Translations under genes and position numbers: made by a program
The notes under the pieces: model-generated
Database searches by the model: none
What the model was told of the DNA's origin: nothing
The model's input: only the letters and a program-made list of their open reading frames with translations
Source: an uncultured Verrucomicrobiota bacterium
GTDB lineage: Bacteria; Verrucomicrobiota; Kiritimatiellia; JAAZAB01
Length of the DNA stretch: 64,000 bases
Direction: 5' to 3'
Assembly: GCA_964486075.1 (NCBI GenBank)
Contig: CAZALU010000002.1
Location: forward strand, 1,013-65,012
Shown: piece by piece, positions 1 to 64,000 of the stretch
Numbering within the stretch: position 1 is the first letter of the stretch
How the letters are laid out: every line of letters begins with the position of its first letter

Positions 1-2290
1 GCAGTATTTCCTGCCGAACCAAATCTTGCACCTCTGGGAGTGCCGAAGCCCGGGTGCCTACGTAGATGGCAAAAAGGCCTGGCATGACAGCGGGTTGCTG
101 GATGGCGCCGGTGTAGTAGGCTAACCCCTTTTTGTCGCGGATCGAGACGAATAGATCGGAGGATAGTCCGGTCAGGGCTTGCTGCAGAATGCTCAAGGCG
201 TCGTTCCGCGGATCGAACAGGTCAATGCCGGGGAAGCCGGCCATAAAAACGGCTTGTTCGCGCGGTTCCATCCGGTGCACACACTGCGGTAACACGGGAT
301 GGGGTTTGGCGCATGCCGCCTGCGGGCGAGGGCCCGTCGGGACGTTCTTGAAATAACGCTCAGCCAGCGTATGTGCTTGAGCCGGCGCGATGTCTCCAAA
401 AATTGCCAGAACAAGGTTTTGATCTACCACCAGCCCGGCATGCCATGCCCGCAGGTCCTTCACAGTGACCGCTTCGACGGCCAGAGGACTGCCTTCTGGT
501 AAAAACCGGTAAGGATGGCCCGGGAACAACGCCTGCCGTAGTCCCTCCTGGGCGACGAATAATGGAGATTCCCTTTGCTGTTGAATGATTGAAACCTGGA
601 TTGGCTTCAGTTTGGCCAGCTCATCCGGCGCAAAGGCCGGAGCCACCAGGCAGTCGGCCATGATTTCCAGCAGGACCGGGACATCGCCTGACAGGCATTG
701 CGCGCGTAATCCGAAGCTGTTGCGGCTGCAATAGGCGGCCAGCGAGGCGCCCAGGGATTCCACGGTTTGTGCGATTGCGTCAGCGCTGTGTCCGCCGGCG
801 CCACGCAGCATCAGCTCCGCCATCATGCTGGTGATGCCGTTGTTGGTTTCGTTTTCCAAGAGCAAGCCGCCGCTGCAGGCGGCGCAGATCCAGACCATGG
901 GCAATTTGTGGTTTTCACGCAACAGGACGGGTATGCCGTTGGTTAGTGTTATTTTTTCGACCTTGCTTGCGGGGAGCGGGGCGGGGGAAGCCGTGGCTGC
1001 GGAGTTGGTGGATTCCGGCGCCAGGATAGCCGTGGTCCGGTTTTCAGTTCGCAGGTATTTGCGTGCGACGGCCATTACGGACTCGGGCGTGACCTTTTCC
1101 AGGCGTTGGAGATAGGTCTGAAAAAAAACGGGTGACCCGGTGTAGAATTCGCCGGAGGCAAAACTATAGGCCTGTCCCTGTACGGTCTGGAATGACGAAA
1201 TAGTGTCAAGCAGAATCATGCGGCGGGCTTTTTCAATCTCGGCTGCTGCAAACGGCTCGCGAGTCCAGCTCTGCGCTTCGTCGTAAATGGCCTGCATGAG
1301 AGCCGATTCCAGACCGGGATCACAGACAGCGCTTATACCGAACAACCCTTTATCGCGAGGGGTGAACGACCAGGCGCTAATTGTGTGGGCCAGCTTGAGT
1401 TTGTCTTTGATGGCGCGAGTCAGTCTGGAGCTCCTGCCGTTACCCGTGATTGTGGCCAGTAGATCCAAGTCGGGCGCGTCGGGGTCGCTCAAGGCAACCG
1501 TGTGCCAGCAGACTGCCACCCGGGTTGCGGCATACGGGCCGGCATGACGTGCACTCCGTTCAGCGATTTGTTCCGGTTCCGCCGGCAACAACGCCGGCGC
1601 GTGCGCCCGTCGCTGCCGGGCGCCGAACAGTTCCCGGATAGCGGATTCCGCTTCCGCGGCGCGAATATCGCCGGCCAGCGCCAGAATCATGTTGTCCGGC
1701 CTGTAATTCCTACGGAAGAAAATCAGCAAATCATCCCGAGTAAGCGTATTGAACACATCCGGATAGCCTATGATTGGTGCCCGGTAGGGGTGCACGCGGT
1801 AAGCTGTTTCCCATAGCAGACGGGAAATTCGGCGGTCCGGGCTGTCTTCGCCCATGGCCATCTCGCGCTGGATGACTTGTTTTTCGCGCTGCCATTCATT
1901 TTCAGGGAAGGAGGCGTTTTGCAGGGCATCCGCCAGGACTTCCAGGGCGGTGCGCCAGCGCGGCGCGGGTGCGTCAACCAGGAAGACAGTACGGTCGAGG
2001 GAGGTGTAGGCGTTTATGTTGCCGCCGAGGTCGCCGATAGTTTTAGCGATCGCGCCGGGCAGCTGCGTAGGCGTGCCCTTGAAGATCATGTGCTCCATCC
2101 AGTGGGAAAGCCCACCGCCGAAATATTCCTGTTCGTCGGCGGAGCCGGTGCCGACCCAGATCTGGGCCGAGATCAAGGGAGCGGAAGTATCCTCCTTGAT
2201 CAGGACGATCAGTCCGTTGTCGAGGACGACCCGGGTTAAACCGTTGGTCATGCCGGTTGTGGTATTTTCGATGTTTGCTTGCCTGGTCAT
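1..2290 (-). CDS. M16 family zinc metallopeptidase (insulinase/pitrilysin-like, two tandem M16 units); N-terminus complete, C-terminus runs off the window edge
   Basis: Own translation from ATG at 2290 on the minus strand: MTRQANIENTTTGMTNGLTRVVLDNGLIVLIKEDTSAPLISAQIWVGTGSADEQEYFGGGLSHWMEHMIFKGT... This carries the inverted zinc-binding motif HxxEH (HWMEH). The frame stays open to position 1 (about 763 codons). The second half resembles an inactive M16 unit (...YLQRLEKVTPESVMAVARKYL...). It is absent from the supplied ORF track, apparently because no stop codon lies inside the window. Confidence 0.8.
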   Translation of the reverse strand, partial: MTRQANIENTTTGMTNGLTRVVLDNGLIVLIKEDTSAPLISAQIWVGTGSADEQEYFGGGLSHWMEHMIFKGTPTQLPGAIAKTIGDLGGNINAYTSLDRTVFLVDAPAPRWRTALEVLADALQNASFPENEWQREKQVIQREMAMGEDSPDRRISRLLWETAYRVHPYRAPIIGYPDVFNTLTRDDLLIFFRRNYRPDNMILALAGDIRAAEAESAIRELFGARQRRAHAPALLPAEPEQIAERSARHAGPYAATRVAVCWHTVALSDPDAPDLDLLATITGNGRSSRLTRAIKDKLKLAHTISAWSFTPRDKGLFGISAVCDPGLESALMQAIYDEAQSWTREPFAAAEIEKARRMILLDTISSFQTVQGQAYSFASGEFYTGSPVFFQTYLQRLEKVTPESVMAVARKYLRTENRTTAILAPESTNSAATASPAPLPASKVEKITLTNGIPVLLRENHKLPMVWICAACSGGLLLENETNNGITSMMAELMLRGAGGHSADAIAQTVESLGASLAAYCSRNSFGLRAQCLSGDVPVLLEIMADCLVAPAFAPDELAKLKPIQVSIIQQQRESPLFVAQEGLRQALFPGHPYRFLPEGSPLAVEAVTVKDLRAWHAGLVVDQNLVLAIFGDIAPAQAHTLAERYFKNVPTGPRPQAACAKPHPVLPQCVHRMEPREQAVFMAGFPGIDLFDPRNDALSILQQALTGLSSDLFVSIRDKKGLAYYTGAIQQPAVMPGLFAIYVGTRASALPEVQDLVRQEIL

Positions 2291-2415
2291 CGCGAAAAGG
2301 TTTGGCGTTAAATTAAGAATTAAGCATGAAGTATACAGGATACGCAACAGAGCGGCCGGGCCACGGCGCTTAAACATGGCAAAAGCGGTACAAAGTTGTT
2401 TTGAAAATGAACCCT

Positions 2416-2823
2416 TCATTTTTCATTCTGCATTCTGCATTTCTTTTCCGGCTTGAACGGCGTGCGAAAAGCGGTCTCGAAGTCAAAGCCATTATTGAAG
2501 TCTGCGAGAGAATCTTCCTCGGTTTTACCAAGGATTTGCTTGTTGACCATATTAAAAACGATATATCCGATATCGCGGCAATCGTGGACGCCCCAAGCGT
2601 TGAGGATGGTTTTGGACATAGGCCCGTATTCCTGGAGCGCAAAAATCCTGATTCCTTCCAGCAACTCGCCCCCGCTGACGTGGCGGCTGAGACCGGTAGC
2701 TGGTTTTTTAAGTTTCTTTGTCGTGAACTCGAGCGCTTCGCCGACAAAGAGATAGGCGTCCGCCGCATAACGCGGATCTTCTTTCAGTATCTGAGCGGTT
2801 TCTTCCTGAGTAATAATTCGCAT
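2416..2823 (-). CDS. conserved hypothetical small cytoplasmic protein (135 aa)
   Basis: ORF track protein MRIITQEETAQILKEDPRYAADAYLFVGEALEF... It is co-oriented with the neighbouring genes. An antisense ORF at 2401..2832 overlaps it and looks less protein-like. A family assignment (possibly the Plancto-Verruco conserved Minf_1886-like family) cannot be verified from the sequence alone. Confidence 0.5.
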   Translation of the reverse strand: MRIITQEETAQILKEDPRYAADAYLFVGEALEFTTKKLKKPATGLSRHVSGGELLEGIRIFALQEYGPMSKTILNAWGVHDCRDIGYIVFNMVNKQILGKTEEDSLADFNNGFDFETAFRTPFKPEKKCRMQNEK

Positions 2824-2965
2824 AACAGATAGGTTTTTACACTATGAGGGGTGGGCAGGTCAAGAGCAGACGTCATGCGGCTCGGACAGGGGGGCGCATG
2901 GCAGTTCCGCAGGGGATTTCTGCAAGCGACTTTGCCGTGAAGATAATAGCGTAATCCCTACGGAA

Positions 2966-3409
2966 CTAACTTTTGCTCTTGACCAAGGCGTTGGGTAGGG
3001 CGCCTTTGATGCTTTCGGCCAATTGACGGATTGCATAGGGGTCGGCATCGGGTTTGGGATGCCAGTTCCAAGAGTGGCCATCCTGCAGGAAACGCGGGAT
3101 TACGTGGAAATGAATGTGGGGCACCACCTGGCCTGCAGCCTTGCCATTGGATTGCATGACATTGATGCCGTCGGCCTTCAGAGCGCGTGTTTGCGCCGCC
3201 GCTATTTTTTGAACCACGGCGATCAATTGGCCCAAAACCTCTGGCGGAGTTTGGATCAGGGGGTCATAATGTTTTTTGGGAATAACCAGCGTATGGCCAC
3301 TGATTATGGGCCCGATATCCATGAAGGCCAAGGTGGCGTCGTCCTCGTACACCTTATAAGAAGGGAGCGCGCCCGCCACTATTTTGCAAAAAATACAATC
3401 AGAACTCAT
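2966..3409 (-). CDS. HIT family (histidine triad) nucleotide hydrolase
   Basis: Contains the histidine triad HIHFHVIPR and an N-terminal CIFCKI zinc-ribbon-like motif typical of Hint/HIT proteins; 147 aa. Confidence 0.85.
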   Translation of the reverse strand: MSSDCIFCKIVAGALPSYKVYEDDATLAFMDIGPIISGHTLVIPKKHYDPLIQTPPEVLGQLIAVVQKIAAAQTRALKADGINVMQSNGKAAGQVVPHIHFHVIPRFLQDGHSWNWHPKPDADPYAIRQLAESIKGALPNALVKSKS

Positions 3410-3451
3410 GGCGGCATAGACCCTTGCCCGTCAATAAGCACTTTTTGGCAC

Positions 3452-5569
3452 CTACTGCTGCTGGTCGCTCAATCCCTTCTCCTGCATCGCCGCCTTGCGG
3501 CTGAGCTTGACGCGGCCGCGATCGTCGATGCCGATGCATTTGACCCACATCTGGTCGCCGATCTTACAAACATCCTCCACGCTTCGCACACGAAAATCGG
3601 CCAGTTCGCTGATATGCACCAAGCCGTCTTTGCCGGGGATGATTTCCACGAAAGCGCCGAATTCCTTTATGCCGGTGACGGTGCCGTTGTAGATGACGCC
3701 TTCTTCTGCCTCGGCCGTGATCAGGCTGACTTCGCGCACCGCCATTTCCATGGACGCCGCGTCGGCGCTGAAAATATTAACCGTGCCGTCGTCGTCGATG
3801 TCAATCTGGGCGTTGGTCAGATCGGTAATGCGGCGGATGTTCTTGCCGCCCGGCCCGATCAGCTCGCCGATTTTTTCCGGATGGATTTTAACCACCGTTA
3901 TCCGTGGGGCATAGGGTGACATCTTCTCCCGCGGCGCGGCGATGAGTGTGGCCATGAAGTCCAGGATTCGCAGGCGCGCCTGACGAGCCGCTTCGAAAGC
4001 CAATGCTGCCACGTCCCAAGACAGTCCATGAATTTTAAGGTCAACCTGGAAGCCGGTGATTCCGTCGCGTGTCCCGGCCACTTTGAAGTCCATATCGCCG
4101 CAGTGGTCCTCCTCGCCGTTGATGTCGGTGACCAGCACGGCCTGGCGGTCGTCGCTGAACAGTCCGATAGAAATACCGGCGACCGGCTTGGTGATCGGCA
4201 CTCCGGCATCCATCAGGGCCAGGCTTCCGACGCAAACGCTGGCCATGGATGAAGATCCGTTGGAGCCCATGATATCCGAAACCATGCGCACGGTGTAGGG
4301 ATAATCCGGTGGCATGACTTGTTCCAGAGACCGTTCGGCCAGGGCACCGTGCCCCTGTTCCCGGCGATTAGTCGATCCGAGTCGGCCGACTTCGCCTACG
4401 CTGTAGGGCGGGAAATTGTAATGCACCATGAATTTTTTTTCGGTCTTGCTGTCCGGTCCGCCGGTGATGACGTCAATTGTCTGGGAATCGGATTGGCTAC
4501 CCAAGGTGACTGTGCCCAGGGACTGGGTTTCGCCCCGGCTGAACAGTGCGGATCCGTGTACCCGTGGCAGTAAGGCGACGCTGCCGGTCAAGGGCCGGAT
4601 TTCATCGAAAACGCGTCCGCCGATCCGCCGCTGATGCTTCAATATGTTTTGCCTCACCAAGCGGATTTCGAGCTCGTCGAACATGGCCCGGAATTGTTCC
4701 TCCGTTGTATCCGGTTTGGATTCGAGGAGTTTACTCTTAAGGGTTTCCTTGCTTTTCTTGATTTGCGAACGACGCGCAGTTTTTTCCGGGATGATTAGCG
4801 CTGCCAACAGGTCCTGTTCAGCGATGTCCAAGGCCATTTGCAGGAGCGTCTGATCCGGCTGGGCATCCGTGACCGTTTTATCGGGCTTGCCCAGCTTGCG
4901 TCGTAGCTCGAGTTGGGCGTCGATCAATTTGCGGCAGAACTCGTGGGCAAACTTCATGGCCGTCAATAGGTCTGCTTCCTTGATTTCCTTGGCGCAACCT
5001 TCGATCATTACCGGAATGTCGCGGTTGGCTGCGTATATCAGATCCAAGTCGCTGCGCTGGCGCTCGGCGTTGGTGGGATTGACGATCAGCTCGCCGTCAA
5101 TTCTCCCGATCCGGACGGCGCCGATGGGGCCATGGAAAGGCAACTCGGAGAGGGTCAGCGATGCGCTGGCGGCGACGATGCTCAGAATATCCGCGTCGTT
5201 CTCGCCGTCTGCCGACAGCAGCATATTGTTAATCTGCACTTCGTTGATGAAGCCTTTTTGGAAAAGAGGGCGGATGGGGCGGTCTGTAAACCGAGCTGTC
5301 AGGACCTCTTTTTCCGAGGGCCGGGCTTCGCGTTTGAAAAATCCGCCGGGAAATTTTCCGGCGGCATAGTATTTTTCGCGGTATTCCACCTGCAGCGGAA
5401 AATAATCGATGCCCTCGCGAGGTTTTTCGGCGGCGGTGACGGCGGAAAACAGGATGGTATCGCCGAGGCGCACGGTAACGGCGCCCGCTGCCTGCTGGGC
5501 CAGGGTGCCGGTTTCGATGCGCAATGTCTTGGAGCCGAGGGGCGTTTCAACGAAGGATGCTGTATTCAT
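3452..5569 (-). CDS. pnp: polyribonucleotide nucleotidyltransferase (PNPase)
   Basis: 705 aa. Two RNase PH-like domains followed by KH and S1 domains (C-terminal ...[28 protein letters not shown]...). Located downstream of rpsO, as in the canonical operon. Confidence 0.95.
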
Positions 5570-5624
5570 AAATGAGCCTGTGTTTTGAACCTTTTCTTTT
5601 TGATGAGAAGCTTTGCGGGCCGGG

Positions 5625-5653
5625 GCGTCGCCCGAGTTTGAGGGCGGTGACGC
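5625..5653 (-). promoter_or_regulatory. stem-loop in the rpsO-pnp intergenic leader (candidate RNase III / autoregulatory hairpin)
   Basis: GCGUC-GCCC-N8-GGGC-GGU-GACGC imperfect palindrome in the 110-nt spacer between rpsO and pnp. The position is analogous to the RNase III-processed hairpin of the enterobacterial pnp leader. Confidence 0.3.
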
Positions 5654-5678
5654 ATCTCCGGTATGCTTGGCTTCCGGG

Positions 5679-5942
5679 TTAGCGCCGCAGTTTCAAACGC
5701 TCAATAACGGATTGGTAGCGTTCGGTTTCAGATCGCTGGAGATAGTCCAGCAACTTGCGGCGTGCGCTCACCATCTTGATCAGGCCGTAGCGCGAACTGT
5801 GATCTTTGGCGTTGGCCTTGAGGTGTTCAGTGAGCTGTTCGATGCGATGGGTTAGGAGAGCGATCTGGACGGCGGCAGAACCGCTGTCTTTTTCGTGGGA
5901 CTTAAATTCTTCAGTGATTTCTTTTTTTGTTTTTATTTGCAT
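5679..5942 (-). CDS. rpsO: 30S ribosomal protein S15
   Basis: 87 aa; MQIKTKKEITEEFKSHEKDSGSAAVQIALLTHRIEQLTEHLKANAKDHSSRYGLIKMVSARRKLLDYL is a classic S15 sequence. Confidence 0.95.
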   Translation of the reverse strand: MQIKTKKEITEEFKSHEKDSGSAAVQIALLTHRIEQLTEHLKANAKDHSSRYGLIKMVSARRKLLDYLQRSETERYQSVIERLKLRR

Positions 5943-6038
5943 GGCATCTTCCGCGTCGGTTGTCTTTTCCTTTTCTTATTCAGGGCGCGATTATAGGAAA
6001 TCGTTGTGAATTTGTAAAGGGGTATAGTTGATTTATTT

Positions 6039-6986
6039 CTACGACCGTTTTTGTGCTGCCGGCATGAGCCCGCGGGCTCGGATAATATCGCGCGCGATCT
6101 GGTTGCGCAGGGCTGCCGGTGTGGAGAATTTTCGTTCCGCACGGAGGCGTTTCAAAAAAAATATCTCCAGCGTTTCACCGTATAGATCCTGGCACATATC
6201 GAGAACGTGTAATTCTAGGATCGGTTGACGCGATCCTGGTCCGGGAAAGGTGGGTCTTATTCCCAGGTTGGCCACACCTGCGTGGCGCTTACCGCGAATC
6301 AGCGCCGTGACCGCATAGACGCCTTGCGGCGGACAGGCCTCGTTAAGAAAATTCAGATTGGCAGTGGGAATGCCCATAGTTCGTCCTATCTTCCGACCAT
6401 GGCGTACGGTGCCCAAAACACTGAAGGGACGGCCCAGCATGTTGGCGGCATCTGCCATCCGGCCGCCGGCGACTGCCCGCCGGATGCGCGTGCTGGAGAT
6501 GGGGTGGCCACGCCAGCGGACTGGTGGAATGGCCACGACCCGAAAATCGTGGCCGGGAGCCATTTTCTTCAGGAGCGCTGCATCGCCCCGTCCATTCCGT
6601 CCGAATTTCCAATTCAGGCCGATATAAAGACGGGAGATGTTGGGAATCGCCTTCTTGAGAGCAGCGATAAAAGCTTCCGGTTCCTGGCGCGCGGTGGCTT
6701 GCGTGAAAGGCGCCACCACGCAGCCGCTGACGCCCAACGCTTCCAGAAGGCGTAATTTATGGGCTGTGGATGTCAGCAGGGCGGGGGCCGCTGCCGGGCT
6801 CAATATTTTTTTGGGATGTGGGTTGAACGTCATGATCCAGGTCTGGCCCAGTCCGCGCCGGGAAGCGGCCAGCGCTCGGCGGATAAGATCCTGATGTCCG
6901 CGGTGCACGCCGTCAAAAAACCCGGCTGCCAGTAGAATTGGCCGCCGCTTGTTTTGCAAGTCGTTAAGTTTCTGAAGAATTTTCAT
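6039..6986 (-). CDS. ribF: bifunctional riboflavin kinase / FMN adenylyltransferase
   Basis: 315 aa. N-terminal FAD synthetase nucleotidyltransferase motif (GFFDGVHRGHQ) and a C-terminal riboflavin kinase domain. Confidence 0.9.
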   Translation of the reverse strand: MKILQKLNDLQNKRRPILLAAGFFDGVHRGHQDLIRRALAASRRGLGQTWIMTFNPHPKKILSPAAAPALLTSTAHKLRLLEALGVSGCVVAPFTQATARQEPEAFIAALKKAIPNISRLYIGLNWKFGRNGRGDAALLKKMAPGHDFRVVAIPPVRWRGHPISSTRIRRAVAGGRMADAANMLGRPFSVLGTVRHGRKIGRTMGIPTANLNFLNEACPPQGVYAVTALIRGKRHAGVANLGIRPTFPGPGSRQPILELHVLDMCQDLYGETLEIFFLKRLRAERKFSTPAALRNQIARDIIRARGLMPAAQKRS

Positions 6987-7247
6987 TACTGCGGGCGCGG
7001 GATTATACCCTTAATCTATTGTTATGCTTGATTCACTTCCGGAAGGAGGTTGGCAGCAATTATAATTATGGCCTTTAAATCCCCGCAAGCTTGCGTCGTG
7101 GGTGAAGAAATTGGATGGGAAAGTAAGTTTTGCCAGCCAATCTTGTGTCCCTGCCGCACGAGGCGGCAGAAGGCGCCAGCCATAATGCGAATTACTGGGG
7201 GGGGTGGGTTGGATGGTTGATTTTATCTTGGCACCGTTCATTATCTT

Positions 7248-7994
7248 TCAAGTCCGTGGAGCTTGCCTGGACTGCAGGATGCGGTGCAAGGGTATCATCA
7301 GCTCAGCGAGCTGGGCGTGGTCCATTTTTAATAATTCGTCCAGCGGAGTGGCGTTGCTGATGTTGAAATCCCCGCTTTGTATCCGGCGCAGTTGTTCCAG
7401 GTGAGCCCCGCAGCCCAAGGCGTCGCCGATATCCGAGCACAGAGTGCGCACATATACGCCTTTGCTGCAGTGCAGGTGGAATGTGGCGCGTGGTGGCGCG
7501 AAATCAAGCAGGCTGAATTCATGGATGTGAATCAGTTTCGGACGCCGCTCTACCGTCTGGCCCTTACGCGCCAGCTTATACAACGGCACGCCATTTTTTT
7601 TCACTGCGGATACCATGGGCGGCGTCTGCAGGATGTCTCCGGTCAGGCGTTGTATCTGGGCGAGGAGCTCTTCGCGGGTCACCTGCTGGTAGTCGCTTTC
7701 CCGGATGGTCACGCCGGCAGCGTCCTGGGTGTCGGTAGCCACGCCCAGTCGCAGGGTGCCGTCGTAGGTTTTATCGCCCGCCAGCAGGGAGTTCGCCAGC
7801 TTGGTGCCCCGCCCGATCATGATTACCAGCAGGCCGGTGGCCTGCGGATCCAGAGTGCCGGCGTGGCCAACTTTGTCGAACCGGAAATAGCGACGGATGC
7901 TGTCCACTACATCGTGCGAGGTGAGACCGGCAGGCTTGTCAACCAGAGCAATGCCGTCCATGGTTCTTTGAAATGAAGGGGTAAACATTTGCAT
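7248..7994 (-). CDS. truB: tRNA pseudouridine(55) synthase
   Basis: 248 aa; LVDKPAGLTSHDVVDSIRRYFRFDKVGHAGTLDPQATGLLVIMIG contains the catalytic Asp motif of TruB. Position between rbfA and ribF/rpsO is canonical. Confidence 0.9.
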   Translation of the reverse strand: MQMFTPSFQRTMDGIALVDKPAGLTSHDVVDSIRRYFRFDKVGHAGTLDPQATGLLVIMIGRGTKLANSLLAGDKTYDGTLRLGVATDTQDAAGVTIRESDYQQVTREELLAQIQRLTGDILQTPPMVSAVKKNGVPLYKLARKGQTVERRPKLIHIHEFSLLDFAPPRATFHLHCSKGVYVRTLCSDIGDALGCGAHLEQLRRIQSGDFNISNATPLDELLKMDHAQLAELMIPLHRILQSRQAPRT

Positions 7995-8057
7995 GGTTTG
8001 GGAACACTTTCTGCGTTTGTGTGGCTACCGTCCGCCTGGCTGACGAACCATTTTATA

Positions 8058-8227
8058 CGTTAAGTTTCGAAAATAACCCGTTGGGTTGTTTTCGAAACTA
8101 ACGTGGTTAACCACGTTAGGCCTCGTTTTACGCGGCCATCATCACGTGACCGCGTTGGCACGTGGAACGTGACTCACGTGGCGGACTTTTGGGCGAATTT
8201 TGCACCGGCTCGGCGCAAAATTCAGGT
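8058..8227. repeat. copy A of a ~170-bp dispersed element (CACGTG-palindrome cluster plus a 16-bp hairpin); reverse-complement of copy B at 21402-21572
   Basis: Direct comparison: the reverse complement of 8058-8227 aligns with 21402-21572 at roughly 85% identity. The 56-nt core aacgtggttaaccacgttagtttcgaaaacaacccaacgggttattttcgaaactt is near-identical in both copies. It contains CACGTG three times, the palindrome AACGTGGTTAACCACGTT and the hairpin AGTTTCGAAAA-N15-TTTTCGAAACT. Confidence 0.85.
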
Positions 8228-8271
8228 TATATAACTGTTTAAATGAAATGCCCGGGTGACGCAGTTTGGCA

Positions 8272-8658
8272 TCAGGTGACGGGCGCGTCATCTTCCTTTG
8301 GCGCTGGATTGTCGGTTTCCAATTTGGAAAGCAAATTCAGTACCCGGTCACCTTCTTCCAGCGAGGTGTCCAGATTGAAAGTCAGGCGGGGCGTGTATTT
8401 AAGGACAAGATTGGCATTGATATGTTCCTGTATTTCGGTGCGGTGCCGACCCAGCAACGTCAGCATGCGCGGACGTTCTGCATGATGATCGCGGATCGAG
8501 ACATACACTCGCGCTTCCCTCAAATCCTTGCTGGCCGCGACCCGGGTGATGGTCACGGCGGACAGATCAAACCGGTTTTCGTGCATGATCCGGAACAGGA
8601 CTCCGCCGATTTCGCGTTTTAGTAGCTCATTGACCCTGGTTAAACGATCGACACTCAT
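8272..8658 (-). CDS. rbfA: ribosome-binding factor A
   Basis: 128 aa; RVNELLKREIGGVL...ITRVAASKDLREARVYV is RbfA-like. Located between infB and truB. Confidence 0.9.
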   Translation of the reverse strand: MSVDRLTRVNELLKREIGGVLFRIMHENRFDLSAVTITRVAASKDLREARVYVSIRDHHAERPRMLTLLGRHRTEIQEHINANLVLKYTPRLTFNLDTSLEEGDRVLNLLSKLETDNPAPKEDDAPVT

Positions 8659-8679
8659 GGGAAAAATAGGGGAAAGAGG

Positions 8680-10785
8680 TTACAGCTTCTGGGGTACTTT
8701 TTCGATTTCAAAGAAATCGATCATATCCCCAACTTTAAAGGCGGCAAAGTTGTCCAAGCGTATGCCGCATTCCTGGCCTTCCCGTGCTTCACTGACGTCG
8801 TCTTGGAATCTCCTCAGCGACTCAAGCGATCCCTGGTAGAGGACATCATTTTTGCGGACCACGCGTGCGATGCAGCGGAAACCGACGCGTCCGCTGAGCA
8901 TGAGGCAACCGGCCACTTGGCTCTTCTTGGAGATCGGGAAAATCTGACGGACTTCGGCCTTACCCACAAATTTTTCGCGGATTTCCGGCGCCAGCATACC
9001 GGTCATGGCTTCCCGTAATTGGTCCACGATGTCGTAAATGATGTTGTAGAGCCGGATTGCGACGCCTTCCTGCTTGGCGGACTTGGTAACGCCGTCTTCC
9101 TTGCTGACGTTAAAGCCGATGACGACTGCGGCGGAAGCCTTGGCGAGCAGGACATCATTTTCGTTTATATTACCCACGCCGGCCAGCAGGATTGAGATGG
9201 CCACTTTTTCGCTTTTAATTTCCCCCAGCGCCTTTTCAATCGCTTCGAGAGAGCCGCGCGTATCGCACTTAAGAATCAGGCGCAATTCCAAGCGTTGATT
9301 CTTGGCCATCTGGTTGAAGAGTTCCTGCAAGGAAACTTTGGCTGGCGAGACGAGCTTTTGAGCGTGCAGTTCCTCACTTCTTTTTTCGACCAGCTCCCGC
9401 GCTGCCTTATCGCTCGCATAAACCTTGAACTTCTCTCCGGCCTGGGGCACACCCGATAGCCCTATGCATTTCACAGGGGTTGAAGGCGATGCCGTGCGGA
9501 CCTTGATGCCGTGATCGTTGATCAGCGCCTTGACTCTTCCGCAGAATTGTCCGCAGACCAACATATCGCCCACGTGCAAGATGCCCTGGGTTACTAGTAG
9601 ATGGATCACCGGTCCCATGCCCGCTTCCATTTTGGCTTCAACCACGAAACCGCCGGCACGTCCCTTGGATGTGGCTTTCAATTCCAGCATTTCCGCCTGG
9701 AGCATGATCATCTCCAGCAAATGGTCGAGCCCCTTGCCGGTCTGGGCGCTGACCGGACAGCAAATCAGTGTGCCACCCCAGTCTTCGGGCATCAAGCCGA
9801 TGGCCTGTAGTTGTTGCTTGACCCGATCGGGATTGGCCGCCGGTAGGTCCATCTTGTTGATGGCCACGATGATTGTCGTTTGCGCCGCCTGAGCGTGCCG
9901 GATCGCTTCCTCGGTCTGCGGCATGATGCCGTCGTCGGAGGCGATGACGATGATGGCGATATCTGTCAGGTTAGCGCCGCGTGCGCGCATGGCCGTGAAG
10001 GCGGCATGCCCCGGTGTGTCGAGAAACGTTATCTTGTAGCCATGATGGTCGATGGTGTAGGCGCCAATGTGCTGGGTTATACCCCCGGCTTCGCTCTTGG
10101 CGACCGCAGTGTTGCGGATGCGGTCCAGCAGGGATGTCTTGCCGTGGTCGATATGCCCTAAAAATGTTATAACCGGCGGGCGGTTTTCGAGATCTTCCGG
10201 ACGGATCAGCTCGTCCTCATCGTCTTCCGCCTTTTTGAGGGGCAGTTTCTGATCGATCTGTTTTTTTTCGTGCTCCAGCATCAGCCCGTGCTTTTCAGCA
10301 ATCTTCTGAGCTATTTTCAGGTCAATTCGCTCGTTGATCGAGGCAAAAATATTCATGGTCATCAGCTCGGTGATAAGCTGGTTGGGCTTCAAACCAAGTT
10401 GTTCGGCCAGATCTCTGACGATAATCGCACCCCGCATGATGATAACTTTGGGCGTTTCCTGCGCCGGAGCGGGCGCGGGGTCCGGGGCTTGTAGCTCCGG
10501 CGGGGGGGGGGCGAGAGCCGGGACAGAAAGTTTAGCCGCTGCTGCGTTAGTTTTGGGCGCCGGCGCATGAATCTTGGGCGATGCCGGTTTGGCGTGGGCG
10601 GGCATGGGCGCGGGCGCGGCGGGGGTTGCGGCGGCAGGCTGGGCGACTTCGGCCCGCATGCGGCTGACCGCCTGTTCATTTACCGAACTTGAAGGGCTTT
10701 TTGCGACGATGCCCGCCGCCTGCAAGCGGGCCATCAGATCCTTGTTCGTTAACCCAAGTTCTTTAGCTAAATCGTAAATTCTCAT
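8680..10785 (-). CDS. infB: translation initiation factor IF-2
   Basis: 701 aa. N-terminal [11 protein letters not shown], a Pro/Ala-rich linker, GTPase motifs ([21 protein letters not shown]) and a C-terminal IF2 beta-barrel. Confidence 0.95.
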
Positions 10786-12044
10786 TGTGGTTCGAGCGAT
10801 GGGGTTGCAGCCAAGGCGGCGGCTTCTTTAATGGCTTGAGCGGTCTCGACATCAAAACCGGTTGTTTCCTGCAAGTCGCTGATATCTGAGTCCAGAATGC
10901 CTTCCAAGGTCAGGAAGCCGGCCTTGACCAATTTCTCGGCCTTCTCTTGGTCAACTCCGTTCAGGCGCGTTAGGGCTTCGACGGCCATGGCCACTTTCTC
11001 GTCGAAGCTAATGTCGTCCTTGTTTTTCTCGATTTCGATCTTCCAGCCCAAGAGCTTGGAGGTCAGGCGGGCATTCTGGCCCCGCTTGCCGATTGCCAGC
11101 GAGAGCTGGTCGGTGTCCACGATGACCACGATCTTGTGTTGCGCTTCATCAATGACCAACTGGTTCAGCTTGGCCGGATTAAGCGCATTGGTGGCGTAAG
11201 TCTTGGTGTCGGCGCTCCAGCGCACAATATCTATTTTTTCGCCCAGCAGCTCCCGGACGATGTTTTTCACCCGCATGCCTTTCATGCCGACGCAGGCGCC
11301 TACCGGGTCCACCTTCTCGTCCTTGCTCAAGACCGCGATCTTGGTACGGAAGCCGGCCTCGCGGGCAATATCCTTGATCGTTACCGTGCCGTCGGCGATC
11401 TCCGATATTTCCAGCTCGAAAAGACGTTTGACGAAATTGGGGTGACTGCGGGACAGTACAATATGATGTCCGCTGACATGATCCTGTACGCTGAGAATAT
11501 ACGCCCGGACCCGGTCGCCGACCTGATATTCCTCAGTCATGACCCGTTCCCGGGCGGGCATAATCGCCTCGACCCGGCCAAGGTCCACGATCAGGTCGCC
11601 ACGTTCCAGGCGCACGATCGTGCCGCTTACAATATCGCCCAGACGGTCCATGTACTCCTTGACCACGATTTCTTTTTCCACCTGCCTGATTTTCTGGACA
11701 ATAGCCTGTTTGGCGGTTTGGGCGGCGATCCGGCCTAATTCCCTGGTGGGGATCTCAATTTCAATCTCGTCGCCGATCTCGGCTTCGGGTTTCGTGCGGC
11801 GGGCTTCATGCAGCGAAATCTGGGAGTTGCGGAACTTGACCGGCTGCGCAACATCCACCTTGGCGAAGGCGCGGATTGCCATGGATTTCGGGTCGATGAC
11901 GATGCGGAAATCACGCGCGGGTCCCACGCTCTTTTTGGAGGCGGATATCAGGGCGGCTTCGACCATCTGGATGAGCACTGTGCGATCGATGCCCCGCTCT
12001 TTCTCCATGTTCTCTATGACTGCAAGTAAATCTGGAGTACTCAT
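10782..12044 (-). CDS. nusA: transcription termination/antitermination factor NusA
   Basis: 420 aa; N-terminal domain, S1 and two KH domains (…VKNIVRELLGEKIDIV…). Its 3' end overlaps the infB start by 4 nt. Confidence 0.95.
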   Translation of the reverse strand: MSTPDLLAVIENMEKERGIDRTVLIQMVEAALISASKKSVGPARDFRIVIDPKSMAIRAFAKVDVAQPVKFRNSQISLHEARRTKPEAEIGDEIEIEIPTRELGRIAAQTAKQAIVQKIRQVEKEIVVKEYMDRLGDIVSGTIVRLERGDLIVDLGRVEAIMPARERVMTEEYQVGDRVRAYILSVQDHVSGHHIVLSRSHPNFVKRLFELEISEIADGTVTIKDIAREAGFRTKIAVLSKDEKVDPVGACVGMKGMRVKNIVRELLGEKIDIVRWSADTKTYATNALNPAKLNQLVIDEAQHKIVVIVDTDQLSLAIGKRGQNARLTSKLLGWKIEIEKNKDDISFDEKVAMAVEALTRLNGVDQEKAEKLVKAGFLTLEGILDSDISDLQETTGFDVETAQAIKEAAALAATPSLEPQ

Positions 12045-12263
12045 GTCATTACCCGGTTTGCATACCTAGCCAGGGCCTCCCGGCTCGTTGTCAAATATCA
12101 ATTCCCATGCCCGGCCTGCGCAATATCCATCCCGCTCCACATCATCTGAACGGCTGATTATCTTTCCGTTTGCTCCAAGGCATAGTCTCAAAAAAAAGCA
12201 ATCCTAAAAAAGTTTTGCATCAAAGTCAAGCCTGTTTCCCGACGATTTTTTAGGGGCAGGGAT

Positions 12264-12395
12264 GAATGGCGCTTACTTACGCTTCCGGCTCGGCACTAAC
12301 TTGTCCTACAACGGCCCAAAAACAGGCATTCTGGAGGGTGAAACTGAGCTGGGCCGCTTCCGAAACATGCCTTAAGTAAGGTAAGCGCCATTCGG
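12264..12395 (-). other. ~130-nt long imperfect inverted repeat (candidate structured RNA / leader element) upstream of nusA
   Basis: GAATGGCGCTTACTTAC ... GTAAGGTAAGCGCCATTC forms a 17-bp closing stem around ~100 nt that contains further GGCCC/GGGCC pairing and a direct CGGAAGCG repeat. It lies in the 508-bp non-coding gap between the ABC permease gene and nusA. No rimP gene is present in that gap. Confidence 0.3.
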
Positions 12396-12551
12396 GGCAG
12401 AGCAAATTTTGGATCTTCCGCGGAATCTGTGGGTTGATCGGAAATAATTCACCATAGCAGGCACGGAAGCACGGAGAAGAGATTGCTTGAAATTGCCTGA
12501 CAATTAACCACCCATAAATTGTGCTATGGAACCACATTTATTTTCTCCCGC

Positions 12552-14243
12552 TCAAATCCGGAAAATCGCACCCAATCGTTTCCCTAACAGAAAATTGGCC
12601 GCCAGGATGGTGATCAGCAGGAAGACCATGGCCCAGGTCCCGAGGGCTGAGGCGATGAACCGGCCTTCGCCCAGGAGCTGGAATAGTTCATACAGTGCCT
12701 TGGTGATGGGGTAGTAGATCTGCTTCTGGGCCAGCATCAGGGAATCCGAAACTTCCAGCATGGAAAAACTGAACACCAGCAGGGCGCCCGCGATCAGGTT
12801 AGCGCTGATCAGCGGCAGGCTGATGCGCAGGACCGTTCGGACCGGCGGACAGCCTAAATTGCGGGCCGCTTCCTCCAGCGTGACCGGTGTCTGCTGGAAC
12901 CCGGCTACGGCGGAGCGGACGACGTAGGGCAGGCGTCGGACGGCATAGGCGAGGATCAACAGTGGTACCGGGTTCTCGGTCGGATTCAGGAAGGCCAGCC
13001 AGCGTCCCGGCTGGCTCATGGCAATGTAACCGAAGGCCACGATGATCCCGGGCGCGGCCAGGGGTAGCATTGTCAGGGCATCGAGCGCCCCGCGCCAGCG
13101 CAGGGTACTGCGCACGATCACATAGGCGACGGCGACGCCTAGGAGCAGGTCTACGACCATGGCCAGGGCTGAATAGCGCAGGCTATTCTGGATGCTCGGC
13201 AGGGTCAGGCTGTGACCCAACGCCTGGAGGTAATGGTCCCCGGTCCAGAGGCCCGGCAGGATCGTGCGATACCAGGCCTGGCTGACGCTGGTCAATACCA
13301 CGCCCAGGTGGGGCAGGACTGCCAGCAGGAACACGGCGCCGAAGGCGATGGCCGCCAGCCAGGCCCGGAGGCCGGTCAGTTGGATCGGCGCGGCCATCGG
13401 TCCCGTTTTGGCCAGCATTGCGCTGCCGGTCCGGCCCAAAAGCATTTTTCCGGCCAGGTAGAGACTGGTTGAGGCCGCCAGCAGAATGACGACTAGGGCG
13501 TAGGGGAACGGGCTGGCCTCGATATCCTTGATACCATCGAAAATTTGGACCGCGGTGACGCGGGAGTAATCGAGCATCAGCGGTGTGCCTAGTTCCGTGA
13601 ACGACCAGATGAACACGATGATTCCGCCGGCGAACAGGCCCGGCATGATCAGGGGCAGGGTGATCCTGCGGAAGCGAGGCCAGCCGGAAGAGCCCAGATT
13701 TTCCGCCGCCTCTTCCAACGCCGGGTCGAGGTTAGAGATCGCAGCCACCGCGTTCAGATAAAATATGGGATACAGGTGCAGGGCTTCAGTCGCAGCGACC
13801 GCCCAAAAGCGGCCGGTTCCCAGCCAGTTGATGGCCTGCGGCCAGTCGATAATCCCCAAGTGCACCAGCGCGGCATTGATCGCTCCGTATTGGCCCAGCA
13901 GTTGCCGGATGCCAATCGCGCCAACGAACGGTGGCAGGATCATAGGCGCCAGGATCAGCCCGGAAAGCAGGGTCTTGCCAGCGAAATCGCAGCGGGCCGC
14001 CAGCATCGAGAGCGGCAATCCGACCAGGATCACCAGGAGCGTCGTCACCACCGCCAGCGCAAAACTGTTCCAGAGTCCTTCGAGGTAGATCGGGTTCTGG
14101 AAGACTTCGCCGAGGAAGGCGAGGGTGGGGCGCCCGTCGATCAGGAAGCAGCCCTTGATCGTCTGGAGCAGTGGCCAGATGAGGAAGATGCCCAGGAAGG
14201 CCAGGGCCAGCAGGCTGATTAATATGGCGCCGGTCTGTTTCAT
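12552..14243 (-). CDS. ABC transporter permease, fused two-domain type (FbpB/ThiP-like, 12 TM)
   Basis: 563 aa with two tandem binding-protein-dependent transport inner-membrane domains, hydrophobic throughout. Operonic with a solute-binding protein gene. Confidence 0.85.
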   Translation of the reverse strand: MKQTGAILISLLALAFLGIFLIWPLLQTIKGCFLIDGRPTLAFLGEVFQNPIYLEGLWNSFALAVVTTLLVILVGLPLSMLAARCDFAGKTLLSGLILAPMILPPFVGAIGIRQLLGQYGAINAALVHLGIIDWPQAINWLGTGRFWAVAATEALHLYPIFYLNAVAAISNLDPALEEAAENLGSSGWPRFRRITLPLIMPGLFAGGIIVFIWSFTELGTPLMLDYSRVTAVQIFDGIKDIEASPFPYALVVILLAASTSLYLAGKMLLGRTGSAMLAKTGPMAAPIQLTGLRAWLAAIAFGAVFLLAVLPHLGVVLTSVSQAWYRTILPGLWTGDHYLQALGHSLTLPSIQNSLRYSALAMVVDLLLGVAVAYVIVRSTLRWRGALDALTMLPLAAPGIIVAFGYIAMSQPGRWLAFLNPTENPVPLLILAYAVRRLPYVVRSAVAGFQQTPVTLEEAARNLGCPPVRTVLRISLPLISANLIAGALLVFSFSMLEVSDSLMLAQKQIYYPITKALYELFQLLGEGRFIASALGTWAMVFLLITILAANFLLGKRLGAIFRI

Positions 14244-14254
14244 TCTTAAAAGGT

Positions 14255-14275
14255 GTTCAGGGTTCGGGGTTCAGG
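14255..14275. repeat. heptamer tandem repeat GTTCAGG-GTTCGGG-GTTCAGG (= CCTGAAC-CCCGAAC-CCTGAAC on the opposite strand)
   Basis: Three tandem 7-mers sit 12 nt upstream of the permease start codon. A 19-mer (ctgaaccccgaaccctgaa) matches 41304-41322 exactly. Confidence 0.6.
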
Positions 14276-14283
14276 TGATGTAA

Positions 14284-14637
14284 TTATTCAGGTTTGTTTA
14301 CCGGTGCCATTGAGACGCGAGCTTTAACGACTTCTTCCTGATAACATCGCTCCTCACTTTTTCGTCTATTTGGATGCAAATTAAGAACTTTACCGGTGAA
14401 TGGTTGGGAATCTCCCTTCCGATACACCACAGAATCTCCGCTTGGCCCAAGGCCTTCTTCGATATCGTCAGGACGAACAACAACTGATGTGCAACCAGCC
14501 AGAATCAAGCCCCCAATAAAGTATGTGATTACGAATCGGAAGCGAAGCGTTCTATAGGCAAAGACGTGCAGCATTGCCGCTGTCGCCGCTATGGCGATCC
14601 AATGTGATCTTTTGATTGTCATCACCAAGTGCCGCAA
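14284..14637 (-). CDS. small putative lipoprotein / membrane protein
   Basis: 117-aa ORF. A hydrophobic segment is followed by a lipobox-like LILAGC, and the C-terminal part is hydrophilic. It sits between the SBP and permease genes. The start codon is uncertain. Confidence 0.45.
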   Translation of the reverse strand: MRHLVMTIKRSHWIAIAATAAMLHVFAYRTLRFRFVITYFIGGLILAGCTSVVVRPDDIEEGLGPSGDSVVYRKGDSQPFTGKVLNLHPNRRKSEERCYQEEVVKARVSMAPVNKPE

Positions 14638-14677
14638 AGCATGTGCGGCCTCTTTGCATGAATTTCCTGGCTGAACC

Positions 14678-16204
14678 CTAAAGTCTCTGTCCGGCCAACT
14701 CCCTGGCCTGCCGGTACTGCGCGCGGAAAAAAATTATCCACTCCCGCGCCAGGCGCACCTCCTCCAGCTTATTGCCCAAACGGTGGCTGCTCGTTGCAAG
14801 GATGGCGGCATAATCAGCGCCTGCGGGTAGGCTATTCAGCGCGGCCATGGCCTGCGGGCAGACCGCCGGGCCGCCCGCCCGGTGAATGGTTTCCCAGGCC
14901 GCCACCAACTCGTTATGCGTGTCGATGCACATGGCCCGGACCAGGACGCGGATGACGCTGAACAAAGGGCCGGTCCATTCCGGATGATAGGTAAATCCGG
15001 TGGCTCGCTTATAGGGCATTGCGTTCGGATCCGACATGTGGCGGAGGTGTTCGGGCGTGTAGAGATCGCGGCGGACCGGCAGACGTCGCAGGGCGTAGTG
15101 GATCGGTCCCCCGGGTTCGCCGACGCGGTAATCCCACAACTGCTGGCCCTCCGGGCTGAGACAAAAATCGACGAAGCGTTCCGCCAGCTCACGATGCGGC
15201 GCGCCTTTCAGCATGCTGATGGGATCCACCGAGACCGAGGACCCCCCGGCCGGGGTGATGTAATGCATCCGTTGCGAATTTTCGTTGCGCGCCGTCGTTT
15301 CGCTTTCAAAACGTCCGTAGTAATCGATGCACATCCCGGCGGCGGCATCTCCTTGGGAAACGTCGGTAACCACCTTGCTGGCGGAATCGGTGAAATATTT
15401 GGCGTTGGCGCCGATCTGACGGACCACATTCAGGCCGCGCTGCCAGCCGATGGCGAGGGACTCGGGAGCGGCATCTACTGGCGTTTCCCGGCGCTCTGCT
15501 AGTTCGTTGGCCATCTGCTCCTGGATCAGCATTTCGAATGCTTTGGCGATCGAGCCGCTTTTGGTGGGATCGGCCAGGGCCACCTGCCGAAAATAGAGGG
15601 AATCGGTCAGATCAAGCCATTGGCGGGGGGTGCGTATGATGCCGCGAGCCCGCAGGACATCATCGTTGTAGCAAATGCCGAAGCTGGTCAGGCAACAGCC
15701 ATACCAGCGGTCCCTGGTGTCATAAAATTCTTCGCCCGAGAACGTGTGGGGAATGATGTCCTCGGTCAACCAGTCTGGGTGACGCTCGCTCAGGCCGCAG
15801 GGCTCGGTGCGGTCCTTGGCGGCCTGCCGGGCATGGTCGTATTGACCGCCACCGAAAAAAAGATCGATGCCGATGCCGGGTCGGTTCACCCTCCGGGCGG
15901 CTTCGTATTCGCTGTCGAGGTAGCGGACGATCTCGCTGGTGCCGCCGACATTCCGCCAGTCGATGGCCACGTTCTCGCCGAATTGGCGCATGTGCCAGCG
16001 CCGGAATGCGGTCTCGAACTCTTTCCGGACGGCCTCGTTATGCGGGCTGATGATCGTCAGCGTCCGCGCGTTACGCGGCGCGGCTTCACCTTTCGGCCGG
16101 AGCAGGAAGGGAATGGCCAGGGTTGCGGCCAGGGCCAGGAATAGCAGCGCGAGTTTAAGGTTGCGAGCGTTCATTGGTTTGATGCGGGCCATGTCCGCAC
16201 CCAT
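14678..16204 (-). CDS. ABC transporter periplasmic substrate-binding protein (family-1/Fe3+-type SBP, unusually long)
   Basis: 508 aa. Signal-peptide-like LKLALLFLALAATLA is followed by TLTIISPHNEAVRKEFETAF...WRNVGGTSEIV, typical of AfuA/FbpA/ThiB-type SBPs. No ATPase gene is adjacent. Confidence 0.75.
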   Translation of the reverse strand: MGADMARIKPMNARNLKLALLFLALAATLAIPFLLRPKGEAAPRNARTLTIISPHNEAVRKEFETAFRRWHMRQFGENVAIDWRNVGGTSEIVRYLDSEYEAARRVNRPGIGIDLFFGGGQYDHARQAAKDRTEPCGLSERHPDWLTEDIIPHTFSGEEFYDTRDRWYGCCLTSFGICYNDDVLRARGIIRTPRQWLDLTDSLYFRQVALADPTKSGSIAKAFEMLIQEQMANELAERRETPVDAAPESLAIGWQRGLNVVRQIGANAKYFTDSASKVVTDVSQGDAAAGMCIDYYGRFESETTARNENSQRMHYITPAGGSSVSVDPISMLKGAPHRELAERFVDFCLSPEGQQLWDYRVGEPGGPIHYALRRLPVRRDLYTPEHLRHMSDPNAMPYKRATGFTYHPEWTGPLFSVIRVLVRAMCIDTHNELVAAWETIHRAGGPAVCPQAMAALNSLPAGADYAAILATSSHRLGNKLEEVRLAREWIIFFRAQYRQARELAGQRL

Positions 16205-16511
16205 GTTTACTTGCTAGTCTCAGTGTGTTGAATTCGGTTCGAAAAAAAAAACGGCGGCGATCTCCACGTCGCTTCGCTAGTGGCCACTTGGCACCACAGG
16301 TGCCGAGGGGGTGGACCGTCTATGGGTTTGCCTCGCTCGCGCATACACGAATATGGCGCTTCACGCGGCGCACCCGCATCCAGCCCAAGCGGGCCTTGCT
16401 ATTTCGAACCCCTCGACAAGCTCGGGTACCCGAATTCGAAACACGGTGGCACCGGGCTTCGCTCGGAGCTGCGCCCGTAAAAATAGCTGACGCGGAAAAC
16501 ACAGGATTTGG

Positions 16512-17456
16512 TTAAAAGCTATTGGCCTTGATAAAGGCCATCAGTTCGGCCAGGTCGGCCGTGGCCAGGCCGACGCAGGTATCGGCGCAGCCGTAATAAA
16601 CGCTGATTTTTCCCCGGGATTTGTCGTGGAGCATGGCGGCAGGGAAGACGACGTTCGGGACGTCGCCGACGCGCTCGTAAAGCTCGGTCGGGGCCAATAG
16701 GTATTTTCGGGAGCGGTAGCGCACCTTCCATGGTTTTTCGAGATCCAGGATCGCTCCGCCGGCGCAGTAAATGAAGCCGGAACAGGTCGTCTTGACGCCG
16801 TGATAGATCAGCAGCCAGCCCTCGGGCGTCTCCAGCGGTGCCGGACCCGGCCCGACCTTGGTCGCCTGCCAGGACCCGGCCGTGCCGAACACGAAACGCT
16901 GGTTGCCCCAATGTATTATGTCGGGGCTGGTGGCGTAGAAAATTTCACCGAATGGCGTATGCCCGGTGTCGCTCGGCCGGTGCAGGAGCGCGAACTTCCC
17001 GTCGATCTTGCGCGGGAACAGCACGGCGTTGCGATTGAATGGGAACAGGATATCCTGTATCATGGTAAATTGCTTGAAATCCCGGGTCGAAGCCAGACCG
17101 ATCGCTGGTCCGCTGCCGTCCGTCGGGTAGTGGCAGAACGTGAGGTAATACGTGCCCTCGATTTCGACCACGCGGGGATCGTAGGGCGAGTTTTCCGGAC
17201 GGTTAAGATTCTTGATTTCCGGATCGTGGCATTCGAATTGGATCGGATCGTTCGCTATCTTCCAATGGATTGCGTCGTGACTGCTGCCGGTCCTGAGTTC
17301 CGAATACCAGTGTTGGTTGTCGACGCGAAAAACACCGGCATAGGCTTTCTTGAATGGCACCACTGCGCTATTGAGAACGCTATGCCCGTTTTTCAGGCCA
17401 TCGACGGTAATGATCGGGTTGCTCTTATGACGTTTGAATACTTCCTCGTTGGCCAT
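16512..17456 (-). CDS. glycoside hydrolase family 130 protein (beta-mannoside phosphorylase/hydrolase-like)
   Basis: 314 aa. The 5-bladed beta-propeller signatures of GH130 are recognisable (YHGV, VVFPAA, YYGCAD; N-terminal NPII..DG...NS). The family was recognised from these motifs, not from a database search. Confidence 0.75.
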   Translation of the reverse strand: MANEEVFKRHKSNPIITVDGLKNGHSVLNSAVVPFKKAYAGVFRVDNQHWYSELRTGSSHDAIHWKIANDPIQFECHDPEIKNLNRPENSPYDPRVVEIEGTYYLTFCHYPTDGSGPAIGLASTRDFKQFTMIQDILFPFNRNAVLFPRKIDGKFALLHRPSDTGHTPFGEIFYATSPDIIHWGNQRFVFGTAGSWQATKVGPGPAPLETPEGWLLIYHGVKTTCSGFIYCAGGAILDLEKPWKVRYRSRKYLLAPTELYERVGDVPNVVFPAAMLHDKSRGKISVYYGCADTCVGLATADLAELMAFIKANSF

Positions 17457-17635
17457 GGTTATCTCCTTCTAATAACACGGGCTTTGACCGCGAGGTGGAA
17501 GCTAACACGGGCAGGTGGCGGATGCAAGAGGGTTAAATAGATTAAATCTCTGAATTGATATTGAAAATAGGATTGCCGGCCTATATCTTTGTTTCACCTT
17601 CGTCTATAAATCTTGTGGCGTATTATTAAATCACA

Positions 17636-19804
17636 TTGGAAAGGCTAACCCTCATGAAAATTAAACGCATATTTCGCAACGGGCTGTCTTTGCTTTTCGC
17701 CACGGCGTGTCTCCAAGGACAGTCAATCATGGCGGACCTCCGCCTGCCGAGCATCATCGGACCGAACATGGTCTTGCAACAGGGTGGGCCGGTTCCCATC
17801 TGGGGCTGGGCCAAAGCCGGCGAAAAGATTACGGTCAAATTCTGCGGACAGGAAGTAAGCGCCGTGACGGACTCCGCCGGAAAGTGGATCGTGCGGTTGG
17901 CGCCGTTGAAGGCCGGTGGTCCGTTCGAGATGATGATCGCAGGCGAGACCACCCATGTCTTGAAAAATGTGCTGGTGGGCGAAGTCTGGCTCGGGTCGGG
18001 CCAGTCGAATATGGCCCTGCCTGTATCCGCTTGCAGCAACGCGGCCGCGGAAACGGCCCAAGCCGATTTTCCCGAGATTCGATTCTTCCGGGTGGCGCAT
18101 GCTTCAGCCGGAAACCCGCAGGAGGATGTGGCCGGCAACTGGATGGAATGCTCTCCGCAAACTGCCGGAAAATTCTCCGCGCTGGCCTATTTCTTCGGAC
18201 GGGATCTGTATCGGCACTTGCAGACGCCGGTTGGACTTATAAGCAGTCCCGTTAGCGGTACGGAGGCCGAGTATTGGACCCCACAAGAGGCTTTTGATAT
18301 GGACGCGGAAACACGGCAGATCATGGACAAATGGTTAAATGAAATGACCGTCTATATCGATAAAATTGAGAAGTCCCAGCAGGAGTTGCGCCTCTGGAAA
18401 CAGGCTGCCGACAAAGCCCGTTTGGAAAAATCTCCCATGCCGCTCCTGCCGTCCGCATTGAATGATCCGCGGTCCGCAACGCCGGGGCGTCTTTACAACG
18501 CCATGATCCATCCCTTGATCCCTTTTGCCATCCGCGGCGTGACCTGGTATCAGGGCGAGGCCAACGTCGCTGTGGCCAGGCAATACCGCAAGCTGTTTCC
18601 GGCGCTGATCAAGGGGTGGCGCGCGGCCTGGGGCGCGGGCGATTTACCGTTCCTCTTCGTGCAGCTCGCCGCTTTTACTCCTGCATCCGAAGAACCCGTC
18701 ATGACCAGCGGCTGGGCCGAATTGCGCGAGGCGCAGACGATGGCCCTGGCTCTGCCGAAAACCGGCATGGCCATAGCAATCGATATTGGCGATGCGAACG
18801 ACATCCACCCCAAGAACAAGCAGGAGGTCGGTCGGCGTCTGGCCCTGGCGGCCCGGGCGATCGCGTATGGCGAAGACCTGGTTTATTCCGGCCCGATTTA
18901 CAAGGCGATGACCGTGGAGAGCAATAAGGTGTACATCTCATTCGAGCATGTCGGGGGCGGGCTGCAGGCCAGGGGCGGTGAACTCAAACGGTTTGAGATT
19001 GCCGGATCCGATGGTCGCTTTGTGTGGGCCAAGGCCCGCATCGACGGTCAGAGAGTCGTGGTTTGGAGCGATGCAGTGTCACAGCCGTCCGCGGTCCGTT
19101 ATGCCTGGGCAACGAATCCCGAGGGTTGCAACCTGTATAACGCCGAGGGCTTGCCGGCATCGTCGTTCCGAACCGCCGATGCGGTCGCCATGCCGCTCCC
19201 GCGGGCAACGCATGTTTATCATTGCCGACGCGTTGACAAGGGGCCGGTTATCGACGGCCGCCTGAACGATCCGCTATGGGCAAAAACTCCAAGCATCGGC
19301 CCGTTCCAAGTCATCGAGCACTACCGCTTCTCGAAATATCCCACCCTGGCCAAGCTTGCCTACGACGCCGAGAACCTATATGTCGGATTCCGTTGCCAGG
19401 AAACGGATATGGAAACGTTGGTCTGCAAGGCCGCTGGACGTGACAGCGCCGTGTACGATGACGACAGTGTTGAGATATTCTTGGATACGGCCTTGGACAG
19501 TACGCACTACTATCAGTATGTGATCAATCCCCACGGTGAGATTTTTGACACCCGCAATCGCTGGGGAACGGACTGGAATGGCACTTGTGAGGTGGCCACG
19601 GGCCGGGAGAAGGACGCCTGGACGGTAGAGCTGGCGATCCCCTGGAAATCGCTGGATATTGAGCCGCCGAAACAGGGTGCCCGGATGGGGCTGCAGCTCG
19701 CCCGTACGCGCGCGCAATTGCCAGGGGAGGTTTCTCAGTGGGCTTCGACCCAGGGACCTTCGAACCACAAGCCGACCCATTTCGGGATGCTTATTTTCGA
19801 GTGA
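17636..19804 (+). CDS. sialate O-acetylesterase (SASA family) with C-terminal CBM9-like carbohydrate-binding domain
   Basis: 722 aa. Signal peptide, the SASA SGNH-like motif GSGQSNMA, a second SASA half, then a C-terminal domain DGRLNDPLWAKTP...YVGFRC...EIFLD typical of CBM9/DOMON-like modules. Confidence 0.75.
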   Translation: MERLTLMKIKRIFRNGLSLLFATACLQGQSIMADLRLPSIIGPNMVLQQGGPVPIWGWAKAGEKITVKFCGQEVSAVTDSAGKWIVRLAPLKAGGPFEMMIAGETTHVLKNVLVGEVWLGSGQSNMALPVSACSNAAAETAQADFPEIRFFRVAHASAGNPQEDVAGNWMECSPQTAGKFSALAYFFGRDLYRHLQTPVGLISSPVSGTEAEYWTPQEAFDMDAETRQIMDKWLNEMTVYIDKIEKSQQELRLWKQAADKARLEKSPMPLLPSALNDPRSATPGRLYNAMIHPLIPFAIRGVTWYQGEANVAVARQYRKLFPALIKGWRAAWGAGDLPFLFVQLAAFTPASEEPVMTSGWAELREAQTMALALPKTGMAIAIDIGDANDIHPKNKQEVGRRLALAARAIAYGEDLVYSGPIYKAMTVESNKVYISFEHVGGGLQARGGELKRFEIAGSDGRFVWAKARIDGQRVVVWSDAVSQPSAVRYAWATNPEGCNLYNAEGLPASSFRTADAVAMPLPRATHVYHCRRVDKGPVIDGRLNDPLWAKTPSIGPFQVIEHYRFSKYPTLAKLAYDAENLYVGFRCQETDMETLVCKAAGRDSAVYDDDSVEIFLDTALDSTHYYQYVINPHGEIFDTRNRWGTDWNGTCEVATGREKDAWTVELAIPWKSLDIEPPKQGARMGLQLARTRAQLPGEVSQWASTQGPSNHKPTHFGMLIFE

Positions 19805-20203
19805 GAATAGTTGCAAAGATCAGACTCGGCCGGTCCGTAGGCATGCTGTCTCTCCCCAAGCTCCAACGCATGGGTATGCCAAAGGGTGGGGTGGCGTGTC
19901 GCTGGCCGAAGTTTGTTTCACAGCATCGGAGATAGCAGGGATAAATCCTGCGCTACTTGGGTTTGCCATGCCGTTTGCGAAGCGCTTTGCGTAGCGATGC
20001 GGCGGGTACAGCCTGCCTTATTGCTTCCCGCCCGCGAGAACCATCCTGGCATAATTTTGGTAGTGAGCGAAGGGGACTTCCGGCGGAATCATGTTTCCCA
20101 CCGTCCCGGAAACCAGGCAGCTCACGCACGCGGTAGCAGTTTGGAGAGCATCGGATGCAAGATGCGATCCTTGTGCCACGATCCTTGCCGCGCTTGATGT
20201 CAC

Positions 20204-20225
20204 GCATCGAAGATGCCGTTTTTCC
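20204..20225 (+). terminator. candidate Rho-independent terminator (GCATC-GAA-GATGC + CGTTTTT)
   Basis: A short GC hairpin is followed immediately by a T-run on the plus strand. It lies ~400 nt downstream of the esterase gene inside a 475-bp convergent gap. A near-identical hairpin (GCATCGGATGC) lies 55 nt upstream. Confidence 0.3.
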
Positions 20226-20280
20226 ATTCTTTGTCAGAAAGTCCTATGGCGCTTGAACCAGCAATCATAAAAACTGCTTT

Positions 20281-20496
20281 CTACGGTACCGGGTCAATGC
20301 CGCCGGGGTGAAAGGGGTGGCACTTGACCAGCCGCAGGAATCCCAGGCCGAGCCCTTTTACGCAGCCATGTTTTTTCACCGCTGCCAAGCAGTATGATGA
20401 ACAAGACGGGTAGAAGCGGCAACAGGGACCCAATAGAGGAGAAATAAGAAACTGATAACATCGGATCAGGACAATCAGCAGTATTTTCATGAGCAT
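20281..20496 (-). CDS. yidD: membrane protein insertion efficiency factor YidD
   Basis: [48 protein letters not shown] is the classic YidD sequence. The ORF-track start at 20604 is an upstream extension. Confidence 0.8.
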
Positions 20497-20611
20497 GGCC
20501 CTCCATCGGATGGAGATATTAAGGAGTCCAAATAGTCTATATACTGCAATTGGTAGAGCAGGCTTTACGCCTGCTATTTGGCCGGAAAAAACCGTACCTC
20601 CCATATCTAAA

Positions 20612-21031
20612 CTATTGTGGACTTACTTGTAAAATACCCGCTTGTTTGGCCAGCCGGAGCAATTCCTCCTCAATATCTTTCCAGGAGGCGTTGACTATGG
20701 ATCGTCGCGCGATCAGGATGATGTCCACTTTGCCCTGAAAAAGATGGCGGTTCAAACGAAATGCTTCCCGTAAGCGACGCCGGGAACGGTTGCGCGCCAC
20801 CGCTGCTCCTGTTTTACGGCTGGCCACTACACCCAGACGCAAGGATGCATCCTCCGCTTTCCGCAGCCATAAGACCATTAACCGGCCTATACAACGGTGG
20901 CCCTGGGCATAAGTTTCCTGGAACAACGCCGAACGGATCAGCCTTTGGCTCCGCGCCAAGCTGCGATTAATTGGAGGGTCGGGATTCACGATCGGCAAGC
21001 AACCGGCCATCCTCCCTGCGAACCGTGTCAT
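20612..21031 (-). CDS. rnpA: ribonuclease P protein component
   Basis: Basic protein with [20 protein letters not shown]...[28 protein letters not shown] matching the RnpA RNR motif region. Located between rpmH and yidD. The exact start (21031 or the internal Met at ~21010) is uncertain. Confidence 0.8.
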
Positions 21032-21084
21032 GGGTTCGCGTACGCAGGGTCATGCCGCAGTTTACGGCAAGCCCAGAGCTGGTT

Positions 21085-21219
21085 TTAGACTGCCAATCGG
21101 GTGCGCCCTTTGCGGCGCCGGTTGGCTAAAATCTTGCGTCCGTTGGCCGTGGCCATACGGGCGCGGAAGCCGTGTTTGCGTTTGCGTTTTTTGACGGAGG
21201 GTTGATAGGTGCGCTTCAT
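21085..21219 (-). CDS. rpmH: 50S ribosomal protein L34
   Basis: Not in the ORF track because it is shorter than 60 aa. Own translation: [44 protein letters not shown], 44 aa with TAA stop. Lies upstream of rnpA. Confidence 0.9.
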
Positions 21220-21401
21220 TGCTTGGTTTTTTCCTTTCTTATAATGCCTAAAAAGTAACTCACTAAATCATAAACGGTGGTTTTATTCAACCTGAATATT
21301 GTTTGGCAGTGCGCTACGTTCCGGAGCGCGGCCAAATCCGTCCTCCTGCTAAATTTAATTGTTATAAAATTTCTTGGACTTTCGCCGGGATATTTAGTAT
21401 T

Positions 21402-21572
21402 ACCTAAATTTTGCGCCGAGACGGCGCAGAGTTCACCTAAAAGGCCGCCACGTGAGTCGCGTTCCGTGTGTCAACGCGGTCACGTGATGATGGTCGCGTA
21501 AAACGCGGCCAAACGGGGTTAACCACGTTAGTTTCGAAAACAACCCAACGGGTTATTTTCGAAACTTCACGT
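21402..21572. repeat. copy B of the ~170-bp dispersed CACGTG-palindrome element (sense copy relative to the DedA gene)
   Basis: See copy A. It is flanked by a near-perfect 14-bp direct repeat: ATATTTAGTATTAC at 21390-21404 and ATATTTAGGTATTAG at 21632-21647. Confidence 0.85.
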
Positions 21573-21633
21573 CTTTCGCCAGCGGGCAATGCCCGCTTAG
21601 GCGAAAGTGAACATTGCACGATTATCGTGCAAT
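21573..21633 (+). other. two consecutive long perfect hairpins (15-bp nested stem CTTTCGCC-AGCGGGC..GCCCGCT-GGCGAAAG; 10-bp stem ATTGCACGAT-T-ATCGTGCAAT)
   Basis: Read directly from the sequence, located between repeat B and the DedA start codon. Confidence 0.6.
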
Positions 21634-21660
21634 ATTTAGGTATTAGGATGGCCGTGTTGC

Positions 21661-22326
21661 TTGAAATATTCAAGGGATTTAAATATGCAACCATCTTTGT
21701 TCACTGCCCGACTTGCGCTCTGGTGCCGTACGCCATTCGTGTGGGTTAAACGGCTTTACCATTGGGTATTGCATTGGGCAGATACTCCCTATGGAATGCC
21801 GGCCCTGTTTCTACTTGCTTTTGCCGAGTCGTCATTCTTTCCCATTCCGCCGGATGTGTTGTTGATAGCCCTGGCGCTGGCGATGCCCTCCCGCAGCCTG
21901 TGGTATGCCGCGGTTTGTTCGGCTGGTTCCGTTCTGGGTGGCATGGTCGGATATGCCATTGGTTATTTTTTCTGGGACACCGTGGGCCAACCGATTATCA
22001 ATTTTTATCAGGCCCAGGCGGCATTTGCCACAGTACAGGGGTATTATCAGGATAACGCTTTTTTCTATATCTTGTTGGCGGCTTTTACCCCGGTCCCCTA
22101 TAAGGTCTTTACCATTGCCGGCGGGATTTGCCAAATCCAATTCTGGCAGGAACTGGTCCTGGGTTCGCTGATTGGCCGCTCGTTGCGTTTTTTCGCGGTG
22201 GCCGGCCTGTTTTATTTTTTTGGGCCGCCGATCAAGAAATTTATCGATCGATATTTTGAGCTGCTGACCGTTCTTTTCGGAATTCTGCTGGTCGGCGGTT
22301 TCCTGGCTATTAAATATCTGCATTAA
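21661..22326 (+). CDS. DedA/YqaA family inner-membrane protein
   Basis: 221 aa, polytopic, with the AFAESSFFPIPPDVLLIALA motif characteristic of YqaA/DedA (SNARE-associated) proteins. The start may be the second Met (MQPSLF...). Confidence 0.75.
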   Translation: MKYSRDLNMQPSLFTARLALWCRTPFVWVKRLYHWVLHWADTPYGMPALFLLAFAESSFFPIPPDVLLIALALAMPSRSLWYAAVCSAGSVLGGMVGYAIGYFFWDTVGQPIINFYQAQAAFATVQGYYQDNAFFYILLAAFTPVPYKVFTIAGGICQIQFWQELVLGSLIGRSLRFFAVAGLFYFFGPPIKKFIDRYFELLTVLFGILLVGGFLAIKYLH

Positions 22327-22359
22327 ATGCGTTACGACAGGGCCCGACCAACCACTTGG

Positions 22360-23262
22360 TCACCAGCGCAATCCCGCTCGTAGCCCGCATAACGACGTGT
22401 TGTTGGCCGGCTCGAAAAACGTATAGAGTCCTTCCGATGTCAGGACGTATTTTCGCTCGGATTCCCCGATGTCCCAGTACTGAAAGAAGGGCTCCAGCAT
22501 CAGGCCCAAGGCGCGTGTCAGGGGACGTTTTAGGAAAACCGACGCCTTAGCGCCGTAGCCGGAGTGCTGGCTAAGATCAAGCGTCGCGTTATCGGCGAGC
22601 GGGAAGTCCGTGTTGCGGTTAAGCCCGGCCCAGAAGATGTCGAATTCGGCGCGGACGCCCAGCGTCCAGGCCTTGCCGAAGGTTCCGCTGATTTCCATGC
22701 CCAAGGGGCTGTATAGATAGAAGTTCTGCCGGTTGTAACCCCCTGCGTTGTTAGCTCCCAGGTTGTCGTTCAAGCAGCGCAGTCCGATGCCGGCGAACGG
22801 GGTGATGGGGCGCCAATTATATCCGACCGTGGTGCGCAGATCCAGGATCCGGTCAGGGGTGTCCACTGCCACTGGTTTGCCGCCCATGGTTTGTCCTTCG
22901 TAACGCAGAGTTCCCGCCGCCAGCGAGGCCCCCAGGTCCCAAACCAGATTGCTTTGAAAGGTCGTTGTTAAGGCTGCGAAGCCGCCATATAGGAAACCGT
23001 ATTCCTTCATCAGGCCCGGCTCCCGGTAATTAAAAGAGAGCAGTTCGGGGCCAAATTCAAGGACACAGGTCGTGCCGGCCGGCGCACGCAGAACAGGCAG
23101 GAGCAAACAGATCAAGAATCCCGCATATTGACGCCATCGGAGCGAGCGTGGTTTGCCAAGACGCGCCTTCTCAGAAGTAGGAGCGCACGCCGAAGTGCAT
23201 GCCGCAATCACTGCTTTGGTCGCGCCCATTATTATTGAAGACGTTTTTACTGGCCAAATCAT
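22360..23262 (-). CDS. outer-membrane beta-barrel protein (hypothetical); start codon uncertain
   Basis: Alternating amphipathic beta-strand pattern with Gly/aromatic-rich segments. It overlaps the upstream OMP gene by 90 nt if the first Met is used, so the true start is probably an internal TTG/ATG before the ICLLLPVLRA signal-like segment. Confidence 0.5.
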   Translation of the reverse strand: MIWPVKTSSIIMGATKAVIAACTSACAPTSEKARLGKPRSLRWRQYAGFLICLLLPVLRAPAGTTCVLEFGPELLSFNYREPGLMKEYGFLYGGFAALTTTFQSNLVWDLGASLAAGTLRYEGQTMGGKPVAVDTPDRILDLRTTVGYNWRPITPFAGIGLRCLNDNLGANNAGGYNRQNFYLYSPLGMEISGTFGKAWTLGVRAEFDIFWAGLNRNTDFPLADNATLDLSQHSGYGAKASVFLKRPLTRALGLMLEPFFQYWDIGESERKYVLTSEGLYTFFEPANNTSLCGLRAGLRW

Positions 23263-23704
23263 AATACAATTCCGCCGCCAGGGCTACGTTTTCGGATAGG
23301 AAGAACTTCAGACCGCCAGCGCCTTCCGTCAGGAGATGGTCGGATATGTATAAGTCGCCGAAATTGGCCGTCAGGCGCAGGGCAACATACGGAACCACTG
23401 CTGAATGCAGGTCGAAGTTGATTTCACCATAAGGGCCCAGTCCCCAGCCGATGTCGCTGCCTTCGCAGGCGAATTTGGCAATACCGCCGACCTGTACATC
23501 GTCGATGACAAAGTAGCCTAGTGACAGTTGGATCGCGGATTGGACCTTGCCGTCATGGTTTTCAAAGTCCAAGCCCCCGTTGAGTCCGACTTCCATGGTG
23601 TCCTGCTGCAGGACCGTGCCGAATCCAGACACGGCACTCAGCAGTATAATGCTCGCGATGATTTTTTTCATGGTGTGCTTGGTTCTCCTTTTTTTATTGC
23701 TCAA
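23171..23704 (-). CDS. small outer-membrane beta-barrel protein (OmpW/OmpA-like 8-strand barrel)
   Basis: Signal peptide MKKIIASIILLSAVSG (the probable true start is Met12, giving a 5' end at 23671). The C-terminus ends ...HFGVRSYF with terminal Phe, typical of OMPs. Confidence 0.65.
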   Translation of the reverse strand: MSNKKRRTKHTMKKIIASIILLSAVSGFGTVLQQDTMEVGLNGGLDFENHDGKVQSAIQLSLGYFVIDDVQVGGIAKFACEGSDIGWGLGPYGEINFDLHSAVVPYVALRLTANFGDLYISDHLLTEGAGGLKFFLSENVALAAELYYDLASKNVFNNNGRDQSSDCGMHFGVRSYF

Positions 23705-23779
23705 AATTAGCTATCTCTTAAAACATAGCCTGCCGTTCCATTTTCAGTCAAGCCCAAATGCGACCCTGATAAAAAAACT

Positions 23780-25222
23780 TTGTTTTTCAAGCCGAAGCTG
23801 TATCCTGTTGTCAAAACTATTAGCTTTGGAGTCATAACCGCCATGATACCGAAACAAGAAACCAAAATTCTGGCCACTTTGGGGCCAGTCTCATTCAGTC
23901 ACGAGATGATCCGGGCCTTGATTAACGAGGGCGTCGATGGGTTCCGAATCAATATGAGTCATACCAAGGCAGAAGATCTTGCCGGGCATGTACAGGCGAT
24001 TCGCGCGGTCGCCACGCGGGAACAAGTGCCCATCGCGGTGGTCGTGGACTTGGGCGGTCCCAAGATCCGCGTGGGCATGCTGGCTGGTGGACAACTCGCC
24101 CTGGCCGCTGCTGCCGAACCGGTGCTTGGCGCCGAGATTCCGATTTCCCATCCCGAAATACTGGCGGACATCCGACCCGGCCACAGGATTCTTATGGATG
24201 ACGGCAAGCTGGAGCTGGAAGCGATCGCTGCCGTTGACGGCGGCTTTAAAACACGTGTGAAGTTTGGCGGCCTTCTATTCCAGGGCAAGGGCCTCAATTT
24301 GCCGGATACCGAGGTGCGCCTGCCGGCCTTGACGGAAAAGGACATGCAAGACCTGGCCGCCGCCGTCAAGGCGGAGGTTGACTATATCTCCCTTTCTTTT
24401 GTGCAGCGTCCCGAGGATATGATCATGGCCCGGCGTGAGACCGAACGCCACGGGCGTTGTCCCTTCCTGATCGCCAAAATCGAAAAGCCGCAAGCCGTGG
24501 AAAGGTTCGAGGAGATTCTCAAGGTGTCGGACGGCATCATGGTGGCGCGTGGCGATCTGGGGGTTGAGGTTTCGCCGGCCCGCGTCCCGGTGCTCCAGAA
24601 ACATATCATCAGCCGCTGCAATGCCCAGGGCAAAACCGTGATCACGGCGACCCAGATGCTGGAATCCATGATTCAGAATCCCCGCCCGACCCGCGCCGAA
24701 GCGTCGGATGTGGCAAATGCCGTTTGGGACGGGACGGATGCCGTCATGCTTTCTGGGGAAACCGCGATTGGCCGCTATCCGCTCGAATGCGTCGGCATGA
24801 TGCGCGACATAATCACCGAGGCCGAAAAAGCGGCCACGCCCCGCCGGGAGCCGTTTCTGGAAGCCACGCGTGTGCATGCGCTGGCGTCTGCGGCGGTGGA
24901 TGCGGCCGAGGCGCTCCATGCCCGGGCAATCGTGATCATCACTTTGTCGGGTTTCACGGCGCAGATGGTGGCCCAGCGGCGGCCGACCGTGCCTCTGATC
25001 GCGGTGGTGCCTGATCCGCGGATCTACAACCGCCTGATGCTGGTGTGGGGTATCCTGCCGGTGGTCGTGCCTTGGGGAAATAATTCGGATGCGCTCCTGG
25101 ATGGGTTGCGCAAAACATTGCTGGCCGGCGGGCACATCCGGGACCAGGACACTATTATTATAATCAGCGGTTCCACCCGCCTGCGCGGCGCGGATTATAT
25201 CATGAAAATTCAGGCGCCCTGA
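23780..25222 (+). CDS. pyk: pyruvate kinase
   Basis: TKILATLGPVS...GVDGFRINMSHT...KIENQEAV-like motifs (IAKIEKPQAVE), MVARGDLGVE and a C-terminal allosteric domain. The probable start is MIPKQETKI at ~23843. Confidence 0.9.
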   Translation: MFFKPKLYPVVKTISFGVITAMIPKQETKILATLGPVSFSHEMIRALINEGVDGFRINMSHTKAEDLAGHVQAIRAVATREQVPIAVVVDLGGPKIRVGMLAGGQLALAAAAEPVLGAEIPISHPEILADIRPGHRILMDDGKLELEAIAAVDGGFKTRVKFGGLLFQGKGLNLPDTEVRLPALTEKDMQDLAAAVKAEVDYISLSFVQRPEDMIMARRETERHGRCPFLIAKIEKPQAVERFEEILKVSDGIMVARGDLGVEVSPARVPVLQKHIISRCNAQGKTVITATQMLESMIQNPRPTRAEASDVANAVWDGTDAVMLSGETAIGRYPLECVGMMRDIITEAEKAATPRREPFLEATRVHALASAAVDAAEALHARAIVIITLSGFTAQMVAQRRPTVPLIAVVPDPRIYNRLMLVWGILPVVVPWGNNSDALLDGLRKTLLAGGHIRDQDTIIIISGSTRLRGADYIMKIQAP

Positions 25223-25446
25223 TTTTGGGTATCCGGCGCCGTCACTGTTTTCGTGCCGCATACCGCCGATGGGATTACGCTTAAAAAAAGTAATTGTAAT
25301 TATGGCCGGCGCCTCCTGCCGCCTTGTGCGGCAGGGGCGACAGATTGACTGACAAGGGTGTTTGTCCAGCCAATCTCTTCACCTGCGAGGCAAGCGGCGA
25401 GGGCCTCAAGACCATAATCCAAATGGCTGCTTAAAAAATTCTAAAG

Positions 25447-25476
25447 TTGACACGGTGCGGGTGAACTGGTAACAAT
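25447..25476 (+). promoter_or_regulatory. candidate sigma70-type promoter (TTGACA-N17-TAACAAT) upstream of the dksA-like gene
   Basis: A perfect -35 hexamer with 17-nt spacing to an A/T-rich -10-like element, ~160 nt upstream of the 25636 start. Pattern match only. Confidence 0.25.
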
Positions 25477-25635
25477 AATTGCAATTAATTTTCAACACTT
25501 TGATTCGGAAGGGTGCGAGCGGGAGCCAAGTGGGCCGGTCTGAAAATTGGACGGCGCGTTATGCGCCATTAACGCCATCTAGTGATGGGGGTGTATCATG
25601 CGAAAAAAGAATGTTGAAAAAAAATAAAATCGATT

Positions 25636-26202
25636 ATGTCTAAAACGCACCCGGTCAACAAAAAGGCGGTGGTCGTGTCTCGGCCGGCGCGCCCGGCGCT
25701 CAAGTCTAAAGGCGCCAAAAAGAGAACGTCGACGCCGCCGGTGGCGTCGGCCCCGAAAATTAATATTCCCAAAAAATATCGGCGTATTTATGAGGTCCTC
25801 ATTCACCAACGCGAACGGCTGGCGAAGCAAATCTCTTTTTTGGCGACCGATAATTTAACCCGTACCCAGGATGACGTGGAAGTCGATTTCCGGTCGAAGG
25901 AACAGGGCACGGATAATTTTGATCGCGAGTTCGCCCTGAACTGCGTCAGCCGGAACCAGGACATGATTTTTGAAGTCGATCAAGCCTTGAACCGGATCCA
26001 CATCGGAACTTTTGGCAAGTGCGAAAGCTGCGGGCACGCCATCGAAGAAGCCCGCCTGGAAAGCTTGCCTTATTCCCGCATGTGCATTGCGTGCAAATCT
26101 AAAACGGAAACCGGTTCTCGCGACAATCGCGTCGCGCGCACCGGCTTATTGTCCAGTAATAACGACAAGTCGCTTGCGGAAGTTGGCGACGATGACGAAT
26201 AG
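25636..26202 (+). CDS. DksA/TraR family C4-type zinc-finger protein with long basic N-terminal extension
   Basis: 188 aa. The C-terminus has CESCGHAIEEARLESLPYSRMCIACK (C4 zinc finger of DksA/TraR). The N-terminal ~60 aa is Lys/Pro/Ala-rich and basic (KKAVVVSRPARPALKSKGAKKRTSTPP...). Confidence 0.75.
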   Translation: MSKTHPVNKKAVVVSRPARPALKSKGAKKRTSTPPVASAPKINIPKKYRRIYEVLIHQRERLAKQISFLATDNLTRTQDDVEVDFRSKEQGTDNFDREFALNCVSRNQDMIFEVDQALNRIHIGTFGKCESCGHAIEEARLESLPYSRMCIACKSKTETGSRDNRVARTGLLSSNNDKSLAEVGDDDE

Positions 26203-26214
26203 ATACCACCGCAT

Positions 26215-26715
26215 ATGCTGACCGTCATCATCGGATTTGTCATCGTGGCGCTGGATCAGGCCACGAAATTAGCCATCCGACACAACCTGCGCCTAGGGGA
26301 GTCGTACCCGGTTGTTGACGGGTATTTCAACCTTAATTATCTCAGGAATACAGGAGCGGTTTGGGGTATTTTCCAGTCCCAAAACGCATGGCTTATTCTG
26401 CTTTCGTTCCTGGTGCTGGTGCTGATCATTGTCTTCTATCGTTGGCTGGTGGATCAGCGCGGAGTGCATCGCCTGGCCATGGGCTTGATGATCGGCGGCA
26501 TTGTCGGCAACCTGATTGACCGGATCAAGCTGGGATGGGTGACCGACTTTCTGGACTTTCATTGGCAGACCGCTCACTGGCCGTCATTTAACATCGCGGA
26601 TTCCGCCATTTGCGTGGGCGTTATCATCTATCTCGTATCTTCATTCCGGCGTCCGGTCCCGAAACCCGATGCGCGGGAAAAGGCGCAGCAAGAGCATGCG
26701 AGCCCCTCACCATAA
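26215..26715 (+). CDS. lspA: lipoprotein signal peptidase II
   Basis: 166 aa; NLNYLRNTGAVWGIF...GNLIDRI...FNIADSAICVG are conserved LspA motifs. Confidence 0.9.
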   Translation: MLTVIIGFVIVALDQATKLAIRHNLRLGESYPVVDGYFNLNYLRNTGAVWGIFQSQNAWLILLSFLVLVLIIVFYRWLVDQRGVHRLAMGLMIGGIVGNLIDRIKLGWVTDFLDFHWQTAHWPSFNIADSAICVGVIIYLVSSFRRPVPKPDAREKAQQEHASPSP

Positions 26716-27652
26716 GCAGCAGGCGTTTTTTTTGGTCGGCCCGACGGCGGTTGGTAAAACCGCCGTTGCGCATTGGATTGCCGAAAACCACGCTTGCGAT
26801 ATTCTTTCCGCGGATTCCATGCTGGTATATCGCGGGATGGATATCGGCACCGCTAAGCCCTCGGCCACGGAGCGCGCTCGCTGCAGGTACCGGGGACTGG
26901 ACCTTGTCTCGCCTCACGAGCCTTTCAGCGCCGGGGATTACCGGGCGGCGGCGCTGGCAGCGATCCGCGCAACGGACGCCGCGGGCCGCAGGCTGATCGT
27001 GACCGGAGGAACAGGCCTGTATATCAAGAGCCTGACGGATGGACTGGCGGACAGACCTCCGCGCAATGAAGCCATCCGGCGTCAAGCTGCGAGTCTGCTG
27101 GCAGAGCAGGGAATCAGGGCCTTGCAGGAATGGCTTGCCCGCCTGGATTCGGGCCGCCTGCAAGCGCTTGCCGATCCTCAGAATCCGCGCCGCCTGACCC
27201 GGGCGATCGAGCTGGCCTCGGCGGGAAAATCGACGCCGGACAAGACCTGGGAGAAGCTCCCGGACAGTCCGCGCATTCCGGGCTTGTTGCGACACCTTGA
27301 CGCGCTTTATGTGCTCATTGAACAACGGGTTGAAAGAATGTATGCCGACGGACTGCTGGAGGAAGTGCGAGGCCTGGTGGCGCAGGGATTGGCCTTGGCA
27401 CCGACCGCCTGCCAGGCCATCGGGTATGCCGAGGCCATCAAGGTCCTTGACGGGCGCTTGACACGTGCGCAGGCCATTACCGCCACTGTAATCCGCACCC
27501 GCCATCTGGCCAAACGCCAGCTAACCTGGTTTCGTCACCAAGCCAACGTGGACTGGCTGGAAATCGATGCGAAGCTGCCGGTGCCCGATTGCGCGCGCCG
27601 GGTTATGGAGTATTGGCAGACCCATGGCCCGACTCCGATTGCCGGGATATGA
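26669..27652 (+). CDS. miaA: tRNA dimethylallyltransferase
   Basis: P-loop FFLVGPTAVGKTAVA, DSMLVYRGMDIGTAKP and LIVTGGTGLYIKSL. The probable start is MRAPHHK at ~26696. Overlaps the lspA 3' end. Confidence 0.9.
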   Translation: MRGKRRSKSMRAPHHKQQAFFLVGPTAVGKTAVAHWIAENHACDILSADSMLVYRGMDIGTAKPSATERARCRYRGLDLVSPHEPFSAGDYRAAALAAIRATDAAGRRLIVTGGTGLYIKSLTDGLADRPPRNEAIRRQAASLLAEQGIRALQEWLARLDSGRLQALADPQNPRRLTRAIELASAGKSTPDKTWEKLPDSPRIPGLLRHLDALYVLIEQRVERMYADGLLEEVRGLVAQGLALAPTACQAIGYAEAIKVLDGRLTRAQAITATVIRTRHLAKRQLTWFRHQANVDWLEIDAKLPVPDCARRVMEYWQTHGPTPIAGI

Positions 27653-27661
27653 AGTGGTAAA

Positions 27662-28429
27662 ATGAAAACCCCAAATTCACCCAGCCAAAAAAACTCGCCC
27701 TTCGTTCCCGGCGAGCCGGTGAGTTACCGGGTGCTCGACCTGCCGGAGCAGCTGAGGCCTAGAGAACTTATGGACCGGTTTGGCGTGGAAAAGTTGCAGG
27801 ATGACACCCTCCTGGCCATTATTCTGCGGACTGGCGTGCCCGGTGTCAATGTGATGGAATTGGCGCGTCAGCTTTTGAAACAATATGGCTCACTGTCGCT
27901 CCTGGCCCGGGCTTCGGTCTCCGACCTGGCCCAGGTGCGTGGCATGGGAAAAATTAAGGCCCAGATTCTGAAATCTGCGCTGGAGTTGGCCAAACGCCTA
28001 ACGCACGAATCGCTTGCGGATCTGCCGATGGTGCGCACGCCCGCGGATGCTGCTGCCCTGTTGCGCGAATCGGCGCGTACGCTGGAAACAGAGGTCTTCT
28101 GGGTTCTGCTCTTGAACGCCAAGAACCGCCTACTGGGCGAGCCGGTGGAGATCACGCGAGGTCTGTTGGACTCCAGTCTGGCCCATCCCCGCGAAATTTT
28201 CAGGGATGCGGTGCGCGCGGCCAGCGCAGCCATCGTCATGGTGCATAATCATCCCTCTGGCGACCCTGCGCCTTCACCAGAGGATATCCGGATCACGAAA
28301 CAACTGGTGGCCTCGGGCCGGATCATTGATATCCGGGTGCTGGACCACGTGATTCTTGGGAAAGCGTCCCCAGCCAGAGAGCAGGACTACATTAGCCTGC
28401 GCGAAGCGGGACTGGTGGAGTTCGGTTAA
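27662..28429 (+). CDS. radC: RadC-like JAB-domain protein (UPF0758)
   Basis: 255 aa; N-terminal helix-hairpin-helix (DLAQVRGMGKIKAQIL) plus the JAMM-like motif HNHPSGDPAPSPEDIRITKQLV. Confidence 0.8.
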   Translation: MKTPNSPSQKNSPFVPGEPVSYRVLDLPEQLRPRELMDRFGVEKLQDDTLLAIILRTGVPGVNVMELARQLLKQYGSLSLLARASVSDLAQVRGMGKIKAQILKSALELAKRLTHESLADLPMVRTPADAAALLRESARTLETEVFWVLLLNAKNRLLGEPVEITRGLLDSSLAHPREIFRDAVRAASAAIVMVHNHPSGDPAPSPEDIRITKQLVASGRIIDIRVLDHVILGKASPAREQDYISLREAGLVEFG

Positions 28430-29562
28430 CCTTGCCAGTTTTCCGCCAGACGGACCATGGTTTCATAGTTGGCCATGGTGCGGGCCGTGATCTCGCGGCC
28501 GTAGGGGCAGGCCGATGGATGCAGAATGAATCCGCGCCCTTCGCCCGCCGTGCCTTCGCGCAGTGCCTTGGCTATCTTTTTCGCGAATACGGGCTCGGGC
28601 AGGTTCTCGATATCGGCTGCTTCAATGTTGCCCATAAGTACAGTGTCGTGGCCGATGAGCGCCTTGATTTCTGTCAATTCCATGTCGCCCTGGGGCGGCG
28701 GCTCCAGCGGGTCCAGTCCGTCCGGCTTCATCTTGGCGATAAGCGGCATGATTCCGCGCAGCCTGCCGTGTGAATGGATGCGGGCATAGCCGCCGTATTG
28801 CCGAATAGTTTGCACCATGTGCCCAGTGTAGCCGACCACGTATTCATCGTACAGGTGCGGCGGCAGAAACGGCGCGCTGCCGTATTCGGAGCCGCAGATC
28901 CGCCACAGGCGTCCAGGGCAGGCCCGCGCTATCTGTTCGCATTGCGGGAAAAGTATGCGCGCGCAGCGCTGCAGAAGACGATGAAACAATTCCGGCTCGG
29001 TCATGGCGGCGACCGTATAATCTTCCATCGAAAACAGCGAGGCGGCCCCGCAGAGCGGGTCGCTTAATTCAATGCTCACGATGCCGGCGTCGCCGAGGGT
29101 CTTTTCCTCGGCGAGGATGCCGGAGACATCCACCGTGCCGAGGGCGGGTTCCGGCAGCTTGAGGTAGGCTTCGATATCCTCGGTTGTTTTGAGGAAATGC
29201 TCAAGCGTCCAGATCGTCTGCACGTTTTTGCTCTGGCTGGTGTGCGCGGTCAGGGCCCGTCCCGGCGCCCGGATTGTCGTGCGGGTGAAACGCGTATCGC
29301 CTTCGCGGCGGCTCTCCCGGGTAATGAGCTGTCCCAGTCCGTTGTCCGTTCCGCCCCGCCACTCTGCTCCGACCATACGGATGAGGTCCGTTTTTGCGTG
29401 CGCCAGCCGGACCAGCGGGCGCCAGGAAGGATCGTTCCAGACCGTGAACTCGTCACTGTCGCGGTCCATCTTCCATCCGCCGACCTCGTAGAACGAGACC
29501 GCCGGGCGGTCCACGGGTTTGCCCTGCAGTGTGGCCATCAATCGCTCACGGCGTGTCATCAT
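28426..29562 (-). CDS. uroporphyrinogen decarboxylase (URO-D)-like superfamily protein, paralog 1 (MtaA/CmuA-like fold)
   Basis: 378 aa. N-terminal RERLMATLQGKPVDRPAV matches the URO-D-like signature (…R.L.A..G..vDR.P…). It is translationally overlapped (ATGA) with the upstream cupin gene. Confidence 0.7.
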   Translation of the reverse strand: MMTRRERLMATLQGKPVDRPAVSFYEVGGWKMDRDSDEFTVWNDPSWRPLVRLAHAKTDLIRMVGAEWRGGTDNGLGQLITRESRREGDTRFTRTTIRAPGRALTAHTSQSKNVQTIWTLEHFLKTTEDIEAYLKLPEPALGTVDVSGILAEEKTLGDAGIVSIELSDPLCGAASLFSMEDYTVAAMTEPELFHRLLQRCARILFPQCEQIARACPGRLWRICGSEYGSAPFLPPHLYDEYVVGYTGHMVQTIRQYGGYARIHSHGRLRGIMPLIAKMKPDGLDPLEPPPQGDMELTEIKALIGHDTVLMGNIEAADIENLPEPVFAKKIAKALREGTAGEGRGFILHPSACPYGREITARTMANYETMVRLAENWQG

Positions 29563-29927
29563 GATTTTGAATCCCTATGAGCCGCCCGGGGTGAAAACGC
29601 GGGCAGGCAGACGGCGATGTATTCGGCGCCACCTTTGTGGGGCGTGCTATAGCGGACCCACTCTCCGCGGTGCGCGATGATCGCCTGGCCGGCGCGGACG
29701 TCAATCGTTTTCGTTCGGGTCGTTACCCGCACAACTCCGCGCAGGACGACGGTATATTCGTCGAACGTGGGGGTCTGGCCCGGCTCGCGCCAGCCTGGCG
29801 GGCCTTTCATCCGGGCGATGCTGACGGCCCGCGTCCCGGAGCTGACCCGCCCGATGAATTCTGCGATGTGCTTGGGCTTGTTGCCAGTGGCCTGAAGAAC
29901 AACTGGTGATTTGATAAGTTTTGGCAT
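29559..29927 (-). CDS. cupin domain protein
   Basis: 122 aa, small beta-barrel with a Gly-rich cupin-2-like motif arrangement (…GEWVRYSTPHKGGAEYIAVC…). Confidence 0.65.
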   Translation of the reverse strand: MPKLIKSPVVLQATGNKPKHIAEFIGRVSSGTRAVSIARMKGPPGWREPGQTPTFDEYTVVLRGVVRVTTRTKTIDVRAGQAIIAHRGEWVRYSTPHKGGAEYIAVCLPAFSPRAAHRDSKS

Positions 29928-29946
29928 GGACTATTCCTCAGTAGCT

Positions 29947-30100
29947 GTGAAACAATTTCCAATACAAAGAGCGGACGCGACGGAGCGCGTCCCTCCATTT
30001 TGCTAGCATATTCGCATTCTTTTATTCATGGAGGGACACGTTTTATCGTGTCCGCCCGATGTTTTCAAGTTTTCACAGTTATTGGGGAGACAGCAAGATC
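29947..30100. other. nested cluster of three hairpins bounded by an 8-bp inverted repeat (CTGTGAAA…TTTCACAG)
   Basis: GGACGCG-ACGGA-GCGCGTCC; TCCCTCCAT-N30-ATGGAGGGA; GGACACG-TTTTAT-CGTGTCC. All were read directly from the sequence, in the gap between the ICMT-like and cupin genes. Confidence 0.5.
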
Positions 30101-30267
30101 ATGCCTGTAGTCGCCCCGCCATGGCCCCTCGTAGCTTCCTAGCGAAGGCGGCTCAGTCGGGGGCGCGCATTTGGTCTCCTGACACGGCGGCAGAGCGCCG
30201 TGGCTATAACCCAATAATTGACGTATTATTCTTTGGCCGTGTTTATACTATACAGCATTGTCAGATT

Positions 30268-30762
30268 CTAATCCTGATTGTTCATACCATCGCGTGAGCA
30301 CATAGGGGCAAACCTTCCGGTCCTTGCCGCGTAGGCGCGGTAGGCGTCTTGAAATTTAGCGAGCATCATTTGTTCTTCACGTCTGACCAGCAGATGCCAG
30401 ACGGGATGCAGGAGGAGCGCTGCGGCCAGGACGATCCAGGAGTTGAAATAGAGCGCCGCAGCCGGAAAGATAAAGCTAATCCAGGCGGCGTACATGGGGT
30501 GACGGAACCAGCGGAACGGACCTCGGGTGCAGAGTTCATCTTTGGCCCACCAGTTGCGCATCGTCCAGATGCTTCTCGCAAAAACCATCAGGCCCATGCT
30601 GGCCAGCGCGCCGCCGGCGATTTTGAGCAATGCCGGATTATCCATGATAGCGGCATGTCCCAGCCTGTGATCTGCCCAGGTGGCGGCCATTAGCACGCCC
30701 AGGCTGATTGCCGCGCCCAGCGGGCCGATGCCGAATAATTTTTGCAGTCCGCCAATGGACAT
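30268..30762 (-). CDS. isoprenylcysteine carboxyl methyltransferase (ICMT/PEMT)-family membrane methyltransferase
   Basis: 164 aa, 4-5 TM, with C-terminal RGPFRWFRHPMYAAW matching the ICMT/phospholipid-methyltransferase SAM-binding motif (RHPxY). Confidence 0.75.
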   Translation of the reverse strand: MSIGGLQKLFGIGPLGAAISLGVLMAATWADHRLGHAAIMDNPALLKIAGGALASMGLMVFARSIWTMRNWWAKDELCTRGPFRWFRHPMYAAWISFIFPAAALYFNSWIVLAAALLLHPVWHLLVRREEQMMLAKFQDAYRAYAARTGRFAPMCSRDGMNNQD

Positions 30763-30912
30763 TAAGTGCCTTTGTAATTCAGATTGCCTGAGTCTCGATC
30801 CGTGTTCATTCGCGCCATCTGCGGTTAAGCCCGTGCTGCTCTGTCCTGGCGAAATAAATTTGCATTAATTTTTAGAGCGGTTTTGAACAGAAACTAACGG
30901 GGCCCAATTGCA

Positions 30913-31923
30913 TCACCGGTACCGATCTACGGATTCGATCAGGGCTTTGACGTTTTCAAACGGCGCATCATTCTCGATCTCGATGTAGAAAATTCCGCCG
31001 CCCCGCAGCCGCTGAAAGCGCTCGGCGTACTCCCGGATTTTCGCATCGATGGCAGACGGAGTGCCCCTCGGGACCAGGCGCTGGCGGTCGGGATGGATGA
31101 AAATGGCGATTTTATGCTCTTGGCACTTGCGGAGATATGAGGGGTCGGCCTCGAACAGCCCGATTTGTGGCCATAGTCCTTTTATTCCGAGATCGAGCAA
31201 GTCGTCGAAGATCTCGCCCAGGAACCCGCAGCAGTGGAAGAAAACAATGCGGTTGGCCTGCCGGATCGGCGCCATGAGTCTGTCATAGCGTGGTTTGAAC
31301 ACCTCGCGAAACAGGGCCGGCGCTATGATCGGCGCGCTCTGCGTTCCCCAATCGTCGCCGAAGCTGATGACGTCCGCCCCTGCCGCGACCAGGGATGCAA
31401 TCGCCTCCAGCCAGTAATCCGTCAGGCGATCCAGGAACGCCAAGAGATCGGGATCCCGTTCCTGGATGTCCATCAGGACTTCGTCCATCGGCCGGAGCGC
31501 GCAGAGTCGCTCGAAGATTGAAATTCCGCCCGCAAAAACCAGGAAGTTTTTGCTTTGTCCGGCGATCCAGGCCGGATCGGGTGCGGGGTGGGGCGGGAAC
31601 CGATAGTGGGCACCATCTTTCCAACTGGCAAGCGGGTAATGACGCGGGTGACCCCAAACGCCGAATATCCTATGCTCCCATTCCGTTCCCCATGCGTCGG
31701 TCCTGATCTCGTGATACTCGCCGGCTTGGTTGACGGTTCCGGGCGGCGGTGCCAGGATGGCATCGAAGCTAATCGGGTTGTCCGGCGGGTAACTCCGGAA
31801 TAGGTCGAGCAGCTTCCGGCCGTGAACGTGCAGGCCCGCCGGCGAGGGATGATAGACGACCGGTATGCGGTCGGGGTCGCCGTAGTCGAACGCGGCCTGC
31901 ATGCGTTGGCGGGAGGGCATCAT
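30913..31923 (-). CDS. URO-D-like superfamily protein, paralog 2
   Basis: N-terminal RQRMQAAFDYGDPDRIPVV URO-D-like signature. The probable start is MMPSRQ at 31923; the ORF-track N-terminus extending to 32034 is Gly/Pro-rich junk. The start lies 2 nt after the stop of the upstream 664-aa gene. Confidence 0.7.
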   Translation of the reverse strand: MMPSRQRMQAAFDYGDPDRIPVVYHPSPAGLHVHGRKLLDLFRSYPPDNPISFDAILAPPPGTVNQAGEYHEIRTDAWGTEWEHRIFGVWGHPRHYPLASWKDGAHYRFPPHPAPDPAWIAGQSKNFLVFAGGISIFERLCALRPMDEVLMDIQERDPDLLAFLDRLTDYWLEAIASLVAAGADVISFGDDWGTQSAPIIAPALFREVFKPRYDRLMAPIRQANRIVFFHCCGFLGEIFDDLLDLGIKGLWPQIGLFEADPSYLRKCQEHKIAIFIHPDRQRLVPRGTPSAIDAKIREYAERFQRLRGGGIFYIEIENDAPFENVKALIESVDRYR

Positions 31924-31925
31924 GT

Positions 31926-33920
31926 CTATCCCAGCAGCACCACAAGTTCCCACTGGTGCATGGGGTGGCCCAAGCGGATGACATCCGCGTCCACTACGAC
32001 TGCCAGGCGTTTCCCCGCCGGCGTAAGATGCCATGCTTCGACAATTGGCGGCATGCCGCGCGGACGTTGAATGCGGAACGTGTCCACCTCATCCGGGCCC
32101 GCGTTCCACACCACTCCGCGCCATGTTCCGCGGTCCTTGAGAAACTGCGGGACAAGCCAGGCGCCGCCATCCACCCGGCCCGTGCCCTCGCCATCGGCGA
32201 GCCAGTCCACGACGCGCTTGAGCTGGGTGGAGCGGTGGATGTCCATCATGGGCACGCTGTCCACGCCGGCGTCCCAGGGCACGACCGCGGTGCGGCCGCC
32301 CAGTTCATTCTTGAAAATGAATGCGCCGTGCCCGACGACTTCTTGTAACGGATTGCGTAAGTCGCTGATTACAGCCGCGCCGGGCATGAGTTCCGCCTGT
32401 AACATCCGACGGGTGTGACTTGCCCCGTTGATGGATATTTGAGCGCCGACCCGCAAGGCAAATTTTGCGTCTCGGCACTCCTCCATCGAATAAAGCCTTT
32501 CTTTCTGAGTCACAAACCGGGCCGATTGCGCGCCGATCCACTTGCCGAGCCCGCGCTCGATCAGGATTGACGCGGCGCCGCCGTCCAACAGCAAGCCCGC
32601 CGCCAGACATTTTTTCAGCGTGGCGTCATCAAAACTCCAGGCGATCGGTCCGGCCAGGGAGTTAACGTGCTGCTGCGGTCGGGCCGAGAAGGCGATGCCT
32701 GCCGTCCCCAGCCAGTTCGACCACCCGCGGCTTGCACATTGCAAGTCAGCCCAGGAACGCCCCTCCTCGAGGCGGATTAAGCGTCCCATGTCTTGTGACC
32801 ACGGGACGCCGACTCCGACGCTTTTCAGGGTCATGGGAAAGTGGTCGGCCAGCCAGTCCATGTTGGGCCGGACCTTTTCCAGGAACGCCGTCCGTTCCGG
32901 CTCGTCGTCGGGCCGGTTTCCCATAAAATCGTAAAGGCTGATATTGAGATTGGTGGATCCGAGGATATGCGCCACGGCCATTTGCGCGAAGGTCTGGCGA
33001 AAGGACTTGTTCCATTTTCCATAGGAAAAGTTTTCGATTTCCGGTCCGCTTTCGAGCACAGAGGGTTGAATTGAGCGATTCTGATCGAGGCTTGCAATGC
33101 CATGCACCAACTGGTGGCCGGTCCAGTCCGAATAACCCCAGAAGGAAGGCCGATGAATCGGGGGCTGTTCGCCGCCAAAAACCTGCCACCATTTTTCCCA
33201 CTGGCGCCCCTCGGCGGCATGGGATTCCATGGCGCTGGACATCAGGCCCATTCGCGTGCCGCCCTCCGCCAGGATCTGCCGACACTCGTCAAGAAACTGG
33301 AGTATCGTTTCCTGCCACATGTCCATCCAGATCGTCCGCCACGGGTGCGGCGCGCCCGGCGCCAGGCAGGCGCGGACGATCTCCTCCCGGCTGGCGCTGG
33401 CGCCCGCCCGTTGGTTGAACTCCGCCACATGCAGCGGGCAGAAGCATCCGCCCCATTGAAGCGTTCCGTGATTATGGTAGCGGATGTCGTCGTCGATCCA
33501 GACCACGCGGAAGCCTTCCGGGGCGTACATGCGAAGGGTTTCAAAATAGTAGGCGCGCCAATTCGGGTCGAGGATGCAGACCACCGCATCGGCCCGAGTC
33601 CCGACCGGGTCCACCATGGTCCGCCAGTCCTGGCCCGGCTTGAGTTTGCGCCCGCGATCACAGTGTAGCATGCTGTGCCAGGGATTCAGGCTCACAGCCA
33701 CGCCTGTCTTCCGCAACGCCTCGCGGTAGGGGCGGGAGCGATCGATCCACTGTTGCAACCGATCGAGGGTGTCATGCCCGTTGTTCTGTTCTTCGGCGAA
33801 GTAGAAGAACATGACTTCGTCCACCGGCGCTTCGCGTACCAGCCGGAGTAGTTGCTCCGTGATCTCCGCCGGGTCCTGGTGCGGACCGAATTGCATGCGC
33901 AGGCTGAAATGGCTTGGCAT
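31926..33920 (-). CDS. large hypothetical protein (664 aa), function unknown; translationally coupled to URO-D-like paralog 2
   Basis: Long ORF with no stop and coding-like composition. No transmembrane segments or signal peptide are evident. No motif could be assigned with confidence; it possibly has a glycoside-hydrolase-like TIM-barrel fold. Confidence 0.55.
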   Translation of the reverse strand: MPSHFSLRMQFGPHQDPAEITEQLLRLVREAPVDEVMFFYFAEEQNNGHDTLDRLQQWIDRSRPYREALRKTGVAVSLNPWHSMLHCDRGRKLKPGQDWRTMVDPVGTRADAVVCILDPNWRAYYFETLRMYAPEGFRVVWIDDDIRYHNHGTLQWGGCFCPLHVAEFNQRAGASASREEIVRACLAPGAPHPWRTIWMDMWQETILQFLDECRQILAEGGTRMGLMSSAMESHAAEGRQWEKWWQVFGGEQPPIHRPSFWGYSDWTGHQLVHGIASLDQNRSIQPSVLESGPEIENFSYGKWNKSFRQTFAQMAVAHILGSTNLNISLYDFMGNRPDDEPERTAFLEKVRPNMDWLADHFPMTLKSVGVGVPWSQDMGRLIRLEEGRSWADLQCASRGWSNWLGTAGIAFSARPQQHVNSLAGPIAWSFDDATLKKCLAAGLLLDGGAASILIERGLGKWIGAQSARFVTQKERLYSMEECRDAKFALRVGAQISINGASHTRRMLQAELMPGAAVISDLRNPLQEVVGHGAFIFKNELGGRTAVVPWDAGVDSVPMMDIHRSTQLKRVVDWLADGEGTGRVDGGAWLVPQFLKDRGTWRGVVWNAGPDEVDTFRIQRPRGMPPIVEAWHLTPAGKRLAVVVDADVIRLGHPMHQWELVVLLG

Positions 33921-34359
33921 TGGAAAGATCCTTGGTGATTAAGCATCTCGCTTTGTGTGGACCAATTTTTAAAAAAAGTGCAGTTCTGTAGCCGCGACCG
34001 TTGGTCACGGTCCTGAGCAACGCAGGCCGACATCATCTGTCGGCTACAGGAAAAGTTGCTCTGCGTTTACGGGGCCTCCAGTATGCGTATGGGATATATT
34101 GACATCTATGTCGTCAGGAATATCAATCGAACGCCAACAATGTATCCGAGCGGCTGGCAGTGTCAATTCGTAAAGAGCATTTGCCAGCCATTTTAATTAT
34201 GGCCTTTAGACCCGAATTACAGAGCATTCACGGGCGAATCCCCAAGGCTTAGGTATGAATCTTCTGTTTTTAGGTTGAATGCCGCTGGCGCATGCTCTAA
34301 AACCATAGCCAGTTTGCATGCGATAGGGCCAATAGCAATATAACGTCAAAGGAATCCAC

Positions 34360-35172
34360 ATGACCACCATTCATCCCACGGCCATCGTGGCCGCCGGTGC
34401 GCAGATCGGGGCCAATGTGACGATCGGACCTTATGCGGTGATTGAGGATAAAGTCTGCATCGGCGCGGACACGGTCCTCGGGCCGCATGTCACCCTGTGC
34501 CGCTTTACGACTATCGGCGAATCCTGCGCCATTCACGCCAATGCCGTCCTGGGTGATTGGCCCCAGGATACGGCCTTCGATCCGAAAGAGGAAAGTTACC
34601 TGCGGGTTGGCGCGCATTGCATGATCCGGGAGGGCGTAACTATGCACCGGGGAACCAAGCCCGGCACCGCCACTGAGGTGGGGGATCACTGTTTCCTCAT
34701 GGTCAACAGCCACCTGGGGCATAATGTCAAGCTGGGCGCATCCGTGATCATCGCCAATGGCGCCTTGCTGGCGGGCTATGTCGAGGTGGGGGACGGTGCC
34801 TTTATCAGTGGCAACTGCCTCCTGCACCAGTTCACCCGGGTGGGACGGTTGGCCATTCTGGCCGGAGGGACCGCGATCAACAAGGATGTGCCGCCCTTCT
34901 GTAAAACAAAAGGACTGGCACCGAATACCGTGCTGGGCTTGAACGTGATCGGTTTGAAGCGCGCCGGGATGGGGCCCGAGGACCGGTTGGCTATCAAGCG
35001 GGCCTTCACGATCCTTTACCGGTCCGGCCTGAACGTTTCCCAGGCCGTGGCACGGATGAAGAAGGAATATCCGTCCGGATTGGCCGGCGAGTTTTGCGCC
35101 TTTATCGAAGCTTCCAAGCGCGGCATCTGCCGCTGTCGCGTTCTGGCCGGCAAAGATGCCGAGGATGAATGA
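34360..35172 (+). CDS. lpxA: acyl-ACP--UDP-N-acetylglucosamine O-acyltransferase
   Basis: 270 aa; left-handed beta-helix hexapeptide repeats throughout (IHPTAIV, IGANVTIGPYAVI, IGADTVLGPHVTL...) and an LpxA C-terminal helical domain. Confidence 0.9.
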   Translation: MTTIHPTAIVAAGAQIGANVTIGPYAVIEDKVCIGADTVLGPHVTLCRFTTIGESCAIHANAVLGDWPQDTAFDPKEESYLRVGAHCMIREGVTMHRGTKPGTATEVGDHCFLMVNSHLGHNVKLGASVIIANGALLAGYVEVGDGAFISGNCLLHQFTRVGRLAILAGGTAINKDVPPFCKTKGLAPNTVLGLNVIGLKRAGMGPEDRLAIKRAFTILYRSGLNVSQAVARMKKEYPSGLAGEFCAFIEASKRGICRCRVLAGKDAEDE

Positions 35173-35237
35173 AGCTGGCCGCGGGGGCTTTGCTATTTAA
35201 GGTTAAGTTCGCTGGCTTATAAATATACCAACGATCC

Positions 35238-36278
35238 ATGATACCGCGCGAACGAGTTTTAGCTGCCGTTGCTCACCGGCGCACCGACCGCGCCCCGGCT
35301 GATTACGGCGCCCACCCGGAGGTGACTGAACGGTTGATGGCCCGCTTGGGCGTCAAGGATTACGAATCCTTGCTTCAGGCCCTGGGCGTGGACATGCGCC
35401 GGATCGGGTTTAGATATGATCAGCCGGAAACTGGTCCGGACAGCGGCGGGTACCTGCGCAATATGTGGGGAGTCCGGTACCGCGACAAGGCACCCGGCGA
35501 TGGTCGCCCAAATATCATTTTTCCCTTTACCGAAGACACCACCGTTGAGGATGTGCATCGCCATGCCTGGCCGGATCCGGCCCGCCTCGATTATTCGGGA
35601 ATCCGGGAACAATGCGTAAAAGCATACGGAACCTATGCCACGTTTGGCGCGCCCTGGAGCCCGTTCTTCCATGAAATTGGCTGGATAATTGGCCAGGAAA
35701 ACTTTTTTATATGGATGGCGTCGCAGCCGGAACTGGTGCAGGCGATCATCGAGCATGTGGTGGATTACGAGGTGGAGGCGACCCGCCGCTTCCTGGAAGC
35801 GGCGGACGGCATGATCGACATCGTGTTTTTCGGTAACGACTTCGGGACCCAGCGGGGTCTTTTCATTTCCCCGGCCATGTGGCGGCAATTTATCCGTTGT
35901 CCGTTAAAACGATATTACGATGTCTCGCACGCCTTCGGATGCCGCGTCATGCAGCATTCCTGCGGCGCGATCCGTGCTATCATTCCCTGGCTCATGGAGG
36001 ACGGAGTGGATATCCTCGACCCCGTTCAATCGGCGGCGGCCGGCATGGATCTGCCGGGGCTGGTCCGGGACTTCGGAGACCGGCTGGCGTTCCACGGCGG
36101 GGTGGATACGCAGGGAGTCCTGCCGTTCGGCACGGTGCGCGAGGTCCGCGGCCAGGTCCGGTCCTATCTTGATCTCACACGCGATCAGGGAGGCTATATT
36201 CTTTGCGGAAGCCAGGACCTGATCGAAGACATCCCACTCGACAACGTTCTGGCCATGTACGACGAAAACACACGCTAA
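35238..36278 (+). CDS. URO-D-like superfamily protein, paralog 3
   Basis: 346 aa; N-terminal ERVLAAVAHRRTDRAPAD signature and a C-terminal HSCGAIRAIIPWLMEDGVDILDPV motif typical of URO-D/MtaA-like enzymes. Confidence 0.7.
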   Translation: MIPRERVLAAVAHRRTDRAPADYGAHPEVTERLMARLGVKDYESLLQALGVDMRRIGFRYDQPETGPDSGGYLRNMWGVRYRDKAPGDGRPNIIFPFTEDTTVEDVHRHAWPDPARLDYSGIREQCVKAYGTYATFGAPWSPFFHEIGWIIGQENFFIWMASQPELVQAIIEHVVDYEVEATRRFLEAADGMIDIVFFGNDFGTQRGLFISPAMWRQFIRCPLKRYYDVSHAFGCRVMQHSCGAIRAIIPWLMEDGVDILDPVQSAAAGMDLPGLVRDFGDRLAFHGGVDTQGVLPFGTVREVRGQVRSYLDLTRDQGGYILCGSQDLIEDIPLDNVLAMYDENTR

Positions 36279-36295
36279 CGGGGGAGGGTTTTTTT

Positions 36296-37555
36296 ATGAC
36301 ATTTTCGAGTCAGGATCGACGGATTCTGCGCGATTTGGCGACGCGGGTCGCGGAGGTTGCCGACCACCCCAGGATGCCCGTGCGGCGGCGGCGCTGGATC
36401 GCGCATAACAGCTTGCGCTCCACATATCCAATGATGCTGGTGTTTCCGGAAGGATCGTGGGGGGAACTTCTGCCGGAGACCTGCTTGCAATGCGTCGATC
36501 CCCGGGCGCGGGAAATTGAATATGCGTTTCGCATACGCCTTTATACCTTCGAACATTTTCAGGACGATACGGTGATCGAAAAGGAATGGGTTGTTCAACG
36601 ACGGATCCGCTACACGGGGTGGGGGCTGGAGCCCCGCCGCGTGCCGAGCCCGGCAGTCCGGGGCGCTTGGCATTTCGATCCCGTCATTCGCGTTCCGGCC
36701 GACCTCAAAAAACTAAAATACCCAGAAGTCATCCTGGACGAAGCGGAATCGCGCCGCGATCTGATGTCCGTGCAGGATCTTTTTGGGGATATTTTGGCTG
36801 TACGCAGCGTGGGCCTTCAGCATTTGTCCTACCATTTGATGGCTGAATACACGGCCCTGCGGGGATTGGAAGAGGTCATGCTGGACATGTATTCCGAACC
36901 TGGCATGCTGCATGACGCCATGGCGTTCCTGGAGGAAGGTCACCGGCGCTTGTTGCGGCAGTATATCGAACTGGGATTGCTCTCGTTCAACAACAATAAC
37001 GCCTACCAGAATTCGGGCGGCAACGGCTATACCGACGAATTGCCACTTCCAGACGCCGATCCGGACCGTGTTCGGCCTTGCGATATGTGGGCCAGTGCTG
37101 AAGCCCAGGAAATGGCCCAGGTCAGTCCGGAGCATCACGCCGAATTCATACTGGCCTATGAAAAACGTTTGCTGGCGCCTTTCGGACTTACCGGCTATGG
37201 CTGTTGCGAGGATCTAACACGGAAACTGGACATCGTTTTTGGCATTCCCCGCATAAGGCGGATATCTATTTCCCCTTGGTCGGATGTGGCCCGTTGCGCG
37301 GCCAAACTAAAAGGTGGCTATATCTTTTCCTGGAAGCCGAATCCGGCGCACCTGGTCGGTGAGTTCAATGCTCAAGCCGTCCGGTCCTATATCCGGCAAA
37401 CGCTGGATGCGACCCGTGCCTGTGGATCTGTCCTGGAAATGGTTCTCAAGGACACGCACACCTGCGAACAACATCCGGAGCGGTTCGATCACTGGACCCG
37501 CATCGGGCGCGAATTGATCCAGGAAATGTGGGGCGAACTGTCGGCTGGCGGGTAA
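36296..37555 (+). CDS. URO-D-like superfamily protein, paralog 4 (divergent N-terminus)
   Basis: The C-terminal GYGCCEDLTRKLDIVFGIPRIRRISISPWSD...GGYIFSWKPNP parallels the HxCG...GVDIL...G.dP pattern of URO-D-like proteins. The start was chosen at MTFSSQ, which follows a GGAGGG Shine-Dalgarno sequence; the ORF-track extension to 36203 overlaps paralog 3. Confidence 0.55.
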   Translation: MTFSSQDRRILRDLATRVAEVADHPRMPVRRRRWIAHNSLRSTYPMMLVFPEGSWGELLPETCLQCVDPRAREIEYAFRIRLYTFEHFQDDTVIEKEWVVQRRIRYTGWGLEPRRVPSPAVRGAWHFDPVIRVPADLKKLKYPEVILDEAESRRDLMSVQDLFGDILAVRSVGLQHLSYHLMAEYTALRGLEEVMLDMYSEPGMLHDAMAFLEEGHRRLLRQYIELGLLSFNNNNAYQNSGGNGYTDELPLPDADPDRVRPCDMWASAEAQEMAQVSPEHHAEFILAYEKRLLAPFGLTGYGCCEDLTRKLDIVFGIPRIRRISISPWSDVARCAAKLKGGYIFSWKPNPAHLVGEFNAQAVRSYIRQTLDATRACGSVLEMVLKDTHTCEQHPERFDHWTRIGRELIQEMWGELSAGG

Positions 37556-37598
37556 CGCCCGCCCGCTGGACTGCGGGACAGGGCTCGGATTTTCGTCA

Positions 37599-37627
37599 TT
37601 GACCTGTTTTGCCTGTCCAGCTATGCT
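37599..37627 (+). promoter_or_regulatory. candidate sigma70 promoter TTGACC-N17-TATGCT
   Basis: Pattern match ~35 nt upstream of the MMFITHF start of the PpiD-like gene. Confidence 0.3.
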
Positions 37628-37661
37628 CTTGCCCCGTAACTTTCTTGAAAGGTATCGAGCC

Positions 37662-39380
37662 ATGATGTTTATAACGCATTTTAATAAACTGATCCGAAAT
37701 AAGATCCTGTGGACTATTTTTGCGGCCATCATCATATGTTCCTTTGTGCTGTGGACAACCCAGACCGGCGGGTCCCAATCGGAGGCGTCGCTCAATCGCA
37801 CCGGCAAACTCGATGGAAAAATTGTGCCGGAACAGGAATTTCAATCCGCTTACTTCAATTCTATGCTCTCCATTTCGCTCATGTTCGGGAGGCCGATAAA
37901 GATCACTGCGCGGGTCAACGAGGAGTTGCGTGGCATGGCTTGGCGGCGGCTGGTGTCGTTGCGGGCGGCCCAGTCCATGGCTATATCCGTTACCCCTGAT
38001 GAAGTGGTCGCTGCGATCCAGCAACAGCCTTATTTTTTGGATAAGGGTCAATTCCAGCAGGACCGTTACAACATGTTCGTGGGCCGGTTTCTCGCCAGCC
38101 TCCAGACGAGCGAGGCGCAGTTTGAGGAATATATACGCCAGGAATTGATTTTGAATAAAACCAAGCATCTCCTGGCCCAGGGCGCCTGGGTGGCGCCGTT
38201 GGAGGTGGAGCAGGTGTTCGACCAGTTGTACGACGCTTTTGTCGTCAGCTATGTCTTCCTGGCGCAGGACGATGTCGCGCCCTTGGTCAAAGTCAGCGAG
38301 GATCAGGCCCAGGCCTACTTCGAAGGCCACCGGGAATCCTTTAAGATTCCGGAAAAAATGCGCGTAAAATGGGTCGCCTTTCCCATCGAGCTTTTTCTTG
38401 ATGAAGGCAATTTGGATGAGCAAACCCTGCGTTTTTATTATGACGAATACATTGAGGATTTCACCGTGCGTGACTCCAACGACCAGTTGCTCGCCAAACC
38501 TTTCGAGGTTGTGGAGGATGATCTGCGGTCAAAGATGGCTTGGGAGGCCGCGCTGGCCCAGGCGGGGGACCGGGCCTCGGATTTTGAGGTGGCACTCGCC
38601 CCGGACCGGCAGGGCAAGGCTCCGAGTTTCGAGGATGCAGCCCGAGCCGGCGGTTTATGCGTGGCGACATCGTCCTATTTTGCCGTCTCTCAGACGATTC
38701 CCGGGCTGGAGGACAACTTGGAATTCAGCAAGGCGGCTTTCGAACTGCGCCAAACTCCGGACGATTATTTCAGCCGCGTGCTTACGGGATCAAACGCTTA
38801 TTATCTCCTGGCGCTCGACAACCGGGTCGATGCCCGCATACCAGAATATGCAGAAGTTCGCAGCGCTGTTATCGAGGCGGCACAAGCGCAAGCCATAACT
38901 GAAAAATTGGAGCAGTTGGCCCGACTCTATTACGAGCTGGCGCTTGACGGCGTGGAGCAAGGTCTGTCTTTTACGCAAAGTTTGCAAGGAACCGGGTTGG
39001 AAGTAGAAACCACGGAACCGTTCTCGGTCAAGGAAGGATTCGAAAATACAGAGCTGGAATATTTCAATGCGCTGGTCAAGGAGGTGTTGACGCATAACAG
39101 CGGAGAGATGACCAAGCTTATTCCGGTCAAGAACGGCTATGTTTTTGGCCGCGTAGATTCGCGCCAGCCTGCCAGCCGCACCCTGTTGGAGTCGGCCCGC
39201 GCCGACCTGGTCCGCTATATCCGGCGCAGTCGGGAAGGCCTGGTTTTCAACGAATGGGAGGGATACCTGCTTGCTTCCGCCAAGTTTGAGGATCTTTTGC
39301 CCAAGCAGAGCGCTGCGTCGGAATTTGCGGACGATGATGCATTCCCCGAAGATGAGTTCCCGGACGGGGAAGATGAATAA
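37662..39380 (+). CDS. periplasmic chaperone of the SurA/PpiD family (N-terminal membrane anchor plus SurA-N-like domain)
   Basis: N-terminal TM helix ILWTIFAAIIICSFVLW followed by a long helical SurA-N-like region. No clear parvulin PPIase motif was recognised. The start was moved to MMFITHF (37662). Confidence 0.6.
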   Translation: MMFITHFNKLIRNKILWTIFAAIIICSFVLWTTQTGGSQSEASLNRTGKLDGKIVPEQEFQSAYFNSMLSISLMFGRPIKITARVNEELRGMAWRRLVSLRAAQSMAISVTPDEVVAAIQQQPYFLDKGQFQQDRYNMFVGRFLASLQTSEAQFEEYIRQELILNKTKHLLAQGAWVAPLEVEQVFDQLYDAFVVSYVFLAQDDVAPLVKVSEDQAQAYFEGHRESFKIPEKMRVKWVAFPIELFLDEGNLDEQTLRFYYDEYIEDFTVRDSNDQLLAKPFEVVEDDLRSKMAWEAALAQAGDRASDFEVALAPDRQGKAPSFEDAARAGGLCVATSSYFAVSQTIPGLEDNLEFSKAAFELRQTPDDYFSRVLTGSNAYYLLALDNRVDARIPEYAEVRSAVIEAAQAQAITEKLEQLARLYYELALDGVEQGLSFTQSLQGTGLEVETTEPFSVKEGFENTELEYFNALVKEVLTHNSGEMTKLIPVKNGYVFGRVDSRQPASRTLLESARADLVRYIRRSREGLVFNEWEGYLLASAKFEDLLPKQSAASEFADDDAFPEDEFPDGEDE

Positions 39381-39382
39381 TG

Positions 39383-40108
39383 CTAGCCGCTAGAAGCGGC
39401 GCCCCCGCCGCTTTCTTCTCTTGGCAAGTTCCTGAACTTCCTGATCATCCTGAAAAAACGGATTGTGTCGCGCAGCGGGCGGATCTTACTGATTTCATCC
39501 CGGTAAATGACTGTGATGGGCACTGAGCCCATGCGGACCCCGCGTGCCGCCAGGTGCAGGAGAATTTCCGACTCGGCCGCATATCCCGAGGATACCGGTG
39601 CTTCCGATGGGAGCACAGCGCAGCGATATAGACGGAACCCGCATTGTGTGTCGGGGACAGATTGCTTCATTTCCCGGCTGAGGTATCCGCTCATGAAACG
39701 GTTAGTCCAGCGCCGGATGAGTGGCATACTTCGCGGATTGCCCATGCGATTACCAACGAGGACCGGGAGCCCACTGCCGGCATAAATATCCAGAAAACGT
39801 GGAATATCAGAAGGCGCGTGCTGGCCATCGGCGTCCATGGTTAAGAGATGATCGAAACCATGTTCCCTGGCGTATTTAAAGCCTGTGAACAGGGCCACCC
39901 CTTTGCCGAGGTTGTGAGCGTGGCGCAGGACAATGGCGCCCGCCGCCGCCGCTTCCTGCGCCGTTTGATCCGGCGAGCCGTCGTCGATGACGATCACCGG
40001 ACGGATTATGCTGAGCACACTGCGGATCACTTCCCCGATCCGGCCCTGCTCCAGGTAGGCCGGCATGATCACGCAACCGCTTGTTGTTGATGTGTCAGAT
40101 CGATTCAT
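39383..40108 (-). CDS. family 2 glycosyltransferase (Dpm1/polyprenyl-phosphate sugar synthase-like)
   Basis: VIMPAYLEQGRIGEV...VIDDGSPDQT...TMDADGQH are GT2 DxD and associated motifs. The start was placed at MNRSDTS (40108); the long ORF-track N-terminal extension is Cys/Arg-rich junk that overlaps the next gene. Confidence 0.75.
   Translation of the reverse strand: MNRSDTSTTSGCVIMPAYLEQGRIGEVIRSVLSIIRPVIVIDDGSPDQTAQEAAAAGAIVLRHAHNLGKGVALFTGFKYAREHGFDHLLTMDADGQHAPSDIPRFLDIYAGSGLPVLVGNRMGNPRSMPLIRRWTNRFMSGYLSREMKQSVPDTQCGFRLYRCAVLPSEAPVSSGYAAESEILLHLAARGVRMGSVPITVIYRDEISKIRPLRDTIRFFRMIRKFRNLPREESGGGAASSG
39393..39422 (+). terminator. Rho-independent terminator (GAAGCGGCG-CCCC-CGCCGCTT + TCTTCTCTT)
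   Basis: A 9-10-bp GC-rich stem and a U-rich tail begin 13 nt after the stop of the PpiD-like gene. It shares an 18-mer (gctagaagcggcgccccc) with a degenerate copy at 63832. Confidence 0.55.
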
Positions 40109-40976
40109 GGTTCCTGTTGGGTTGCCAGAATTCGTCGAACATAAACCATTGCAGCGGGTGACGGGCGATTTCCATTTCCATTGCATCCCGAATCTGACGG
40201 CGAAGGTCAAGCACCGAGGTTTTGCCTGAGGGCACGATCGGCCGGTGCATACGGAGCAGGAAGGTGTCATCCGGCTGGCGCACCAGGAATGTCGGGACAA
40301 TTGGCGCACCGGTCTTGGCCGCGATGCGCGCGGGCCCGCTGGGCAAGCGCGCCGGAAGTCCGAAAAAAAGGAGCGGTTCATCCTGGTGAGTCGTGTAATC
40401 GCGGTCGGCCAGCATGGCTACGTATTCCCGATTCTTCAAGGCCTTGAGCACTCCGCGGGCGGCCTGGCCGAAGGGGATCAGGCGCAGGCCGCGCCTGGTG
40501 CGGTGCTTCTCGAACAGGTCGTTGACCTTGCCCGCGCGCTGGGGATAGAAAACAGCGCACAGGCGGCGGCCCAGCGCGCTGAGCACAGCCCCGCCCAGTT
40601 CCCAGTTGCCGAGGTGGGCTGTAACCAGGATTACGCCCCGTTCCAGGTGTTCGGCTTCCTCCAGGTAATCCAAGTGTTCCAGGCTCACCAGCCGGTTCAC
40701 TGCCTTGAGGTCGAAGCGCGAGAATTTAAAAAAGTCCACCAGGTATTTGCCGAAGTTCTGGAAGTTCTTGCGGGCCATCTGGCGCAGAGTGTCTTCCGAT
40801 GCCTGGACGCCTTGTGCTGCCAGGATCTGGCGGAAGTTTGACATCACTGCCTGCCGGCCCCTTTGATCCGTTGCGAAAAAACGGTCGGCTATGCGCAGTC
40901 CAACCCAGTAGGCGAAACGACGCGGCAGACCACGGCTAATGAGTTGCGCCAGCTGGTATGATATGTAGGGGGTCAT
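40095..40976 (-). CDS. lipid A biosynthesis late (Kdo-lipid IVA) acyltransferase family protein (LpxL/HtrB-like)
   Basis: 293 aa; an N-terminal hydrophobic anchor and the catalytic HLGNWE (HX4E) motif of the LpxL/LABLAT family. Confidence 0.75.
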   Translation of the reverse strand: MTPYISYQLAQLISRGLPRRFAYWVGLRIADRFFATDQRGRQAVMSNFRQILAAQGVQASEDTLRQMARKNFQNFGKYLVDFFKFSRFDLKAVNRLVSLEHLDYLEEAEHLERGVILVTAHLGNWELGGAVLSALGRRLCAVFYPQRAGKVNDLFEKHRTRRGLRLIPFGQAARGVLKALKNREYVAMLADRDYTTHQDEPLLFFGLPARLPSGPARIAAKTGAPIVPTFLVRQPDDTFLLRMHRPIVPSGKTSVLDLRRQIRDAMEMEIARHPLQWFMFDEFWQPNRNHESI

Positions 40977-40982
40977 GGGAGA

Positions 40983-41037
40983 ATGGTTAATGGTTGATGG
41001 TTAATGGTTGATGGCTGATGGTTAATGGTTGATGATG
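40983..41037. repeat. heptamer tandem repeat ATGGTTR x ~7.5 (ATGGTTA ATGGTTG ATGGTTA ATGGTTG ATGGCTG ATGGTTA ATGGTTG ATGATG)
   Basis: Read directly. It lies immediately upstream of the LpxL-like start codon and covers the stop codon of the small secreted-protein ORF. Confidence 0.8.
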
Positions 41038-41273
41038 TCCCGGAATGGTTCAGCTTTGTGCCGTCGAAAAGGCGTGAGCAGTTCGGTGTTGGCAATCCAG
41101 AGGGCAGGGTAGGGGGTCTGGGCAGGGATTTGGTTTGGGTTCGCGTTGGAAAGTTGATCGAGCGCCGCCTTGTCAAAGGCGACGAATCCCGCCTGGATCT
41201 CAACATTATAGCTTGCTTGCGCATGAATTGACGAAGTCATCAGGGCCAAAAGGCCAATAAGCCACTTGTTCAT
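41022..41273 (-). CDS. small secreted hypothetical protein (83 aa)
   Basis: Signal peptide MNKWLIGLLALMTSSIHAQA. A GGAGAAG ribosome-binding site lies upstream. The C-terminus runs into the heptamer repeat. Confidence 0.4.
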   Translation of the reverse strand: MNKWLIGLLALMTSSIHAQASYNVEIQAGFVAFDKAALDQLSNANPNQIPAQTPYPALWIANTELLTPFRRHKAEPFRDIINH

Positions 41274-41295
41274 ATTCTTCTCCTCGACAAATACT

Positions 41296-41326
41296 CCTGA
41301 ACCCTGAACCCCGAACCCTGAAAACC
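41296..41326. repeat. heptamer tandem repeat CCTGAAC CCTGAAC CCCGAAC CCTGAAA
   Basis: Read directly. It lies between the lipA stop and the start of the small secreted-protein gene. It shares a 19-mer with 14256-14274 in the opposite orientation. Confidence 0.8.
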
Positions 41327-41333
41327 AGCGTTG

Positions 41334-42218
41334 TTACGCTTGCCGGAACAACTCCTCCGCCTTGTAGGACGAACGTACCAGCGGACCGGCGGCCACGGCC
41401 GTAAAGCCCATGGATAGTGCCCTTTCCTTGTACTCGGCAAATCGCTCCGGCGCAACGAACCGGTCAACGGGGAGGTGGCGTCGCGACGGTGCCAGGTATT
41501 GACCGAGCGTCAGGATCTCGCACCCTGCCGCTCGTAAATCCTCCAGGGCTTGGAACAATTCGGCGTCGGTTTCGCCCAGGCCGACCATCAGGCCGGATTT
41601 AATTGCGGGATGCGAGTGGTTCCGCGAGGCTTCCTGGAGCACGCAGAGCGAGCGCTGGTAATCGGCCTGGGGCCGGGCGTTCGGCTGGAGCCGTTCGACG
41701 GTTTCCAGGTTATGGTTGAACACGTCTGGCCTGGCCTCAAGCACGGTGGTAACGGATTGCGCATTCCCTTGAAAATCGGGAGTCAACACTTCTACGGTGA
41801 TACCGGTTCCGTGCGAAGCTCCGATGCGAGGCTGGGTTTTGATCCGGTTGATGGTGGCGGCGAATGCGCCGGCGCCGCCGTCCGGCAGATCGTCCCGGGT
41901 GACGCTGGTGACGACGACATGCCGCATGTCCAAGTGAGCCGCCAGTTCAGCCACCCGGCGCGGCTCGGCGGGGTCGGGAGGCGATGGAATGCCTGTCTCA
42001 ACCGCGCAGAATCGGCATTGGCGCGTGCAGAGGTTGCCAAGAATCATAAACGTGACCGTGCCGTGCTGAAAACATTCCTGGCGGTTGGGGCAGCGCGCAC
42101 TTTGGCAGACCGTGTTTAGACCGGCGCTCTCGATCACGTCATTAATTTCGGCCAGGCGTCCGTCGCTTTGCAGCCGGATTCGAATCCATGGAGGTAGTCG
42201 CTTCATGATTGCATGCAT
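41334..42218 (-). CDS. lipA: lipoyl synthase
   Basis: CPNRQECF... and CTRQCRFC radical-SAM and auxiliary cluster motifs; 294 aa. Confidence 0.9.
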   Translation of the reverse strand: MHAIMKRLPPWIRIRLQSDGRLAEINDVIESAGLNTVCQSARCPNRQECFQHGTVTFMILGNLCTRQCRFCAVETGIPSPPDPAEPRRVAELAAHLDMRHVVVTSVTRDDLPDGGAGAFAATINRIKTQPRIGASHGTGITVEVLTPDFQGNAQSVTTVLEARPDVFNHNLETVERLQPNARPQADYQRSLCVLQEASRNHSHPAIKSGLMVGLGETDAELFQALEDLRAAGCEILTLGQYLAPSRRHLPVDRFVAPERFAEYKERALSMGFTAVAAGPLVRSSYKAEELFRQA

Positions 42219-42254
42219 AGGATTTCAAGATCGTAGAAGCGACGCCGTTTCACT

Positions 42255-42668
42255 TCAGCTTGGCCCTAACAGCGGCGGGACCGTTGCTTCCACCTTATCA
42301 GCCATGGCAAAATTAATGCTTTGTTCAGCTGCTGGGTCCAGTTTGAATTGGGCCTGGCAGGGGGATGTTAATTCTTCACGTCTCCAAACAGTTGGAAAAT
42401 CGCGGCACTGCCGGGGCTTGACGGGCTGAATCCGGCACGTATTCCCTTCCAGAAACACACAGGCGCCGTCCCCGGCCTCGGTGAGGATGAGGCCGGTACG
42501 GGAAGGATGCAGACGCGTGAAGCGATCCACGAACGAAACCGGTGTAAGATCCAGGAAACGAGCGATGGTTTCCAGTTCTTCCGGCAGAATCCGGACGAAG
42601 CCTGGCCAGCGGCAACAATTTCCACAGCGTGTGCATAGAGGTTGGGATGTTGCAGAATTGTTGATCAT
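42255..42668 (-). CDS. YkgJ family Cys-cluster protein (UPF0153, putative Fe-S/zinc-binding)
   Basis: CTRCGNCCRW...CVFLEGNTCRIQPVKPRQCRDFP matches the CxxCxxCC...C...C pattern of the YkgJ/flagellin N-methylase-like family. Confidence 0.7.
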   Translation of the reverse strand: MINNSATSQPLCTRCGNCCRWPGFVRILPEELETIARFLDLTPVSFVDRFTRLHPSRTGLILTEAGDGACVFLEGNTCRIQPVKPRQCRDFPTVWRREELTSPCQAQFKLDPAAEQSINFAMADKVEATVPPLLGPS

Positions 42669-42742
42669 GGTTGATTCTTCAAAATATTTGCCATACAGTA
42701 TGTCAGGTTAGTGACGTTTATTCAATCTGAACTTAGGAGGTC

Positions 42743-44034
42743 ATGTTGAAAACAAAAACGACGCCAGGCGATACGCGCTGGTTTGTGAGGGACCGGTTCG
42801 GCATGTTTATTCACTGGGGTCTTTATGCCCTGCCGGCGCGGCACGAGTGGATCAAGCAGGTGGAACAGATTCCGGACGAGAAGTATGCGACCTATTTTCG
42901 GCATTTCGATCCGGATCTGTATGATCCCGAGCTCTGGGCCCGGGCGGCCGCCGGGGCCGGCATGAATATTTCGTGGTCACCACCAAGCACCACGAGGGCT
43001 TCTGCCTGTGGGATTCGAAGCTGACCGATTACAAGGCGCCCAACACCCCGGCCGGGCGCGATCTGCTGCGCCCCATGGTCAATGCGTTCCGAAAACAGGA
43101 TATGCGTGTGGGCTTCTATCACTCCCTGATCGACTGGCATCACCCCGAGTTCACGATCGACGATATGCATGCTCTGCGGAATCACCCGGACCGCGCCAAG
43201 CTGAACCGCAGCCGGCGCCAGGAAATGTACGTGCGATACCTGCACGGGCAGGTCCGCGAGCTGTTGACCCGCTTCGGCAAGATCGACATCATGTGGTTTG
43301 ATTTCAGCTATCCGACCCGCGCCGGCCTGAAGGATTGGGTGGGCAAGGGCCGCGCCGAGTGGCAGAGCGAGAAGCTCTATAAACTGGTCCGCAAGCTGGC
43401 CCCGCACATCATTCTCGACGACCGGCTGGATCTCGATGAGGGCTGGGACATCAAAACGCCGGAACAGTATCAGCCGCGTGAATGGCCGATGGTGAATGGT
43501 CAACCCGTGGTCTGGGAGGCCTGCCAGACGTTTTCCGGCTCGTGGGGCTATCACCGGGATGAAGCCAGCTGGAAGAGCATCGATCAGCTCGTCCAGATGC
43601 TGGTCGACACGGTCAGCAAGGGCGGCAATCTGCTGCTGAATGTCGGACCCACCGGGCGTGGCGAGTTCGACCGGCGGGCGCTGGACCGGCTGGCGGGCAT
43701 GGGCGAGTGGATGAAACGCCACAGCCGCTCGATCTACGGCTGTACCCAGGCGCCAGCGGAATTCGTGACGCCGCGGGATTGCCGTTTGACGTACAATCCG
43801 GATAAGCGCCGGCTCTACGTGCATGTTTTTGCCTGGCCGTTTATGCACCTGCACCTGGACGGCTTGGCCGGCAAGGTGGCCTATGCGCAATTGTTGAACG
43901 ACGCTTCGGAAGTGCTCGCCAGCGAACCCGCCGAGCATCAGAAATCCTCGCAGGACAAGGGCACCATGGTCTTGACTCTACCGGTCCGCAAACCGGACGT
44001 AACCGTTCCCGTAATCGAGTTGTTCCTAAAATAA
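42743..44034 (+). pseudogene. alpha-L-fucosidase (GH29) interrupted by a single-base frameshift
   Basis: ORF 42743-43024 ends ...FGMFIHWGLYA...AAAGAGM, and ORF 42973-44034 begins (K)YFVVTTKHHEGFCLWDSK. Together they reconstitute the GH29 signature ...AGAKY-VVLTTKHHDGFxLWDS. The sequence catgaAtattt at ~42964-42967 lacks one A relative to the expected atgAAAtat. Confidence 0.75.
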
Positions 44035-44332
44035 ATCCAAGCGCGCCGCGCTGTGAACGGCACCAAGACCATAAGCGGTATTGGTTGTAGCCCCGCTCTA
44101 TGAGCGGCCGGCAGCGGAGAAGATGCGTTCCCCCGTGGATAATCTTTTGTAGCCCTCCGGCACTTGCCGGAGTGGTATTGGTCTGGGGAAGCGAGGTCCG
44201 ACATCACCGATGTCAGCTACAGTAAGAGTCGCACTCCGATTTGGATCGCTGGACCTAAATTACCAGGGAACACAAAGCAAATCTGCATGCCGAAAGCAGA
44301 CCCGCCCTCGGTGGAAATAGAGGAGACCATAA

Positions 44333-44692
44333 ATGGCTACTCGACAAGCACGGATGACGGCGATCGGAGTTTATAAATTATTGGCGTTGGTGGTGCTGGC
44401 CGGACTGATTGGCGCTCCACTGGTCAGGGCCGATCCTATAACCAACTTTTATACGACGGGAGCAGGGCAAGGGGCTGATGCCGGTGCCGGTGTTGGACAA
44501 GGGGAGTTTCCATCCGCCTGCGTTAACGGATTGGCAGACGGGTATAATTCTTGCACTGGAACCAAGCGTCTGATGCCCGGCACTATTTTTACCATTGTTT
44601 GGATGCAGCATGCGCCCAGCCTGTCCGTCGCCGGGCAGGCGGAAGGCCGGGAGCGAATGCATCTTGCCCAGCGTGCTACCCTGCGCCGATAA
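44333..44692 (+). CDS. small secreted hypothetical protein
   Basis: Signal peptide MTAIGVYKLLALVVLAGLIGAPLVRA, then a Gly/Ala-rich low-complexity segment. Weak support. Confidence 0.3.
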   Translation: MATRQARMTAIGVYKLLALVVLAGLIGAPLVRADPITNFYTTGAGQGADAGAGVGQGEFPSACVNGLADGYNSCTGTKRLMPGTIFTIVWMQHAPSLSVAGQAEGRERMHLAQRATLRR

Positions 44693-44728
44693 ATTCCGCG
44701 GGGCGGAACTGATATTGGGTTCGACTGT

Positions 44729-47356
44729 GTGCGAACGTTTTTAATCAGAAAATCTGATCGCATGATACCACCGGCGCGTCCATCCCAGCCCTTGCGGCGG
44801 CCGTTAATAGGCCTGGCCCTGGCCTTTGTCGCCGGGACCTGGGGCGCTGTGATGATCGGTAATCTTCCCCCGGCCGCGGCGGGCGCGCTTTCCGCCGGCT
44901 TGCTGATTTTTGCCTTTTTATGCCAGGCGGGGGTTAGTCTTTATCGACGCCGCCAGTCGATGGGTTCAATCGGTGTGTCTGCCTTTGCTGTTCCATCCCG
45001 TCTATTGCCCGGGCTGATCACGCTCTGCCTTTACCTTGCGGTGGGCGCTGGCGCCTGGTGCGTAGCCGGCTTGAAACTGGATGATCCCTTCCCGAACGCG
45101 CTCGCGGCCTTGCTGGAAAAACCGCGCGAGAGCGTGGAAGTGGAAGGCGTGGTCGCCGCCGAGCCGGTTGTAAGACGGCTGGCGGGCGGTGTTCGTGTGT
45201 TGGTTGATTTCCCCTTGCGTTTGGAGGCAATCCGGCGCGTAAACCCTTGGCAGAAGGCGCGGGGTACTATCCAGATTACCTGGCCGGTTCTGGCGGGCGG
45301 GGCTTATCCGCGCTACGGCGAACGCTGGCGGCTGGCAGGCGTGCTCACGGATAATGCCCGCTTCCCGGAGCCGGAATTATTTGCAGACACCACTCCCCAA
45401 TCAAAGATCGGGAATCTAATATCTAAAATCGGCTACCCCGTGACCAACGCCTCCCGTCCGGTTCTGGACTGGATCAAGCGGCGCTATACATTTTGGGCCG
45501 ATCCGGCTGCCGCGGCATGTCTTGTACCGAGCCAGGGATCCTCCCTGGTTGCGGCCTGTTTCCAGATGCGCCGGAAATGCGCCGCTACCCTGGCGTTGGG
45601 TATTGAGCATCGTCCTGAAGTCACGGGCCTGTTGCAGGCCCTGCTCCTGGGCTACCGCCGGGAACTGCCGCAGAAACCGCGCGGCGATTTTAGCCTGACC
45701 GGCACCTATCATATTTTCGCGATTTCCGGACAGCACGTGGCAATTCTGGCGTTGTTCATTGTCGTGCTTTTGCAATCCTATCGTATCTCGCGCCTAAGAT
45801 GGTTCTGGTACGTCGCTCCCATTCTGGCGGCGTTTACGGTGGCAACTGGTATGAGTGCCAGCGCCGTGCGCGGTTGTTTAATGGCCCTTTTGTGTTTCCT
45901 GGGACCGTTGCTCGGGCGGAAACCGGATATTCCCTCGGCCATAGCCTTGGCGGCGTTGATTATCATGGGCGTGGACCCGTTTCAACTTTTCGATTATGGT
46001 TTCTTGCTCTCGTTTGTGGCGGTGACCGGATTGATTGTCATGTGTCCCCCGCTGATCGAGCGCTTGACGCCGATCTTGGCTGCTGACCCCTTGCGTCTCC
46101 AGCCGGAGCCGAGGCTTGTCCGTTTAGGACGGCAATTCATCCGGGTTGTTATTTTTCTTTTCATCACGTCCTGGGCGGCCTGGTTGGCGACCACCCCTTT
46201 GATTGCGCGCTGGTTCAACCTGGTGTCGCCCATAGCATTGCTGGCGAATTTGATTGTGATCCCGGTGGCGACTCTGGTGCTGCTGGCGAGTTGTCTTGCC
46301 ATTGTTTGCGGCCTGGTACTGCCGGCTTTGGCTGAAGTGTTTAATTTCGCCAATGTGGCGCTGGTTTCCCTGTTGCTATGGATCACGGATTTAATGGCGC
46401 GAGTTCCCTATGGACACGCCTATGTCAGATCCCCGCCGCTGTGGAGCCTGGCGGTATGGTACGGCACTCTCTTGGCCTGGGTTGCCTGGCGTCAACGAAT
46501 TGTTTTTGGCATACGGCGCATCTGGCTGGCCGGTCCGATCATCCTATTCCTGGTGCTTGGCGCCGGCCGGCTTGGGTCATGGAAGACCGCGACCATGGAC
46601 CTGCTGAACTATGGAGATCAACCAGTCTGTTTTATAAACATCCCCGGCGCGGGCGATTGGCTGATTGATACCGGCGGACGATACCAGGCGCGCAAACTTA
46701 TCCGCCATCTGCGCCGCCAGGGAGTGGACCGGCTGCAGGCGGTGATCCTGACCGGAGCGGACAGTTCCCGCGCCGGCGGGTTGCCGGAGCTGCTGCAGGC
46801 CATGCCGATCCGGGAGCTATGGCTTCCGCCCGGCGCGGAAAAATCGCGAGCTTTGCGGGGCATGCTCGAAATCGCGCGCAACAGAGGCGTGCGCCTGCGC
46901 TACTGGACGGAAAACAGTCTCTCAACTGCTCCGCAATCGGTCCACATTAACATCGAACCCGGAATGTTTTATCCGACTTTGCCAGTCGCTCTGGAGTTCC
47001 ATTTATCCGGCGTCGCACAACACGCTGCGCCGACCTGGCTTCTAAGCCGGGGAACTGTCGCGCTGCTTTTCATTGATGGCGGCCCGGATTCATGCGCGGC
47101 TGCAATCCGTGATGCGCATCCGGACTTCAGTCCTAAGGTCCTGATCGAAAACCGTATGGCGGATGAGCATGAGCACAAGCGGTGGGGCGCGGAGGATGGG
47201 CGTCCGGCATGGCGGATCATCTGCGTCCGGGATTTGTGCGCAGGTGGTGATTCTGATTCTCAGCCCTGTGATCGGGATCTTCGCCTTGTACCGGGGCAGG
47301 GGATGCGTATCCGGCTGGATCGAAGCCTGGTGCGCATGGAGCGTTTGGCTCTTTGA
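44729..47356 (+). CDS. comEC: DNA internalization competence protein ComEC/Rec2 with C-terminal metallo-beta-lactamase domain
   Basis: 875 aa, polytopic. The competence-domain motif LTGTYHIFAISGQHVAIL is present, and the C-terminal ~250 aa is MBL-like. Confidence 0.85.
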   Translation: MRTFLIRKSDRMIPPARPSQPLRRPLIGLALAFVAGTWGAVMIGNLPPAAAGALSAGLLIFAFLCQAGVSLYRRRQSMGSIGVSAFAVPSRLLPGLITLCLYLAVGAGAWCVAGLKLDDPFPNALAALLEKPRESVEVEGVVAAEPVVRRLAGGVRVLVDFPLRLEAIRRVNPWQKARGTIQITWPVLAGGAYPRYGERWRLAGVLTDNARFPEPELFADTTPQSKIGNLISKIGYPVTNASRPVLDWIKRRYTFWADPAAAACLVPSQGSSLVAACFQMRRKCAATLALGIEHRPEVTGLLQALLLGYRRELPQKPRGDFSLTGTYHIFAISGQHVAILALFIVVLLQSYRISRLRWFWYVAPILAAFTVATGMSASAVRGCLMALLCFLGPLLGRKPDIPSAIALAALIIMGVDPFQLFDYGFLLSFVAVTGLIVMCPPLIERLTPILAADPLRLQPEPRLVRLGRQFIRVVIFLFITSWAAWLATTPLIARWFNLVSPIALLANLIVIPVATLVLLASCLAIVCGLVLPALAEVFNFANVALVSLLLWITDLMARVPYGHAYVRSPPLWSLAVWYGTLLAWVAWRQRIVFGIRRIWLAGPIILFLVLGAGRLGSWKTATMDLLNYGDQPVCFINIPGAGDWLIDTGGRYQARKLIRHLRRQGVDRLQAVILTGADSSRAGGLPELLQAMPIRELWLPPGAEKSRALRGMLEIARNRGVRLRYWTENSLSTAPQSVHINIEPGMFYPTLPVALEFHLSGVAQHAAPTWLLSRGTVALLFIDGGPDSCAAAIRDAHPDFSPKVLIENRMADEHEHKRWGAEDGRPAWRIICVRDLCAGGDSDSQPCDRDLRLVPGQGMRIRLDRSLVRMERLAL

Positions 47357-48002
47357 TAAAAAAGCCATTACAGGACTCAATCCAATGACCCATTTCTGGA
47401 ATGCCCGACAGACGGCCAAGAACGGAGGCGCCGGCGCTTCGGCGTCCGTTAAAAAAAGCGCGCCGCGTCCGTTGGCCGACTTGCTTCAGGCCCGGGCGTA
47501 TCCAGCGAAATCCAGATCGGGAAATGGGGTAAAACCTGGTAAAAATGCGGGAGCAACGGCGTTCGCAGCAAGTGGCGCAGCGCGATTTTCCCGTATTTTC
47601 ACGTCGCTTTGCAAGTGGCAGGTGCGCTCTGACGAATCGTAGTGACGATTGACTATGATCCGGACGTGTCCCGGCGAAGTTTCTATACGAAGACGGATGG
47701 CCTCCTGGAATGATTTTTCCTCGATATATTCAGCGCACAGAGTGACGTTACCCGTTTTGTCTGTGGCGACTGACGTCGCATAATATATCTTATGTCGCCT
47801 TATTGCTGGTCTTGGCCACTATCTGTTGAGGTTTTGGAATAGTTAGGCGTCAATTAGCCCCTAGCCTGAATTATTTGTCAACCGGTGAATAATTCACACC
47901 TCCGGGGTCGTGATTGGCGGGTTTAGCGCCACAAAGCTGGGCAACCACGTTGGCGACCGTGTCGCACCATGTAATCAGTCAGGCTAGCGCGCTTAGATCG
48001 GG

Positions 48003-48908
48003 CTAACGCACCAGATAGATTAGTTGTTCCGGTTTGCCGTTGCGCTCGATGTCCAGTACGAACCCATTTACGCGGTTGTTCACAAATTCTCGAATGAAGT
48101 ATTCCGCTCGGGTTTGACTGATCATCGGTATCTTGTTGACCGTGCGGATGACATCGTTCTGTTTTAATCCGAAAGCATTGAACATGTCGCCTTCGCCCTC
48201 GATCGCCAGTGTATAACCCGCTATCTTATCGGCCTTGTATACTGGTTTAAGGGAATCAAAAACTTTAGCCAGGCGTTCGGTGTTGTTAAGCAGCTCTGAA
48301 TAGTATTCGAGCAAATTTTCGCGTTTCAGTACCCATCGCGTTGCGCCCACCCGCTTGCCGAACCGATTTAGCATTTCTGACCCGCCAGCGGCCATTTCAG
48401 CGTTTTTATTCGTTCCGCCAGGTAGGGGGCGTTTGTCTGAAAAGCTCAGTCGCAATTCCTCGTCCCGATCCCCTGCCCTGACAATTATTTTCTCGGGGAA
48501 AATAGAAATAACCTTGACCGATTGATCCAGCAAATCGCCCTCGCATACCAATTGCTGTTGCTTGCGCTGCAGATCGTCAATGATTGCTTTGCGGGCCTGT
48601 TGGTTGCTGCCTATCGCAAAGAAAGTGCCCGCCAGTCGAAAACGCTTTGCAAGCGGACCTAAATTCTCCAGCAACGGTTCCGTAGCACGTTTTTTAAAAA
48701 CAGAACCATCGAACTCTCCGACGTCGCCCGGTGGTGAAGCCGGCCATGCGAGCGGCATGGCCGGGCGCACGGAGGAGGTTCTTGGGCATGGCGTGGGCAG
48801 CCTGGCATATAAACGGGTGTAGCCCCCGGCCAATAGCAAGGCGGCGATGAGACTCGCCCAGGATAACCCTCGCAGCCAATCATGGGTGAAATATCTTGCC
48901 ATGGCCAA
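48003..48908 (-). CDS. hypothetical membrane-anchored protein with C-terminal PDZ-like domain (GspC-like?)
   Basis: N-terminal TM segment LSWASLIAALLLAGGY. The C-terminal GYTLAIEGEGDMFNAFGLKQNDVIRTVNKIPMISQ resembles the PDZ domain of type II secretion GspC. The assignment is tentative. Confidence 0.4.
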   Translation of the reverse strand: MAMARYFTHDWLRGLSWASLIAALLLAGGYTRLYARLPTPCPRTSSVRPAMPLAWPASPPGDVGEFDGSVFKKRATEPLLENLGPLAKRFRLAGTFFAIGSNQQARKAIIDDLQRKQQQLVCEGDLLDQSVKVISIFPEKIIVRAGDRDEELRLSFSDKRPLPGGTNKNAEMAAGGSEMLNRFGKRVGATRWVLKRENLLEYYSELLNNTERLAKVFDSLKPVYKADKIAGYTLAIEGEGDMFNAFGLKQNDVIRTVNKIPMISQTRAEYFIREFVNNRVNGFVLDIERNGKPEQLIYLVR

Positions 48909-48947
48909 ATAACCGAAGATATGGCTATGCTATACGGTCCGCGCGCT

Positions 48948-49423
48948 ATGGATACCAGCGGCCGAAGCTATAAGCCGGATTCTGTGCTCCGCTGCCGGGA
49001 CAATCGCGTCCCGGATTGGACGACGGCCATTTGTCTTGCTGTTGCCGTCGCAAGGACGGGAACAGACTTATTGCGATCAACCCGAAACTGCCCCCGATAT
49101 TACATCGGGGTTAAGGCGGGCCGCCCGTGACAGTTTCATATTTGATCTTGCTCCAGGTGGGGTTTGCCTTGCCCCCGACATTGCTGTCGAGGCGGTGGTC
49201 TCTTACACCGCCATTTCACCCTTACCCCGCTCACCTCTGCAGAGAGGCCCGCAGGGCGGTATTTTTTCTGTGGCACTTTCCGTATCCCGCGCATTACCGC
49301 GGGATCCCCCGGCATTACGCCGGGGCACCCTGCCCTTTGGAGTCCGGACTTTCCTCCCCCCCATCCCGGACTAAAACCACCCGGGAGGCGGAGCGGCCGT
49401 CCACTGCAACCGCCGATATCCAA
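48948..49423 (-). ncRNA. rnpB: RNase P RNA, bacterial type A
   Basis: The minus-strand sequence contains the universally conserved P4 elements GGAGGAAAGUCCGGACUCCAAAGGGCAGGGUGC at the 5' side and CACAGAAUCCGGCUUAUAG near the 3' end. The interior has AAGGGUGAAAUGGCGGUGUAAGAGACCACC (P10/11/12 region). The P1 stem pairs 5' GGAUAUCGGCGGUUG with 3' CUUCGGCCGCUGGUAUCC. Overall length is ~475 nt. Confidence 0.85.
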
Positions 49424-49445
49424 TAAAAATACTAACAAACCAGGG

Positions 49446-50165
49446 CTAGTGTTTCCAGTATAAAATACGGCCGCAGAAATCGCAGGTTATGATCTCCTCC
49501 GCCCGGCGGGTGTCGTGAATTACCTGGGGCGGCAGCGTCATGTGACATTGTCCGCAGGCGCTGTTTTCAATCAAAACCAGCGCCTTGTCTTTCTTGTGAT
49601 CCATGACGTGATTATAGCGTGCGAGCCAGGCGGGATCGACCACGGCAGCCAAGCCATCCCTGGCTTGGCGGATCTTTTGCATTTCCTGCTCCAGGTTGTT
49701 GCGCCGCGTCTCCAGATTCTGCAATTCTTCCTGAATATGGGCGGCATCCTTTTCCAATTTTGAATTCTGCAATGCCACATCTGACTGGGCGAGATCGGCC
49801 TGTTCCATGGCTTCGATGGCGCGTTCTTCAAATCCGTCGATTTTGTCCTGGCAATGGGCGATTTCGTTATTTAATGCGCGATATTCTTCGTTGGACTTGA
49901 TCTGGTACTGCTGTTCCCGCAATTTTATTATTTGCTGGCGGCAGGTCTCTATTTCCAATTCCCACTGTTTGATGGCCGCCTGCCTGGTTTTCAGGTTTTC
50001 CTTGGCCTGCGCCAAGGCCTGGCGGGCATCGTCAATGGCGGATTGTATTTCTTTCTGGCGGGCGGGAATGTTGTCCAGCTCACGCTGGCACTGGGCAAGC
50101 TGGTTGTCGTGCTCTTGCACAACGAGCAGCTTGTCTATGATCTTAAGTACAGCTTGCTTTTCCAT
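49446..50165 (-). CDS. zinc-ribbon / coiled-coil protein (COG1579, DUF164 family)
   Basis: A long coiled coil is followed by a C-terminal C4 zinc ribbon CGQCHMTLPPQ...CDFCGRILY. The start was set at MEKQAVLKI (50165); the ORF-track extension to 50360 looks non-coding. It lies immediately upstream of rnpB. Confidence 0.65.
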   Translation of the reverse strand: MEKQAVLKIIDKLLVVQEHDNQLAQCQRELDNIPARQKEIQSAIDDARQALAQAKENLKTRQAAIKQWELEIETCRQQIIKLREQQYQIKSNEEYRALNNEIAHCQDKIDGFEERAIEAMEQADLAQSDVALQNSKLEKDAAHIQEELQNLETRRNNLEQEMQKIRQARDGLAAVVDPAWLARYNHVMDHKKDKALVLIENSACGQCHMTLPPQVIHDTRRAEEIITCDFCGRILYWKH

Positions 50166-50275
50166 GGCAGCAACTATACAATATCCGGCGAAACGTTCAC
50201 AAGCTAATATTAACACGCCCGGATGCGGGAGGAATAACGGCGGCAACAACAGGCGCGCCCTGCGAGGGAAAGAAT

Positions 50276-50719
50276 ATGGCCGGTAAAACAAAAGAGGGCA
50301 AACTGCGCAGCAGACGCGGGCAATTAACACTGCTGGGCAGGAAGACCGGAACGTTGCCAACCAGTCCTGACCAAGCCAGAATAGAAACCTTTTGTAATAA
50401 ATATCCGCAGCGCAATTATAACGTTTCTATCGAATGTCCGGAATTCACAGCGTTATGTCCGCTAACCAGCCAGCCGGATTTCGGCGTTATCGTCATCGAG
50501 TATGCGCCGAACCAGCTTTGCATTGAAAGCAAGTCGCTCAAGTTATATCTGCATTCATTCCGTAATATCGGCATGTTTTATGAGGAAGCGGTGAACCGAA
50601 TTCTCGACGATATAGTTAAAGCCTGCCGCCCCCGCAAAGCCAAGGTAACCGGCGTCTTCAATCCCCGGGGCGGCATTGCCATCACCGTGACCGCCGCCTA
50701 TCCCCCACCCCGCCGATAA
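50276..50719 (+). CDS. queF: NADPH-dependent 7-cyano-7-deazaguanine reductase
   Basis: EFTALCPLTSQPDFGVIVIEYAPNQLCIESKSLKLYLHSFRN matches the QueF Cys-thioimide and ESKSLKLY motifs. Unimodular type, ~140 aa. Confidence 0.8.
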   Translation: MAGKTKEGKLRSRRGQLTLLGRKTGTLPTSPDQARIETFCNKYPQRNYNVSIECPEFTALCPLTSQPDFGVIVIEYAPNQLCIESKSLKLYLHSFRNIGMFYEEAVNRILDDIVKACRPRKAKVTGVFNPRGGIAITVTAAYPPPRR

Positions 50720-50742
50720 TCCGCACGCAATTCTCGTGGAAT

Positions 50743-52240
50743 TTATTTCCACCCCTTACACGTTACCAGCAAGGTCTTCACCTCAAAGGGACGGAAGGTC
50801 AGCTTAATCTTGCCGCCCGCAAGTTGCACCTTGTTGCCCGTCGGGTTTTCCAGAAAATTAACTTCCCGGGCCGCGCTGATGCCTTGGCCTAGTTCTATAA
50901 TTGCCGCGCACGACCGGGCCTCTGGCAGGAACAGGCGCAGCACAATGCCGGTCGAATGCTCGGCGCGGCGCATGGCTGTGCAGAGAACCGAAGCGCTCCC
51001 TCGAATTACCAGCTGGGGCGCTTGGCTCAGCCGCGCACCGTCCGTAAGAACCGGCACCATGGAACGATTGAACGCCATGCCTTTGCGCACCAAGCTGGCG
51101 TTGGATGCTTTCGTTCCATGCGGTTCGAACGCGAACCGTATGACGTGTTTCCCGTTGTCCGTCTCCGGGTCGGGGGCATACGGATTTCGCAATAGCGTGA
51201 TGCGCAGCCGGGGACCCAGGGCATCCGTTCCATATTTCGAATCGTTGTATAAAGTGAATCCGAATTCCTGCCCCGATACGTCCGCCCATTTCTGAGTCGG
51301 CATTTCCAGGCCATTGGCCGGGATCTCGTCCACCGAGAACGGACCTTCGGGCCTCGTCAATGACTTGGAATACGTTTAACGCCAGCTCGGCGTGTGTGCT
51401 TGGCCCGTGAGTGAGCGGACGCGGGGCACCGTAGGCGACAAGTTCACGCCGTGAGCGTTTTGTCCCAGTAGGAGCCGATGGCGCCCGACGGCGTATGGAG
51501 CTTGACGATGGCTTGCGGGCTCTCCACCTCGAAGTAATCGCCCTTTTCCGTTACGGCGATCCTCGGGAACTCCCGCGCTTGGGGCAGTTCGAACAGGATA
51601 CGATAGGTCCTTTGCGAGAAGGCCGGAACCTTTGTTGCTATGAAGACAAAATTTTTATCCAATCTTTGGACCGGGATGAGTTGTCCATCCGAGTTCTGCA
51701 AGGCAACGGTATGGCGTGGCAGAGCGGCGCGCATCGGCTCGGTTCGCTCGAACCCAAGCGGGTTAAGCAAGGTCAAGTAATGCCCTTTGCGATCGGCCTT
51801 AACCAGCACGGCAACGGACGCGCTGATCACCCGGGCGGCCGTTGCCCGTGACGACTCGGCCCGCCGGTGCGCGTCGCTGTAACTGTCATGAACGGCGGCG
51901 CCATCGAAATGTCGTGAAATTGATTGAACAGCACTGGAATCCACACAGCGTGGAGTGCCGCGGTCCTATCCAGACCGGCTAATGCCGAGAGCGATTCTGC
52001 GGCCAGCAGATCGGCTTCGCACCTCCGATTGTCGCGTTTCAAGGCGGCGTGGGTGGTAAAACATCCTTCAAAATGGAGTAACATTGTCCCTTGGCTCAGG
52101 GTAAGTGTCGGGCGCCTAAAGAATCTTGGCTTTGCGGCCAAGGTGTTTAGTTGACCAGTCGGCGGCATACAACATGTGGCGGGCAATGGATTCACCATCG
52201 GCCATATTGAGATCGCCCTCGACCCAGGTGCCGGCCGCAT
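50743..52240 (-). pseudogene. alpha-mannosidase (GH38) remnant: 5'-truncated and multiply frameshifted
   Basis: Three minus-strand ORF fragments carry GH38 regions. Fragment 51827-52240 has the NQFHD motif (WIPVLFNQFHDI). Fragments 51444-51944 and 50743-51360 have the central and C-terminal domains (LYNDSKYGTDALGPRLRITLLRNPYAPDPETDNGKHVIRF). Frame changes occur between fragments. The ~300-aa catalytic N-terminal region is missing because the intact GH4 gene starts at 52633. Confidence 0.65.
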
Positions 52241-52632
52241 TTTCCCAGCGGCCTTCCTTGACCCTCGACTGGATATTGCGCAAGATAGCTGGGTCTAACT
52301 TTCTGGCCGTCGTATAATCGGAACCTGGCCCATGGTAAAGGTCAACTCAGGATAATCGTCCATCATCTTGGTCACTGATTTTTTCTAAGGGCCTTGCCCG
52401 TTTTTTTCGAGCTTGTGCCAGGTCTGCTTGAACTCGAAATCGAGCGGCCGGCGCAGAGGGTTGGCAGGGTAACGCCACTCCAGCGCCAGACGCCCGTTGA
52501 GTTCGGTGGATTGCTTGTCCAGTTCAGCCAGTAATTTTGGTCAGTCATGCCCCCCCCCCACCCTCTTCGGCAGTGCGCTGGATAAGGCTGTCGATATTCG
52601 ATTTTTTACATCCACTCCGGCGATGGAAAGAT

Positions 52633-53961
52633 TTAAATCTTCAGATGTCTGAACTGTGGCAGATACTTCTTGTTCTGGTTTAACATGGTCTGGACCATGC
52701 GCTTGATTTCCGCCAGCGAAAGCACCGCCGCGCTCAGGGGATCGTAGGCAATGGCTTGGAACACCAGGCGCGGGTTGCCGGTCAGGGCGGCTTCTACGGC
52801 CATTTCCTCCACGGCCACGCTGATGTTGTTCAAGGCGGCGCATTGCGGCGGCAAGGCTCCGACATGCACCGGGTTAAATCCGCGCCGGCTGGCGAAGATC
52901 GGCACTTCCACGCAGACGTTTGGAGGCAAGTTCGTGATCAGCCCGGTATTCGGCACGTTGCCGTTGAACTCGAAAACCTCTCCGCCCATCCGCGCGTTAA
53001 TTATGGCCGATGCATATTCCTGGCCACGCTTCAGATCCAGGGGCTTCGGGTTTTTTAGCCAGGCTCGTATTTCTTTACGCCAGGTGCGCTTGGCGCGACG
53101 ATAGCAATCCAAGATATAAGCGTGTTTGCCCGGATTCCAATCCGAGCCCGTAGTGCAGTATTTCTTGATCAGGTCCGGCCGTTTCCGGTACCACCAGCTG
53201 TATTCCGAGTTGTGCCCGCTGGATTCGGTGACGTAATAATCCAAGTGCAGGAACATATCGTTGCGGACCAGCTCATTCCGTTTGATTTTAGGATTTTCAA
53301 GGACCGCTTTACGAAGAAGCGGATAGGCGTCGCGGTTCTTCCATAAATATTTTACATACCAGGACTGGTGATTAATCCCGCCACAGACATAGTTGATTTC
53401 GCTCATGGGAGCTCCGATAAACTCCGCCAGCATCTGAGCCGTACCCTGCACACTGTGACAAAGCCCGGTCAACTGGATGCTGCTTTGCCTTTGCATGGCC
53501 CGGCACAGCATGGCCATGGGGTTGGTATAGTTCAGCAGAATCGCGTTCGGGCAAACTTCCTCCATATCGCGGCAGATGCTCAGCATGACCGGAATGGTGC
53601 GCAGTGCCCGAAATACGCCCGCCACGCTGCGCGTGTCCCCGATATTCATGTCCACGCCATAGCGCTTGGGAATCGTGATGTCATACTGCCAGACATCGAC
53701 ATCCCCGGCCAGAATCGTGCAGATGACGGCGTCGGCGCCTTTGAGGGCCTGTCGGCGATTCGTGGTGGCGATGACCCGCGCGGAATAATGGCCTTCACGG
53801 ATGATACGTTCGACCGCTTGCCGGACAAAGCCCAGCCGTTCGGGGTTGATATCCATAAGTACCAGGGTTGCATTCTCCAGTAATGGATACGTGAGAATAT
53901 CTCGGACCAAGGTCCTTGTGAACCCGAAACTGCCCGCGCCGATAAAAGTGATTTGAGCCAT
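52633..53961 (-). CDS. glycoside hydrolase family 4 (NAD+/Mn2+-dependent alpha-glucosidase/alpha-galactosidase)
   Basis: 442 aa; N-terminal Rossmann motif [15 protein letters not shown] and the conserved GH4 CHSV/GINH region (GLCHSVQG...CGGINHQSW). Confidence 0.85.
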
Positions 53962-53993
53962 GGCTGTTGTATGTCCTTTCGTTTTGTTGGTTG

Positions 53994-55706
53994 CTATGTG
54001 TAACGGAGGACTTCCTCCACGCTGGTTTGCCCGTCAAAAACATTACGCAACCCGTCATCGCGCAGCAGGCGCATGCCGTCCGCCAAGGCCTTGTTGCGGA
54101 TATCCAGCGTGGGTTGCCGCTGGCTGATCATCGTGCGCAGGGTGTCGTTGATGGCCATTATTTCATACAAGCCTTTACGTCCTCGATAGCCGGTATCATG
54201 GCACTCATGACAACCCTTGCCGTAATAGAAAGGACGTCCCCCCATGGATTCCTCGGTCATGTTCAGCAGGTCCAGCATCTGCTGATCGGGCGTGAAAGCA
54301 GTTTTGCAGTTGGCGCAAATCCGGCGAACCAGGCGCTGGGCGAGGATGCATTCAATCGACGAGGCCATCAGAAATGGCTCCACGTTCATATCGGTCAGAC
54401 GGGTTATGGCCCCGGCTGCATCGTTGGTATGCAGGGTGGTCAGCACCAGGTGTCCGGTCAGCGACGATTGGATGGCCATGCCAGCTGTTTCCGCGTCGCG
54501 GACTTCCCCGATCATGATGATGTCGGGATCCTGGCGTAAAAAATGACGCAGGATTTTGGCAAATGTAACTCCCACATCCTCGTTGACCTGGACCTGGACC
54601 AGGCCCTCGATGGGATACTCCACCGGGTCTTCGATGGTGATCAATTTCGATTCCATGACGTTGATCCGGCGCAGCGCGGAATAGAGCGTAGTTGTTTTAC
54701 CGGAGCCGGTGGGGCCCGTGACAATTATGATTCCGTTCGGTTTTAGAATATTCTGAAGAAAAACATCATGGACATCCTGAGGCATGCCGAGGTTATCCAG
54801 TTCCAGGGACACGGTGGATCGGTCCAGGATCCGGAGCACAACGCTTTCCCCAAACTGGGTCGGCAATGTCGAAACACGAAAATCGATGGGCCGGCCCAGC
54901 AGGTTCATCTGGATGCGATTGTCCTGGGGCTTGCGGCGCTCGGCAATGTTCATCCCGGCCATGACCTTGATGCGCGAAATAACCGGCAGGGCCAGACTGC
55001 GCGGTGGCGGCTGCATTTCATAAAGGGCACCGTCCACCCGGTAGCGGATTTTGAACTCCTTTTCAAAAGGCTCGAAATGGATATCGGAGGCCTTGGACTG
55101 CACGGCCTCGTAAAGAATCAAGTTCACGAAACGGACCACGGGCGCCGAGTTGGCCATTTCTTCGAGACCCGTTTCATCTTCGGCTTTTCCTTCCGTCAGC
55201 TTGAGGGTCATGCCCTCTTCGAGCTCCGACTCTAAAGCCGCAAGCATATCGTTAATGGAGGCGTCGTCATTGCTGTAAACGCGGCCGATCAGGGTCTTGA
55301 TTTCGTCTTCACGGGCCATGACAAAGGTAATATCCCGCGTCAGTACGAAGCGGATCTCATCCACGATTTCGGGGGTTGGCAGCTGGGATATGGCCAGCGT
55401 GACGGCATTGGGCCGGGTGGCTACAGGTACGACATTATACATGCGAGCCACGCTGGCGGGAATGGATTGGAGCACTTGGGGCTGGATTTCCTTGTCCTTC
55501 AGGCTGATCATCGTGATCCCGAGGTGATTGGCAATCAAGGCCAGCAACTCGTCTTCATGCATCATGCCCGTGTCGATGACGATTTTGCGGACAGAATTGG
55601 CGGTCCGGTCCTGTGCCTCGCGGACATCCTCCAATTGAGCGGCGGTCAGCGCCCCGTTGTCGATCATCAGCTGCAGCAGCGAATCCTGGATGGGTTCATC
55701 CGTCAT
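53994..55706 (-). CDS. GspE/PilB family secretion ATPase (type II secretion / type IV pilus assembly ATPase), paralog A
   Basis: 570 aa; N-terminal T2SSE_N-like domains, Walker [12 protein letters not shown], Asp/His boxes, and a tetracysteine motif CANCKTAF...CHEC. Confidence 0.85.
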
Positions 55707-55714
55707 AAATGCCT

Positions 55715-56812
55715 CTAGCGTCTTTTCGAATCCCGTCCCTGTAGTTTATTGAGAATTGCTTCGGGGTCCTGGGCCTTGGTGATCAGATCCTCGTAATTGA
55801 TTATTCCGGCTTCGTAGAGCACCAGCAGGTGTGCATCCAGGGTGAGCATGCCCCACTTGGCGCCGGTTTGAATATCCGACGTGATGCGAAATGTTTTGTT
55901 GTCGCGAATCAAGGCTTGAATGGACGGTGTGCTGATCATAATCTCAAATGCCGCCACCCGCCCCGGCTTGTCCTTGCGGATGATCAGCAGTTGTGAGATG
56001 ACCGCGACGATGCTGGATGCCAGCTGGGTGCGAATCTGTTCCTGCTGGGTGGTTGGAAAGGCATCCACAATCCGGTCCACGGTGCGCGCGGCGCCGGTCG
56101 TATGCAGCGTGGCAAAGACCAAGTGCCCGGTTTCCGCAGCGGAGATGGCTGCTTCCATCGTCGGCAAATCGCGCATTTCGCCGACCATTATCACATCCGG
56201 ATCCTGGCGCAGGGCGCGGATCAGGGCTTCTTTGAAGCCGGGCACGTCGACCCCGATCTCGCGCTGGGTGACGATCGATTTTTTGTGAGAGTGGTAATAT
56301 TCAATGGGATCCTCGATGGTGATAATATGGCAATCCCGTTCTATATTGATCAGGTCGATCATGCTGGCCAGGGTGCTGGTTTTGCCGGAGCCGGTCGGAC
56401 CGGTAATGAGAATCAGGCCCCGCGGACGGAACAGCATGTCTTTCACCTGCGAGGGTAACCCGATCTCGTCCAAGGTCATCAACTTATTGGGAATCTGCCG
56501 GAGGACCATGCCGCAATTACCCTTGGATTTCAGTACGCTGACACGGAAACGGGCCGCGTTGCCGAAGCTGAATCCGAAATCTATCCCGCCGACTTCACGG
56601 ACCTTTTGCTGGTAAGCGTCAGAGGTGATGCTCTTCATTAGTCGGTCGGTATCTTCGGGGGTCAGTGCCGGCAGATCCACGGATTGCAGATGGCCGTGGA
56701 GCCTGAGCATGGGCGGCAAACCCACGTTGATATGTAAATCCGATGCGCCTTCGTCCACGACGACCTGCAGCAGATCGCTCATGCTTACCTTCGTGTTTGC
56801 GCTTTCCGTCAT
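55715..56812 (-). CDS. pilT: twitching-motility (pilus retraction) ATPase PilT
   Basis: 365 aa; [16 protein letters not shown] Walker [24 protein letters not shown]-like ([23 protein letters not shown]) and a C-terminal PilT motif. Confidence 0.9.
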
Positions 56813-56815
56813 GCG

Positions 56816-58510
56816 TCAATCCCCCATGGTAATGCCCAGGACTTCCTGGAGCGTGGTCATGCCCGATATAACTTTACGGATACCATCTTCACGCAGGGTC
56901 CGCATCCCGACTTCCCGCGCTCGGCGCCGCAGTTCATCCGAAGTTATTTTTTTAAAGATCAGCTCCTTGATATCGTCGTTGATAATAAAAATTTCAAAAA
57001 GGCCTTTGCGTCCGAGATATCCAGTTTGGGCGCAGACACTGCAACCGGCGCCCTTGAACAGTTGGACTTGGGATAACTGCGTTTCCGTCGGGCCCAACAT
57101 GCGGAGTTCCTCTTCTGTTGGTTGATAAGGCTCCCTGCATTTTTCACAAATTACCCTGACCAATCGTTGGGCCACTACCGCCCGGATGGAGGAAGCCAGC
57201 AAGAATGGCTTGACCCCCATGTCCAGCAGGCGCGTGATCGAGCTGGGAGCGTCATTGGTGTGCAAGGTGCTGAAAACCAGGTGCCCGGTCAACGAAGCGT
57301 TGATGGCGATCTCAGCCGTGTCAAAATCGCGGATTTCACCGATCATGATTATATTGGGCGCCTGGCGCAGAATGGCACGTAAAACTGAAGGAAACGTCAG
57401 CCCGATGTCCTCGCGGACCTGGACCTGGTTGATGCCCGATAACTGATATTCCACAGGGTCTTCCACCGTAATGATCTTGCAATCGGGGCGGTTGAGGTGA
57501 TTCAGCACGGCATAAAGCGTTGTGGTTTTGCCGGAGCCGGTCGGACCGGTGATCAGCAGAATACCGTCAGGCATTCCGACCTGCTTTTCAAACACCTGCT
57601 GATCGTCGGCAAAGAACCCGAGCTTGGGCAGTCCCAGCACCAGGCTTTGCTTGCTGAGGATACGCATGACCATGCTTTCCCCATGGTTGGCGGGAACGGT
57701 AGACACGCGCAGGTCAAGGTCCTCGCCGCCCACATTAATCTGGATGCGCCCGTCTTGAGGCAGGCGTTTTTCCGCAATTTTCATGCCCGCCATGAGTTTC
57801 AGGCGGCTGAGGATGGTGGATTGCAGGCGCTTGGGCGGGTTCTCCACCTCGCGCAGGACACCGTCGATGCGATAGCGGATGCGAAAACTTTTTTCCATGG
57901 GCTCAAGGTGGATGTCAGAGGCGCGGTTGCGTTGGGCCTCGAGGATAATCAGGCTGACCAGCTTGATGATTGGCGCATCGGAATCCGTGGCTTCCATTTC
58001 GTCCGGCAAAGATCCTATGCTTGTCGATATCTTGCCGGTTACGTCGTTTTTGCCGATCAGTTCCTCGATCGTTTTTGCCTGACGCCCGTAATAATGATCC
58101 TGGGCAATCGCGATTTCTTCGTCCGAAGCCACGATACCCTCGACATTGCGCTTGAGAATGTAACGCAGGCTGTCCAAGGTTTCGATGTCCAGGGGGTCGG
58201 ACAACGCGACGGTCAGGGTGTTGTCGTTGTCGAACACGGGCATCACCTTGTAGCGGCGGGCTACGGCGGCGGGAACCTGTTTGAGGATCTCCGGAGTGAT
58301 ATCCTGGTCCGCAAGAACGATCACGTCCATGCCCAGCTGCATGGCCACGGTTTTCAGGACCTCCATCTTGGAGATCACTCCGGTGTCCACGAGCACGTCC
58401 ACAACGCTCTTGTTTGCATCGGCCAGCGGCTTGGCCGCCTCGATCTGCTCGGCCTGGATCAGGCCGACATCCTTGAGAATCTCGATGATGTAATCGTCGT
58501 TGCCTGTCAC
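56816..58510 (-). CDS. GspE/PilB family secretion ATPase, paralog B
   Basis: 564 aa; same architecture as paralog A (Walker [12 protein letters not shown]; CEKCREPY...CSVC tetracysteine). The stop is 4 nt before the pilT start. Confidence 0.85.
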   Translation of the reverse strand: MTGNDDYIIEILKDVGLIQAEQIEAAKPLADANKSVVDVLVDTGVISKMEVLKTVAMQLGMDVIVLADQDITPEILKQVPAAVARRYKVMPVFDNDNTLTVALSDPLDIETLDSLRYILKRNVEGIVASDEEIAIAQDHYYGRQAKTIEELIGKNDVTGKISTSIGSLPDEMEATDSDAPIIKLVSLIILEAQRNRASDIHLEPMEKSFRIRYRIDGVLREVENPPKRLQSTILSRLKLMAGMKIAEKRLPQDGRIQINVGGEDLDLRVSTVPANHGESMVMRILSKQSLVLGLPKLGFFADDQQVFEKQVGMPDGILLITGPTGSGKTTTLYAVLNHLNRPDCKIITVEDPVEYQLSGINQVQVREDIGLTFPSVLRAILRQAPNIIMIGEIRDFDTAEIAINASLTGHLVFSTLHTNDAPSSITRLLDMGVKPFLLASSIRAVVAQRLVRVICEKCREPYQPTEEELRMLGPTETQLSQVQLFKGAGCSVCAQTGYLGRKGLFEIFIINDDIKELIFKKITSDELRRRAREVGMRTLREDGIRKVISGMTTLQEVLGITMGD

Positions 58511-58554
58511 TGCGTTATTCCTTCCCCTATGTCCGATGCGATCGCATCATAGTC

Positions 58555-59994
58555 TCAAGCTGAATTCCCGGTCAACTTGATCTTCAGTAACTCGCGGACT
58601 CGTCCGGGATTGGCTTTGCCCTTGCTGGCCCGCATGGCCTGGCCGATCAGGAACTGCAGGGCGGCCTGCTTGCCGGTTTTGAAATCCGCCGCCGATTTGG
58701 AATGTTCGGCCAGAATTTTATCAACCATGGCTTCCAGGGCGCCGGCATCGCTGACCTGGGCCAGCCCTTTTTCCCTGACCCAGGCTGCGGGATCCCCACC
58801 CTGCGCAAAGAGCACGGTGAATACTTCCTTGGCCGTATTGGAGTTTAAGACCTGCTCTTCAACCATGCGCACCAGCGCGGCAAGACCCTCAGGACGGATG
58901 GCTGCCTGTTGAATAGTCATGTTTTTCTCCGCAAGCAGGCGCAGCATCTCGGTCATGAGCCAGTTGGATGCGGTCTTGGCGTAGGGCGTATGCCGGCAGG
59001 TTTCTTCAAAATAATCCGCCATATCTTTGTCGGCAGACAGCAGCCGGGCATCGTATTCAGGAATGCCATACTGCTGGACCAGGCGCGCGCAACGCTGACG
59101 GGGCAATTCCGGTAAAGTGGCCCGCCACTTGGCGATCTGTTCGGGCGTCAGCGCCACTGGCATCAGGTCCGGGTCGGAAAAATATCGGTAATCGTGGGCC
59201 TCTTCCTTGGAGCGCATGGATTCGGTGATGTTCTGCTCTGTTACCCAGCGTCGGGTTTCCTGGACAATCTTTTTTCCGGCGCGCAGGAGGTCTGTTTGGC
59301 GCACGATTTCATATTGCAGTGCCTGAAAGACACCCTTAAAAGTATTCAGGTTCTTTATTTCGGTTTTCACGCCCAGGGTTGCCTGGCCCTCCGGCCGGAC
59401 GCTGCAATTGACATCGCAGCGCAGGTTGCCTTCCTCCAAGTTGCACGGGCTGATGCCCCCGTACTGGAGGATCGGTTTGAGGGACTGCAGGAAAGCCAGG
59501 GCTTCTTCCGGGGAATCTAATTCCGGCTCGGTGACCACCTCCATCAGGGGGTGCCCCGCGCGGTTAAAATCGAGGGTGCTCATGTTCTGAGTGTGCATGC
59601 TCTTGCCCACATCCTCCTCCAGATGAATCCGGGTGAGATGGATTGATTTGTGGTTTCCGCCGATTTCGATCTCGACCATGCCCCCCAGGCAGAAGGGTTG
59701 ATCATATTGCGAAATCTGATAATTCTTCGGCACATCCGGATAAAAGTAGTTTTTACGGTCGAACTTGCTGAGTGGGTTGATCCGGCAGCCTAACATCAGG
59801 CCGGTCAGGACGGTCAGGCGTACAGCTGCTTCGTTGATGACTGGGAGGGTGCCGGGGTATCCCAGGCATATCGGGCAGACCTGCGTGTTGGGCGAGGCCC
59901 CGAAGTCCGTACGGCAGGCGCAGAACATCTTGGTTCGCGTCGCCAGTTGCACGTGAACTTCCAGTCCTATAGTTGCTGTATAATTCATATTCAA
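58555..59994 (-). CDS. gatB: Asp-tRNA(Asn)/Glu-tRNA(Gln) amidotransferase subunit B
   Basis: 479 aa; N-terminal TIGLEVHVQL...KMFC and a C-terminal GatB/YqeY domain. Confidence 0.95.
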   Translation of the reverse strand: MNMNYTATIGLEVHVQLATRTKMFCACRTDFGASPNTQVCPICLGYPGTLPVINEAAVRLTVLTGLMLGCRINPLSKFDRKNYFYPDVPKNYQISQYDQPFCLGGMVEIEIGGNHKSIHLTRIHLEEDVGKSMHTQNMSTLDFNRAGHPLMEVVTEPELDSPEEALAFLQSLKPILQYGGISPCNLEEGNLRCDVNCSVRPEGQATLGVKTEIKNLNTFKGVFQALQYEIVRQTDLLRAGKKIVQETRRWVTEQNITESMRSKEEAHDYRYFSDPDLMPVALTPEQIAKWRATLPELPRQRCARLVQQYGIPEYDARLLSADKDMADYFEETCRHTPYAKTASNWLMTEMLRLLAEKNMTIQQAAIRPEGLAALVRMVEEQVLNSNTAKEVFTVLFAQGGDPAAWVREKGLAQVSDAGALEAMVDKILAEHSKSAADFKTGKQAALQFLIGQAMRASKGKANPGRVRELLKIKLTGNSA

Positions 59995-60031
59995 TCTGCC
60001 CCCACCCTGCTATATCTTATCCTGTTTCACG

Positions 60032-61501
60032 CTATGGCAGCGCCGGTTTCTGCCGCTGCCATTCTGAATCCTGTTCATAGGCGTAGGCGACTCGGAAAAT
60101 TTGTTCCTCGTGAAAAGCAGGGGCAATGACCTGCAAGCCCACCGGCATGCGGTCAGGCGTGAAGCCGCAGGGAACCGAAATAGCGCACGCGCCCGCCAAG
60201 CTGGCGGGAATGGTGAAAAGATCTCCCTGGTACATCCGCAGGGGGTCGGCGATTATTGCGTCCAGCCGGTAGGCGGCGCTGGGCGTCACCGGCGCCAGCA
60301 GGACATCGCAAGCCTGAAAAGCACGCTCAAAATCCACTCGGATCAATGTGCGCGCTTGCTGGGCACGCAGATAATAGGCGTCATAGTAGCCACTGCTTAA
60401 TACATAGGTGCCCAGGATTATCCGGCGCTTAACCTCGGCCCCGAATCCGCTAGCCCGTGTTTTCCGGTACATCTCCTGGGGATCGGAGACGTTGGGCGCC
60501 CGCAATCCGTAACGCACCCCGTCGAAACGGGCCATGTTGGCCGAAGCTTCCGCGCAGGCAACAATATAATACACGGCCACGGCGTGTGGCGTCATCGGCA
60601 GTGAGACATCCACAACTTTAATGCCCAGCCTTTCGCAGTGGCGGATCGCTTCCTGGATCGTCTGTTCGACCGCGGGATCCATGCCCTCGATAAAATATTC
60701 ACGGGGCAGTCCGGCGGTGATTCCCTGTAAATCCCGCTGGAGAGATGATTCATAATTGGGTACTGGCATTGGCAGGGATGTGGAATCCATGGGGTCATGG
60801 CCCGCGATCGCTCCCAGCAGGAGCGCCGCATCGCGCACATCCTTGGTGATCGGTCCAATCTGGTCCAGCGAGGACGCAAAAGCTGTCAGGCCGTAACGCG
60901 ATACCCGGCCGTACGAAGGCTTGAGTCCGACACAGCCGCAAAACGCAGCCGGTTGCCGGACAGATCCGCCGCTATCCGAACCCAGGGCCGCGATGGCTTC
61001 ATCGGCGGCGACCGCCGCCGCCGAACCGCCGCTGGAGCCGCCCGGCACACACTCCAGGTTCCAGGGATTACGGGTGATATGGAAAGCTGAATTTTCCGTG
61101 CTGGATCCCATCGCAAACTCGTCCATGTTGGTGCGGCCCAGCAAAACAGCGCCAGCGGCGCGCAGGCGGGCAATGGCGGTGGCGTCATAAGGCGCGCGGT
61201 AATTGGCCAGGATACGGGAACCGCAGGAACAAGGTTGGCCGGCGACATTGATCGCATCTTTTATCGCAATCGGTACCCCCAGCAGCTGTCCTTTTTCGCC
61301 ATGCCGGCGGCGCTCATCTGTGGCATCAGCCATGCGCAGCGCTTCTTCCTCGTCGAGATGCAGGTAGGCTTCGATACTGGTATCCCGCGCCCGGATCACA
61401 CGGATCAGGTCGGCGACAAGTTCGCGGGAAGAGCACTCGCCCTCATTCAGCGCATCGCCGGCCTGATGGAGTGTAAATTGATTCACATTATTTTTATTCA
61501 C
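60032..61501 (-). CDS. gatA: Asp-tRNA(Asn)/Glu-tRNA(Gln) amidotransferase subunit A
   Basis: 489 aa amidase-signature protein (GGSSGGSAAAVAA; KDAINVAG). Confidence 0.95.
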   Translation of the reverse strand: MNKNNVNQFTLHQAGDALNEGECSSRELVADLIRVIRARDTSIEAYLHLDEEEALRMADATDERRRHGEKGQLLGVPIAIKDAINVAGQPCSCGSRILANYRAPYDATAIARLRAAGAVLLGRTNMDEFAMGSSTENSAFHITRNPWNLECVPGGSSGGSAAAVAADEAIAALGSDSGGSVRQPAAFCGCVGLKPSYGRVSRYGLTAFASSLDQIGPITKDVRDAALLLGAIAGHDPMDSTSLPMPVPNYESSLQRDLQGITAGLPREYFIEGMDPAVEQTIQEAIRHCERLGIKVVDVSLPMTPHAVAVYYIVACAEASANMARFDGVRYGLRAPNVSDPQEMYRKTRASGFGAEVKRRIILGTYVLSSGYYDAYYLRAQQARTLIRVDFERAFQACDVLLAPVTPSAAYRLDAIIADPLRMYQGDLFTIPASLAGACAISVPCGFTPDRMPVGLQVIAPAFHEEQIFRVAYAYEQDSEWQRQKPALP

Positions 61502-61548
61502 TGATCTGTGTTCCCTTGGAATTTGGGATTTGGCATGCCCATATATGC

Positions 61549-61899
61549 TTAAACAATCTTGGGCACCAGGAATTGTTCTCCATCCTGGGCCGGCGCATTG
61601 GCCAGCATCGTCTCGCGATCCAATCCAGCTCGCGGTTCGTCATTCCGAAAGACGTTCTGAATACGTACAGCATGCGCCATGGGGGCTATGCCGGCCACTT
61701 CAATCTGCCGGATATCCCGGATATATTCGACAATATGCTCCAATTGCCCTTGAAAGGCCAGGAGCTCTGCGTCCGTCAGCTCCAATTGTGCCAGGCGGGC
61801 TATATAGGCGACATCGATCTTTTTTACGGCTTCAGATGCGGCAGCAGTCATTGGCTCCTCCATCAGGATCGGAAATGTGCTTGCAAAGTAATAACGCAA
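61549..61899 (-). CDS. gatC: Asp-tRNA(Asn)/Glu-tRNA(Gln) amidotransferase subunit C
   Basis: The sequence KKIDVAYIARLAQLELTDAELLAFQGQLEHIVEYI is a typical GatC. The true start is probably Met17 (at 61851), giving ~100 aa. Confidence 0.85.
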   Translation of the reverse strand: MRYYFASTFPILMEEPMTAAASEAVKKIDVAYIARLAQLELTDAELLAFQGQLEHIVEYIRDIRQIEVAGIAPMAHAVRIQNVFRNDEPRAGLDRETMLANAPAQDGEQFLVPKIV

Positions 61900-62328
61900 A
61901 AATGCGGAAGCACTCTAACATGAACCTGGTAAAGCGTCCACTGCCAATGATAGTTGACATCCCCAGCCAAATAACCAGAATAGCAACAGGTTGGTTCGAG
62001 GCATAGGAGTTTTCCGATCTAATCCGGACCAGCGATTGCCGAGACTCCAACGGATAATTAATTACTAAGGAATTTTACGCCTGATGCGGATCCGCCTTCC
62101 ACCGTCGCTATGACTATGGCGGGCAAGCCGGCGGACAATGTTTTGCAACCGTCCCGACTCTCCGAGAGGTCGGGACTGGTCGCGGTCTTGGGGGGATGAA
62201 GACCGACATCACCTGCCCGCATTGCTACGCAAAGCGTTGTAGGCGGGTCGATGTTGGCTACAGGAAGAATTGTCCTGATCGCGCCACGCGCGATCGGGGC
62301 CTAATTTATTGATTTAAGGACTTTTTTT

Positions 62329-63537
62329 ATGTACTACAAATGGAATGGTTTATTAGCTTTACTCTTGCTGACACTGAACGCCGCCCCCACCTGGGCTATA
62401 ACCTTTGTCCAGACCAACACTTTCGACCTTGCTTCGCGGGAAAACCTGTCCTCCGAGATGGCGCTGATGGCTAACAACATTGTCTTGGCCGGAGATGCAT
62501 GTGAGGATGTCTTCTTGATGGCCACCCCGGCTTCAATGGGTAGTGATAACCCCGAGGACGGTTCGGTTATGCTGTCCGGAACGTTTCATAACGATGTCTG
62601 GGCCATGGGGAAACGCATAATGTTGACCGGCGAAATCAGGGATCATGCCCGCTTCGCGGGCCAGTCTATCGTGTTGAACGGATCTATTGCCAATTCTTCC
62701 GTTTTTATAGGGAACACGGTTCATTTAAGCCGCTCCGCCGATATCGCTGCCGATGCTTTGTTGATGGGACAAGATTTGATTATCGAGGGTTGGGTCGAAG
62801 GCAATCTCTCGCTGATAGGTCAAAATGTAACCTTGGCCGGCACCATCGGGCAGGATGTCGAAATCACGGCCCAGGATTTGGTGGCCTTGCCCGGAACCGA
62901 AATCATGGGTAATTTGACATATCGTTGTCCCCGTGAATTCGTGCCTGACAGCCGGGTTATCGTTCACGGGAAGATAATCCGCAAGCCAATCCCCGAAAAA
63001 GATACGGGGTTTTCCATGGCAACGCTGGTTTACCAAGGATGGTTATTGCTGGGCGCCCTGGTGGCAGCCATGGTCTTCATGGCGGTTTTTCCGTTCGCTA
63101 CAACTCGCGCGCTTCAGAACCTGCGCTATTCTTTATGGCGCTGCATGGCCATCGGCGGACTGCTCTTATGTATTGCTCCGCTTGCGCTGGGCGTCGCCCT
63201 GATGTCCTTTATCGGCATTCCCCTGGGACTGCTGTGCGCAGCCGGCCTGGCGGTGCTGGTCTATTTGAGCAAAATCACGGTGGCAATCAGCCTGGGGCTC
63301 TGGCTCCTGCGTCGGTCCAATCCACGTTCCTACACTCAGCACTTGCTGCCTCTGCTTATCGGCCTGTTATTCATCTATACCGGTGTCAGTAGCGGGCTAT
63401 TCGGCCTGCTAGTCTGGTTCCTAGTGACATCCGCGGGACTTGGTAGTCTGATCCTGGCCTTCTATCGGGCTCCAATGGGTGCCCCGCCCCTCAATAAGCC
63501 TGTGGTCATGACAACGCCGCCGCCCACACCCAAGTAG
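62329..63537 (+). CDS. bactofilin-like (polymer-forming cytoskeletal beta-helix) domain fused to a polytopic C-terminal membrane domain
   Basis: 402 aa. Signal peptide, then ~200 aa of repetitive xGxIxLxGxIxxDV-type beta-helix rungs (NNIVLAGDACEDVFLMA..., GKRIMLTGEIRDHARFAGQSIVLNGSIANSSVFIGNTVHL...). Four or five TM helices follow, and a Pro-rich tail. Confidence 0.55.
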   Translation: MYYKWNGLLALLLLTLNAAPTWAITFVQTNTFDLASRENLSSEMALMANNIVLAGDACEDVFLMATPASMGSDNPEDGSVMLSGTFHNDVWAMGKRIMLTGEIRDHARFAGQSIVLNGSIANSSVFIGNTVHLSRSADIAADALLMGQDLIIEGWVEGNLSLIGQNVTLAGTIGQDVEITAQDLVALPGTEIMGNLTYRCPREFVPDSRVIVHGKIIRKPIPEKDTGFSMATLVYQGWLLLGALVAAMVFMAVFPFATTRALQNLRYSLWRCMAIGGLLLCIAPLALGVALMSFIGIPLGLLCAAGLAVLVYLSKITVAISLGLWLLRRSNPRSYTQHLLPLLIGLLFIYTGVSSGLFGLLVWFLVTSAGLGSLILAFYRAPMGAPPLNKPVVMTTPPPTPK

Positions 63538-63885
63538 CAAGGATCAGTGTCACGGTCATACGGCGTTTAATACAATACTGACAGCTCCGATTCTCGAATG
63601 GGATGAACGTTGATTTTATTTTTTCAGCCTGACTCATGCCGGGTAGTCGTAGCCCTGCGCGCCAGAAGTGTCAAATGGGGGTCTCACTGATCGGCAATAT
63701 GGCCAACCCGTTGCGGAGCTTGGTCGTGTGAGAACCCCGGGATTGACTGCCACTAGCCGGGCGATCACCGCCTGCCGTCCTTTAATTTCCACTTTCCGCC
63801 AGCGACGGATCCGCCTTCGGTGAAAATCGAGCTAGAAGCGGCGCCCCCATCGCTTTCCGTTCTTGAGCATCAAGGTGTGTCCCGC

Positions 63886-63914
63886 GGGGGGGGGGGGGGG
63901 GGGGTTTTTTTTTT
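63886..63914. repeat. G19 T10 homopolymer junction
   Basis: cccgc + 19 G + 10 T + cctggc, read directly. It lies 19 nt downstream of the stop of a minus-strand gene that enters from the right window edge. Confidence 0.9.
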
Positions 63915-63932
63915 CCTGGCTTGGTAGGAACA

Positions 63933-64000
63933 TCAGATGCTTAACAGTTCCTTCACGTCATCCCAAGTCAGTTTCTGCATGACCTGCTCGTCGTCGGCAA
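63933..64000 (-). CDS. 3' end of an unidentified gene entering from the right edge (…ADDEQVMQKLTWDDVKELLSI-stop)
   Basis: Own translation of the minus strand; the frame is open from 64000 to the TGA at 63933-63935. Only 21 codons are visible. Confidence 0.3.
   Translation of the reverse strand, partial: ADDEQVMQKLTWDDVKELLSI

Follow-up and report, generated by a model that had tools for sequence, protein, structure and literature searches.

The minus strand of positions 50743-52548 in the window (the whole 64,000-nt stretch of DNA analyzed here) very probably carries a true, non-functional, and multiply hit pseudogene of an approximately 1025-aa GH38 alpha-mannosidase of the Ams1/MAN2C1-like type. 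When aligned to an intact ortholog in the same gene neighborhood, the gene proves to have lost most of its catalytic domain piecemeal, from the inside. From the comparison with relatives, GH38 gives the impression of having been gained recently in this lineage and then not retained, instead of being a long-standing core capacity under erosion.

Anatomy of the GH38 remnant

Both the ORF listing and a three-frame translation placed GH38-like coding pieces on the minus strand only, spread over all three of its frames from 50743 to 52548. In this stretch, Pfam recognized Glyco_hydro_38N, Alpha-mann_mid, Glyco_hydro_38C, and Glyco_hydro38C2 in separate frames (E = 2e-11, 1.4e-11, 2.7e-10, and 6e-10). 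The Glyco_hydro_38N match (E = 2e-11) is confined to profile positions 56-116 and lies in the piece around 52104-52330, while Alpha-mann_mid (E = 1.4e-11) falls in the piece at 51827-52240 and the two C-terminal domains in the ORF at 50743-51360. The initial annotation of this region as a GH38 remnant is thus borne out by the Pfam domains across 50743-52548 and by the best database match, which is an intact 1025-aa GH38 protein (P0001).

P0001 was retrieved with the stitched remnant as the query (1066 bits) and carries all four GH38 Pfam domains. It is encoded on contig L002 (GCA_964652105.1, CAZYZV010000103.1), which shares its gene order with the window: a PilB-like gene, GH4, and GH38, followed by a convergent QueF gene. 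Over the retained blocks, the remnant and L002 are ~91% identical in nucleotides and 87.5% identical in amino acids, and the DNA alignment stays collinear from within GH4 across the leader into GH38, with the blastn and tblastn blocks in agreement. The initial annotation had proposed a TBLASTN search with an intact GH38 and a comparison with related genomes. P0001 maps the region as collinear blocks, the alignment to L002 locates every frameshift, and the boundaries of three large deletions (D1, D2, and D3) are fixed against this intact syntenic ortholog.

The remnant consists of four collinear blocks (A to D) split by the three internal deletions, and not of the three fragments first described; five 1-nt indels and three stop codons cut these blocks further. 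Block A (52383-52548) contains the start codon (52546-52548) and codons 1-55, with 85% identity to P0001 residues 5-59 by tblastn and 93% identity in the DNA alignment. Block B (52104-52382) encodes codons 256-349, recognized by both Pfam and the alignment as part of the GH38N catalytic domain, and is 90-95% identical to L002 in the DNA alignment. Block C (51351-52103) encodes codons 477-728 and comprises Alpha-mann_mid, with the NQFHD motif, and the start of GH38C. Block D (50743-51350) runs from codon 824 to codon 1025 and the TAA stop at 50743-50745, taking in the last part of GH38C together with the C-terminal beta-sandwich. This block is 88% identical to P0001 residues 823-1025 by tblastn and holds the longest surviving ORF of the remnant (205 aa).

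Relative to L002, the window copy has 11 lesions: three large deletions, which sum to 1269 missing nt, four 1-nt deletions, one 1-nt insertion, and three nonsense codons. At the D1 junction (52383/52382), 600 nt are missing (L002 3086-3685, roughly codons 56-255), a segment that includes the N-terminal extension and the HTHIDMDW motif, and a 4-nt microhomology (AAAA) is present at both breakpoints. D2 (52104/52103) accounts for 382 nt (L002 3966-4347, roughly codons 350-476), with a 1-nt microhomology and a break directly after the PDT of the PDTFGH motif, and D3 (51351/51350) for 287 nt from the GH38C core (L002 5102-5388, roughly codons 729-823), with an imperfect 8-nt microhomology (CGAGGnCC). 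The 1-nt deletions lie between 52538 and 52537 (codon 4, block A), between 52317 and 52316 (block B), between 52070 and 52069 (block C), and between 51909 and 51908 (block C, directly after NQFHD); the inserted base is at 51452 (block C). The nonsense changes are at codon 55 (52385-52387, TGG>TAG, block A), codon 345 (52116-52118, TGG>TAG, block B), and codon 479 (52096-52098, GGA>TGA, block C). The net length change is -1272 nt, a multiple of three, so that the first and last blocks lie in one frame.

The deleted segments are also present in further intact references, namely L110 (residues 1-446), L121 (residues 746-1025), and L167 (N-terminus), and L121 serves as a second intact reference that carries the segment missing at D3. 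No same-species genome was found in the GH38 scans of genome and metagenome contigs, the closest matches being L121 (95% to P0001), L110 (75%), and L015 (61%). An intact, syntenic ortholog on L002 and 11 separate disabling lesions in the DNA are two features that the locus shares with unitary pseudogenes.

Within the catalytic domain, the losses affect the motifs most directly tied to function. HxHxDxxW, the metal-binding motif of GH38 structures, is conserved in 100 of the 105 full-length homologs compared; its counterpart in P0001 (HTHIDMDW, residues 234-241) lies inside the 600-nt deletion and is absent from the window copy. The PDxFG motif carries the nucleophile Asp in GH38, and only PDT is left of PDTFGH (P0001 residues 346-352), with the 382-nt deletion directly after it and a TAG three codons upstream. 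NQFHD (P0001 residues 537-541) is kept and is immediately followed by a frameshift. The native ATG (52546-52548) opens a 58-residue out-of-frame peptide that ends in a stop, and with eight indel events and three stop codons, there is no uninterrupted frame for the whole catalytic N-domain.

These results also redraw the N-terminal part of the gene. The roughly 300-aa N-terminal catalytic domain had been described as absent; most of it is indeed gone, including HxHxDxxW, but 94 of the 244 residues of the domain (P0001 residues 229-472) are still encoded as codons 256-349. Nor is the N-terminal third of the gene lacking as such: the ATG, codons 1-55, and an 84-nt leader are kept, collinear with the ortholog, and the losses are internal. 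The stretch at 52240-52560, in which only short broken frames had been seen, carries GH38 coding sequence for codons 1-55 and for the codons from 256 to about 300.

Neighboring genes and origin of the locus

Directly upstream of GH38 and on the same strand lies an intact 442-aa GH4 gene (52633-53961, minus strand; Pfam Glyco_hydro_4 and Glyco_hydro_4C), which is 89% identical in amino acids to its L002 ortholog. Its relatives are named alpha-galactosidase in public sources, and an exact look-up of the window GH4 protein found no match on record. An intact GH4 gene adjoining the remnant had been noted at the outset, but position 52633, read then as its beginning, is the end of its stop codon; GH4 did not truncate GH38. 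On the opposite side, an intact QueF gene (50276-50719, plus strand) is convergent with GH38 and is the direct neighbor of GH4 in relatives that have no GH38. Directly upstream of GH4, a type IV pilus/type II secretion ATPase cluster (53994-58510, minus strand) encodes a PilB-like protein (570 aa), a PilT-like protein (365 aa), and a second T2SSE/MshEN ATPase (564 aa); its PilB-like/GH4 junction recurs in L002, L163, and L164 but is not conserved in L168 or L169.

Relatives were gathered by a GH4 search and their contigs fetched: L163 (GH4 85% identical), L164 (83%), L168 (80%), and L169-171 (80%), the last labeled "Verrucomicrobia bacterium." In these four more distant lineages, the stop codons of GH4 and QueF are only 13-30 nt apart, with no GH38 between them (L163 1994-2006, L164 2461-2490, L168 4137-4157, and L169 3417-3437), and no GH38 relic was found in the GH4/QueF spacers of L163, L164, L168, and L169-171. 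All four GH38-less lineages have GH4, the convergent QueF, and a CT398-like gene. A PilB-like gene is found upstream of GH4 in the window, L002, L163, and L164, and a different gene takes this place in L168 and L169-171. By pairwise distances for QueF and the CT398-like gene and by GH4 dS, the window and the L002 group are mutual nearest relatives; with GH4 taken by itself, L163 is scarcely more distant from L002 than the window is.

The silent-site divergence of GH38 is distinct from that of its surroundings. Four-fold sites differ from L002 at 39 of 281 positions in GH38 (13.9%) vs 164 of 530 (30.9%) in the flanks (Fisher p = 4e-8), where the flank set comprises the PilB-like, GH4, QueF, and CT398-like genes on both sides (49446-50719 and 52633-55706). 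Likewise, dS is 0.13-0.25 in the GH38 blocks vs 0.53-0.75 in the flanks. The low silent divergence of GH38 is seen whichever of two independent metagenomic representatives, L002 or L121, stands for the intact lineage, and GC3 is similar between GH38 and the flanking genes. This suggests that the alleles of the GH38 cassette trace back to a later common ancestor than those of the flanking genes, as a result of recombination or recent insertion.

We weighed gain of the gene against its loss, a comparison that rests on six lineages without a rooted species tree. A single insertion of a ~3.2-kb cassette in a small clade, with recombination between lineages explaining the low silent divergence, is the account we consider somewhat favored; one insertion is more parsimonious because several clean losses would otherwise be needed. 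The converse, in which GH38 was ancestral at the locus and is being lost, the GH38-less relatives representing the end state and the window an intermediate, is unlikely. Stepwise deletions of the kind seen in the window copy could eventually erase a gene, GH4-GH38 adjacency recurs in 17 of ~160 related loci, distant phyla included, and a GH29 gene in the window is frameshifted as well. However, the clean spacers of the four outgroups would require several complete and tidy losses, and a four-fold divergence less than half that of the flanks would be unexpected for an old resident.

Under the insertion account, the cassette (leader, gene, and about 23 nt) would have entered the short convergent GH4/QueF spacer only in the clade of the window and L002. 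Alleles would then have been exchanged between the two lineages, probably by homologous recombination through the conserved flanks, and the GH38 gene would not have been maintained in the window lineage. The deletions may have arisen by slippage or illegitimate recombination at short repeats, and neutral decay would have followed under the usual bacterial bias towards deletion. Taken as a whole, this proposed history of an accessory glycoside hydrolase in an uncultured PVC-group (Verrucomicrobia-like) clade (a cassette placed into a 13-30 nt spacer, passed between diverging species by homologous recombination, and destroyed in one of them by microhomology-mediated deletions) is tentative, with a chance that we put a little short of even.

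A 9-mer, GGGTGGGGG, occurs at 50702-50710 and at 52555-52563 (minus strand), that is, within the 3' end of QueF and just before the GH38 ATG, so that it flanks the cassette. As an insertion scar, it was rejected as too weak: the window holds four copies vs about one expected, and 3 of 100 shuffles reach four.

The GH29 alpha-L-fucosidase gene (42743-44034, plus strand) carries one 1-nt deletion after the ATG codon at 42962-42964 (AGM/KYFVVTTKHHEGF), in line with the frameshift claimed in the initial annotation. With one base inserted, it encodes a 430-aa protein that matches positions 28-343 of the 345-position Alpha_L_fucos profile (295 bits). This single lesion is possibly very recent or polymorphic. 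The other carbohydrate genes in the window (GH130, an SASA/CBM9 esterase, and GH4) are intact, and two lesioned genes in 64 kb fit a turnover of accessory glycan genes and do not show general decay. An ongoing loss of capacity in this lineage, as initially proposed, agrees with the decayed GH38 and the frameshifted GH29; for GH38, however, the four outgroups without the gene and the low silent divergence point to a recent gain.

Sequence integrity, selection, and the leader

An independent assembly, Logan contig L001 (SRR8925755, 3907 nt), is 100% identical to window positions 49327-53233 and spans all lesions, although it is not independent data if the window genome was also assembled from SRR8925755. 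Gene calls on L001 returned the same GH38 fragments. Elsewhere in the window, long housekeeping genes are intact, including those for PNPase (705 aa), IF-2 (701 aa), NusA, ComEC (875 aa), GatA, GatB, and pyruvate kinase; at the left end of the window, an open frame of 807 codons is also uninterrupted. There is no general frameshift noise in the window.

The region at 1-2422, considered as ORF-poor, is one intact open frame running off the window end, and the overlapping ORF pairs 22360/23171, 39383/40095, 30913/31926, 26215/26669, and 35238/36203, considered as frameshifted genes, are separate genes with over-extended starts according to Pfam. A span of 8 kb contains three separate paralogs of the uroporphyrinogen decarboxylase family (URO-D-like; 28426-29562 and 30913-32034, both minus strand, and 35238-36278, plus strand), and beside them are large ORFs without a Pfam match (31926-33920 and 36203-37555). 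The ORF-free gap at 48908-49446 is filled by a full-length class A RNase P RNA (48955-49412, minus strand; Rfam RF00010, 216.7 bits), and the short "ORFs" listed in this gap are spurious.

That the GH38 gene is really intact, with sequencing or assembly errors producing its frameshifts and gaps, is very improbable. The source is probably a metagenome-assembled genome, and the multiple-of-three net length change, which leaves the first and last blocks in a shared frame, would suit such errors. Against this, (i) the microhomology at the deletion junctions is only 1-8 nt, too short to collapse a de Bruijn graph; (ii) the Logan assembly is identical over the lesions; (iii) all five single-base indels are located outside homopolymers; (iv) three of the lesions are nonsense substitutions; and (v) neighboring genes of 700-875 aa are intact. 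A plausible single-frame reconstruction after correction of a few errors, which the initial annotation had named as the sign of an intact gene, fails, as 1269 nt are missing at the three junctions and the same is true in L001.

The pattern of substitution in the remnant was compared with that in its flanks. Against L002, the remnant has a dN of 0.066, a dS of 0.20, and a dN/dS of 0.33 over 592 comparable codons, vs dN/dS values of 0.10 for GH4 and 0.086 for the PilB-like gene. Mismatches by codon position are flatter in the remnant (0.083/0.055/0.135) than in GH4 (0.104/0.032/0.282). Both results would fit relaxed selection on the remnant; when amino-acid changes were polarized with outgroups of ~60% identity, however, 25 fell on the window branch and 18 on the L002 branch, with no significant excess (p = 0.36). 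Within the intact lineage, L121 and L002 (L002 5152-5996, the C-terminal 280 codons) give a dN/dS of ~0.67 from only 23 changes, which hints that GH38 may be weakly constrained there too.

Second-position divergence gives a rough estimate of ~0.04 substitutions per site for the neutral evolution of the window copy. This corresponds to ~80 substitutions over the 1805 retained bases and is consistent with eight indel events and three nonsense changes. On a rough reckoning, neutral evolution of GH38 would take up about one fifth of the period since the window and L002 lineages split.

It is also very improbable that a surviving fragment, such as the C-terminal ORF of 205 aa at 50743-51360, still yields something useful to the cell. 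This ORF is the longest in the remnant, is without an internal lesion, and has a dN/dS of 0.45, which is below 1; however, part of what a pairwise dN/dS records is evolution under selection in the intact lineage. Furthermore, the start of the ORF is a TTG created by a deletion junction, no promoter-like site was found for it, and it would supply only the end of GH38C and the beta-sandwich, without catalytic residues. In annotation, the fragments should be called one pseudogene, rather than three to five hypothetical proteins as on the Logan contig, and no GH38 mannosidase activity should be credited to the organism from this locus.

Between the GH4 stop and the GH38 ATG, the 84-nt leader (52549-52632, minus strand) is collinear with the 80-nt leader of L002. 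On the plus strand, 52550-52559 is the C10 run that the initial annotation had correctly located; on the coding strand, it is a G10 run two bases upstream of the GH38 ATG, where the sequence reads AGGGTGGGGGGGGGGC and then ATG. This leader is shared by L002 and L167, which have G9 where the window has G10, and at this position GH38 genes of more distant relatives show the Shine-Dalgarno-like sequences GGAGG or GGAAAGG. The tract is best read, from these alignments, as a G-rich ribosome-binding region inherited with the gene and one slippage step away from the ortholog. A promoter and terminator scan of the locus gave nothing informative, with no such site on the minus strand of the leader. A phase-variable contingency gene was also considered and rejected: the G10/G9 tract is upstream of the ATG, outside the ORF, and the gene is dead whatever the tract length.

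The alignment to L002 is unbroken through the G-run; therefore, the poly-C tract is not a deletion scar, and the deletion initially suspected there is located at other junctions. A single N-terminal truncation at this tract, removing the catalytic third, has virtually no chance of being correct: C10 does sit between the GH38 remnant and GH4, but collinearity extends from GH4 through the leader, the G10/G9 run, the ATG, and codons 1-55, and the deletions are at 52383/52382, 52104/52103, and 51351/51350.

Comparison with known systems

By sequence, the best structural relatives of P0001 are GH38 enzymes of the Ams1/MAN2C1 type (PDB 6lz1, 7vqo, 7dd9, and 5jm0, plus the other alpha-mannosidase entries 7ufr-7ufu; E = 1e-46 to 1e-61). 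In common with P0001, they have a long extension N-terminal to the catalytic domain as well as the HxHxDxxW, PDxFG, and QFHD motifs. The Ams1/MAN2C1-type proteins are active enzymes, whereas the first of these motifs and most of the catalytic domain are missing from the window copy.

The closest comparison is with the intact lineage itself. P0001 on L002 and the near-identical L121 and L167 (JGI sample 3300005936) have the same gene order and the same poly-G leader as the window. P0001 is an uninterrupted ORF, whereas the window copy is without codons 56-255, 350-476, and 729-823 and is disabled by another eight lesions. The resulting series of intact, decaying, and absent genes, together with the low silent divergence, provides a small, clean example of how CAZyme genes come and go in uncultured PVC bacteria, and the locus touches no open question.

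Bacterial pseudogenes decay by deletional bias, as reportedly described by, for example, Mira, Ochman, and Moran in 2001. The window copy resembles this general course of decay, in which small indels, nonsense mutations, and microhomology-flanked deletions shrink an unselected gene. Overall, the GH38 locus is a real but ordinary pseudogene, and the evidence for recent gain, possible exchange between lineages, and decay is only mildly notable. What sets it apart from ordinary decay is that, at silent sites, the dead GH38 has diverged less from its live ortholog than the live genes on either side have from theirs.
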